Shown in pieces: positions 1-64,000 of a DNA stretch of 64,000 bases (position 1 is its first letter; each line of letters begins with the position of its first letter). Under the pieces are notes generated by a model. That model was not told where the DNA came from. It saw nothing but the letters and a program-made list of their open reading frames with translations, and ran no database searches. Source of the stretch: Takakia lepidozioides (taxonomy: Eukaryota; Plantae; Bryophyta); the NCBI GenBank assembly GCA_030704615.1, contig CM060732.1, positions 63,116,001 to 63,180,000 of the forward strand, read 5' to 3'. A program made the position numbers and the translations under genes.

Positions 1-520
1 TACGAACCATATGTTGTCATGTACGCGGTTTTCTCCTCATCTCCTTCCGCCACTCGGATTTGATGGTACCCGGAGCGCAAATCGATCCGGCTGAAATACT
101 TCGCTCCTGCCAACCGATCGAAGAGGTCGTCGATCCTTGGCAAAGGGTACCGGTTCTTGATAGTCACCTTATTCAGGGCCCTGTAATTGACACACATCCG
201 TAGCGTCCCATCTTTCTTGTCTGCGAATAGCACCGGGGCTCCGTAAGGTGACTTACTCGGCCGGATGTACCCCTTTGACATTAGATCCTCGAACTGAGTC
301 TTCAGCTCGACCAACTCTCTGTGGCTCAACTGGTAGGGCGCCTTGGCAGGCGGCTCCGATCCCGGTATCACCTCAATCTTATGGTCAACTCCCCTTCGCG
401 GTGGCAAGCCGCTTGATAAATCCTCCGGCATCACATCTTGGTATTTCTCCAAAATCCTCTTGATCTAATCTGGGCTGGGCTCCCTATCGCCTTCTCCCTT
501 CACTTGTCTCACGTAAAGCA
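1..520 (-). mobile_element. Ty3/Gypsy (chromovirus-like) pol fragment, N-terminal part of reverse transcriptase; runs off the window edge
   Basis: Manual minus-strand translation: [74 protein letters not shown]. Different family from the three large elements. Confidence 0.9.
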
Positions 521-879
521 AAAACTGGGGCTCGTGTGGCTCCTCCACGGCCCACTCCCTTGCTGACAGAAGGTTTATTCGCCTTCCCACGGGGTTGGGC
601 GTTTCCGACTGTGATAACTCCCCACGACTCCCCACGACTCCCACCACAAGGTCTCCGCCCCATGGTGAGTCCTATGCCACCCCCACTAAGTCCCGCTAAG
701 CTACCGCCACCCCTCGTGGAATCACCCCCACCGCAACCCGGTGTGCGGGGCTCCACCTAGTGAGCGCCTCCGCCTCCTTGAGTGCCTTGGGCACTCAAGG
801 GTGCTTCAGCCCCCGCATCTATTGTTGCCACCGCCCCCACCACAAGGGCAGCCCCTCTCGTGTCCCGATCCCCTGCCCT

Positions 880-1735
880 CAAGGCAAAGGGCCGCGACAG
901 CCATCGTCGATGTGGGCAACCACCTCCATGAGAAAAGGGCGTTGCTGACATAGAAACCGAGATGCCAGGGCTGGAGCGACTAAAACCCAACTACCTAGGA
1001 AGGCAGCAGGGGCAGTGACGACTGTGGATAGTAAACCCACTCCTCCAGAAGAGATCGGGAGGGTAGCCTGACGACATGCCAAGGGCCCCTGCTCACTATC
1101 AAATGCACATGGGCCTAATAGACGACCAAAAATCCCCCTAACAGTCGTATCAAAAGAAGAAAGAAGCTCCACAAACTGGGGAGTGGAGGGGGAAACAACG
1201 CAAAAGATAAGAAGGTCGCTGTAAAAAACATTTGGTGATAATGCCATGGGTTACCTGCATATCGCCTAGTTTGGGAAGAAGCTCTATATGGCTTGTATCT
1301 TGTAGCAAAGCGTCTTGGAGGAAAGATGTTGTGTAAGGGCTACTACCAAAGGGAACACCTAACACTCGAATACCCTCAGATGGTGCTAGAAAGTCGACAG
1401 AAGGCACGAAATCTGAAGGCAGACCAGAGGGTGACAAAACTGTGGATTTGCGAGGTTGAACATGAGCCCAAGAGAGTGAAGTTGGGTAGCAAAGTGATGG
1501 AAAGCCAAAAGGATATCAGTGGGAGGGCCAGTGATGTGGGTATCATCAGCAATAGAAGGAAATATACAGGATTGGAAGGCTTGCGCAGATGAGCGAAGGG
1601 CTCGGAAGTGGGCAAAAGCAAAAAGAGGTCCCCCTAATGGATCGCCCTGGCGGGTTCCTACTTCGGACTGGATTATAGAAAGATCGCCGGTACGGGTGTG
1701 ATTACTGTAAAACAAAGGGGTGGAGGAAGCATATC
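880..1735 (-). mobile_element. Degenerate non-LTR retrotransposon RT fragment, CRE-clade-like
   Basis: Frameshifted ORFs 1386-1715, 1150-1437 and 879-1247 give GTRQGDPLGGPLF, PSIADDTHI, GIRVLGVPFGS and QATLPISSGGVGL, typical of CRE-type RT. Confidence 0.75.
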
Positions 1736-2416
1736 ATTTTGGCCATACTAAGATAAACTTCTGCCAGACTTCACACAATTTACAGAGGTTTATCTATTGT
1801 TCACATCGGACGCATCCTTAGTAGCCCCCCAGGCTAAAGAGACACCATAACTTACACTTTCTTAGGGAGGCATCATCCTTTTCATTTTTATGTGGGATAC
1901 ATTTTTAGGAATTTGCAGAATTATAACAAGAGTTTGCATGTTGGTGATCACATTGAAGCTTTTACCATCTCTTTTCAAGAATGTTTTGGGAAATTGAACT
2001 CAATTTTGTATCATCTTTCGTTCAATAGCAAATTTTCACTGTCTGTTAATTTGTGTATATATATATATAATATATATCCTTTGTATTTTGCGTGGGCATA
2101 TACTAGTGAATCCTAACTCGTAAGGACCCAAAGTGTGTTACATCTTGGAACGCCCGCTCCAAATTGACAAGTGTGTTTATGGGGCGTTACTGGTTGAGTC
2201 AGCACACATTTGAAGCGATTTTTATGCTTGGTAAAGAATTGGGGCACGAGGGTTTATCAGTTTTTGCCCCCTGAGACTTGGGCACTGCCCTCATCTCTAT
2301 AATGGGCTTAAACTGGTGAACCCCTTTGCCCCAGTTCTTTACTCTTCACATGGTTCACATATAGTCGTCTGAGTTTGCTACACTTTGCATACTAAAAACA
2401 TTACCGTAGGTTCATA

Positions 2417-3277
2417 GCAGATTAGGCACCCCAGTGCCTAATAATTATTAAATTTGGAAAAAAAAAATTAGGCACTTTAAAAAAGGATTTATATAAATTA
2501 GACACTTTTCATCCATAATATTTGGTGTTAGGAACCTTTCATCACTTGGAACTTCTCCTTCCATCCCCAAAGGTCTCACGTACCCTCTCTCTTCTTCCCA
2601 AAGACATACCCTAAAAAAAAGTCTTTTCTAATGGAGATGGCGTCTGAAAGCCCAACTGCACGAATGCGGGCACAAATGTGGAGATGGCTAACAATGGAGG
2701 AACCCAGCCTGGGCCAAGCTTAGGTCAGGCGCAACTTTTAGCCCGCAGGCTAAATCCTGGCCCAAACCCACACTCACTACGAGATCACAAGGTAATGGGC
2801 TCAAATTGTGCTTCAATTTTTTGATCTGTCGTTGGAACGACCCCGACAAGTGGTTGGCCTAGGAGATGGAATTAAGGAGTGACATTTGAGACTGAGAGAG
2901 AAATCCAACTACAAAAGGCAGTGACAACGTGACAACTTGATACCCACACCATCTGCAGTAATAATTGCGTACCTTAATACTTATCCTGCTAACTTGGAAA
3001 TCCTCTTATGTAACGCTTGATTCTGTACTTAGTACTTATCATTGGAAGATCCTTTGGAGGTTGTATGGACCTAGGGAGTTGGCCTATACTTTTTGAAAAT
3101 TTATGGAGGCATTTGTTTTTTGTTTTCAATAGAAATTTTATAGAGTAGGATTTTTTTAGACAATTTTATTGAATTAGGCACTTTCATATTATTTTCCAAC
3201 CTTTTAGGCATAAATCTTGAAAAATCACAGATTTGCTTAGGCACTTTTTTTATAAAAAAAAATTGTGCCTAATCTGC
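2417..3277. mobile_element. MITE-like non-autonomous TIR element
   Basis: 13-bp inverted termini GCAGATTAGGCAC (2417-2429) / GTGCCTAATCTGC (3265-3277); several subterminal TTAGGCAC copies; no coding capacity. Confidence 0.5.
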
Positions 3278-5901
3278 AGTATTATGTAATGCAAAGTCTG
3301 ACTTTTGCAACAAAATATTTAATTTCTTTAGGAAATCAAGTATGCTTCTACATTTAAGGCATATTCATGATTTGGCTGTTATGGTATTGAAAAATAATTC
3401 TTTTTCAATACCAAGACTCGGCTGGTATTAAAAAAAAGTAATACCCGCCCAACACCAGGTGTAGACTGTAAACCCCCCAGTAGTTTATATGAGGAGGATG
3501 AGGATTCACTACAATGATGACTAAGGGGAGAAAGGCTTGGGTGGTGCTATATGCAACTATTTCCGAATCTACAGATACTAGAAGGCGCCGGTAACTAGCA
3601 AGGAATTCAGTCTGGCTTATGGCAAGGGCAGCATCATCTGCTCACGTGTTTCCAACACATGTATTTCTTGGATGGACACATTTGCGACTCTATCATGAAG
3701 AGCTCAAATCAGCACCTTGTGTAATACCCTGTCGACAACAACACCCCTCAAACCAACCCAGCTGAAAGTTTAGGCCTCTTCTTTGGCCTTGTCGATTTGC
3801 TCTGTGGAGTTATAGATATATATATAAAATTGGGGGTGGGGGTGGGGGTGGGGGGAGGGGGGTCTGTCTTCACTTCATTAGAGGTTTATAATTCACAATA
3901 ATTAATTCATTTGGCCCTCCACTGCCTTTTTTTTTTCAAAGGAAAAAAATACTATTGAGCAAGAATCATTGTCGTCAAAAAACTTTTAAGAATCAAGCTT
4001 TCCATACAGCCCAGTGTGGTTTTCCACGCCTTCTTACTAGGTTTATTATGCCTCTGCTGCCTTCCAAAGAAAAAGAAAAGATATTAATGAGCCACTGATC
4101 ATCATTTTAAAAGACGCAAGTCTAAATCAGCAGACATCAGTAAGCTTCCATAGGCTCAATATCAGCTCCACGAGGCCTTCAGAGAATCCTGGGCTAAGCA
4201 AGGAATCATATGCTCAAACCCTTCACCAAGCATCTGCTCATGAAGCTCAGTCCCCCAGTGTTGGGAAAACCGCTGCACGCTTCTGCCCTGATTCTCTAGA
4301 CTTCAACTGCGATAATAACGGAAGCACCTCAAGGGGAAGCGCTCGGTGAAGCTGAACTTCGACAAATGACGGTGATCCTTCATCGAAGTAGATGCTCCCA
4401 CTCTCAGGGCTAGGTGTACGCTGGCAGTTACGTGAGGGGGTCCTTCTCATTGCTAATGCATAAGTCAGTTCTTGCATTCATACTCTCTTACATCATTACA
4501 CGGATGGGGTCTTGCCCGAATGGTCGTCCATCTTGCCTTCCCTATGCCTCTATGGCTTATCTGTTTTTTCTAGTTATCTTCCAGGCTTTCGCCATTAAGA
4601 TGGTCTCTCTAGCTTTTGCCTGGGCTCATCCCTCATCCGATAGATGTGTTTTATGCCTTATGACATCAACAGGGTTTATTTTTCTCCCTCAAAAAACCTA
4701 AATGGCGAAGGATTTTTTTTAAAAAGAAGTCTAAATTGGACAAATCCTCCTTGCTCCAAGTTTAACAAATCCGACATTAATGATCTACCCACCATAGCAT
4801 TTGAAATGGATAGATTCTATGGATTGAGCATGTAGCAAAATTCCAAATGAAATTTCAGGCTGCCCATCCTTGACTCACTGACAAAAAACAACTCCAAAAT
4901 TTGCGAGAAGATGTGATCCCAAAACAGAAACTTTTATTTAAAAATTCGATAAGAAAACCAATGTTTTTGCCCCCAAAAAAATTTAGTCCAACTGTTTTTG
5001 TCCTTAACTAAATCGGTAGGGAGGATTTCTCTAAATTTTTTTGAGGTGGTACCCTTCCTGTTCTACAGGACCTTTCGGCGGCTGGAGGTGTCGTTTACCA
5101 GTAGTATTGCAAAAGAAAATGCTTGTGCAGATAGGGGGTGGACATCTATGGGAAAGGGATCCATGATTACATAGGTGTCATAGAAGTAGGCACTCACCTA
5201 CTGACCTTCAACTAATGAACTTTAAGAGTTGATGTGAGCATCAGTTCGCTTGATACAACAGGGTCTCCAACAGATCGTAACAGGCTTAGAGAGGAAAGGC
5301 AACAGTTTTGTACAATAGAAAGTCTCCGTCTGAGGGGTTTGTGTGGTGTTTAAGCAATCCCTGGATGCTTTGGCACAAACCCAGTTTCTACAGCATAAAG
5401 ACCTCATCGAACGGACCACAATGATTTCTACCTTCTCAGGGCAACACGGTGGAACCAATGGTTCCCACCCCCAGGGTCCATTCTCTGACCACTGACACAG
5501 TAGCTTTCAAGCTTAAAAGCCGCTCTAAAATACACTGGAAATAAGCACACAATGAAAACATCATTCAAGAAAGTACCGGACTAGAGAGCTGGGGTATCCC
5601 AAACGAGACAATATGAACTTTTGCACTTGTGTATCAAGTGGTCACGTAAACTGATCTACATCCAAAGGTCCTCGAATCGAAAAAGTAATGCGTGAAGCAT
5701 CCATAGTAAATGTGTAGTGTCCATCAACCCCCAAATAAAGACGTCCATGTCAAGGGTTGATGGATTTATCACTCTGATTAGTCCACATTACCACCCAACA
5801 TTACCACATTTTATGCATAGGGAAGTGCCAAAGAGAAAAGTAGAGCATAAATCTTTATCAATGAACAATAACAAGGCGCTAAATCAAGCGCACCCTAATT
5901 C

Positions 5902-8900
5902 TCAATACCGGATGGGGAGGCCATAATTTTGGAATGTGGTGATTTCACCCCCTAAACTAGCTGTCACTATGACCATACCCCACCCCGCCGACACTGCAGG
6001 TGTATCACCTCGGGCACTCCCCTCAGTGTCAATGCACCCACTCACATTACTCCCCTCTGACAGGGTTCGAGCAAACCCAGATCCTGAACCTGACCTACTG
6101 CCGAAGGAAGGGAGCTTTTCTTCTGGCCAAGTGGCAGACCCTTTGGGTCCACTATCAGGGAAGAAACTGGGGCACCGCTGCAAGTGTGGTGGGCTATCAT
6201 GGCAATTACTTAAAGCTGGGGAACTGACAGATGGCTCTTCAGTTGCATCCATTAGTGATGCTTCTGGTCGGCCACTGTAGCCTTTGTCTCCTTGCTCTGC
6301 TGAGGCAATTTCATCCCCACCAGACGCCTCTGCCATTCTACCTGATCCAAACAAGCCTAATGGAGACCGCCCAAGAACCGATGCCGCATAGGTGGATGGC
6401 AGGACAGACAAATTCTCCTCTGGGCTACCATTCTCAGAGTCACGACCTGCATGATTTTGCTCTCTTGAAGGTGAGTCAACTCCATCACTTCCACTACCGG
6501 CTGACCTACCTGGAGTCTCACTGCCCTGGACCGATAGGCTTGATCGAGGGGCACCTCCAGGCCATGGTATCGCAACAGAAACATGGCGAGAGTAGAAATC
6601 CTCGCACGATTGTTGCTTGTCTTTCCGATAGCCAGATTTAGTGGAGGGCGCACTTGAAATCCCAGAGCTCCAGACGAACACACGCGAGTCCTCACTGGCA
6701 CTCACAATGAAGTTTCCATTTGGACTAAAGGACGCTGAGATCTGGCTGTTGACATTTCGCAGACCTGCCGAATTCGAAACGTAAGAAGAAAAATTAAGCA
6801 GCAGATGGAGGGGTATGGGGAGAAAGAGAGACAGATGCTCATACCTTAAAGATTTCCCATCAGATGCTGTCTTAATAGGATGCATGGAACTATCATAGGT
6901 CTCCGACAGCCCATAGCCTATCATTTGCGAGTTTGTGGTCTAGTCTAGAGCTGCCCAAATAGAGTATCTGCAGTATGATAGTTCCAAATGAAACGATTAC
7001 AGGTGAGAGTACAGACAACGACAGCTGCAGCAAGATACACTGTACAGTATGCAGGTGCTGGGGGTTGTAAGAATGACTCAAGAAAAAATTCACACCTTTG
7101 TATTTGGCATGCAAGTCCAGTCCATCATAGACCCGAATGCGAGAGTCATTCGATGTCACCAACACTTTACTGGGGTACCCTGGCATGCACTGTCCACCAC
7201 CAGGCTATTTAGATAGACATAAACCTGCTCTAACTGCTACCTCTCTGAACCATACATATCCGAATTGAAAGAGCCTGCATTGGCCCTCATTAGGATGGTT
7301 CAACCAGGAAAATGCCGCCCACCGGTTTTATGGCTGGTAGTCTTCCACTTGCAGTGCACACATGAAGGAGACGACAAGGTTATGGAAAATTACGGGTTAA
7401 CTAGTCAGGGAGGTTGGCAGGAGAACTTTACATGAAGGCCAGTAATCTTCTTGCCACGAGCCTTCTTGTTTCGATCACTGCGCACGTCAATGTTTCCATC
7501 CAGCTGCAGCTTGTTCCCTGCGGGCAGTGATTCTTCAACATATTTAGAAGTTTGTCATATAATAGATATTGCCATGGTCTTGTAAAACAGTTGGGTGGTT
7601 ATGAATCCCAAGACTTAGCTGCAAGTAGATTAATTCATGACAATTTCACTCGTAGTCACCACGAAACACTCAGAAAAACATATTGCAAACTGAGCTGAAA
7701 TAACATCTGCTCCCACTGGGTTTACAACCTCTCAGTGGACCACAAACCAGACAATCTAACAACCATTTAGAAGAAGTAAAGGCTATCAAAAGCAGGCAAG
7801 AATAACATTATTGTAACCTTGATCACCATGGCACAAAGGGTAAACAGAAGTTAACGGCTAGGGTTCAAACCTGCAGTGTTGTAGAAACGGCAGGTACCCT
7901 TATATGACCCCACAATCGCTCTCTGCTCACGCAACCACAGCAGCACAAAGCCTATGCAAGTGAGTCGCTCACCAATAGAAAAACAAGTGGCAACTCCTAG
8001 AAATCATTAGCTGACCAATTTCTATGAGACTTGCAAGATTACCTTTCTACTCCAGTCATCGGGTAACTCGGGAAAGAGTGCAGTCTTAACCTTATAAATA
8101 ACCATCAGCCAATCAACATCATCATTCATATCAGCTGCTACAACCCCCCACTGAATCAGCCCCATTGACTGATAATATAGGAATATGTTCATATAAGTAA
8201 TTCTCATGCTGAGTGTCTGTTACAGGTCTGGACACAAAACAGAAATACAGCTATGTTGGCTAGTACTCAAGAGACGGAGCAAATCTAAACCTCATTTAGG
8301 TTTTCCTTCATCCAAGAACAAGTTTGTGAACAGACTATATTAAACCAAAATTCAATTCTAGCTCTGTAACGCTGGCCATGGAACTCCGTGGCACTATCAG
8401 TCAGCGAAGGTTGCTACTGGACATATCTAGCTCATCAGAGGTGGAACCCCACAGTTGCAGGGGCACAACACCCCCAGAAGGATTTAGTACCTCTCAACAG
8501 AGTGAATCCAATGGTCCAAACATAGCTATCGGAAAAACCCAAACCTGGCTCAGAGACTGAAAGCTTAGGTAAAGTGCTAACCACTCAAGAGAGAGAAAGG
8601 AAGAAGGAAAGGGGAAAACATGTTTATACACGAACATGAAGCTCCTAGGTAGAAAAAGAACGAAAGAAAAAGACTTCCAAAACAAAAAGGAATCTACGCA
8701 TAAGGCTTTGTTTGCCATAGCCTTGTGGCCATAGACTCCGCGTCCAGTTTGGGCAGGAAAGATAGGGAATATAAACTACCTTTGTGAAGGGCTCACTCCG
8801 GTAGTGTGACTTACATTGGTAAAGACAATTAGTTCGGGCTTTCCAGATATTCTCTAGAAAACCCTTCACACAAGCATCAATCTGCAGTGTGTGAGTAGCC

Positions 8901-11900
8901 CAAAGCTAGACCCCAACGGGACAGGAAAAAGTAGAGAATGTACTCATATGATGTTGTTTGCCGTAGTCTTGTGGCCATTGACCCCGCACCCAGTTTGAGC
9001 AGAACACAAAGGGACGGAACCTACCTCTGTCAGGGGCTGACATCAGTAATAAGACTTACTTGAAATAGTACATTGATCCCGGTTTTCCAGATATCCTCCA
9101 GAAATCCCTTCACACAAGCATCAATCTGCTGTGTGTGGTTTGCCCAATAACTAGGCCCCAGAAGGGCCTGGGCTTTTGGCTCAGCCTTGAGACTTTCAAA
9201 GTTGGTAAACAGAGGTACAGGCACAATTCCCTGACAGATTTGAGGAGAGCGTCTCTCTGGTGAGAGAACCCCAGACAGTGAGTCAAAAAATGAATATTGT
9301 CTTCAGGTTGCCCACACGGGCAATTGCACTCTCCCTTTCCTCTCTGCTTCTGTTTGCTGTTCAAAGGTAGGCTTCCCGCCCTGAGTTTAAATTTCAGTCT
9401 AGTGCCGAGAGTGGGTAGGCCCTTGAGGTCATCCATGATGTCCTGCCCCATGTCACAGACTGGAAACAAGTTCAGGGAAGTTTTCTTCCTAACTTCATTT
9501 TCATTAGACAATTTCCTGGCAACAGATATGGCTTTGGACACTACAGCCTCTAAGTCAGATGTATCCAGCAGGGTCAAGACTTGCGGGTTAAGATTCAGAT
9601 CCTTGAGAATCTCTTGTACTCTCTTCTGCCAGGACTTAGTCTGTTTGACAGGGCGGTCCTTTTTCCAAGATATAGAGTCGATTAACTTAGGATATCTGGT
9701 GTTGGACATATGTTGCAGCTGACCCCACCATCTGACCTTGAATTCATCTCATCGGGAGCTTAAGGAAGGGATGCCAAACTCACCCCGAACAGCGACATTG
9801 GCTGTTTTGGAGCATGCTGACAAAGCATGGTTTTCTTGACCTCAGAGTTGATCCCTCTGCAGTGGAAGAATTTAGGAAAAAGTAGAGAGAGAGGAAGAGA
9901 GGTCTGATCTTCATGTGTTTCTCTACAAACTGACCCTGCCAGGTCAGCAATGCTTGGCTGCCAGGATTGTGATCAAGAAGTGTTTAACTTTCATCTGAGG
10001 GTGTTTTCCCATCCTCACCTGGGTCAAAAAGAAAAGAGAATGAAAGGAACATACCAAAAGAGTTCCTAGGACAAAAACATTTAACAATAGGCTTAAACTA
10101 GTGAGAGAAAGAGAGCGAACCAGCACAACCCACCTTGCCATCTGGGGTGTAGCATACAGCTGTCACCATCTCACGCAAATCACTCCAATCCACAACTTGG
10201 TGGTCTGGAATACTCCATATACGTACTTTGTCATCAAGTGCCCCACTCAGAAAGTAGCGATCATCGACCGGATTAAACTCGATGCATGTCACTAATCCCA
10301 ATTTCAACCACAACCACAAATCGGACCAAATCATGTTCAGAAACCATTTCAAGCACTTCATTATACTGGATCTGCCCATGAGAAAAACTACTGAAGGAAG
10401 ATAAATTATCAATTGTCACATTCAGTCAGCCTTAAGAGAGAATGCACAAACTTGTCTGCATTTCCTTCAATAATATGCCTAACCTAATATATGGATATTT
10501 AATGTATCAACCTATGCCTAACCTAATATATGGATATCTACATGAACCCCATGCACAGTGGAGCCTCCAATGGGTCCAATCACTAAGAATGTGAGGCAGC
10601 ACCATCATCATACACCTCCATTTCACCACGCTGCAAACACATTTTCTCTTTCTTATCTGTAGAACTGGACAGTTCTTGTAGAGTTGAATTGAGTCACCAA
10701 AAGCTTACCGTAGTCATTATGCGAGAAGATTCTCAAGCACTCCTCATATGAGATGTGCCACAACCGCACTGTTTTGTCCATAGATGATGACAGTAGAAAC
10801 TGCATTCACACCCAGGATGACACCCATTAGCAGCTCCACTAGGACATGCCGGCCACAAATGAAGCCATGGACAATAAAGTAGATATGTTAGCCCTGCAGA
10901 GAAGGCAATGCATAACGTTGTGAATTGACAGAATGGTGGTCTGCAATAAACTATTCAAAATATGCTTTAACAAGACTGGTCACAAGTGATGACAGCAGAG
11001 TTACAATTGGTAAAGAGCCACTTGAGAGTCAGACAACTCGGTATCATTCTTGTGAAACATCTGGAGTGAAGCAGAATCTTTCAGATAGAACATCATAGAC
11101 TCTGAGTTCACAGTCCATGTTGCCACCTAGATTGGAGCAACACATCCAGGAATGTTGAGTGAGAAACAGCCGCAGTGGCAGCATGACATTACAGGTTCTA
11201 AACTTGGCATACCCTTATTTGAACCAGAAGTTGATTTATTACCTTTATCTTATGGACTCATTACCTGAGTTCTTGACCACGACAAATCCAATACATCTTC
11301 AGTATGGCCACAAAATGAGCACATGGCTTTTTCGGAAAGCCAAAACAACTTGGGGAGGGGCCCCTTGTTGTCAAGATTGCCAGACTTCCTTTTGCCTAAG
11401 GCAGGCCTTCCGGTCTTTCGTCCCTCACTGGCATGAATCAATCCTGGTTGCAAACCAATCTCAGAGCTCCCATTATTCTGTGCAACCTTGTATGCACCTG
11501 GCACCAACCCACTAATTTTAGTTCACAACACTGAAGACCAAAAATTCCATCTCGCATCTCAGTCCAGGATCCAGTTTCGTACAGAAGCTTGCAGTCTCAT
11601 ATACTTGGTTCATATAATACACACAATTAGGGATTTCCTTACAAATCTGAACAGGACTAATTTCAGTTTGCTTCTGCACTCTTAAACTTTATGCTTCAAA
11701 TATACAGAGCTGAAGCTCAGCACAAACTTGGACCTTCTTCTTTCATGCACAGAGGACAACTTGAATAGCCTTCCCAGACTTGGCACTAAGCTAAACTTCA
11801 CCCTATAGTGTAGGCTGCCTACTTCACAGAGTCTGCCAGAGCACTGGACGTGATGGTGCCGATGGTATACATTCTGATGTATAGAACTAAGTTTTATACT

Positions 11901-14463
11901 GAATCAGAGCACTCCTTGGGCTCAAAGGCTTAAGAAAAGTGTCATTCTACCCCTTTTCCCAGAGGCTTGACAAGCATGGAAATTGTTACCCTCCTTGGGT
12001 CTGGGATCTGGGGTCAACATTCACTTTTCATGCCATAGGAGATAGTCTGAAAGCTTGATCAACTTCATTTTTGGAGGAAAAGTCCCACTGCTACACTCAG
12101 CCTCCTGTGGTTAGCCTCCTGTGCTGTTAGTAATCACATTTCACTCTCCCCTTGACCTCCTCCCCTGTCTTACCCCATTGCTGTTCCATCTAAACCAGTT
12201 GTAGGGCCGATGGTCACAATGGAATGGTAAGCAAAAAATCTCTTCTCTAATCCTACAGACATCATACTTTTCTACGTTTCTTTTTCTTATCTCTCTCTCC
12301 TCCCAGGTGGACACAAAAATCAGAAGGGCCAGGTCAAACCCTAAACCAAGGACTCTCAGTCCTCCAGGCTTAGTTAGACAACCATAACCACATTTTAGGA
12401 TTGCTGATGGTGTGCCTACCTGGTTCTGCTGTTGAAGGGTGATCAAGGATCTCCCAGACATGGACGACCCGGTCTTGTCCGGCACTCGCAAGGTAACGTC
12501 CATCCGGGCTAAATTTCATTGTCCAGATAGCACCCTGGTGAGCCTGGATTTCCTGGCCCATGTGAAGTTCTGACAACTCCTTGTAGCTCTTGCGGCGCAA
12601 CCGAACTTTGATTCGCTGGGGCTTTCTCCATGCAGGCGCTGCTGTGTCAGAGTTCTCATCAGTCGCGGACCCTGAGCGCCGGCCTCTGGAAGAACCCTCT
12701 TTATCACGACCTCCCATGAATGAAGGTTCTCTCGAACGCCCTCCCTTGGACGAACCATCTTTTGAATGGCCTCCCTTCGATGAACCCTCTGTATCATCAC
12801 AACTTTGATAGCCTCTACCACTTCGAGACAGCACTCCATCTGCTGAGTTCTTCTTGGATCCCCTCACCAAGAGTGTGCCTTTGATGTTCTTGAGCCAATT
12901 TTTCTTATTAAACATGACTCGAGGACGAGTGTTCAAATCTGGGCCTGCTTGATTATTGCCACTGTGCCCTTCTGCCTCTCTCTCTCTTCTTCTAAGCTCT
13001 TGTATGACAGGGGAGAGCCCCAGGGAGCTCTCAAACTCCTCAAGAGTCAACTCCTTGCCTGTGTCAACCTCCCTAAGTCTATTCCAGGTTCCATCTCCTA
13101 ACTCGTTTACAACAAACTCCTTCCCGCTGTCTAAATCCCGTATTGTATACCCAGCCTCCTTCATGCTCTCAGTCAGCAGCAAGGTTCCATCACGGCTGGT
13201 CGACTGGACCTTATCATCCCTGCTACAATGCTCCAAAATCTCGACATAATCATCGCCCGAACTGGACGTCAGGGGCTCATACGCCGATTGCGAGTGCGCC
13301 TCGTCATTCCATGCCCCACTGCCTTCCCCAAAAGGTGAAGAGCTGCTCCCCTGACTGGCAGGGCCCCTGCTTACAACCTCCCCATGGTTTGGGCTGGATT
13401 CTGGGGTATTTAGGATGCCCTCTGCCAAGCTTTCAGCTCCCCAACGTACTTGCAAATCACAGGAGCAGGCCAGAGTGGCTGATCTCGTTGCTGGAATGGT
13501 TTGATGGCTACTGCGTGACTTCGAGGGCAGGGGACCAGATCTACTCCTCCCTCCCCTCAAAACAGCACCACCCACATCTGCAAGCCTATCCATACCAGGC
13601 ATTCCAAACTCGGGCAGAGAACCTACTCCAATCCTACCAGGCTGGGCAAGATTCTTCAATCCATTTGCAGAGGAACTTCCCACCATCCCCATTCCAACCT
13701 CCCCGCTCCTCTGAACCTCAGAAGAGCTCAAGGTCCATAAGCAATCATACTTGGAAACCGCTTCACGCCCTAGTTCGCCACCACATGTCGGACACTTGTC
13801 CTGCACATTTCACCATTTATGTTTGGGTACTGCTCATATTTCCTTTGAACAAGATTAGTTGCCAACTGAACATACTTAAAGCACTCACTTCCAAGAGATA
13901 TGATCACTTTCCGATTTCTCAATATAGTACTGACTGCATTGCATGTTCCCGAAATAAACGGATCATATCACAGTTAATGGCTTTCCCTAGCACGACAATC
14001 CGGCAACATGTCTAATACATAGTAATTAATCTTAATACTACTCAACATACAATGAACTTACATTTTCCTGGCTGGCATCTGTTGCTGCCGCTAATCTTCC
14101 TATACTAGTACTTTTTCTCTCGCCACCTGGAGCAGATGAAGATTCAGCAGCAAGCCCGGATCCATGCCCTGACTCGGATTCTCTTAGGTTTCTAATTCCC
14201 ATCCGCTTGAAAAACCTTTGACGCCGATCATGAATGCTCCCAGGGTCATCCTTCCACACTTGAAACTTGGAATTGAGGTAGGAAGAGGAGGAGGGCCACA
14301 GTGGCGGACGATCTTTGCCGTTGGCAGCTGCTGCATTCCTTGCGCTGCTGGGCACACTGGGCAAGTGTCGACCAGTCTCGCCATCTGCGCTCTCCGAGCT
14401 GGATGTCGAAGATATTTCTTCCCGGGCCTCATGAAACTCCTCGTCTGACACTAACCCCTCCAT
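5902..14463 (-). CDS. WD40-repeat protein, WDR44-like; exons 14463-14062, 13800-12420, 11497-11265, 10799-10709, 10291-10134, 7922-7871, 7517-7432, 7189-7096, 6764-5902
   Basis: All introns GT..AG with consistent phase. WD repeats: [126 protein letters not shown]-terminal [23 protein letters not shown]. Confidence 0.93.
8700..9830 (-). mobile_element. 3' fragment of a LINE in intron 5 of the WD40 gene, with a duplicated ~200-bp 3' segment
   Basis: ORF 9110-9709 has [13 protein letters not shown]...[18 protein letters not shown] (LINE ORF2 C-terminal zinc-knuckle pattern); ~8708-8905 is a diverged copy of ~8957-9145. Confidence 0.65.
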
Positions 14464-16897
14464 ACTTCTTTATAGCAGGTGATGAAAGAGTGGACAATGC
14501 CAACAACACATCACCATGAAATGGGATAAAATGTTACAGCCACCCCTACTCATGTCACGAGATGAGAAATCCCGTCTCATGTGGTGCCTCAATCACCTGT
14601 AGCAAATCTCTGGCAGCTTGTCCTCCAAAATGCTATGGTGCATTTTGTAAATAGAACCACTGGTAGCGATGCCACTAGACCCTCATTCCTCCAGCCGCTT
14701 CCCGTTACCTTGACACCTTGCGCACTGCTTGCCTAAATCCGACACTGCAGATGCTCGTAGAAATCATCGTCAAACACCATCAAAGCCAGACCTGTAGCGC
14801 ATTCCCACATTCTTTGAGGTAGCGAATTCCAGTGCACTCTCCCTTTGTAGTCCTCTCGAAATGGACCTAACCTAACCTACATCTTGAAATGTTGCGGATA
14901 ATGCTTGAAAAGGTCCGCCAGGATTTCATGAGTCTTGATGGGTGCTCCCTCTCTCATAATCAAGTCAATCAAGCTTCCTTCCGACCTTGGAAGGGACTAT
15001 GAAGATCGATCTCCGTCCTATGATCAGATTCCAAGAAAATTTTGAAGACGCCATGATCAAATCATGCCCGCGGCATCATACGAAGGCCTGGGACAAATCC
15101 ACGATAGTAGACAACATCCTCTCTAGCTCAACACGCTTTGACCCCCAAAGCCCAGGCAGAGGAGGAATTAGGTGTAAACCAGATCGTCTTTCTCACACTC
15201 GTTCTCCTTCTCTCCCTCGACACAAAACGAACGTCAGGCACAGTACAGATACTATACTTCGTGGAAATGACATCCTCTGTCTGCCTCCGTCTCCCTCTTT
15301 GTGTCAAACCTTGGAAAATGCAGCAAGGAAACAGAAAGTTCTACAATCAGATCTTCCCTCTAACTACTACTTTCTTCGGCTGTCCTTGTCCTCTATCCGG
15401 CTTCGTCGGATATCGTTATCGTTCTAAGTTGTGCGTATGTGTTGCCATCCATCCCATCGCTGCTGTAGTTCTCGCTTCACACTGAGTTGCACATACCTGT
15501 TCTTCCATCGCCACCAGATACAGATCCCACCTCCGTTAATTTCACCTTCTCCTTCTCAAATCCACACCTACAGATCTCAGGTCCTCAATGCTGAATCATC
15601 AAATCCGTAAAGGAACAAAGATCTAACAATGATCGTAGGCAGGCAGCCTGCAGGGGAGCTTCGAAGCCCGCCAAGAAAGTGTAGCAATGCACCCTGGTCT
15701 GCCATGGCATACGCCATTAACTTTTCAAAGCTCTGGATTTACTATCCACTCTCTAATAATGACCATCCTTCAATGCCGGCAGCAGCTTGTGCTGTAATTA
15801 CTCCACATCAAGCTTATTACTAGGTACTTCCCCAATCTCCCCCCTTCCAAGGGGGCCCCTCTAAGTTATTCATTGTTACCAGCCACTCCACTCCACCTCG
15901 AAATAACTCCAGTAAAGATTTCGAGGGATTACGCGATCCAACCCTAAAATCCTCCGAGAGACATGCGCTTGGTCAATGCTATGAGCTCTTACTCACTCTG
16001 TACAGTGAGAAATCTCGCAACATTTGCATGGCCTTCCTGCCCGCGACATACCTACCCTCAAATTTGAGGAGGAGCTTGTCAAATAAACCGGGAAGATGGT
16101 CAGGTCAGCCTGCACGTGCATTCTGCACCTTCTTTCTTATTTCTAACTCCTCCCCAAAAAGCTCCAGAGACTGGCCCTTCACAAATACTTCATTCATCCC
16201 CACTCTCACCGGCCCCTCATCTTTTTCGTCCAAGAGATCTCTACGAGATAGTTCATCCACGAAAATGCATTATTCATCTGATTCCCCCCTCAAATAACGC
16301 TTTTTCCTCTATTCTCCAAAACCTAAATGCCGTATTGGCCAGTTCAGCAACTGATAAATTGTGTGGAGAGGACCACCCACTCTACTAACTAGGTGATCGT
16401 TATTAACGACGGGAACCACAAGTTGGATGAAGAGTTAAGAAACCTTCAATCACTGGGCATGGACATCATTCATCCACTTCTTGGGTGGAGGCAATGCACT
16501 TTATGACCTCGTACCAAACACATTATTGTTCACAACACGTATATGCAATTTATACCCAACGACTGGTCATTTATATACCGAGTCACCCGGCCGACCCATC
16601 CATTTCCCGGGCTTCCACAAAAAAGACAAAACCGCGCTTGCTAAATTCGATATTTTCATATATGTATGTAAAGTAAAAAGGAAACAACAAAAACAACGCG
16701 GGACCAGCGCTGACCGGCGCGTGTCGGAACTCGGGCCCCCTCACCTTCGGCTCCAATAATACTCCCTCGTCCACCTCATTCATCCCCAACGTTCATCCAT
16801 TCCGAACTGTATTGAACTACTTCATCCAGGAAATGAAGTGGCGACTCAACATACTCTTTTCTGCACTTGAGCAGAAAATATTAAAAATTGCACTTGA

Positions 16898-17050
16898 GCA
16901 GGTAGCCCAGTTGGTTGGGTGTTTGTTCCTTGCCTGTGCATAACCTAGGTGATCCTGGGTTCAATCCTTCAACATGTGCCTTCAGACCGTCCATTGGGCC
17001 CTCGATGGCCTGTGTGTTGAGCAGTAGGCTCTGTAAATTCACTGGACGTT
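16898..17050 (+). mobile_element. tRNA-derived SINE-like head
   Basis: Box A-like GGTAGCCCAGTTGG and box B-like GGGTTCAATCC. Confidence 0.45.
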
Positions 17051-17391
17051 AAAGAATCTTTATCTTTATCTTTAATCTTTATCTCTTACAAGTTTGGATG
17101 GGTAAATTGGTAGAGCAATTTGATCACATGTAATAAGAGGTGGGACCCAGAGAATGGGAGGGTCGTTGCGCCAACCCCGGGACCCTAGTTTCCTTCCATA
17201 GGTATTCCTCTCCGTTCGTTCTCTTAAAAAAAATAAAAATAAAGGGGACGCAGCATTCTTTTCTTTTTCTTTTTCTTTTTGGGGGTTTCCCTCACAAAAT
17301 CAGGCGACGAGAAAATAACTTGGCCAGGAGGCGCCGTGCTGCACAAGGCTCTACCCAAGGGAAAGGGACCAAGATTATAAGTCACACAACA

Positions 17392-17452
17392 AGGTAGCAA
17401 GATTCGAACCCAAAATCACCTAGGTGACAAGTGCACTACCTAACAGAGCTAC
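17392..17452 (-). mobile_element. tRNA-derived SINE head
   Basis: Minus strand GGTAGCTCTGTTAGGTAGTGCAC...GGGTTCGAATCTTGCTACC, similar to the heads at ~18700-18770 and ~61630-61700. Confidence 0.5.
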
Positions 17453-18442
17453 CGACAAAGGGAAGTCTATGTTAATAGATAATATAAAAAATAAACAAAA
17501 TTATCAATCCTACGGAATCCTCACAAGGTCAAGTTAGGTAGTCGGTAAACATGGCATGATGTGGCCCTTTGTGGCCGAACCCAATGAAGCCGGGAAGGGG
17601 GCCTTGACTAGGGCCTTGACTAGCTTTTTTTCCCTACCCCTTGTGGGTGTCAAGCTTTGACCACACCAACTTTTGTCCTAGACAATGAACGAACGGAATA
17701 AAATGTTCGGCCAAGGTCTGTCCATCCAGCACCTTAAAAAACGGCCCACAAGCTAAGGGCTGCAAGTGCAATCCACATGGCGAAAATCTGGGTCGAGGTT
17801 AGGACACGTGTAGTATTGTCAGAGACACGTGGTAGGAAAGCATGCATACTTATTTTGGATGTTTGTTTTCTTTTGTCTGCTCTGGCAGAGAGATATTCTT
17901 ACAATAGTTCAATCGTGTGCTCACAAATGTCGAAGATTGTAGAGATCATTTTTTTTTTTTTAAAGAGGACATCATTCTCTAGTAACTGAAATGTGAAAAA
18001 AAAAAAAAAAAAAAATGTGTTCCACTCGGCCAGATTATTACTTTTAAAGGGGGAATTTAAACTTGCAAAATATTGATCTTTGCAGCTTTTTTTTTTCCTC
18101 TCAAGGGCCAACACACCGTGACCGCAGTCAATGAAAAAAAGGACTTTATTTTCGCATTTGGATATTCATAGAAATACCACTTGTATATATACATATTTGC
18201 CAGCTCACCATTGACTTGTGTCCAGCCGACTTTACAAAATATTGCAGTATTGCGAACACGACTAACTTAAAAGGGAACACATGTTAGAGCCACATCCCAT
18301 GGCCAAAAAGGAATGTCAATGATGTTGACTTGCTCTTGACTAACTTGCCGGACTCTTGAGCAGTTTTGGAACGGAAGTAGTCGTTGATCCAAGCCATGGA
18401 TGAAGTTCATTTCATTCTGGGATTCGATTATGTCCCTCCTCA

Positions 18443-18770
18443 TTTTTTATTTTTTTTTTTTTTTTTAAAGGGAAACACCTGGGAGCGACAGCTCACAAAT
18501 CAGGCCCCTTGATAGAGAGAGGAGAAAATAACCTCTCAGTAACCTCGCCGTAAGGCTTTCCGACGCGACACTGCGCCGGGAAGGGGGAGAAGAGCATACC
18601 GCCGCGCGGCCAGTCCCCTGCCCATGAGTCGGCTGCCCTCCAGTCCGCCAGTCGGCTGCTGGCCAGTCCGCTGCCTAGCAGTCTGCCACACCAGTCAAGT
18701 AGCAGGATTTGACCCCAGGGTCATCTGGATGGCACTCAGTGCACTTTACCAACTGAGCTACTGACTGTTG
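18443..18770 (-). mobile_element. tRNA-derived SINE with poly(A) tail
   Basis: Box A GTAGCTCAGTTGG, box B GGGGTCAAATCC; 3' tail GGGCCTGATTTGTGAGCTGTCGCTCCCAGG...TTTAAAAAAA shared with the copy at 61628-61860. Confidence 0.75.
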
Positions 18771-19881
18771 GTCATTTTGTTCCTTGTAAAGTAGACCACA
18801 AAAAAGTGTGAAGGAAATTGGGTGATTTACATGTCCAAATAAAGCATCGGTCGAAAATTTTGTTTGTCTTTTTAGGGCGCTTATTCAGGTGAATGGCACC
18901 CCCGGGCCTGGCAGGTTGGCGCCCTGTACAGCCTGGCGGACACAAATGTAACCGCCCTAGGGTGCTTACGCAAATCTAAACCAAGCTATAAATAGATTAC
19001 ACGTGTTAAACCCTCGGCAGCCAACCCTCAAATCCTGGAACGCCCTTCCTACACAACAAAATCAGTGCTAGCGAATCCCAACCATTGATTTCTGGAAACC
19101 AATACTGGAAACACACGACAACACCACTCCAATCCAAAATACAATCTTCTGTTCGACTCCGACCAACGGACGTGGGTTCAGCCAGGGAGGCATAATGTAG
19201 TAGCAGGATTTGAGCCCAGATTCACCTGGGTGGCACTATCAAACTGGGCTACCGCCGCTGCTGGTGTAGCTCTTACTGGTAGTCATTTTTATTTTATTCT
19301 GGTTTTAAGGGAATGTATTGACAGTGGTGTTCTGGAAAGGACTCAAAGTTTGGAGCACCTAGGTACCCTTTTTGCAGCTTGACGTTGGCCGACCGCCCTG
19401 AGGGAAGTGGCCAATAAACATTAGATGGGGACAGAAGCTAGAGTTGAGAGCTGATGCTGTAAGTGTGTGCATGGGTGGACTCGAGAGACTGACTGGAGAG
19501 ACTTCAGTCTAGTATATCTCCAGCTCCTACAAAAAAAAATGCCTCTAGAAAAGCCTTTGGTTTGTGTGATGAGACGGTAGACCCATCATTCTTGTGGGTT
19601 GTGCATTGTGCACTTCCCATCCAAGGTGTTGCTCATTTGCGTCTGCCATTTTTGGACTAGCTCCTCCCCGCAGTCCACAATATACCAAAGGACCAATCTC
19701 CTTGTTATTCAGCACAGATTTGTTGTAGCACATGTGAAGCTTTTGACAACAAGACTTGTTTCACCAGGATTGGATCCGTGACCTCAATCCGTGTTGGCGA
19801 TCCCAATTCATGAATGGGCACATTGCTTGAGATAAGAAAAGTAGAAAGAAAGCAAATTCATAGATACTATGTGGAATTGGT

Positions 19882-20482
19882 CAGGGGATGTCGAACTATA
19901 TACCAGTGTTGGACTGGTATACCGATAAGAAACTGGTATCAATACTGGTGTGTATACTGGTATGAAGTACCAGACCAAGTCTGGTATATAGGCCACTACC
20001 TAGCATATACCCGTATTGGCCTGGTATATGCTTCCTAATACTTGGCCGATACCCTACCAGTCTGGTAGGTGGTTGAAAATTTGGTACCTCACACACCATA
20101 TCCATATTTGTGAGGAAAACCTAGGTATTAATACTTTGAGGAACTTGAGGAATATTTTGAGGAATAAAATCAATGACAAGCATGCTTGTACACATTTATA
20201 TGAGAAGTGGGCCTTTCAATATGTAACATATCATGAGTTTTGTTTTATACCAGACCAGTATTGATAATACTCTGGTATCGATTTCTAAAAACTCTTGCTA
20301 TTGATACCCGTAAAACACCACACCAATTAGGTATTATTGATACCACCATGGTATCCAAATCTCAGATTTTTGCCAATACCAGTACCTCCCTGGTATCACA
20401 ACTGGCCGGAGGCCTATATACCAGTACCAGCCTGGTGTGTTCAAAATACGATACCAGTCCAACACTGGTATATACGTTCCCT
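19882..20482. mobile_element. MITE / non-autonomous TIR element rich in ATACCAG/CTGGTAT motifs
   Basis: Perfect 24-bp inverted repeat TATATACCAGTGTTGGACTGGTAT (19897-19920 vs 20451-20474); AGGG..CCCT outer ends; many internal (C)TGGTAT/ATACCA(G) motifs. Confidence 0.7.
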
Positions 20483-21608
20483 ATAAAGTACTAAGGGGAA
20501 ATCTTCTCCATACTTTTGTTGGAAATGTGGGGTATTGTCTAAGTGACATGATCGATGAACCAGATTTCTAGTTTGTGCATAGTCATGTCAATGCACAAGA
20601 TATGCAAGAAGGGCTAGACATATATTAAGTATGGAGCCGGTGTAGTTGCAAAAAATCGAGTTCGTCTTACACATCAGATTCTGCTTGATCGTGCACAGAT
20701 GTGGCGCAGGCATAAATTGCGGAGACAAATTGCTTCTATTTTTCCTATTGTGCTTTCACACATGTTCAATGAAATCCAAACAACTTTATCCGGCTGCGAG
20801 ATGGGTGGTCCTTTTTCGGAATAGTGGTGCGGACCAGTGTTAGCCGGGTATCATGTTTTGAGCCCTCTTCCGGTCCCGGTTATGGCCTATTATCTGAAAA
20901 AAATGGATGGCCGGGGCAGGGTATACCAATAGGTTTGAAAAACATCTCAGTTACAGATTCTCATTAAACATATAACCTTTTTTTTTGTCCGGTTCTCAAT
21001 CTACCAGTTATGCCATCTTACAAAATGCCGGTTCCATGGTATCGATGGGATTCATTCATTTTTGTTTTTTTGTTTTTTCTGGCATTTTTGTGTATCAATA
21101 TATGAAGCGAGATGTTTGTTTTGTTTGTTTGTAGCGTCGTTGAGATCTCCCAAACCGCGGGGCCCAGCCCCGGTGCTTGGTGCCTTTGGAAAGCCCTCGA
21201 TGAGGAGGGGTGCACCGGCTAGGTCTCATGATTTTTGGACCTACGGTGTGGGAGATGTGGAATTTCAAGTACTTTTGGTCGCTGGAAATTCGGGAAAAAT
21301 AGCAAAGTGGGCTTTCCTGGAGCAGTGATTGGTGGGAGATTTGGAATTTCAAGTACTTTTGGCCGAGCTGGAAATTCGCGAAAAATAGCAAAGTGGATAT
21401 ATCAATAGATTAGATTGCAAAAATAGCAAAGTGGGATTTGGGATTGCACTTGGACCTAGGTGACATTGGACACTGGAGGTCGCACTTGGGCCTCTACATA
21501 GGAGATTGCACTTGGGCTTAGATTTCCATTCTTCACACATGGACCAATGGCACAGGCTACCTAGATCTCCCAAAGAGTGGGGCTCTGGATACATAGGGGA
21601 TTGCACTT

Positions 21609-22306
21609 TGTCGTGCGCATACATATCGCTACACAACTACATCGCTGTCCAAAACCACACAACACATGTGCACACCACACACTAGTATACCACTAGTCTA
21701 CCACTAGTCCAGCCACTAGTCCAACCACTAGGCTACAACTAGTCAGTCACTAGGCTGCCACTACGCTGCCCACTATGGCAGTCACTAGTCCACACAATGA
21801 TAAAGAAGAGGAATACAAGCACAAGCTCACAAATCTGAAGCATAAACTCATGCATATATAACCTCATCACTCAAATACAAGTCAAGCCAAGTGCACCCCA
21901 CGCCATGGGGAATCCACACTACGGCGCCATAGCTAGGCGCGGTGAGGCTCAACTCGAGAAAGATGAGCCTCCCGCGCTTGCCGTGAAGATAACCACTCCA
22001 GGGCCTAAATCTGCCTTGACCCCTGGATTGACACTTGGGCCAATCCCAAATGTCAATATGTAAAAGCTAGCTATTTCCTAGCTAGTTTCACACTAGTGGT
22101 AAAATAACTTGACAGCTGTCGTGCGCATACATATCGCTACACAACTACATCGCTGTCCAAAACCACACAACACATGTGCACACCACACACTAGTATACCA
22201 CTAGTCCACCACTAGTCCAGCCACTAGTCCAACCACTAGGCTACAACTAGTCAGTCACTAGGCTGCCACTACGCTGCCCACTATGGCAGTCACTAGTCCA
22301 CACAAT
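21609..22306 (-). repeat. 3' repeat block of copy 1 (sense B1-GC-A2-B2)
   Basis: By eye the two B copies differ at ~1 position and the two A copies at ~1 position. B carries an ~11-bp periodic CCACTAG(T) array. Junction GACAGCTGTC at 22111-22120. Confidence 0.95.
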
Positions 22307-22316
22307 CGCCCCCCTA
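22307..22316 (-). promoter_or_regulatory. Polypurine tract (sense AGGGGGGCG) abutting repeat B1
   Basis: Plus strand CGCCCCCCT directly after B; same in copy 2 (~36608-36617) and copy 3 (~50197-50206). Confidence 0.75.
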
Positions 22317-22564
22317 GCTGGTGCTTAGGTCCCTCTAAGTCCAGGTAGCCACAAGATGTGATAGTGACCATAGCCTCACTAAGTCCTCCACCACTATCCC
22401 TACTACACTCAAACTCGATAGATCAAGAGGCCGGGTGCAAGAGTTGCCCCATCGTTAGTCGCCGTCTTGCAACCTGTGAACTTGAGCTTGGGATCTCATG
22501 TATTGACTCCTATGAGCTTGGCCTCCCATGTCTTGTTAGCTGCCTCCAGTCATGTCCACTGCCA

Positions 22565-22715
22565 CTATCCCAAGCAGTGTGGACACAACCAATCTCCGTC
22601 AGGAACCTTCTCAAGAGGTGGTGTCAAGCATCCCATATGCCAACCCCTTGAGCATCGATCACACACCAGCATGGTGGCTGCCCCTTTGGCAGACCCACAG
22701 AGCATGCACCTCAAA
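22565..22715 (-). other. PHD finger at the integrase C-terminus (copy 1)
   Basis: CMLCGSAKGAATMLVCDRCSRGWHMGCLTPPLEKVPDGDWLCPHC, C4HC3 spacing, in frame with the integrase core (ORF 22565-23650). Confidence 0.92.
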
Positions 22716-25700
22716 CCTGCAGGTACCACTGCCAAGTTTGGGTCAACTCTGCCATCGACATTGGGAAGGTGACATGGCGCACAATTACGCACATGGTCTT
22801 TCCAAGTCATGCCATCCCGACCCTCCAAGATCAGGACCCCTGAGGGCAACACCTCTCGAACCCTCAGAATAACACGCCCTGCAGTAACATCCAGAGTCGT
22901 AGGAGCAGTCTGCTGCAAATAAACATAGTCACCAGGGCTAAACCTCCGAACCCCAGGACGATATCCTCCACCACGTATAGTGGCATACCTCAACGTATCA
23001 CGGTGCTGTGCAATGGCAAGGTTCTCAAAAGCCATGGGCATGACTTTCTTGAACAACTCTGCACGCTGATCACATGCACGTACCCACACGTCCGGATCGT
23101 CAAGGTTAAGGACTTGAGCAGTGTCCCTACGAATGGCTGCAGGCAAATCCGGCTCTCGGCCAAAGAGAAGGAAATATGGTGAGAAGGAGGCAAGTGATGC
23201 TTGTTTGCTGAACCTGTAGCCCATGGCTAACCAAGGAACCTGAAGATCCCAATCTCCTAGGTGTCCCTTCTGCAAGCCATACTTGCGCAAACCCCTCTTC
23301 ACCGTCTGAACAACTCTCTCTGCTAAGCCATCGGCCTCAGGATGATCCCGAGAAGTGGTGCGGTGGTCTATCAAGGCTTTATCACACAAAGCCTGAAACT
23401 CCCCCAAAAACTCTCTCCCTTGGTCCGTGAGTACCTCAGCTGGAGCACCAAATCGGCTAAGCACACGATCCAAGAATGCATACGCAGCCCCCTCACTAGC
23501 CTTGTCAGGCAATGGAACCAACTCAATCCACTTGGAGAAGTGCTCCACCATCACCAACACATATCTGTGGTGGCGCATAGTCAGTGGCAACGGTCCTGCG
23601 AAGTCAAGACTCCACCTGTAGCCCAATCCCATGATAGGTAAAGGATGCAACTGTGGTGTAGGGCGTTGAATGAAGCACGCACCCTGTCACACACCATGCA
23701 CCTAGCCACAAAACTGTTGCACCTCTGTATGCATACCACGCCACCAATACTGCCCCTGCAGTAAACTGTGAGTGCGTCGCACTCCAAAATGCCCCAACTC
23801 CTCATGGGCATGCCGCACTAACCGTGCACGCTGTGTGGGGTGAGGCACAATCCTCACCCGACCATCCTCCCACACTCGAAGTAGGTGTATCCCCTCCCAC
23901 TTGAACCTCTTGGCTCGTTGCAGGATCCGATCCCTCTCCCTGGCAGTCACAATGGCTGCCGTGTCTCCCGTGCGGAGGTAGTCCAACACAGCCGAATCCT
24001 CATGTATATCTCTGGCACCACCTAGCTCATCACTAGCCTCAGGGTCCTCAGACACTCCGTCTACAGTCATCCCTGTTGTAGGTCCAATCTGACCTCCCGA
24101 TGCCACAAAATATGCATCCCGGGATCGACTCCAGTCGAATATGCTTTGCCTGTCATTCCATCCATGCATGGATTGCGCATCCCGATTGACCAAACCGGTC
24201 GATGCACAACCTGAAAGTCATACTCCTGGAGTATAAGTGCCCACCGTGCAAGCTTCCCCGTAAGCTTGTCTGACTCCATCAACCACTTGAGTGGCTGGTG
24301 ATCCGTGACAAGGGTGAAAAGATTGCCGTATAGATAGCACCTGAAGTGTGCCACGGCCCACACTGCAGCTAAGCACTCTCCCTCATATGAGCTGTACTTA
24401 GCCTCTGCAGCGTTGTTCGAGCGGCTAGCGTAAGCCACTACGAACTCTCTTCCCTCATCATCCCACCTGTGTGAGCACCGCTCCAAGCCCCAGCATGCTC
24501 CAATCCGTATGCAGCTGAAAGGGACGCCCCCTGATAGGTCGTCTCAAGATAGGCGCCGAGGTCAACCTCGCCTTGAGCTCTTGAAAAGCTCGTTCCTGCT
24601 CATCTTCCCACTGCCACTCTGGTCCACCTTGGTCAGCTTGGTTAGAGCCTTTGCAATGGTACTAAATCCCTTGACAAACCGTCTATAATAGTTTGCCAAC
24701 CCCATGAAAGCTCGAACTCGGCTCACATCCGTGGGGCGTGGAATTTGTGCAATGGCCTCTACCTTAGTCTGCTGTACCCCCAATCCTCCAGGATATATCA
24801 TGTGACCCAGATACTCAATCTGGTTGTGGAAAAACTTGCACTTCCCCGGATGCAACTTCAATCCGTGCGCTCTCAAGCGCTCCAATACCACCTGAAGGTG
24901 TCTCTCATGCTCCTCCATCGTAACACTAAAGATGATGATGTCATCTATGTAGCACCGAGCAAAGTCCACCCCTGCTAGAATCCTATCCATGACTCTCTGA
25001 AACTCTGCAGGAGCATTCTTAAGCCCAAATGGTAAGAACCGCCACTGATATAGGCAATCCTTGCCGTGCTCATTGATCCCCCAGAATGCCGTCTTCTGCT
25101 TGTCCGCCTCCTTGATTGGCAACTGGTGATATCCGGATCGTAAATCCAAAGTGCTAAAGGCCTTAGCATGCCCGATGGCATCAAAGATCTCCTCTGGTGT
25201 TGGCATGGCATACTTATCGGACTTGGTCTGACGATTTACAGGCCGGTAATCACCGCACATACGTCTCTCCGTCCAATTGCCATAGACATCCTTCTTGGCT
25301 GGCATCACTGTGGCTGAAGCATACTCTCCACCAGAGAGCTCCACCAAACCTGCCTCCCAGATCTTGAGTCCTCATCTGAATCAAAGACCTCTCCATGTCA
25401 CTGTATCTATAGGGTCTCCGAAAGATTGGCGTGTCAGTGGCCAACTCAATACGGATCTCTTGACCCTTCAGTGCTCCCAAGTCCTTCAAACTGAAGGCAA
25501 AGCAATTCCTGTAAGCCCTCAGGAACCGCCGTATACGTCGTCTCTCTCCTCCGGTGACAATGGGTCCAATGTCAGGCTCCCAATTGTCCTCCGTAACTAC
25601 AACCTTAAGTCCAGTGGGCTTAGAGGTAGAGGACGCGTCCCGTGGTTGCTATGCTGCAACCTCTTGAGCAGTACTCCCTGCCTGCTCAGTCAATGACAAG

Positions 25701-25969
25701 GCCTCATCCTGCCCCATCATCTCATCCTTGAGGACCTCCTCAACCGAGAAGAATCCCCAACCTCATCCATCACAGCCGCCTTGGCTGCCAACTCCCTCTG
25801 AACCTCGAGCACCTCCCACGTGTGCCATGGATGCATGCACCCCGTGGTCCTCATATGCTCGCCCCCACTCACTGCCTGTACCGTCTCGGTAGGCAGAGAG
25901 ACCATTGAGGGAAGTGTACTCCGCACTCTGCGTTGCTCAGCCAGAGCCAAGCTGATAATCCAGGTCAAG

Positions 25970-26900
25970 CAATTGAGATCCATTGCTTGCCCCAACACTT
26001 GACGACGTGATGCCTCAGAAAGAGACGACACCGCCGTGGTACCAGTGGTAAAACCCATTGCCCGCTCACGCTCGTCAGCATTAGGCTCCACTAACTGCTG
26101 CAACTGAGCATCCCACAGGAGGCCAGGTCCACTATCCCGGAAAGCATGCGATCCTGGGAAGCTGAGCAGTGTAGGTAATGCTGCTCGTGGTTGACCCACC
26201 TTGTTGACCACTGCCAAAGGCGAACGGTCATCGTGTCTCACACGTTGAGACTGCCTCCCTGTGTCCAGAATGTTATCCACTGTGAGATGTGCTGGCCGCT
26301 GCACCCCATCAATGCACGCTTGAGCAGTGCGGGTGGCATCAAGTTAGTCCACCATAGCCGTGGACGATGAGCCCGTGACCCCACTGTAGCTGCATCTAGC
26401 AACACTGCTGACCCAAGCCACGACCGGACTTGATGCACACTGGCCATCACCCTGGCCCGAGAATCGCCCATCAGTGGCACATTCTCCAAGATGTATGCTG
26501 GAGATACAGCTTGATGAAGCTGCAAGTGGCGCAAAACCCGCACCATCTCCCAAAACAGACCCGACCTCGAGTCTCGCAATCCATTGCCATGCCCGGCTGA
26601 TGAATGCCCTTGGCAGGGCCAACCTGCCACTACCAGATCAATGGAGCCAACCCGCTCCAAATCCGCGCCCCCAGCAACGAAATGTCTGCTGGCAAGGCCT
26701 GCTGATATCCACGAATTGCAGACACCGACAACAACTCAGGGTACCGCTGCACCAACTGAGCAACATGGCGAAGTGAAACGCGTCGTGCAGTCTCATCCCT
26801 CTCCACATACAGGTAACGCCGAACTCGTACACCTGCCTGTAACACAGCAGCCAATCCGGTGCTGATCCCGCCAAACAAGTCCAGAAGACAAATGCCTTCA
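25970..26900 (-). other. DNMT3-like C5-cytosine methyltransferase domain between protease and RT (copy 1)
   Basis: Motif I LLDLFGGI, II YLYVE, IV IDLVVAGWPCQG, VI YILENV, VIII AHRPRLWWTNL, IX ERAMGF, X RRQVLGQAM, in canonical order over ORFs 26630-27163, 26238-26660 and 25717-26304. Confidence 0.92.
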
Positions 26901-29799
26901 TCCGGATACTGCCACACAATAGGTGTGGTGTCCAATGGAGACAATTGAGGTGGTCCTGGTGCAATCCCCACACTCTCCTCCTCTCCTGACGGTACAAAAG
27001 CCTCCACCCAGGCTTGTTGCACCCGTCGATCAGCATCCCGCTGCAAATCCTTGCTCGTGCCCCACAATGGAGTCTGAGCAACCATGGTAGGCAACTCCGC
27101 CATACCATACATGTCATCCTGCTCTCCGAGGTGGTACATCCTCTGAATGAGCATTGCCCTCAAGCAACTCTCTAGGCCAACTCACTGCCGCTGTGAATGC
27201 TGCTAGTGTCGGCATCTTGCCTCGCTGGGCAACCGCAACTCCTCCTCCTATGAACGTCACAGGGAGCTGCACACGCCGGCCCTCCCCTGACTGCCATGCA
27301 GGCCTATAGGAAGCTGACTCCTCCCAAAAATCCAGGGTGAAGCCCATGGGGTACAACACTGCCCCACCAACCAGGACATCGTATGAGACTGCGTCTGTCA
27401 CAATGGCCTTGGCTCGCATCACTGAGCCATCTGTAGGGTGATCCGGCCGTAGTCTGATAGCCAACTCATGCCGTGTCATGCCCCGAGCCTGCTCCGATCC
27501 TCCCAGAGACGTCTGTATCTGGAAAGGACAAGGCTCCATATCCGCCTCCGTGAGGCCCAAGCCTGCAATAGCAGCTCTGCCACATCAGGGCTGAGCTCCG
27601 ATGAAGATCCCACTCAGAGTGTAGCTGCCAGCCTGAACACCTCAGCTGGTCTTACCCCCGGCGTCGCAATCATGGTAGCCGAGAACAATGGAGCCTGGCA
27701 CACAGATGTGGCCGCTCCTAGCAGCACACTAGCTGCCGTAGCCTTGGCAACACTAGGTAGTGGTGCTACCCGTGTAGCTCTCCCCAATGGCATAGTAACC
27801 TCCGCCTCGGTAACAGTCGGGCGAGAACTAGGTGCCATGGATGGCGTCGACACTGTCTCCGCCAATGTGAATGACTGAGGAAGCCTAGCCTGACGGCTTG
27901 CCTCCCCACGCTGTGGATCCAACTCCACCTCTGCACCTCGTGGCTCAGGAACTCGTGCTGCTCCTCGAGTCACGGCTGCAGCAGACTCCACCTGCACTAG
28001 TGGTAGTGCTGCTCCACACATGAATCCCATGCCTCCCATATCTCCTCCCTCAGGAGCAGGAGGTGGACCATCCGGCCTTAGAGCCGGTACCACCTGAGCT
28101 GTAGCCATGGCAGCGAGCCTCTGCTCTAGCTGCTGAAGCCGGTTGGCCATGCCTTGGTCAACACCCTGACCTCCGCGTCCTTGGCCACGTTGAGCTTGCC
28201 CTTGGCCTCGTGGCTGGCCACCTCGTCCTCTCTGGGCTGCTCCACCTCGCCCCCGGCCACCATTGTTCCCTTGGAACTGGCCTGGGCGCAACTCAGGATG
28301 CAAACCATAACACTGGGCCTCTCCATGCCCGTGCTTGCCACAATGCCCACACTGCAACTGTGCAGGCTGTGCATGTGCCGACCCTTTGCCTCCCTCTGGG
28401 CAATCCTTCTTGACATGGGGTCCTCCACATGTCCAGCACACCACATCCGCCCGTTGTTGGCCAGCAAATGAAGGGAGAGACCCCTGCATCTGAGGTCCTC
28501 TCTGCCCTTCCCTGAGCTTCACCTGAGCCCCCTTGTTGCCTTGAGCACGTTGAGGTAGTGGTTGGCTAGGAGCACCACTACCCCGTGGTGTCTCCTTAGC
28601 AAATCCCACCATGACCACTCGTTCCTCCACCATGTTGAGCTCTATCCGCTCTGCCAGCAAAACACATTTGCTAAGGTGGGTTGGGCCGCTTGTAGGAGAG
28701 TTGCATCCCGCACCCTTCTCCTCAGCTCCTTGTCCAATATCCCATACCAGAATTGGACTGCCTGAGCTTCCGTAACCCCTTGGGTTACATTTATCAAGCG
28801 CCTCATGCGAGTGAAAGCCTCCCTCAAGCTCTCGGTCGGCTTCCGTTGGAACTCTTGCAAGCTCCGCAACTTCTCTGTCCTCACCCCTTGGTAGTTCCCT
28901 CTCAACTCTTCGAAGAACTCCACAACAGGGTTGAAGGCAGGCACGGGTGCTAGTGCTGGTGCGTAGTGGCTTGGGTGGACGTCGCTACGTATACTGTACC
29001 ACCAGTCCCACTGCTACTTGCTGAAGCTGCCGGTGCAGCGGCAGGTGTAGCCACTGCCCTCGTGGCTCTAGTGCCCCTAGTGATGGAGACATAGTCGGGT
29101 GACCAGTACATCCTCCACTCCTCGATCTCAACCTCATGCCCCCGCCTGAACTCATGGTAATCATCCATAGGCGGCCCTCAAGGTGCTGAAACAGCCCTTT
29201 CCATGCCATGAACGGCGTAAATAGTTGTGGATTGCGCATTTGCTGCAAATCACACCAACTATCAACTCTTGGATAAAATCATCCAACTCGATGGTGCCCA
29301 CCGCCCCAGAGTACCTTCGTGGCCCCTTGGTAGCTCCATACATCTCCTCCATTGTGTCCCACAACAATGGCAAAGAACAACTTGCACCGCCGGTATGAGT
29401 CCTCCTGATTCACAATCCGACAGAACCTTCCGTAGAAGACACAGGAGGTGAAGGTGGCCTAAACCGCACACCTCGTCTCGTGTACCCACTAGTATCGCTA
29501 GTGCTCGAACCGGCACTGTCCCCAGCAACTAGTGGCACCTCCGTGTTGACACTCAACCGGTCATGAACATGTCCCTAACCCCCTCTCCACAAGGTAACCG
29601 GGTAGAGAACCTGTTGCGGCTTATGGTTTGGAATACTAAGTTCCGCCTAACATAGCCTACACCTGAACTTGCATGACCATGGGAATATCATGAAGATACT
29701 CCTCAAACCTCCACGAGCTTCAAAATTCGGCCTTCCAGACCACATGCCAGTCCTTAGTCCACCAGTGCCTCCACGAGTCAGCAGGCCATCCACAGGTGG

Positions 29800-30290
29800 C
29801 CCACACAGCTCACTGGTCACAGCCGTCACAGTCATTTTGGTTTCTGTTCACATTTGGCCTTCAACAACATTGATTTTTCTGTCACAGGTTCCTAACAACA
29901 TGTCACAGGGCACACACACACACAGCCCTCCCACATTCACACAGTCACAGCATGGCCACAGGCAGCCTCACAGCAGGCCAAAGGCCAGCAACAGTTCACA
30001 CACACACACAGCCTGTGCCTCCACAGGCCTTCAACAGCCTGTCCAACAGGGGCACCCTGTCACAGCCCCTCACAGCCCATCCACAGCCTCACACACAGCA
30101 GTCACACACACATACACAACAACATCCACATTCACAGCACCCTTCTTCACAGCCTGTTCCTCACAGTCACATCTCCAACAGGTCACAGCCTGGCAGCCTG
30201 TCACACAGCCCGTAGCATCAGTCACAGCCCATCACAGATCAACACATCACAGCCACCTGGAACAGCCTCACAGCCCCACACATGGCCTCT
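29800..30290. repeat. Degenerate TCACAGCC-type short repeat array in the 5' leader of copy 1
   Basis: Many (G)TCACAG(CC) units; expanded counterpart at ~58150-58750 in copy 3. Confidence 0.75.
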
Positions 30291-31787
30291 GGCAGTTTAG
30301 CCATTTCTCCAAGGGGTTTAGCCACGCCAAGCTAGGGTTTGTGTCTCTTGGACTCTAGGCTTCTTTCCACCGAGCTATGGTGGCTGTGAGGAAATCAGCA
30401 AGGTATCTTCTCTTTCGGCTCCCACACACCACCATAGTAGCCCTAAGCCATGAGGTGGTTGCCACAAACCAAGCCTTCTTTCTCACTTAGCCTCCCCAAA
30501 CACGCCACTAAACTCAATGGCAAACAACCAAGCCCTGCTGGTTCCCAGCCCTTGTGAGCACTCATTCAAGCACTCTCTTGGCCATAGCATCTGTCTTAGA
30601 GCCTATTCCAGCCCCTACACCTGTTGCTTCAAGAGTTGCGCTCCCTTCAAGCTTGAAGTTGAAACCCCAACTCACATAGGCCCTACAAGTGCTTTTCTTT
30701 CACTCCAAGTGGAAACCAGCCCTAGACCTTCCGTTCTAGCTCTCTAAGCTTGAAAACAAGAGCCTCAATGGGCTGAAGGCATGCTCCACACATGCCCCAC
30801 TCTCACCATAAGAGAATCAGCTCCTTTGCTTCATTTCTTGCACCCACAAACCTGAAATACAAGCTTCAGCAGGCTGAAAGCATGCTCCACATGCCCTACA
30901 GGGAAACCAGCCCCTTCCTTCCTTTCTTGCACTCCCACACCTGAAAGTGCAAGCCTTCACCAGGCTGATAGCATGCTCCACACATGCATTGCCCTCACAT
31001 AAGGGAAGTCAGCCCTTCCCTCTTCCTTGCTTGCCCTCCAAGCTTGAAGATGGAAGCTTCAATGAGCTGAATACATGCTCCACACATGCAACCTCTTCAC
31101 ACAAGAGATATCAGCCCCCTATCTTGGCTCCTTGGCTCCTTGATGCTCTCTAAGACAAGACTAAGCACTCCACAGCCTTTGCCAAGCTCCTGAAACCCTA
31201 AGGCTTACATTTCCAGCCACAAGACACTTCTCTTGTGGTGCAAGAGCTCTTCTTCCAAGCTCTGAAACCCTAGGTGCACATTCCATGGCCTTGCCGCACC
31301 TCTTAGCTCCTGTTCCAGCCCTGCTCTTGCCATGACAAGAGCCCTCTCAATGCTGAAGCTCGAGATTGAAACCCAATCTCACCATACTCCACAAAGTGCA
31401 CTGATTTGCCCCAAGCCAAATCAGCCCTTTCGCTTGGTCTTGCAATCCTTCACACAATGAAAGCTCGCATTCCCAAGTCCAGTTCTCAGCTTTGCCACCA
31501 AAGCCACTATAACCTGCTCTTGACTGGTCCTCTTCCCAATCGTGCTTGCTCATGCATGTACACAATCTGAAACCATCAAGGTGCTCTGGAATTACCTGCA
31601 GCATGGTGCTTTCATCTCTGAAGCTGAAGATCGAATGCCAAGGTCTACCACCTCGTAACCCACATCGCCTCCGCTTCTAACAACAAGAGCTCCACGGTGC
31701 TCCTTGCATAACAACTTGGTTTCTCTCATTCTCAAGCAAAAACCACAAGTGCTACAACTAACTCGTATCTGGCACTCACAGATACGA

Positions 31788-31804
31788 GCTGATCTTTCTC
31801 GAGT
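31788..31804 (-). promoter_or_regulatory. Non-tRNA primer-binding site complementary to the element's own repeat A
   Basis: Sense (A)CTCGAGAAAGAT(C/G)AGC directly after A1; reverse complement at 31958-31974 inside A1. One mismatch here, perfect in copies 2 and 3. Confidence 0.75.
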
Positions 31805-34254
31805 GATAAAGAAGAAGAATACAAGCACAAGCTCACAAATCTGAAGCATAAACTCATGCATATATAACCTCATCACTCAAATACAAGTCAAGCCAAGTGC
31901 ACCCCACGCCATGGGGAATCCACACTACGGCGCCATAGCTAGGCGCGGTGAGGCTCAACTCGAGAAAGATGAGCCTCCCGCGCTTGCCGTGAAGATAACC
32001 ACTCCAGGGCCTAAATCTGCCTTGACCCCTGGATTGACACTTGGGCCAATCCCAAATGTCAATATGTAAAAGCTAGCTATTTCCTAGCTAGTTTCACACT
32101 AGTGGTAAAATAACTTGACAACTTGGAGATAGATGCCATTGGACACTTGGGCCAAAGACACAGGCTACACTAGAGGTCGCACGCCTCGACATAGAAGACG
32201 CACTGGGATACATAGGGGATTGCACTTGGGCTTAGATGACACTGGACACTTGGGCCAACGACATAGGCTACCCTAGTGTGTGTAAAACTACACAAGAGGG
32301 GTGTGGCCTCGTGGTAAGCCACTCGTGTATTGGCCTTTGGGTCTCGGGTTCAAATGTTCAAACCCTATCATCCATCTCTCTACCTTTAGGCTGGGGCCTG
32401 TGCCCGTTTAATACACTAAGCTTACAACTGTGTTTTAGCCAAATGCCCAACTAATCAATTTTCTATTTACTTAGACATTCTCAATGTTGTGCACCTAATT
32501 TCCTTGTAAACGTATTGTTACTAGTAAGACATTACATTCCACTCACGATCTGTCCATCTGTACTAATGTTCTTAACTAGGTCATCACCAACCCCTACTAC
32601 ACATGTATTATCTAGAACCGCCTCTACACCATCCACATTTGCTCCACATCTCGCTCCGCGTATACACCCCTTACAATAACAATGTCGATTCTCTAGCCGG
32701 TTAGCAAGCTCAATGGCCTTTGCCGGTTCCCTTCCATAGCCGGTTCCCCGCGGGCTGCACTTTCCGGTTATGCATATGTGCATAACCAGCAAATAACTGC
32801 TCAATATGTATGTCCAGATCTCATACCCAGTTAACATTGGTGTGGACTTTCAAAGATCCGAATTGATCTGGAAACTCATGATTATGCCACATGATTTGCA
32901 AATGTCAAATATTACTCGGATCTTCTATGAAGTCTCCACTCCAACATTGCGCCTATAGAAATTGCGGCAGGATGAACTAGTTCATGAATTACAAATTGTA
33001 CCAAATTCCTTTGCTTCGAGTCAATGCCAAATGATGCAGCACATGGAGTTCCAGCCCAATTTTCATATCCTTGGTAAGCAACAGATCTAGTCACGGTCAA
33101 ACGGTCTAATTTTCTTCTTGTACGCATACATAGGCTGAACGAAGTGACTATTTGGAACAGTTCGTACATTCTTTTAATTATTAACAATAAAACTTGTATT
33201 ACTTATAAATTTACGTTTCTTATCATTCTACAATTTATTAATTGAAACGTTCACATTGCCTCGATAAGTACCCGTAAGGTTAATAAAGGTCCCAAATTTT
33301 TATCTCTACACATGGCCCCACACATCAGCCAAATCCTACACTCCTTACCACCCCTTCCCAATTGGGTACTCCATTGCTTTCCCATTTTATGACCTTCATA
33401 AGAACCGTTTGTGGTGGGGAGGTGGGCCCTTCTTCGAGAGCTCTCCCACCTATGTATATACAAGAGGTCCCCTTACTTTCTTATTGAGCTCCGCCAAGAG
33501 CCGAGCTTGAGCTAGAGGTTTGGTGGGCTTTGGCTATGCGTAGACCCGCTAGGAAACTAAAAAGTGAATAGGAATTATCACTCAATCAATAGAAATCTCA
33601 ATAAGTAGTTGAGATTGCCAATATTAAAGGCAAAAAGGATATATTCTAAGATACTAAGATACTCTAGTTTACAAGGTTTAAAGCCCAAGCAAAGAGCCCA
33701 AACTAGCATGGTAACTCGAGTTTGAGCCATTTGTGTGATTCATTTGTCTAGTTGTGATAGGTGATAGGTGTTTTATTATTATTATTATTATTACTGAATT
33801 AATAAAGAAATGGAATGGAGCCCAGATGATAGGCAAGTTTTTTTTTTTTCATTTTTCCAGAAGAAGAAGAAGAAGAAGAAGACTTTGGCCGAAACCGGCA
33901 TAACTTATAAGAGCCACTTCGTCTCATGGCTATAATGCCCATGTGGCGAGAAAAACGAGGCGACAAGGTAAGAAAAGTGGCTATATTCCAGGTGTCACAT
34001 TTTAACCGGTCCACATTGTCCAAATTAGGCTCATAATATTCAATTGTGGCACTTTTTGGCAAAAAAAATGGATATTACCCCCCATTCATTCAGAAATTAA
34101 TCACAATCCATAAGTAATTCATGAATGTAGCTTCAAGATGGAAGAGATGGAGGTCATTGTAGTCATCATAAAATCATAGCAAACTAAAATATCTCTGTAG
34201 AATATATAGATAATAGAGTTATCCGTTAAGTCCAAGGGATGGAAGGTGAGTTAA

Positions 34255-35075
34255 CCCTCAAGTTCCCAAGCCCTTTTTTGACATTTTACCAATTTTGGGT
34301 ACCCAGCTGTAGTAAATTGCCCCTAGAAACCTACCAAAAATCATCCAGAGATTCCAGCCTTATAGCAATGGGCCCAGCTCATTTATGCATGACATACCAA
34401 AAAATGAGCCAAGTCCACCGTGGAAATTGTGAGATTATAGCGTTGGCCGGACCTCAAATATCAGGTCCCAAAAAAGAAGTGAGAAAGAAATTGGTTTGAC
34501 CAAATCAAAACCTAGCTTTATCCAATTTTGCTTGCCCCAAGACCCACCATTTCCAAATCAATAGTGGAGTGGCTATGACCCCACTAAATTGCAGGTCCAA
34601 CTGATTTTTTCACCTATGGTTGCTATGCATGCAATTACATGGGGGTTGAAATCTCAAAATTGACAAGAGAAAATGTGCCTCCAAATGAAGTACTTTTTTT
34701 TCTACAAATTTCTTAAAAGCCAATGGTGGATGTGTGTATATAATGCTCACACACCACAAGGTGAAGTGCTTTTTCCAAAATTGCTAATTTTCTGCCAAAA
34801 ATGGCCTTTGGAGTGCAATCTATTTTGGGCTTGTTTACCTGCCACGTCAGCGGTCAACAAGCCCTTTTCAGGCCCCAAAACGTAAATGAGAGATCTAAGA
34901 TATTTTTTGTAGGTCGTAGCTTTTTTTTTTTTTTTTTTTTTTTTGCGCATCATACTCGAGATAAATCCTTGTCATTAAAGCTTCAGGAGTGGGCCCCATC
35001 AGATTAGATTTGCAAAAATTAGGTCGAACTGCAAATTCAAAGTGACCTGATTCAGGTCGCTTGGGAACTTAAGGG
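34255..35075. mobile_element. piggyBac-like non-autonomous element (821 bp)
   Basis: TTAA|CCCTCAAGTTCCCAAGC ... GCTTGGGAACTTAAGGG|TTAA: 17-bp TIR with 1 mismatch; TTAA at 34251-34254 and 35076-35079. Confidence 0.6.
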
Positions 35076-35967
35076 TTAACTCAAAATAGCACAAAAATGA
35101 GCGTACAACGCGTTTCATCCTGTATTTGTTTTCTGGCATTCCTCTCCGGGTACGTGGCGTGGAATACAGCGAGGCTGGGGCGCTCACGTAAGGGAACACT
35201 TGCGGACCTTTTGCGTTGGCCCTGCTTGCTGTCCTAGTTCCTCTTTTAGTATTGTGTCAGCTGAACTTAACGGATACGCGAGAGAGAGAAGAATCTGATC
35301 GGAGGACCGGCGTAACTAAGAGCCACTTCGCCTTATGGCTACGCGCAAAGTGCCCACAAGAGGCATTGTGGGGATGTATCAAGGGACGGAAGGGAGGGTG
35401 ACATAACTTTAATGAGTAGAAAGTATTATTATACTTTCTTTTATTTCCTCACCCTTAAGTATGCCCCTCACAAGTCATTTTTTTCACACCACAAATTATT
35501 GTCAATATGTGAAGCAAGGTAGTTTGTTTGTTTGTTTTGTAGCGTTGAGATGTCCCAAACCGCAGGCCCCAACCTTGGTACTTGGTACCGTTGGCAAGCC
35601 CTCGATGAAGAGGGGTCACCAACTTGGTCTCATAATTTTTGAACATGCGGTGTGGGAGATATAGATCAATTTCAAGTATTTTTGGTTGCTGGAAATTCAT
35701 GAAAAATAGCAAAGTGGGCTTTCCTGGAACAATGAGTGGATATATTACTAATCAATAAATTCATGGAAAAAAATAAATTGTTTTTTCCAAAATATGATTA
35801 TATTTACATAAGTATAAGTTAGTATATCTTCTAACTCTTTCACCAAATTGTAATCTCTAAATCACATTACATTGTTGCTCATTTTATTCATGTTTACAAT
35901 ATTCTTTAAGCATTAGTTCATTCATGTACCACAACATTCTTTGTAACTAAACAAACATCCAACTTCA

Positions 35968-38900
35968 TGTCGTGTGCATACATATCGCTACACAACTACA
36001 TCGCTGTCCAAAACCACACAACACACACTAGTATACCACTAGTCCATCACTAGTCCAACCATTAGTCCAACCACTAGGCTGCCACTATACTGCCCACTGT
36101 GGCAGTCACTAGTCCACCACAATGATAAAGAAGAAGAATACAAGCACACAAGCTCTCTCAAACTCACACACTTGCACATGAAAACATCACTCATATATTA
36201 AGTCGAGCCAAGTGCACCCCACGGCATGGGGAATCCACACTACGACGCCATAGCTAGGCGCGGTGAGGCTCAATTCGAGAAAGATGAGCCTCCTCGCGCT
36301 TGCCGTGAAGATAACCACTCCAGGGCCTAAATCTGCCTTGACCCCTGGATTGACATTTGGGCCCATCCCAAATGTCAATATGTAAAAGCTAGCTATTTTC
36401 TAGCTAGTTTCACACTAGTGGTGAAATAACTTGACAGCTGTCGTGCGCATACATATCGCTACACACCTACATCGTTGTCCAAAACCACATAACACATGTG
36501 CACACCACATACTAGTATACCACTAGTCCATCACTAGTCCAACCACTAATCCAACCACTAGGCTACCACTATGCTGCCCACTATGGCAGTCACTAGTCCA
36601 CCACAATCGCCCCCCTAGCTGGTGCTTAGGTCCCTCTAAGTCCAGGTAGCCACAAGATGCGATAGTGACCGTAGCATCATTAAGTCCTCCACCACTGTCT
36701 CTACTACAGTCAAACTCGATAGATCAAGAGACCGGGTACAAGAGTTGCCCCATCGTTAGTCGCTGTCTTGCAACCTGTGAACTTGAGCCTGGGATCTCGT
36801 GTATTGACTCCTATGAGCTTGGCTGCTTGTTAGTTGCCACTGGTCATATCCACTGCCACTATCTCAAGCAGTGTGGATATAACCAATCTCCATCAGGAAC
36901 CTTCTCAAGAGGTGATATCAAGCATCACATGTGCCAACCTCTTGAGCATCGATCACATACCAGCATAGTGGCTGCCCCTTTGGCAGACCCACACAACATG
37001 CACCTCAAACCTGCAGGTACCACTGCCAAGTTTGGGTCAATCCTGCCATCGACATTGGGAAGGTGACATGACGCACAATTATGCACATGATCTTTCCAAG
37101 TCATGCCATCCCGACCCTCCAAGAACAAGACTCTTAAGGGCAACACCTCTCGAACCCTCAGAATAATACACCCTGCAGTCACATCCAAGGTCGTAGGAGC
37201 AGTCTGCTGTAAATAAACATAGTCCCCAGGGTGGAACCTCCAACCCAGGATGATATCCTCCATCACGTATAGTGGTATACCTCAACGTATCACGGTGTTG
37301 TGCAATGGCAAGGTTCTCAAAAGCCATGGGCTTGACTTTCTTGAACAACTGTGCACGCTGATCACATGCACGTACCCACACGTCCAGATCGTCAAGGTTA
37401 AGGACTTGAGTAGTGTCCCTACGAATGGTTGTAGGCAAATTCGGCTCTCGGCTAAAGAGAAGGAAATATGGTGAGAAGAAGGCAAATGATGCTTGCTTGC
37501 TGAACCTGTAGCCCATAGCTAACCAAGGTACCTGAAGATCCCAATCTCTTAGGTGTCTCTTCTGCAAGCCATACTTGCGCAAACCCCTCTTCACCGTCTG
37601 AACAACTCTCTCTGCCAAGCCATCAGCCTTAGGATGATCCCGAGAAATGGTGCGGTGGTCTATCAAGGCTTTATCACACAAAGCCTGAAACTCCCCCAAG
37701 AACTCTCTCTCTTGGTCCGTGAGTACCTCAGCTGGAGCACCGAATCGGCTAAGTACACGATCCAAGAATGCATACGCAGCCCCCTCACTAGCCTTGTCAG
37801 GCAATGGAACCAACTCAGTCCACTTGGAGAAGTGCTCCACCATCATCAACACATATTTGTGGTGGCACATCGTCAGTGGCAACGGTCGTGCAAAGTCAAG
37901 ACTCCATCTGTAGCCTAATCCTATGATCGGTAAAGGATGCAACTGGGGTGTAGGGGCATTGAATAAAGCATGCACCCTGTCACACACCATGCACCTAGCC
38001 ACGAACTGTTGCACCTATGTGTGCATACCACGCCACCAATACTGCCCCTGCAATAGACTCCAAAATGCCCCAACTCCTCATGGGTATGCCGCACTAACCG
38101 TGCACGCTGAGTTGGGTGAGGCACAATCCTCACCCGACCATCCCTCCACACTCGGAGCATGTGTATCCCCTCCCACTTAAACTTCTTGGCTCGTTCCAGG
38201 ATCCGATCCCTCGCAGTCACAGTGGCTACCGTGTCTCCAATACGGAGGTAGTCCAACACAGCCGAATCCTCATGTATATCTCTGGCACCACCTGGCTCGT
38301 CACTAGCCTCAGGGTCCTCAGACACTCTGCTACAGTCATCCCTGTTGTAGGCCCAATCTAGCCTCCCGCTCCCAAGATACACAGAAATGTAGATGCGTGC
38401 CATCCCGGAACCATTTCCTCGTCCGTCTCACCATGCCACCGCGCTCCAGTGTCATCCTGCTGGCTCGTGCATGGATTGCGACTCAATCCATCCGCATCCC
38501 GATTGACCAAACCCGGTCGATGCACAATCTGAAAGTCATACTCTTGGAGTATGAGTGCCCACCGTGCAAGCTTCCCTGTAAGCTTGTCTAACTCCATCAA
38601 CCACTTGAGTGGCTGGTGATTCGTAACAAGGGTGAAGAGATTGCCGTATAGATAGCACCGGAAGTGTGCCACGGCCCACACTGCAGCTAATGACTCTCCC
38701 TCATATGAGCTATACTTAGCCTCTGCAACGTTGTTCAAGCGGCTAGCATAAGCCACTACGAACTCTCTTCCCTCATCATCTATCTGTGTGAGCACCGCTC
38801 CAATCCGTATGCAGCTGAAAGGAACACCCCCTGATAGGTCGTCTCAAGATGGGCGTCAAGGTCAATCTCGCCTTGAGCTCTTGAAAAGCTCGTTCTTGCT

Positions 38901-41900
38901 CATCTTCCCACTAGTGCCAGTCCTAGTCCATCTTGGTCAGCTTGGTTAGAGCCTTTGCAATGGCACTAAATCCCTTGACAAACCGTCTATAATAGTTTGC
39001 TAACCCCATGAAAGCTCGAACTCGGCTCACATCCGTGGGGCGTGGAATTTGTGCAATGGCCTCTACCTTAGTTTGTTGTACCCCCAATCCTCCAGGATAT
39101 ATCATGTGACCCATATACTCAATCTGGTTGTGGAAAATTTTGTACTTCCCCGGATGCAATTTCAATCCGTGCGCTCTCAAGCGCTCAAATACCACCTGAA
39201 GGTGTCTCTCATGCTCCTCCACTGTAGCACTGAAGATGATGATGTCATCTATGTAGCACTGAGTGTGGTCGGGTTCCTTTAATAGATTGTCTCACTTTGA
39301 GGAGACTGGCTTGCAGTTCATCGATGTGCAGAAAGGCATATTGAACAAGGTTATTCGTTTCCTCCTGGTGGAGCATTTAAATTGTCACTCAACATTTCAA
39401 GTGGTTAAATAAATAAAAAATCAAAATCAGGTACACGTCTCTCTGCATACTCAACCATTCCTTCATTGCAGGGAGTAAGGCAAGCTGTGGGACTACGCTG
39501 AAGTGAATGATAGTCATCTAATAGCTCACCTCTATTGCGGTGGTGTGCTTCATGTCCAGAAAAGTTTCGTGGTCTTATGCAAGCCTCATGCACACACACA
39601 ATCTCCCTCTCTATGTCTTAGAACGCTCTTTCACGACTAGACCATGTGATTTGTAAGGAAAACTCCTCAAGAGGTTGCAACATAGCAACCACTGGACGCG
39701 TCCTCTACCTCTAAGCCTGATGGACTTAAGGTTGCAGTCACGGAGGATAATTGGGAGCCAGATATTGGATCCATTGTTACCGGAGGAGAGAGACGACTTA
39801 TACGGCGGTTCCTGAGGGCTTACATGAATTGCTTTGCCTTCAGTTTGAAGGACTTGGGAGCACTGAAGGGTCAAGAGATTCGTATTGAGTTGGCCATTGA
39901 CACGCCAATCTTTCGGAGACCCTATAGATACAGTGATATGGAGAGGTCTTTGATTCAGATGAGGACTCAAGATCTCTGGGAGGCTAGTTTGGTGGAGCTC
40001 TCTGGTGGAGAGTATGCTTCAGCCACAGTGATGCTAGCTAAGAAGGATGTCTATGACAATTGGATGGAGAGACGTATGTGCGGTGATTACCGGCCTGTAA
40101 ATCGTCAGACCAAGTCCGATAAGTATGCCATGCCCACACCATAGGAGATTTTCGATGCCATTGGGCATGCCAAGGTCTTTAGCACTTTGGATTTGCGATC
40201 CGGATATCACCAGTTGCCAATCAAGGAGGCGGACAAGCAGAAGACGACATTCTGGGGGATCAATGAGCACGGGAATGATTGCATATATCAGTGGCGGTTC
40301 TTATCATTCGGGCTTAAGAATGCTCCTGCAGAGTTCCAGATAGTCATGGATAGGATTCTAGCAGGGGTGGAGTTTGCTGAACTTAGAGTCATTATACTCC
40401 ATTACGTTTTTTTTACTAGACTCAATCACAGTTTGATTACTGTTAGACTACTATGCTCCCTGATGGTCAGAATCTCCACTAAATCAACACTCCCACTGCT
40501 GGTACAGATTGTGGAAACTCAGCCCAAAATTGCCTTCAGGTTACAAGATTTGAGTGCTAATTATGTGATTCCTTGGCAGGTGCTCCAGCCCCGAATAAGG
40601 GACATGAGGCCGGGATTGCACAATGACACGGCCTCATCTTGCCCTATCATCCCATCCTTGAGGCCTTCCTCAACCCGAGAAAAATCCTCAACCTCATCCA
40701 TCACCGCCACCTTGGCTGCCAACTCCCTCTGAACCTCAAGCACCTCCCACGCGTGCCATGGATGTCTGCACCCCGTGGTCCTCACATGCTCGCCCCTACT
40801 CGTTGCCTGTACCGTCTCGGTAGGCAGGGAAACCGTCAAGGGAAGTGTGGTGACTGAAGATAACTGTAGTCTACGCTGCTTAGCCATACTCAGGCTGATG
40901 ATTCAGGTCAAGCAATTGAGATCCATTGCTTGCCCCAACACCTGACGACGTGATGCCTCTGAAAGAGATGGCACCGCCGTGGTACCAGTGGTAAAACCCA
41001 TTGTCCGCTCATGCTCGTTAGCATTAGGCTCCACTAACTGCTGCAACTAAGCATTCCACAGGAGGCCAGGTCCACTATCCCGGAAAGCTTGTGATCCTGG
41101 GAAGCTGAACAATGTAGGTAGTGCTGCTCGTGGTTGACCCACTTTGTTGACCACTGCCAAACGCGAACGGTCATCGTGTCTCACACGCTGAGACTGCCTC
41201 CTTGTGTCCAAGATGCTATCCACTGTTAGGTGTGTTGGCCGCTGTACCCCATCAAATTTACGCTTAAGCAGTACTAGTAGCATCAAGTTGGTCCACCATA
41301 ACCGTGGACGATGAGCCCGTGACCCCACTGTAGCTGTATCCAGCAACACTGCTGACCCAAGCCACGACCGGACTTGATGCACACTAGCCATCACCCTGGC
41401 CCGAGTATCACCTAGTAGTGGCACATTCTCCAAGATATAAGCTGGAGACACAGCTTGATAAAGCTGTAGATGACGCCAAACCCGCACTATCTTTCAAAAC
41501 AGACCCGACCTCGAGTCTCGCAATCCATTGCCATGCCCGGTTGATGAATGCTCTTGGCAAAGCCAACCTGCCACTACCAAGTGGATGGGGCCAACCCGCT
41601 CCAAATTTTGCGCCCCCAGCAAGGAAATGTTTGCTGGTAATGCTTGTTGGTATCCACAAACTACAGACATCGGCAACAATTCAGGGTACTGCTGTACCAA
41701 CTGAGCATGGCATAGTGAGACGCGTCATGCAGCCTCATCCTTCTCCACATACAAGTATCTCTGAACCCGTATACCTGCTTGTAGCACAACAGCCAATCCA
41801 GTGCTGATCCCGCCAAACAAGTCCAGAAGACAAATGCCTTCACTCTGGTACTGCCACACAATAGGTGTGGTGTCCATTGGTGACAACTGAGGTAGTCGTG

Positions 41901-44900
41901 GTGCAATCCCCGCACTCTCCTCCTCTACAGATGGTACAAAAGCCTCGACCCAGGCTTGTTGCACCTGCCGATCCGCAGCCCACTGCAAATCTTTGCTCGT
42001 GCCCCACAATGGAGTGTGAGCAACCATGCAAGCAGACAACTCTGCCATACCATGCATGCCATATGGCTTCTCCGGAGTGGCACATCCTCCATGTGAACAT
42101 TGCCCTCCAACAACTATCCAGGCCAAGTCACTGCAGCTGTGAAGGCTGCTAGTATCGGCATCTTGCTCCGCAGGGCCGCAGCAACATCTCCAATGAATGT
42201 CATAGGGAGTTGCATACGCCAGCCATTCCCAAACTGCCATCCAGGCCTATAGGAGGCTGTCTCCTACCAAAAATCCAGGGTGAAGCCCATGGGGTACAAC
42301 ACTGCCCCACCAACTAGGACATCATAAGAGACCGCGTCTGTCACAATGGCCTTGGCTCGCATCACTGAGCCATCTATAGGGTGATCCGGCCGTAGTCTGA
42401 TAACCACGCGTGTCATGCACCGAGCCTGCTCTGATCCTCCCAAAGATGTCTGTATCTGGAAAGGACAAGCCTCCATATCTGCCTACGTGAGGCCTAAGCC
42501 TGCAATAGCAGCTCTGCCAAACATCAACAGCTGAGCTCCCGAGTCCAACAATACCCACAGTGGCCGGTACCTCTTGCCTGGCGGTCCACTCAAACAGAAA
42601 ATACCCTCCTAGTTGTCTAACAATACAACCCCAGGTGTCACCATGGCGCGCTCAATGGCTGGCTTAGCTGGCAGTTCCATCAACCTGGCAGCTGCAGCTT
42701 GCCATGGCGCCGCCGTGGCAGTCTTGACCCTCAAGTCCGAGGATCCTTCCACCACTACACCTTCCACTATCTCCGCAGAAGATGAAGTGACCTCCCCACT
42801 CTCACGGAGTGTCGCTGCCAGTCTAAACACTACAGCAGGTCTTACCCCCGGCGTCGCAATCATGGTGGCCGAGAACAATGGAGCCCGACACACAGATATG
42901 GCCACCCCCAACAGCACACTAGTTGTCGTAGCCTTGGCAGCAGGTAGTGGTACTGCCCGTGTGGCTCTTCCCAATGGCACAGTGACCTCAATCTCGGTAT
43001 CAGTTGGGCGAGAACTAGGTGCCATAAATGGCGTCGACACGGTCTCCGCTAAGGTGAATGACGGAGGCAGCCTAGCCTGATGACTTGCCTCCCCATGCTA
43101 TGGATCCAACTCCACCTTTGCACCTCGTTTTTCAGGAACTTGTGCTGCTCCTCGAGTCACAGCCGCAACAGACTCTACCTGCACTAGTGGTAGTGCTGCC
43201 CCGCAGATGAATCCCATGTCTCCCATATTTCCTCTTTCAGGAACAGGAGGTGGACCCTCAGGCCTTTGAGCTGGTACCACATGGGCTGTGGCCATGGCAG
43301 CAAGCCTCTACTCTAGCTGTTGAAGCCGGTTGGCCATGCCATGGTCAACACCCTGACCTCTACGTCCCTGGCCATGCTGAGCTTGCCCTTGGCCTGCACC
43401 TCGTGCCTGACCACCTCGGCCTCTCTGAGCTGCTCCACCTCGCCCCCAGCCACCATTGTTCTGTTGGAATTGGTCTAGCCGCAGCTCAGGATGCAAGTCA
43501 TAACATTGGGCTTCTCCATGCCCATACTTGTCACAATGCCCACACTGCAACTGTGTAGGCTATGCCTGTGCTGAATCTTTGCCTCCCTCTGGGCAATTCT
43601 TCTTGACATGGGGTCCTTCACATGTCCAATACACCACCTTTGCCCGTTGTTGGCCTGCAAATGAAGGGAGAGACCCCTTCATCTGAGGTCTTCTTTGTCA
43701 TTTCCTGGGCTTTGTCTGAGCCCCCTTGTTGCCTTGAGCACGTTGGGGTAGTAGTTGGCTAGGAGCACCACTACCCCGTGGTGTCTCCTTAGCAAATCCT
43801 ACCATGACCACTCGTTCCTCCACCATGTTGAGTTCTATTCGCTCTGCCAGCAAAAATACATTTGTTAAGGTGGGTTGGGCCACTTGTAGGAGAGTTGCAT
43901 CCCGCACCCTTCTCCTCAGTTCCTTGTCCAATATCCCATACCAAAATTGGACTGCCTGAGCTTCCGTAACCCCTTGGGTTACATTTATCAAGCGCCTCAT
44001 CCGAGTAATAGCCTCCCTCAAGCTCTCAGTAGGCTTCCATTGGAACTCTTGCAAGATCCACAACTTCTGTGTCCTCACCCCTTGGTAGTTCCCTCTCAAC
44101 TCTTCGAAGAACTCTACAATAGGGTTGAAGGCAGGCACGGGTACTGGTGCTGGTGCGGTAGTGGCTCGGGTGGACGTCGTAGCTGCGGTACCACTAGTCT
44201 CACTAGTCCCACCGCTGCTTGTTGAAGCTGCCGATGCAGTTGCAGGTGTAGCCACTGCCCTCGTGGCTCTAGTGCCCCCTCGTGATGGAGACATAGTCGG
44301 GTGACCAGTATATCCTCCACACCTCGATCTCAACCTCATGCCCCCGCCTAAAACTCATGGTAATCATCCATGGGCGGCCCCTCAAGGTGTTGAAATAGCC
44401 CCTTCCATTCCATGAAAGATAAACAGTTCTGGATTGCGCATTTGCTGCAAGTCACACCAACTATCAAACTCTTGGATAAAATCGTCCAACTCAATGGTGC
44501 CCACTGCTCCAGAGTACCTACGTGGCCCCTTAGTAGTTCCATACATCTCCTCCATTGTATCCCACAACAATGGCAAGGAAACAACTTGCATCGTCGGCGT
44601 GAACCCTCCCTATTCAAAGTCTGAATCAGAACCTTCCTTGGAAGACACAGGAGGTGAAGGTGGCCTAAACCGCACACCTCGTCTCGTGTACCCACTAGTA
44701 TCGTTAGTGCTCAAACCGGCACTCTTCCCAGCAACTAGTGGCACCTCCGTGTTGACAAACTGACACTCAACCGGTCATGAACATGTCCCTAATCCCCTTT
44801 CCACAAGGTAGCCGGGTAGAGAACCCGTTGCAGCTTATAGTTTGGAATACTAGGTTCCTAACACAGCCTGCACCTACATCCACCGCAAGCACTCCTATGG

Positions 44901-46335
44901 TTGGCTGGTCATCACCTCCAACCTCACCAGAGGAAAAACAATGATGGTCTGACTGGTCATCACCCCAGCCTCACCATCGACAGCATGCTCTAGAACTGGT
45001 CGGTGATCAAATCCGGACCAATCACCTATAAAAGCAAGCGCCCACACAAAACTAACATGGTGCACAATCAAGCATGTAGGTGTGGAGGGGATCCAAACAC
45101 AAGAAATCAGAACGACAACTCCCCCACACTAAAAACAATTCCACGGTGTCGCGAAGCTTCCATCTTCAAGCTTGGAGGGCAAGCAAGAAAGATGGATTGG
45201 CTGATTTCTCTTATGGGGGGAGTAGTGCTTGTGTTGAGCATGTATTCAGCCAGCATGTATTCAGCCTGGCTGAATGCATGCTCTACACATGCAACCCCTT
45301 CACACAAGAGGTATCAGCCCCCTATCTTGGCTCCTTGGCTCCTTGTGCTCTCTAAAACAAGACCAAGCACCCTAGCGTTTGCCAAGCTCATGAAACCCTA
45401 AGGTCTATATTTCCAGCCACAAGACACTCCCCTTGTGATGCATGAGCTCCTCTTCCAAGCTCTGAAACCCTAGGTGCACATTCCATGGCCTTGCCGCACC
45501 TCTTAGCTCCTGTTCCAGCCATGTTCTTGCCATGGCAAGAGCCCTCTCAATGTTGAAGCTTGAGATTGAAACCGAATCTCAACATACTCCACCAAGTGCA
45601 TTGATTTGCCCCAAAACCAAATCAGCCCTCTCGCTTGATTTTTTACTCTTCCACACCATGGAAGCTCGTATTCCCAAGGCTAGTTCTCAGATTCGCTGCC
45701 TGAGCCACTATAACCTGCTCTTGTTCAGCCTCATATGCTCATGACTGATCCTCTTCCCACTCGTGCTCACCGCACACAATCTGAAACCATCAAGGTGCTC
45801 TGGAATTACCTACAGCACGGTGCATTCATCTCTGAAGCTGAAGATCGAATACCAAGCCGGTTCACCTACTTGTACCCAACATCGCCTCCGCTTCTAAGAA
45901 CCACGATCTTGATGATGCTCCTCGCATCCCAACCTAATTTCTCTCATTCTCAAGCAAAAACCACAAGTGCTACAACTAACTCGTATCTGGCACTAATAGA
46001 TACGAGCTCATCTTTCTCGAGTGATAAAGAAGAAAAATACAAGCACACAAGCTCTCTCAAACTCACACACTTGCACATGAAAACATCACTCATATATTAA
46101 GTCGAGCCAAGTGCACCCCACGCCATGGGGAATCCACACTACGGCGCCATAGCTAGGCGTGGTGAGGCTCAACTCGAGAAAGATGAGCCTCCCCGCGCTT
46201 GCCGTGAAGATAACCACTCCAGGGCCTAAATCTGCCTTGACCCCTGGATTGACACTTGGGCCAATCCCAAATGTCAATATGTAAAAACTAGCTATTTCCT
46301 AGCTAGTTTCATACTAGTGGTGAAATAACTTGACA
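35968..46335 (-). mobile_element. DNMT3-carrying Gypsy-type retrotransposon copy 2 (more decayed), split direct repeats, TSD TTCA
   Basis: TTCA at 35964-35967 and 46336-46339. A at 46022-46335 and 36123-36436; B at 36439-36607 and 35968-36123; junction GACAGCTGTC at 36433-36442. Many stops; DNMT motif IV reads WLCQ. Confidence 0.93.
39666..40378 (+). other. Inverted RT segment within copy 2, flanked by unrelated filler DNA
   Basis: Plus-strand ORFs 39824-40144 and 40187-40732 encode the RT N-terminus that is on the minus strand in copies 1 and 3. Confidence 0.9.
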
Positions 46336-47686
46336 TTCACTTTAGTGTATCGATTTCAATTCTTCCCGCATTGGCCTCGACATAAGAGATGCACTTGGAC
46401 ACATAGGGGATTGCACCTGGACTAAGATGGCAGTAGACACTTGGGCCAACGACACATGCTAACCTAGTTTAATTTTAATTAAAAAGTAGCCTATCTACCT
46501 ACCACAAAGTATCCAAGAAAATGAACACTATACTTTGCATCTGCATGCACCCACAAAATTTCTAAGCAATTCACAGTTGAATATGCTAGATTATATTAAT
46601 GTTTTATTGGGGATCTTTATTTAATTTTTGGCTTACAAAACATGCTAATTTTTGGTTTGACCATGCACATAGGTTTCATATAGGGGAAATCCCTAAGTGG
46701 AGGGCCACTACAGGAAATGGGGGGGGGGGGGGTTTAGCGACCCGCGACGTCGCCAGTGCCCCCTTTTGGCCCGGGCGTCGCATCTGAAATGTTGCGAAAA
46801 ATCAACGTCGGGGAGCCGCAAAGTGCCGCCGGGGCGACTTACGACGTCTGAAAAAAAAAAAAAAAAAAAAAAACCTTTTCTGCGATACCGCATTAGTGAT
46901 GTCCAGGGGTCGCAAAGTGCGACGTCGCAGTTTAGGGGGTTACATTTGAATTTATGTAGGAAAATTTGAATTTGAATTTCAAAAACTACTTGACCATTAA
47001 CTCTGATTTTGTCCAATGGCAATTCGTACACCGTTCTACATATATTAGGCAGCGTATTTGAACCTAGGACCTCCACTTTATAACATTTCTAAGACACTAC
47101 ATACTAACATCTACGATACATTCTATATATCACAAAAGTAGTCTAAGTATATATATACAAATCAAGATTTCTTCCAAGTATCTTCTAAAGGGGTTTTCTT
47201 GTGACGCCGGGGAGTTGCAACCTCCGCAGCCTTAGTGCCTATCCCCAACCCTAGCCCCTAACGTCGTTTTGCTGACGCACTAAGCTGGCTACGACACCCT
47301 AAGCTTGCTGCGACTCCGCGGGGGGGGGTGTCGCAATGCCAAAATAAAATAGAAAGGAGAGGCTAGGGCAGCGCTGCCTCAACAACTATTGCCACAGCGC
47401 CCCAGCTGCTCGCCCCTAAGCAGTTGACATCACAGCGCTGGACGCCCAAGCTACTGTTGCTCCAGCAGCTGGCGTCGCAGCGTCTTGCACCCCAGCGCGG
47501 GACACCCCCAGCGACGCCGGGGGTCGCAATGTTTTTAATTTTTTAATTTTTTTAATGGGGGGGGTGGGTGGTTGGGGGGGGGGGCTTGGACCCACGGTGG
47601 GGCGTCGCTGGGGATGCCCGACACTAGGGCCCAAAAATCTAGGAACGCCCGACACGAGAGGTCTTCCCTGCGAAAAGAAATGAGAT

Positions 47687-47723
<37 letters not shown>

Positions 47724-48029
47724 CCATTGTTCCCTCTATCATTTCTCCCCGCTAGTAGTTTGTTGTGAGGGTAGCAAGTGGCTTTTCTTTCCGCACTTGT
47801 TGTTAGGTATTAGCTGTTTTCTGGTATATGGTGTTTGTTGTGTTTTCGCTGGTGTTGTCGCGATGGAGGTTGGCAGTGAGCATGTGGCTTGTCGAAGTGC
47901 GAAGTGACAGTGTGGGGAACCATGTGCATTTGATTTAGATTTTTTTTCTCCCTTAGGAATGTGTAGGGATTGAAGGTTCGGGGGGTGATTCTTCCTTGGA
48001 AGGAGTGTTTGGAATATGTTAAATGAAGA

Positions 48030-49260
48030 CACTGGACGATATCATATCAAGAAAACCGGACAGTCAATGCAGGTGGTCATCGTATGAGTCGACCTACTGA
48101 TGAATGGGCTTGTAAAACTTTTGGTGAGTGGCGCTCTAAGGATGGGTACGATACAAGCATTTCGGTCGAAGATATGTCGGAACAAGTGGACCTACATGAA
48201 TTTGTTGATATGATATCTGTGTTCATCCTCGAGGTTAACAAACTGGACGACACTATGTACCCGCTTAAAACTTTGCAGTCATTAATGCGAGGTCTCGGAA
48301 GATTAATCCACGCCAGGTGCAATTTGAGGTGCATTCAATCTAGCAAGTCGGAGAAGTTTAATATTTTTACTGATCTTCATTACTATAGGGCCAAAGTTGC
48401 GGGGAGATGAAGCTGTGATGTGGTCTTTTGCTTCTGGTCTTGGTAAAGATATTAAGAACTCTGACTACCTCATTTTGGATGAAGAGGAATTGGTGCTTGA
48501 TCAACCGATGTGCCAGTGTGATTCGCCGAACGGCTTGAACTTTAGGTTCGTGTGGTACTGTACGCGCAACCTTTTTATAAGAGCTACTTCTGAAATGCGT
48601 ACAACAATGATGCAAGATTTTGCGATTGTGGACACTAGCATGGGAAGGGTGCTCCGTTATACACTTGGAATTTCTCATACTACGAAGGTGGATGTGACAC
48701 GGTGCGAGGTACAAGATCTTCGGAAGCCTATTTAGTGTCCTGTGGCCGATGTTATAGAAACATTTGAAATATTGATTGCTCGATGACCTGTATTTGGTGT
48801 GGGCCTCATCCACCTTTCTTGACTCATTTGATAAAGTGGAAAGTGAATCTTGTATGGTTTTTGAAAGGTTATGTTGGTTGCAATACGCTGAGTGGTATGA
48901 CTAAGAAGATGACGACATAAATCCGTGGCTTGGCGAACAAAGTTCTTACAAACAAGTCTACTAGGTCTACATGGATCATTCGCATGCAAGGGGTTTATTC
49001 CTTCAAGGATTGGGATGGGATGGTCACCAAGATGAAGAAAGCTATGAGAAATATTCTCGGATTGACAAAATGCTACATCACAGGGATGTACAGAGAATAA
49101 TATCTGGGGATAAATTGGATGGAAAGCACTTGACATTTGTGGAGGCTCTTGAGGATGAGGCTCGTAAGTACGCATTTGATCTAGCAAGGTGGTTAGTCGG
49201 TCCTCCACAGACTCGGTAGATTCTTGGCGACACATCAAATAGTTTTTGGTAGTTGTGCCT
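48030..49260 (+). pseudogene. Decayed Crypton-type (DUF3504-like) tyrosine recombinase
   Basis: Fragments TDEWACKTFGEW, VFILEVNKLDDTMYPLKTLQSLMRGLGR, GLGKDIKNSDYLILDEEE..DSPNGLNFRFVWY..FIRATSEMR, WFLKGYVGCNTLSGMTKKM, LTNKSTRST, GHQDEESYEKY follow the Crypton/ZMYM/QRICH1 YR pattern. Frameshifts and stops present. Confidence 0.7.
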
Positions 49261-50006
49261 CCTTCTGCAAGTGTTAGTAATGCCATAGTGCAAGTTGCTC
49301 ACAAGGGGGACGAGGAGAATTACTATGAAATGTCAGATGAAATATTCATGTAGGCCGAGCAAGATCTTATTCGACATACTTTTGCTATGTCATGCCACTT
49401 CCATGCGTCGTCTTCTAAAGGCCACAACTTCAATAATATTCACTTTTAATCTCAATGCTGATGTTGTTGAAGCGGCTATTTTACTTCGAGCTGCACTTGC
49501 GAGCAAGGCACCTACGTAGGAAGGCACCTGCGCAGGATTGATTCAGTTTCGGTGAATTCAAGTTTTAGAGATTCTGCATATTGCAGCTACAATTGTACAT
49601 ATTCTTTTGCAGCACATTATTTCACTGATTATTTGCGAGAAATTGCTATTCTCCTATAAAGTGTAAACGACAAACTCTGCCATGATCAATTTCGATCGAT
49701 CTAAGTAAACTTTGCTTCAACTCACCGGAGTTGCATTTTTGTGGGAACTTTGAGTTGAAATGCACTAGAAAGATGATAAAAAGAAATGGGAGTAGTCGAA
49801 GAAAAGATCTTGGAGACAAGGATAAGGAAATGTCGGAGGTGTGCATTACATGTGCACTGTGTATTATATACATATTTGTAATGCCCTTGTACATGTGGCT
49901 ATTATGTTGTATAACGAACAGATATTAATGAAGAGCAATCAGCCCCATTTCTTTACCTATTTGCTTTTTGCTATGTGTTTCTCCTAGCTAGCGTGCATAT
50001 GTGGTA

Positions 50007-53000
50007 TGTCGTGCGCATACATATCGCTACACAACTACATCGTTGTCCAAAAACACACAACACATGTGCACGCCACACACTAGTATACCATCTAGTCCAC
50101 ACTAGTCCAGCCACTAGTCCAACCACTAGGCTACAACTAGTCAGTCACTAGGTTGCCACTATGCTACCCACTATGGTAGTCACTAGTCCACACAATCGCC
50201 CCCCTAGCTGGTGCTTAGGTCTCTCTAAGTCCAGGTAGCCACAAGATGTGATAGTGACCATAGCCTCACTAAGTCCTCCACCACTGTCCCTACTACACTC
50301 AAATTCGATAGATCAAGAGGCCGGGTGCAAGAGTTGCCCCATCGTTAGTCGTCGTCTTGCAACCTGTGAACTTGAGTCTGGGATCTCGTGTATTGACTCC
50401 TATGAGCTTGGCCTCCCATGTCTTGTTAGCTGCCTCTAGTCATGTCCATTGCCACTATCCCAAGCAGTGTGGACATAACCAATCTCCATCAGGAACCCTC
50501 TTAAGAGGTGGTGTCAAGCATCCCATATGCTAACCTCTTGAGCATCGATCACACACCAACATGGTGGCTGCCCCTTTGGTAGACCCACAGAGCATGCACC
50601 TCAAACCTGCAGGTACCACTGCCAAGTTTGGGTCAACTCTGCCATCGACATTGGAAGGTGATATGGCGCACAATTACGAACATGGTCTTTCCAAATCAAG
50701 CCATCCCGACCCTCCAAGATCAGGACTCCTGAGGGCAACACCTCTCGAACCCTCAGAATAACACGCACTGCAAAGACATCCAGGGTCGTAGGAGCAGTAT
50801 GCTGCAAATAAACATAGTCACCCGGGCTAAATCGCCGAACCCCAGGACGATATCCTCCACCACGTATAGTGGCATACCTCAACGTATCACGATGCTGTGC
50901 AATGGCAAGGTTATCAAAAGCCATGGGCTTGACTTTCTTGAACAACTCTGCACGTTGATCACATGCACGTACCCACACGTCCGGATCGTCAAGGTTAAGG
51001 ACTTGAGCAGTGTCCTTACGAATGGCTGTAGGGAAATCCGGCTCTCGGCTAAAGAGAAGGAAATATGGTGAGAAGGAGGCAAGTGATGCTTGCTTGCTGA
51101 ACCTGTAGCCCATCGCTAATCAAGGCACCAGAAGATCCCAATCTCCTAGGTGTCCCTTCTGTAAGCCATACTTGCGCAAACCCCTCTTCACCGTCTGAAC
51201 AACTCTCTCTGCCAAGCCATCGGCCTCAGGATGATCCCGAGAAGTGGTGCGGTGGTCTATCAAGGCTTTATCACACAAAGCCTGAAACTCCCCTAAGAAC
51301 TCTCTCCCTTGGTCCGTGAGTACCTCAGCTGGAGCACCGAATCGGCTAAGCACACGATCTAAGAATGCAAACGCAGCCCCCTCACTAGCCTTGTCAGGCA
51401 ATGGAACCAATTCAATCCACTTGGAGAAGTGCTCCACCATCACCAACACATATCTGTGGTGGCACAAAGTCAGTGGCAACGGTCCTGCGAAGCCAAGACT
51501 CCACCTGTAGCCCAACCCCATGATTGGTAAATGATGCAATTGTGGTGTAGGGGCATTGAATGAAGCACGCACCGTGTCACACACCATGCACCTTGCCACG
51601 AATTGTTGCACCTCTATATGCATACCACGCCACCAATACTGCCCCTGCAGTAAACTGTGAGTGCGTCGCACTCCAAAATGCCCCAACTCCTCATGGGCAT
51701 GCCACACTAACCGTGCACGCTGTTGTGGGTGAGGTACGATCCTCACCCGACCATCCTCCCACACTCGAAGCAGATGTATCCCCTCCCACTTGAACCTCTT
51801 GGCTCGTTGTAGGATCCGATCCCTCTCCTTGGCAGTCACAATGGCTGCCGTGTCTCCAGTACGGAGGTAGTCCAATACAGCCGAATCCTCATGTATATCT
51901 CGGGTACTACCTGGCTCATGTATATCTCGGGTCCTTAGACACTCTGTCTACAGTCATCCCTGGTGTAGGCCCAATCTGGCCCTCCGCTCCCAAGATACAC
52001 AGAAATGCAGATGCATGCCATCCCGACACCATTTCCTCATCCGTCTCACCATGCCACCGCGTTCCAGTGTCATCCTGCTAGCTCGTGCATGGATTGCAAC
52101 TCAATCCATCCGCATCCCAATTGACCAAACCCGGTCGATGCATAACCTGAAAGTCATACTCCTGGAGTATGAGTGCCCACCGTGCAAGCTTCCCCGTAAG
52201 CTTGTCTGACTCCATCAACCACTTGAGTGGCTAGTAATCCGTGACAAGGGTGAAGAGATTGTCGTATAGATAACACCTGAAGTGTGCCACGGCCCACACT
52301 GCAGTTAAGCACTCTCCCTCATATGAGCTGTACTTAGCCTCTGCAACGTTATTCGAGCGGCTAGCATAAGCTACTACGAATTATATTCCCTCATCATCCA
52401 CCTGTGTGAGCACCGCTCCAAGCCCCAGCATGCTCCAATCCGTATGCAGCTAAAAGGGACGCCCCTGACAAGTCGTCTCAGGATAGGCGCCGAGGTCAAC
52501 CTCACCTTGAGCTCTTAAAAAGCTCATTTCTGCTCATCTTCCCACTAGTGCCACTCCTGGTCCTCCTTGGTCAGCTTGGTTAGAGCCTTTGCAATGGCAC
52601 TAAATCCTTTGATAAACCGTCTATAATAGTTTGCCAACCCCATGAAAGCTCAAACTCGGCTCACATCCGTGGGGCGTGGAATTTGTGCAATGGCCTCTAC
52701 CTTAGTCTGCTATACCCCCAATCCTCCAGGATATATCATGTGACCTAGATACTCAATTTGGTTGTGGAAAAACTTGCACTTCCCTGGATGCAACTTCAAT
52801 CCGTGCACTCTCAAGTGCTCCAATACCACCTGAAGGTGTCTCTCATGCTCCTCCACCGTAGCACTAAAGATGATGATGCCATCTATGTAGCACCGAGCAA
52901 AGTCCAACCCTGCTAGAATCATATCCACGACTCTCTGAAACTTTGCAGGAGCATTCTTAAGCCCAAATGGTAAGAACCGCCACTGATATAGGCAATCCTT

Positions 53001-56000
53001 GCCGTGCTATGATCCCCCAGAATGCCGTCTTGCTTGTCCGCCTCCTTGATCGACAACTGGTGATATCCGGATCGTAAGTCCAAAGTGTTAAAGACCTTAG
53101 CATGTCCGATGGCATCAAAGATCTCCTCTGGTGTTGGCAGGACATACTTATCGGACTTGGTCTGATGATTTACAGGCCGGTAATCACCGCACATACGTCT
53201 CTCCGTCCAATTGCCATAGACATCCTTCTTGGCTGGCATCACTGTGGCTGAAGCATACTCTCCACCAGAGAGCTCCACCAAACCAGCCTCCCAGAGATCT
53301 TGAGTCCTCATCTGAATCAAAGACCTCTCCATGTCACTGTATCTATAGGGTCTCTCAAAAGATTGGCGTGTCAGTGGCCAACTCCAATACGATCTCTTGA
53401 CCCTTCAGTGCTCCCAAGTCCTTCAAACTGAAGGCAAAGCAATTCCTGTAAGCCCTCAGGAACCGCTGTATACGTCGTCTCTCTCCTCCGGTGACAATGG
53501 GTCCAATGTCAGGCTCCCAATTGTCCTCCGTAACTGCAACCTTAAGTCCAGGGCTTAGAGGTAGAGGACAAGTCCAGTGGTTGCTATTGCAACCTCTTGA
53601 GCAGTACTCCCTTCCTGCTCAGTCAATGACAAGGCCTCATCCTACCCCATCATCTCATCCTCGAGGACTTCCTCAACCCGAGAAAAATCCCTAACCTCAT
53701 CCATCACCGCCACCTTGGCTGCCAACTCCCTCTGAACCTCGAGCACCTCCCACGTGTGCCATGGATGCCTGCACCCCGTGGTCCTCTCATGCTCGCCCCT
53801 ACTCGTTGCCTGTACCGTCGCGGTAGGCAGGGAGACAGTCGAGGGAAGTGTACTCCGCACTTTGCGTTGCTCAGCCATAGCCAAGCTGATAATCCAGGTC
53901 AAGCAATTGAGATCCATTGCTTGCCCCAACACCTGACGACGTGATGCCTCAGAAAGAGACCACACCGCCGTGGTACCAGTGGTAAAACCCATTGCCCGCT
54001 CACACTTGTCAGCATTAGGCTCCACTAACTGCTGCAATTGAGCATCCCACATGAGGCCAGGTCCACTATCCCGGAAAACATGCGATCCTGGGAAGTTGAG
54101 CAGTGTTGGTAATGCTGCTCGTGGTTGACCCACCTTGTTGACCACTGCCAAAGGCGAACGGTCATCGTGTCTCACACGCTGAGACTACCTCCCTTTGTCC
54201 AAAATGCTATCCACTGTGAGGTGTGCTGGCCGCTGCACTCGCAATCCATGGCCATGCCCGGCTGATGAATATCCTTGGCAGGGCCAACCTTCCACTACCA
54301 GATCAATGGAGCCAACCCACTCCAAATCCTACGCCCCCGCCAGCAAAAAATGTCTGCTGGCAAGGCCTGCTGATATCCACGAACTGCAGACACCGACAAC
54401 AACTCAGGGTACTGTTGCACCAACTGAGCAACATGGCAAAATGAAATGCGTCGTGCAGTCTCATCCCTCTCCACATACAGGTAACGCCGAACTCGTACAC
54501 CTACCTGTAACACAAAAGCCAATCCGGTGCTGATCCCGCCAAACAAGTCTGCCTACATCCGGATACTGCCACACGATCGGTGTGGTGTCCAATGGTGACA
54601 ACTGAGGTGGTCCTGACTCCTCCTCTCCTGACGATACAAAAGCCTCTACCCAGGCTTGTTGCACCCGTCGATTAGCAACCCGCTGCAAATCCTTGCTCGA
54701 GCCCCACAATGGAGTATGAGCAACCATGGCAGGTAACTCCGCTATACCATGCATGTCATCCTGCTCTCCCGTAGGTGATACATCCTCTGAATGAGTGTTC
54801 CCATCCAACAACTCTCCAGGCCAAGTCACTGCAGCTGTGAATGCTGTTAGTGTCAGCATCTTGCCCCGCTGGGCAACCGCAACTCCTCCTATGAATGTCA
54901 CAGGGAGCTGCACACGTCGGCCCTCCCCTGACTGCCATCCAGGCCTATAGGAAGCTAACTCCTCCCAAAAATCCAGGGTGAAGCCCATGGGGTACAACAC
55001 TGCCCCACCAACCAAGACATCGTACGAGACCGCGTCTGTCACAATGGCCTTGGCTCGCATCACTGAGCCATCTGTAGGGTGATCCGGCCGTAGTCTGATA
55101 GCCAACTCACGCCGTGTCATGCCCCGAGTCTGCTCCGATCCTCCCAGAGACGTCTGTATCTGGAAAGGACAAGGCTCCATATCCGCCTCCGTGAGGCCCA
55201 AGCCTGCAATAGCAGCTCTGCCCAGCATCAATGGCTGAGCTCCCGAGTCCAACAAGACCCGCAGTGGCCGGTACCTCTTGCCTGCGGTCCACTCAAAGAA
55301 AATGCCATCCTGGTTGTCTAACATGACAACTCCAGGTGTCACCATGGCGCGCTCAATGGCTGGCCTAGCTGGCAGCTCCATCAACCTGGCAGCTGTAGCT
55401 TGCCATGGCGCCGCCGTGGCAGTCTTGACCCTCAAATCCGAGGATCCCTCCGGCACTACACCTCCCCTATCTCCGCAGAAGATGAAGTAACCTCCCACTC
55501 TCACAGAGTGTAGCTGCCAGCCTGAACACCTCAGCTGGTCTAACCCCCGGTGTCGCAATCATGGTAGCCGAGAACAATGGAGCCTGACACACAGATGTGG
55601 CCGCTCCCAGCAGCACACTAGCTGCCGTAGCCTTGGCAACACTAGGTAGTGGTGCTACCCGTGTAGCTCTCCCCAATGGCATAGTAACCTCCGCCTCGGT
55701 AACAGTCGGGCGAGAACTAGGTGCCATGGATGGCGTCGACACTGTCTCCGCCAATGTGAATGACTGAGGAAGCCTAGCCTGACGGCTTGCCTCCCCACGC
55801 TATGGATCCAACTCCACCTCTGCACCTCGTGGCTCAGGAACTCGTGCTGCTCCTCGAGTCACGGCTGCAGCAGACTCCACCTGCACTAGTGGTAGTGCTG
55901 CTCCGCACATGAATCCCATGCCTCCCATATCTCTCCCCTCAGGAGCAGGAGGTGGACCATCCGGCCTTGGAGCCGGTACCACCTGAGCTGTAGCCATGGC

Positions 56001-59000
56001 AGCGAGCCTCTGCTCTAGCTGCTGAAGCCGGTTGGCCATGCCTTGGTCAACACCCTGACCTCCGCGTCCTTGGCCATGTTGAGCTTGCCTTTGGCCTACA
56101 CCTCGTGCCTGGCCACCTCGTCCTCTCTGGGCTGCCCCACCTCGCCCCCAGCCACCATTGTTCCCTTGGAACTGGCCTGGGCGCAACTCAGGATGCAAAC
56201 CATAACACTGGGCCTCTCCATGCCCGTGCTTGCCACAATGCCCACACTGCAACTGTGCAGGCTGTGCATATGCCGGCCCTTTGCCTCCCTCTGGGCAATC
56301 CTTCTTGACATGGGTCCTCCACATGTCCAACACACCACCTCCGCCCGTTGTTGGCCTGCAAATGAAGGGAGAGACCCTGCATTTGAGGTCCTCTCTGCCT
56401 TCCCTGGGCTTCACCTGGGCCCCTTGTTGCCTTGAGCACGTTGAGGTAGTGGTTGGCTAGGAGCACCACTACCCGTGGTGTCTCCTTAGCAAAATCCCAC
56501 CATGACCACTCGTTCCTCCACCATGTTGAGCTCTATCCGCTCTGCCAGCAAAAACACATTTGCTAAGTGGGTTGGGCCGCTTGTAGGAGAGTTGCATCCC
56601 GCACCCTTCTCCTCAGCTCCTTGTCCAATATCCATACCAGAATTGGACTGCCTGAGCTTCCGTAACCCTTGGGTTACATTTATCAAGCGCCTCATGCGAG
56701 TGAAAGCCTCCCTCAAGCTCTCAGTAGGCTTCCGTTGGAACTCTTGCAAGCTCCACAACTTCTCTGTCCTCACCCCTTGGTAGTTCCCTCTCAACTCTTC
56801 GAAGAACTCCACAACAGGTTTGAAGGCAGGCACGATACTGTGCTGTGCGGTAGTGGCTTGGGTAGTCGTAGCTACTGGTACCACCAGTCTACTAGTCCCA
56901 CTGTTGCTTGCTGAAGCTGCCGGTGCAACGGGCAGGTGTAGCCACTGCCCGTGGCTCTAGCCCCTAAGTGATAGAGATATAGTTGGGTGACCAGTACATC
57001 CTCCACCCTCGATCTAACCTCATGCCCCCGCCTGAACTCATGGTAATCATCCATAGGCGGCCCTTCAGGTGCTGAAAAGCCCCTTCCATGCCATGAAAGG
57101 CGTTAAATAGTTGTGGATTGCGCATTTGCTGCAAATCACACCAACTATCAAACTCTTGGATTAAATCATCCAAACTCGATGGGCCCACCACCCCAGAGTA
57201 CCTTCGTGGCCCCTTGTAGCTCCATACATCTCCTCAATTGTGTCCCACAACAATGGAAGGAAACAACTTGCACCGCCGTGCGAGTCCTCCTGATTCACAA
57301 TCCGAATCAGAACCTTCCGTAGAAGACACCAGAGGGTGAAGGTGGCCTAAACCGCACACCTCGTCTCGTGTACCCATTAGTATCGCTAGTGCTCAAACCG
57401 GCACTGTCCCCAGCAACTAGTGGACCTCCGTGTTGACAAACTGACAATCAACCGGTCATGGAACATGTCCCTAACCCCCTCTCCACAAAGGTAACCGGGT
57501 AGTAGAGAACTTGTTGTGGCTTATGGTTTGGAATACTAGGTTCCTAACATAGCCTACACCTGCACCTACATCCACCGCAAGCCACCCCTATGGTTGGTGT
57601 GGTGCAGTCATCACCTCCAACCTCACCACAGGAGAAACAATGATGGTATGACTAGTCACACCCCAGCCTCACCATCGAAAGCATGCTCTAGGACTGGCGG
57701 TGATCAACTCGGACTAATCACCTATAAAAACAAGCGCCCACACAAAACTAAACATGGCGCACGGTCAAGCATGCAGGTATGGAGGGATCCAAACACAAAA
57801 AATCAGAACGACAACTCCCACTAACAAAAAAGAACTCAACGGTGTTGTGCTTATGCAAGGACACCCCAGCCCAAAACCTGGACTGACTCTTGTCTCCACT
57901 TACGGAAAGGTCTCGGCCTAATGGAGGAGGGTGAAAAAACTACGAGGAAAGAAGAAGCTAAAGCAATGCCCTACCCCAGCATACCTCATCCCAACACTCT
58001 TCCTCTCCTCTCTTCCTTACTTGCATGACCATGGGAATATCATGAAGATACTCCTTCAAACCATGAAGATACTCCTCAAAAACCGCCTCCACGAGTGTTC
58101 GAAATTCGGCCTTCAAGACCACATGCCATCCTTAGGCAGTCCACAGTGCCCCTCCAGAGTCAGCACAGGCCGTCCACAGGTCAATACGGGCCACCACAGA
58201 CCGGCCAAAGGCCCACACAGATCACTGTCACAGCAGTCACAGCCCCATAGAGGACCAGCCCCATAGAACTCACAGCCCCAAAAACCCAAGGTTCAGCCTG
58301 TCACAGCCACAGCCCCACAGGTACGGATCACAGCCCCCACAGGCCACAGCCTGTCACAGCCCTACACAGGTCACAAGGTCACAGCCACCTAGGCCAAAGC
58401 CTGTCACAGCCCTCACAACCCATTGCATCACCACTCTCACAGAGCCTAGCTGCTAGTCTGAATTACATCAGCTGGCCGAATCCCTGGCATTGCAATGTTT
58501 CATTGCAGAAAACAATGGCGGCTTGGCAAACAAGCCCACAGGCCACAAGTCACAGCCTGTCACAGCCCCTCAGGCCACAGGTCACAGTCTGTCACAGCCC
58601 TACAGAAGTCACAGGGGTCACAGGCATAAAGGCCACAGCCCGTCACAGCCCATCACAGCCCCACAGGCCACAGGGCACAGCCTGTCACAGCCCGTCACAG
58701 CCCCACAGGCCACATGACACAACCGGTCACAGCCCCATCCATGGCCACTCATGGCAGTTTAGCCATTTCTCCAAGAGGTTTAGCCACGCCAAGCTGTGAG
58801 GGAATCAACAAGGTATTCTTGCTCTCTTTATGGCCCACAACACACCAATAGTAGCTCTAATTCCAAAGGAAGATGTTTGCAACCGAAACTAAGTGCACAA
58901 GCTTCCTTTTAACTCACAAAACAACGCCATTGATCTCTATGGCGACTAACCAAACATGGCTGACTTCCAGCCCTTGTAGGCACTCATTCACGTGGTTTTC

Positions 59001-60558
59001 TTGACCATAACATGACCCTCGCACCTAATCCAACCCCTGCACCTGCTGCTTCAAGAGTTGTACTCCCTTCAAGCTTGAAGTTGAAACCCCAACTCACATA
59101 GGCCCTACAAAGTGCTTTTATTTCACCCCAAGTGGAAACCAGCCCTAGCCCTTCCGTTCTAGCTCTCTAAAGCTTGAAAACAAGAGCCTCAATGGGCTGA
59201 AGGCATGCTCCACACATGCCCCACTCTCACCATAAGAGAATCAGCTCCTTTGCTTCATTTCTTACACCCACAAACCTGAAAATAAAAGCTTCAGCGGGCT
59301 GAAAGCATGCTCCACACATGCCCTACAAGGAAACCAGCCCCTTCCTTCCTTTCTTGCACTCCCAAACCTGAAAGTACAAGCCTTCAATAGGCTGAAAGCA
59401 TGCTCCACACATGCATTGCCCTCACATAAGGGAAGTCAGCCCTTCCCTCTTCCTTGCTTGCCCTCCAAGCTTGAAGATGGAAGCTTCAATGAATTGAATA
59501 CATGCTTTACACATGCAACCTCTTCACACAAGAGGTATTAGCCCCCTATCTTGGCTCCTTGGCTCCTTGATGCTCTCTAAGACAAGACTAAGCACTCCAC
59601 AGCCTTTGCCAAGCTCCTGAAACCCTAAGGCTTACATTTCCAGCCACAAGATACTCCTCTTGTGGTGCAAGAGCTCTTCTTCCAAACTCTGAAACCCTAG
59701 GTGCATATTCCATGGCATTGCCGCACCTCTTAGCTCCTGTTCCAGCCCTGCTCTTGCCATGACAAGAGCCCTCTCAATGCTGTAGCTCGAGATTGAAACC
59801 CAATCTCAACATACTCCACAAAGTGCACTGATTTGCCCCAAGCCAAATCAGTCATTTCGCTTGGTCTTGCAATCCTTCACACAATGAAAGCTCGCATTCC
59901 CAAGTCCAGTTCTCAGCTTTGCCACCAAAGCCACTATAACCTGCTCTTGACTGGTCCTCTTCCCAATCGTGCTTGCTCATGCATGTACACAATCTGAAAC
60001 CATCAAGGTGCTCTGGAATTACCTGCAGCATGGTGCTTTCATCTCTGAAGCTGAAGATCGAATGCCAAGGTCTACCACCTCGTAACCCACATTGCCTCCG
60101 CTTCTAACAACCAAGGGCTCCATGGTGCTCCTTGCATAACAACCTGGTTTCTCTCATCCTCAAGCAAAAATCACAAGTGCTACAACTAACTCGTATCTGG
60201 CACTCACAGATACGAGCTCATCTTTCTCGAGTGATAAAGAAGAAGAATACAAGCACAAGCTCATGCGAGCTCACAAAGCTGAAGCTTAAACTCATGCATA
60301 TATAAACTCATCACTCAAATACAAGTCAAGCCAAGTGCACCCCACGCCATGGGGAATCCACACTACGGTGCCATAGCTAGGCGCGGTGAGGCTCAACTCG
60401 AGAAAGATGAGCCTCCCGCGCTTGCCGTGAAGATAACCACTCCAGGGCCTAAATCTGCCTTGACCCCTGGATTGACACTTGAGCCAATCCCAAATGTCAA
60501 TATGTAAAAGCTAGCTATTTCCTAGCTAGTTTCACACTAGTGGTAAAATAACTTGACA
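50007..60558 (-). mobile_element. DNMT3-carrying Gypsy-type retrotransposon copy 3, single-repeat form (A-ORF-B)
   Basis: Same TGTC..GACA ends; A 60232-60558, B 50007-50196; flanks GGTA / TGTA (3 of 4 match). Intact protease motif LLDSGA; ~270-bp deletion near 54238 removes DNMT motifs VI and VIII. Confidence 0.92.
58150..58750. repeat. TCACAGCC/CCACAGG short repeat array in the 5' leader of copy 3
   Basis: Repeated CACAGCCTGTCACAGCCC(C/T)CAGGC units. Confidence 0.75.
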
Positions 60559-61627
60559 TGTAGCCCATCTCTTCCAATTGGCTTGTATTCAATTCTGACG
60601 TATATATATATGTACAGACGCCTCTCGAAGGGAACGTAAATTATGGTGTCTCTTCACCACAAGGGCTATTGCCTTCCAACTGAAAGGTGGTCACCTTCAT
60701 GACACACCAGACGGTGGTTTGAACCCACAACCACGTCCAATGTGGTATGTGCCATTACCACTGGCCTACATGCTGATTGTCTCTGACATGTATGATGTAT
60801 AGGGTAAGTCCCCCAACCGAGGGTGTACCATGGCGTGAGGGGAGTAGTCCAAAGGCATAGTCGAGGCAGCACGACCTGAACGCTAAATGCTAAGGTGGGC
60901 CTGAGGGTGGGAACTTACCCTGTGTAAAGACATAGGGTTTCTTTTCAGAGTGGATGGCTGAGATCCCTAGAACTAAAATAAAACAAATGAAATTAGTAAA
61001 GAAAAGAGGACACCGTAACGTAAGATCCCACGGGACCTTACTTATGTCGTAAGATCCCTCGCCCTAGGGATCTTACGTGTAAGGTTCCCGCCCCACCGTC
61101 CGGGAGCTTACTTTTAGACTATTCTTGGGCCAAGTTCAGTCATTAAAATAATATAGTTATTGGGCCAAAGGTGGTTGTGTGTAAAGCCATTGGGACCAAA
61201 TGCAGGGCCCAAGAACCATGAACCCTAATCCTTATCCACTCTTGTCCTTCCACGACGAGCCACGTAAGCCCATGCAAAATACAAAGGAAATAGTTGAAGC
61301 GTTTTTTATGCATACCAGATGCCTATACCGTAGAGTCCTTCAATGTTCGGCGTTATTAATTCAAATTTTGTTTATCTGAAATATTCAGAAAAGTAATGAC
61401 CTCAGTGTTGAAGCGATAAAGAACTCCGCGTTAGGGATATCCTCTAGAGGATATACCCTAATTACCTCCCTAGAGGTAATTTAGATGTATGTGACCAACT
61501 TGTTAAAAAAGTTGCCGGACCTACTTTCTCTGAAATAATCAAATATTCGGCAGCAATGTGCCGGACATCGAAGGACTCTATGGTAGCCGGTTAGGCAATA
61601 AGGAAATCAGAACAGTAGCTACCACAC

Positions 61628-61860
61628 ATCGGCTGGTAGCTCAGCTGGTAAGTGCACAATGTGTCACCCTGGTGATTTGGGGTTCAAACCCGCTGCCCTG
61701 CCCCCTGTGTGGGATTGTTCCTGACGGTATGTCTGGGCATTGTTCGTCTTGTAGGTCTCCATGGCCCATAAATGAAAGGGGGTTAATCTTTCCCCCTCCT
61801 CAAGGGCCTGAATTGTGGGCTGTCGCTCCCAGGTTTCCTTTAAAAAAAAAGAAAAAAAAA
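61628..61860 (+). mobile_element. tRNA-derived SINE with poly(A) tail (same family as 18443-18770)
   Basis: Box A GGTAGCTCAGCTGG, box B GGGGTTCAAACCC; tail GGGCCTGAATTGTGGGCTGTCGCTCCCAGGTTTCCTTTAAAAAAAA. Confidence 0.75.
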
Positions 61861-61899
61861 GTTTCAGATTCAAAGTGCCTAATGCAACCCTGCTTTGGT

Positions 61900-62810
61900 G
61901 ACAATAGAACTATCTGTCATTAAAAACAATTGGCATCCCATGTGGCAATTAAATGTCCAACAATCTTCAGATGAACTTGGTTGTGGTGTGGCCAGTCACC
62001 ACACACCCCAAGGTTTTTAATAATGTGGACAGGTGTTCCAAGGGGTGTTCTGATGAGCCCCAAAAGCAATGGCTAACTTCTCAGTGCTCATTGTGATCGG
62101 AAAGAAAAAACTCCTCCTGCCCATCCTTCACATCATGCAGTACTAACTGTGTCGGTGAAGTACTACCCAGCCTCACTCATCTGAAAGACAATCTTCTCAG
62201 TTCAGCATGGATATCCTCAAGTTGTGGTACACTTTGTCATCTATGACAAATGTGTGAACCTGGTTGTCCATCTCAGTACAGCTCTTTCCTGGCTCCTTGT
62301 TCACACCTCTCTACTTCATTTTTCTAACCTTTGCTCGATCGTCCCACCTCTCAGTTGCGGCATACATGTTTGATAGCAGCACATAAGCTCCAGCGTGCTA
62401 TGACTTGGTCTTGCGAATGCTTTTTACCAAATGCTCTGTTATGCCATGAATTCTTCAAGCCCAAAGCAAGGCCCTCCACACCCCAGCATCTCCACTGCCT
62501 CATCCAATCGTCCTGAATGGCACCAGATGCTCCACTGTAGGACTAAGGCTAGGATCTCAACTCGTGGGATCAAATAGTGACGGCCTTCAGCCACTAGGCC
62601 TGCATGGCTGCATGCAGAGAGAAGAGATAGGAAAGTGATACCATGTGGCGTCAAGCATCCTGTCTCATTCAATATCTGCAGGGCCTCTTACCGCATCATG
62701 TCGGGCACATCTGGCGATCACTGCACTCAATGACACCACATTTCACTTAGTACTGTTGTCCAATACCTGATGTGCATCATTCATGCTCCCACATTTGTAT
62801 ACATGTCAGC
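61900..62810 (-). pseudogene. Heavily degraded PLS-class PPR-E/DYW pseudogene
   Basis: Fragments GITFLSLLSACSHAGLVAEG, GRLDEA, RGVNKEPG, an H.EKL remnant near 62075-62087 and VCGD near 61993-62007; many indels. Confidence 0.75.
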
Positions 62811-63501
62811 AATCGCAGTCTCCAAATTGATATGAAGAGTTTAGGAATGAGGAATAGGCAGAAAGAGTTATATCTCACTGTGGATCTTTGGAGGCTGTAT
62901 CTCCACTTGAGCGCCAACTCGAGTGGCAGTTTGTTTTGGCTGACATTGGTGCCAGACCCCAAAATCCTGGGGCAGAACAAAATTTCTAAGTCTCAGCTCC
63001 TTTGCAGTTTAGCGACTATGGCACACCAGTGACTGAGATGTTTTATGTTTAACAGTCTCCACAGTCTCCGTTGCCAAGGCATGGGTTGAGGAGGTCGAGT
63101 TGAAAAGAGAGCATGGGCTCTCTCCAGCCTGGCACAGTCATACGTAGAAGCTGTCAACATGAAGCAAGATACTGAGTGCTCCCGAATCCATCCAAGGATT
63201 ATTACCATCCCCTTGTGTCTTTCGGTACAGTCCTTTAGTGCCCAGCAGCACAGGATTTTTCTTCATGCCTTCTTTCCTTGAATCTGTGACCAGCTCTTTC
63301 ACCGCTGTACTTTCTCCACCATGTATGTGACTGCTACTGTTCAACAGCATATTTGGATTGTTATGACTACCATTGACAGCTCAGCAATTGTGAAGACTGA
63401 CTCTCACACCAACATGTAGTCATACGGCATAAATAACGAGAATCAGGAGAACTACCCTGGCTTCACGTCTTTAGTTACACACTTCATGGATGTTGCTTTT
63501 G

Positions 63502-64000
63502 TCACCAATAATCTCCACAAGAACAAACCCCGTCCTGGAAGTGATGAATCCGGTTCGCATCCCTTATGACAATTGCTCGACCAACAATCTTTGAGATGAA
63601 TTTGGTGGGAGTGTGGCAGTCACCACACACCCCAAGGTTCTTGATGACAAGGATACATCCCCTAGGGTGGGTGTTGATGAGCCCAGATGCAATTGTCAGC
63701 TTCTCACTGTGGTAGCAAAGAGTAAACTCCCTTTGTTCCACTTCGACATCATGCAATACAAAGCGGGTGTCAGGCACACACCCGGCCTCCTTCATCCGTC
63801 CAGATAGATTTGTCAGCTCCGCATGTATTTCTTCCTTGTGGGTGTGATTTGTCTTCTACAACAAATTCATGCATCCTATTGCCAACCTCAATGCAGCTAC
63901 ACCCCAACTCCTTTCTGATACCTCTGTCACTCATCATTTTCTTCACCTTTGCTTTATCATCCCACCTGCCAGCTGCACCATAAAGGTTCAAAAGCCGAAC
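63502..64000 (-). pseudogene. 3' end (E/E+/DYW) of a PPR RNA-editing factor gene, with a frameshift near 63835; continues beyond the window
   Basis: NLYGAAGRWDDKAKVKKMM..GIRKELGCSCIEV, then in a shifted frame MKEAGCVPDTRFVLHDVE..HSEKL..CGDCH..HHFQDGVCSCGDYW*. Confidence 0.85.

Follow-up and report, generated by a model that had tools for sequence, protein, structure and literature searches.

The window, i.e. the whole 64-kb stretch of Takakia lepidozioides DNA that was analysed, contains three Ty3/Gypsy copies, all on the minus strand and in one orientation within 40 kb. The domain order of the element is Gag-PR-DNMT-RT-RH-IN-PHD. Its parts, given in detail for copy 1, are the following.

21609..32120, minus strand: copy 1, Gypsy-DNMT3 element of 10,512 bp; layout A1...PPT-B1-GC-A2-B2; TG...CA ends; target-site duplication AAGT at 32121-32124 and 21605-21608
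31804..32120, minus strand: copy 1 repeat A1, likely the proximal U3-R-U5; one mismatch against A2 over 317 bases
31792..31803, minus strand: copy 1 PBS, complementary to 31959-31970 within A1; self-priming predicted
28300..29352, minus strand: copy 1 Gag-like region with a CCHC knuckle and several frameshifts
27130..27620, minus strand: copy 1 aspartic protease (PR) region; a deletion near 27615 has removed its start and with it the active-site motif
25942..26902, minus strand: copy 1 DNMT3-like C5 cytosine methyltransferase (DNMT) domain; motifs I-X in unpermuted order; reading frame shifted at about 26664 and about 26311
25643..25651, minus strand: copy 1 conserved in-frame stop codon (TAG) and the six bases after it (CAA CCA); closes the Gag-PR-DNMT ORF and fits the UAG-CARYYA readthrough consensus
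24100..25648, minus strand: copy 1 RT and RNase H (PF00078, PF17917), frameshifted
22565..24050, minus strand: copy 1 DDE integrase (PF17921, PF00665) with D-D-E motifs and a C-terminal PHD finger
22708-22574, minus strand: PHD finger ending the copy 1 integrase (PF00628, 6.5e-11)
22306..22319, minus strand: copy 1 polypurine tract (PPT), immediately preceding B1
21609..22305, minus strand: copy 1 3' repeat block; B1 22305-22117, GC spacer 22116-22115, A2 22114-21798, B2 21797-21609
35968..46335, minus strand: copy 2, of an older sub-family; layout A...B-GC-A-B; target-site duplication TGAA; DNMT at 41844-40882; stop region lost
50007..60558, minus strand: copy 3, showing just the A...B layout, at target site TACA/TACC; DNMT, internally deleted, at about 54560-53870; TAG CAA CCA at 53586

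The protease active-site motif was kept in copy 3, and the match to PF13650 was weak (E=0.0085). In copy 2 the RT region (39263-40621) carries a 717-bp inversion at 39662-40378 with unrelated inserts on either side. The 5' leader of copy 1 (29352-31791, minus strand) measures about 2.4 kb, against about 1.2 kb in metagenome loci, and includes degenerate tandem repeats of about 100 bp (30711-31118) and GT-rich simple repeats; a strong hairpin lies 3' of the PBS in the element's leader. Copies 1 and 2 are flanked by one family of small repeats (32123-32277 and 46336-46468; 21095-21332 and 35502-35739) that are about 84% alike. Together with the single orientation of the copies, these shared flanks possibly reflect a target preference.

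The window also holds a WDR44-like multi-exon host gene (5902-14469, minus strand), for which mosses gave the top scores. Over the aligned exons its identity, determined for 15 chosen proteins, was 62% to Sphagnum and 47-53% to Physcomitrium and Ceratodon, whereas liverworts, ferns and seed plants scored lower than mosses (42-48%). None of the Sphagnum, Physcomitrium and Ceratodon proteins that were compared is a close match. Judged by this gene, the host appears to be a land plant and most likely a moss. Fragments of a non-LTR (LINE-like) RT were present at 1-1750 and 9110-9748 (minus strand), one of them inside an intron of the WD40 gene.

An earlier reading of this DNA, made from the sequence only, had placed C5-methyltransferase motifs between the protease and the RT of copy 1, in an order not permuted as in DRM. 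Motifs I-X were indeed found at this position in unpermuted order, with DLFGG (I), YVERD (II), GWPCQ (IV; catalytic Cys codon at 26615-26613), ILENV (VI), AHRPRLWWTNL (VIII), ERERAMGF (IX) and RRQVLGQAMD (X), and the permuted order of DRM is absent from the domain. A profile search matched PF00145 at 26238-26735 (E=3.1e-13; score 50.3 bits, cut-off 22). The natural homologue P0002, which is 72-82% identical to the window pieces, had DNMT3A as its best PDB sequence match (6e-12), followed by DRM-type chains (1e-8 to 2e-4) and HhaI (4e-3), and the best fold match of its predicted model (pLDDT 73.5) was DNMT3A/B. The resemblance to DNMT3 that had been proposed is borne out by these matches, and the unpermuted domain is almost certainly DNMT3-like. 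Residues like R836, R882 and D876 of DNMT3A are absent from the bryophyte domain. DNMT3A is no guide to the sequence context in which the element's enzyme would methylate. In the ESM Atlas only PF00145 clusters were encountered, one of them 100% eukaryote and mostly Streptophyta. The domain is intronless and fused to Gag-protease, and DUF3444 gave zero matches in the scanned window pieces. The host DNMT3 of non-flowering plants, as far as described in the text available of PMC6453930, likewise has an unpermuted catalytic domain; it differs in its C-terminal DUF3444 and its exons.

Among 37 homologues, 13 were from Marchantia polymorpha, 3 from Calypogeia fissa and 1 from Sphagnum troendelagicum. 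Names of vascular plants, Physcomitrium and Ceratodon did not occur among the homologue matches, which is weak evidence of absence. A metagenome scan yielded 134 related stretches, of which 80 were kept, and these show Gag-PR-DNMT-RT-RH-IN-PHD wherever flanks exist; viral contigs contained no relatives of P0010 or P0034. On this sequence evidence the family occurs widely in bryophytes (mosses and liverworts) and is not special to the Takakia lepidozioides genome. A profile search returned 556 representatives at E<=1e-30. The domain was present in 149 of the best 150 of these; it followed RT/RNase H in 69 and was preceded by a protease in 17. The chlorophyte Hariotina reticulata has the order RT-RH-DNMT-IN-PHD, with DNMT between RNase H and integrase, and a Closterium member has DNMT upstream of RT. 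A large algal-type clade (P0229-P0241, P0265-P0411) shows RT-RH-DNMT-IN-PHD as well. Of the motif IV sequences scored among the best 150 representatives, 66 have EC and 38 have PC. One protein, P0243 (3794 aa), in which a related DNMT domain is accompanied by PF12237, RT and RNase H (PF00075), gave no match to a DDE integrase; it may represent another class of retroelement, one that has two methyltransferases.

Quick trees placed the window copies in a bryophyte clade, with an SH-aLRT of 98 for DNMT and of 99 for RT, the latter having Closterium as sister (100); both were built without host DNMT3 and Klebsormidium, and the Closterium branch in the DNMT tree is long and unsure. Either the DNMT has moved to another position during the history of one green-plant Gypsy lineage or it was captured twice, and the trees do not decide between the two. 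In both trees the Marchantia and Sphagnum-like elements grouped together with the window element outside, a pattern that may reflect either old paralogous lineages or transfer between bryophytes.

The domain had also been claimed for copies 2 and 3. It is present in both, but the extent of its breakage had been understated. Copy 2 keeps a single frame with 4 stops and has lost the catalytic-loop proline of motif IV (PC to LC), and in copy 3 there are 2 frameshifts and 2 stops, and motifs VI and VIII are lost in a deletion of about 270 bp. In copy 1 the domain is broken by its two frameshifts and has zero stops. The enzyme cannot be produced by any of the three window copies. Over the 80 related loci the catalytic residues were nearly invariant: F of motif I in 75/77, E of motif II in 72/77, P and C of motif IV in 75/79 and 78/79, E of motif VI in 78/80 and G of motif X in 70/71. 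The exceptions are arginine codons decayed at CpG.

In the comparison across copies that had been suggested with the first reading, the dN/dS of the DNMT was 0.31 for copy 1 against copy 2 (329 codons; binomial p=1e-7), a value inflated by decay; the other domains of the same pair gave 0.24-0.47. Against 69 metagenome loci pS was about 0.74, i.e. saturated, with a pN of 0.21, and between hosts dS was saturated with a dN of 0.22-0.31. In close pairs pN/pS was near 1 (0.97 where pS<0.1; 0.77 for copy 1 against copy 3) because of decay after insertion. These substitution patterns indicate that the DNMT is under purifying selection. A DNMT that was captured once and is now a neutral passenger would account for three broken window copies and for the finding that only 3 of 69 near-full related loci are free of stops and frameshifts. 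The low ratio between the sub-families, the saturation of synonymous sites between hosts and the similar decay of RT argue against such a passenger, which is highly improbable.

The first reading had further described a multi-copy, recently active land-plant family. The land-plant host agrees with the WDR44-like gene and recent activity is supported by the terminal repeats, which differ at 2 of 506 bases in copy 1 (11 of 314 between the A repeats of copy 2); as a description of the family it was too narrow, with members in Marchantia, Calypogeia and Sphagnum as well. Common exact words had a depth of 20,250-25,000, against 47-92 for most of the long divergent pieces (runs X2 and X4), which suggests at least some hundreds of copies, although contig depth is no copy number. 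Copy 1 carries about a dozen frameshifts. An assembly error as the cause of the one at 26311 was rejected, exact contig words crossing it at multi-copy depth (33-97, where common words have 250-575; run X1); these words have fewer than 31 letters per side, which is below the bridging bar. No listed contig piece spans the frameshift at 26664. A defective sub-lineage was thus probably copied in trans, which implies that a copy can spread without a DNMT, RT or integrase of its own.

In the first reading the DNMT was embedded in the polyprotein. It does lie between protease and RT in the same frame, but a family-wide in-frame stop precedes the RT. The stop is TAG CAA CCA at 25651 in copy 1 and at 53586 in copy 3, and the RT carries on in that frame; in copy 1 a further frameshift lies past motif X and ahead of the stop, and in copy 2 the DNMT frame leads into the peptide preceding the stop. 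The DNMT-RT linker was 426 nt long, and therefore in frame, in 35 of 51 measured related loci. This linker length supersedes a first frame test on the best tblastn segments, which was noisy (one frame throughout in 15/50; DNMT and RT in the same frame in 25/51). At linker codon 81 a stop was found in 34 of the 35 in-frame loci (24 TAG and 10 TAA; the remaining one TAC, and none CAG or CAA) and in 28 of 29 distinct insertions once duplicates had been removed. The stop fraction at other columns reached at most 0.28 over 322 DNMT columns and 0.33 over 220 RT columns. In the top four other stop-bearing columns of each domain the commonest codon was CGA, CAG, CAA or CGG, and the stops in these columns are products of decay. 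The annotated proteins end accordingly: five Marchantia proteins of 1278-1281 aa consist of Gag-CCHC-PR-DNMT and finish 97 aa past motif X, the C-terminus of Calypogeia P0007 lies 99 aa past it, and many homologues terminate 95-99 residues past it. DNMT and RT occur in one protein in three representatives, one of them Closterium, so not all members have the stop.

The six bases 3' of the stop are CAA CCA in copies 1 and 3 and in locus L034, an exact match to UAG-CAR-YYA, which is the readthrough consensus of the TMV type in the part of the source available (PMC3542737). The available text on Tj1/Tosmo likewise describes an in-frame stop that holds Pol below Gag (bioRxiv 10.1101/2022.12.06.519325), located between Gag and protease, whereas in the window element it comes after protease and DNMT. 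The stop after the DNMT is likely leaky and read through into RT-RH-IN-PHD. The DNMT would then likely be produced as abundantly as Gag, and RT and integrase in a fraction of that amount, by readthrough only. It is improbable that the stop is a true terminator, with RT-IN coming from a message that is spliced or re-initiated and the DNMT still at Gag level. In the large metagenome sub-family the six bases are CAA CCC in 30 of 35 loci, one base off the consensus, and an ATG follows two codons past the stop, so re-initiation is possible there; the Marchantia gene models P0004, P0013, P0028 and P0032 moreover join DNMT with RT, a fusion that may stem from gene prediction skirting the stop or from genuine splicing. 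Termination does not explain why the frame is preserved across the stop in the in-frame linkers, nor does it suit copies 1, 3 and L034, where the full CARYYA context occurs without such an ATG (none directly follows the stop in copies 1 and 3).

The ends of the element are split. Copies 1 and 2 read A...PPT-B-GC-A-B and copy 3 reads A...PPT-B, and all start with TG and end with CA. Exact 4-bp target duplications flank two window copies out of three, and 6 of 9 testable related loci have them too. Among the related loci the long split-repeat form was found in 4 (L041, L060, L065 and L066) and the short A...B form in 6. The spacer between B1 and A2 was 2 nt in 6/6 cases, inside the palindrome ACA-GC-TGT. 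The A2-B2 junction was clean in 5/6 and contained filler and a PPT remnant in 1/6, which can fit end-joined circles. From PPT to PBS, the reverse transcription layout predicts an LTR of B-GC-A, of which the inserted form is a circular permutation. No tyrosine recombinase was matched among the 22 ORFs scanned, and the PF00665 integrase is present. The accessible part of PMC1180852 reports that foamy virus integrase cleaves palindromic circle junctions; that cut is at the junction itself, whereas the site deduced for the window element is elsewhere, at the internal CA-GC-TG. Integration probably proceeds via circular cDNA, with the integrase cutting internal CA-GC-TG. The A...B copies can also be explained by recombination between B1 and B2.

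The PBS pairs with A in all three window copies, over 12 nt in copy 1 and 16 nt in copies 2 and 3 (MFE z=-6.0). In 8 of 15 scored loci (15 of 19 were scored) the PBS has other letters and pairs at a like fixed site 29-33 nt past the TATA, and in the other 7 the match at that site is missing. Tf1-like self-priming is likely, the RNA start being deduced from TATA spacing only. The PHD finger at the end of the integrase is nearest to those of CHD4, KDM5 PHD1, PHF12 and ATXR5. These fingers are readers of unmodified H3 tails.

A life cycle may be proposed from these features. Transcription would begin inside A, and the 5' end of the RNA would pair with the PBS and prime its own reverse transcription. 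The plus strand, started from the PPT, would yield a linear cDNA with B-GC-A as LTR, whose ends would join (the A/B junction) into 2-LTR or 1-LTR circles. The DDE integrase would cleave the two strands of the internal palindrome CA^GC/TG to give CA-3' ends, and insertion with a 4-bp stagger would produce A...B-GC-A-B or A...B. The DNMT would enter the particle in roughly the amount of the capsid protein and be released there by the protease, and the cDNA would be methylated in the particle, co-packaged defective genomes included. The PHD finger would likely target insertion to chromatin whose H3K4 is unmodified. The element would probably gain in that its new copies arrive pre-marked and resemble host chromatin. 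We regard the whole chain, from a Gag-PR-DNMT ORF with readthrough to a packaged DNMT that methylates the cDNA before integration, as evenly poised between true and false, and favour it over the readings below. The multiplication of a defective sub-lineage fits action in trans. Counted against cDNA methylation are the yeast test of the Klebsormidium relative, negative but inconclusive to its authors, as given in the text available of PMC5890265, and a CG level equal to that of host exons: CG observed/expected was 0.48-0.53 in the element and 0.45-0.48 in host exons, so that no footprint of self-methylation, i.e. CG loss beyond the host-exon level, was detected in the element. Transitions were raised at CG and CHG alike, as expected from host silencing.

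Two other roles for the enzyme have to be weighed. A DNMT made at Gag level could act in trans on host chromatin, the insertion site or rival elements instead of the packaged cDNA. Its position before the stop yields far more enzyme than one cDNA needs, the integrase bears a chromatin-reading PHD finger, and copies with a frameshifted DNMT still multiplied. The fusion to Gag, however, favours packaging, and in chlorophyte-type relatives the DNMT is at Pol level between RNase H and integrase (69/149 of the best 150 representatives), which fits a cDNA-linked job; action on the host thus seems unlikely. Alternatively, the domain might be non-catalytic or a decoy, which binds the cDNA, or binds and dampens host de novo methyltransferases, and so averts silencing. 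This would agree with the yeast result for the algal relative, at least as the consulted part of PMC5890265 gives it, with the CG level and with the loss of the DNMT3A DNA-contact residues; the SAM-binding and catalytic residues are, however, kept across mosses, liverworts and algae, and we consider such a role distinctly unlikely. Returning to cDNA methylation, a wider scenario is offered tentatively and is on balance doubtful: an old green-plant Gypsy lineage, extending from chlorophytes to bryophytes and integrating through palindrome-cut circles, of which the bryophyte branch put the DNMT before a leaky stop, so that about one DNMT per capsid protein is made and pre-methylated DNA is delivered.

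The closest known system is KnitGypsy-Dnmt3 of Klebsormidium nitens, compared here by its description in the available text and not by sequence (PMC5890265). That description comprises Gypsy domains, a DNMT3-like domain, DIRS-like repeats and a Ka/Ks < 0.2. Both elements share the DDE-integrase set PR-RT-RH-IN, an intronless unpermuted DNMT3-like domain and DIRS-like split direct repeats; for selection, the ratio of 0.31 between copies 1 and 2, raised by decay, lies above the Klebsormidium value. They differ in host, an alga against a land plant, and in the place of the DNMT, which in KnitGypsy-Dnmt3 is in the RT/RNase H ORF, whereas in the moss family a stop separates the two in the same frame (34/35 linkers, copies 1 and 3). 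A PHD finger, self-priming, a target duplication and an integration route do not appear in that available text; the window element has the finger and the duplications. The Klebsormidium retro-DNMT did not methylate yeast DNA, a result that its authors called inconclusive, and SymbioDIRS-Dnmt3 of Symbiodinium gave de novo CG methylation in yeast (PMC5890265, same part). The latter also is a DNMT3 domain borne by a retrotransposon; it belongs, according to that text, to a DIRS element with a tyrosine recombinase and an independent capture, whereas the window element has a DDE integrase and 4-bp duplications.

PAT and Ngaro are families of split-direct-repeat retrotransposons. The layout A...B-A-B is described for this type in the available portions of PMC8557442 and PMC5890265, and the window element shares with it these ends and a likely circular intermediate. 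The PAT/Ngaro type uses a tyrosine recombinase, whereas the window element encodes none, and a DDE integrase is suggested by its TG...CA ends and 4-bp duplication. With Tf1/sushi it has in common a PBS, here predicted to self-prime, and it carries a PHD finger where elements of that type have a chromodomain, according to the text at hand (bioRxiv 10.1101/2022.12.06.519325). A land-plant or chlorophyte description was not found in the literature covered, the scope of which excluded subscription journals, theses, Repbase and the figures of PMC5890265; the domain order or copies from land plants may be on record already in those figures or their supplements, or in the uncovered literature. Beyond PMC5890265, the literature covered on land-plant copies and on split-repeat Gypsy elements yielded only two later papers, which, in the parts available, mention 'streptophytes' only (PMC12344493; bioRxiv 10.64898/2026.05.21.726589). 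The window family extends a published algal oddity to mosses and liverworts, as a variant of it.

DNA methylation is the main weapon of the plant against transposons, and why one of these carries the enzyme has been asked since 2018. The known hosts of retro-DNMTs are hard to work with, whereas Marchantia has genetics and methylation mutants, and in Marchantia uninterrupted Gag-PR-DNMT ORFs are annotated as hypothetical genes. If the proposal is true, self-methylation by a transposon becomes directly testable in a model land plant, Marchantia polymorpha. The conserved stop predicts the enzyme dose, and the end structure predicts circle-based integration, which is unusual for DDE integrases. 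Bryophyte DNMT counts and methylome readings may include transposon enzymes. Four of the homologues (P0205, P0206, P0207 and P0210) are Mp_Vg genes on the V chromosome of Marchantia, and two of these are uninterrupted ORFs of 1281 aa.
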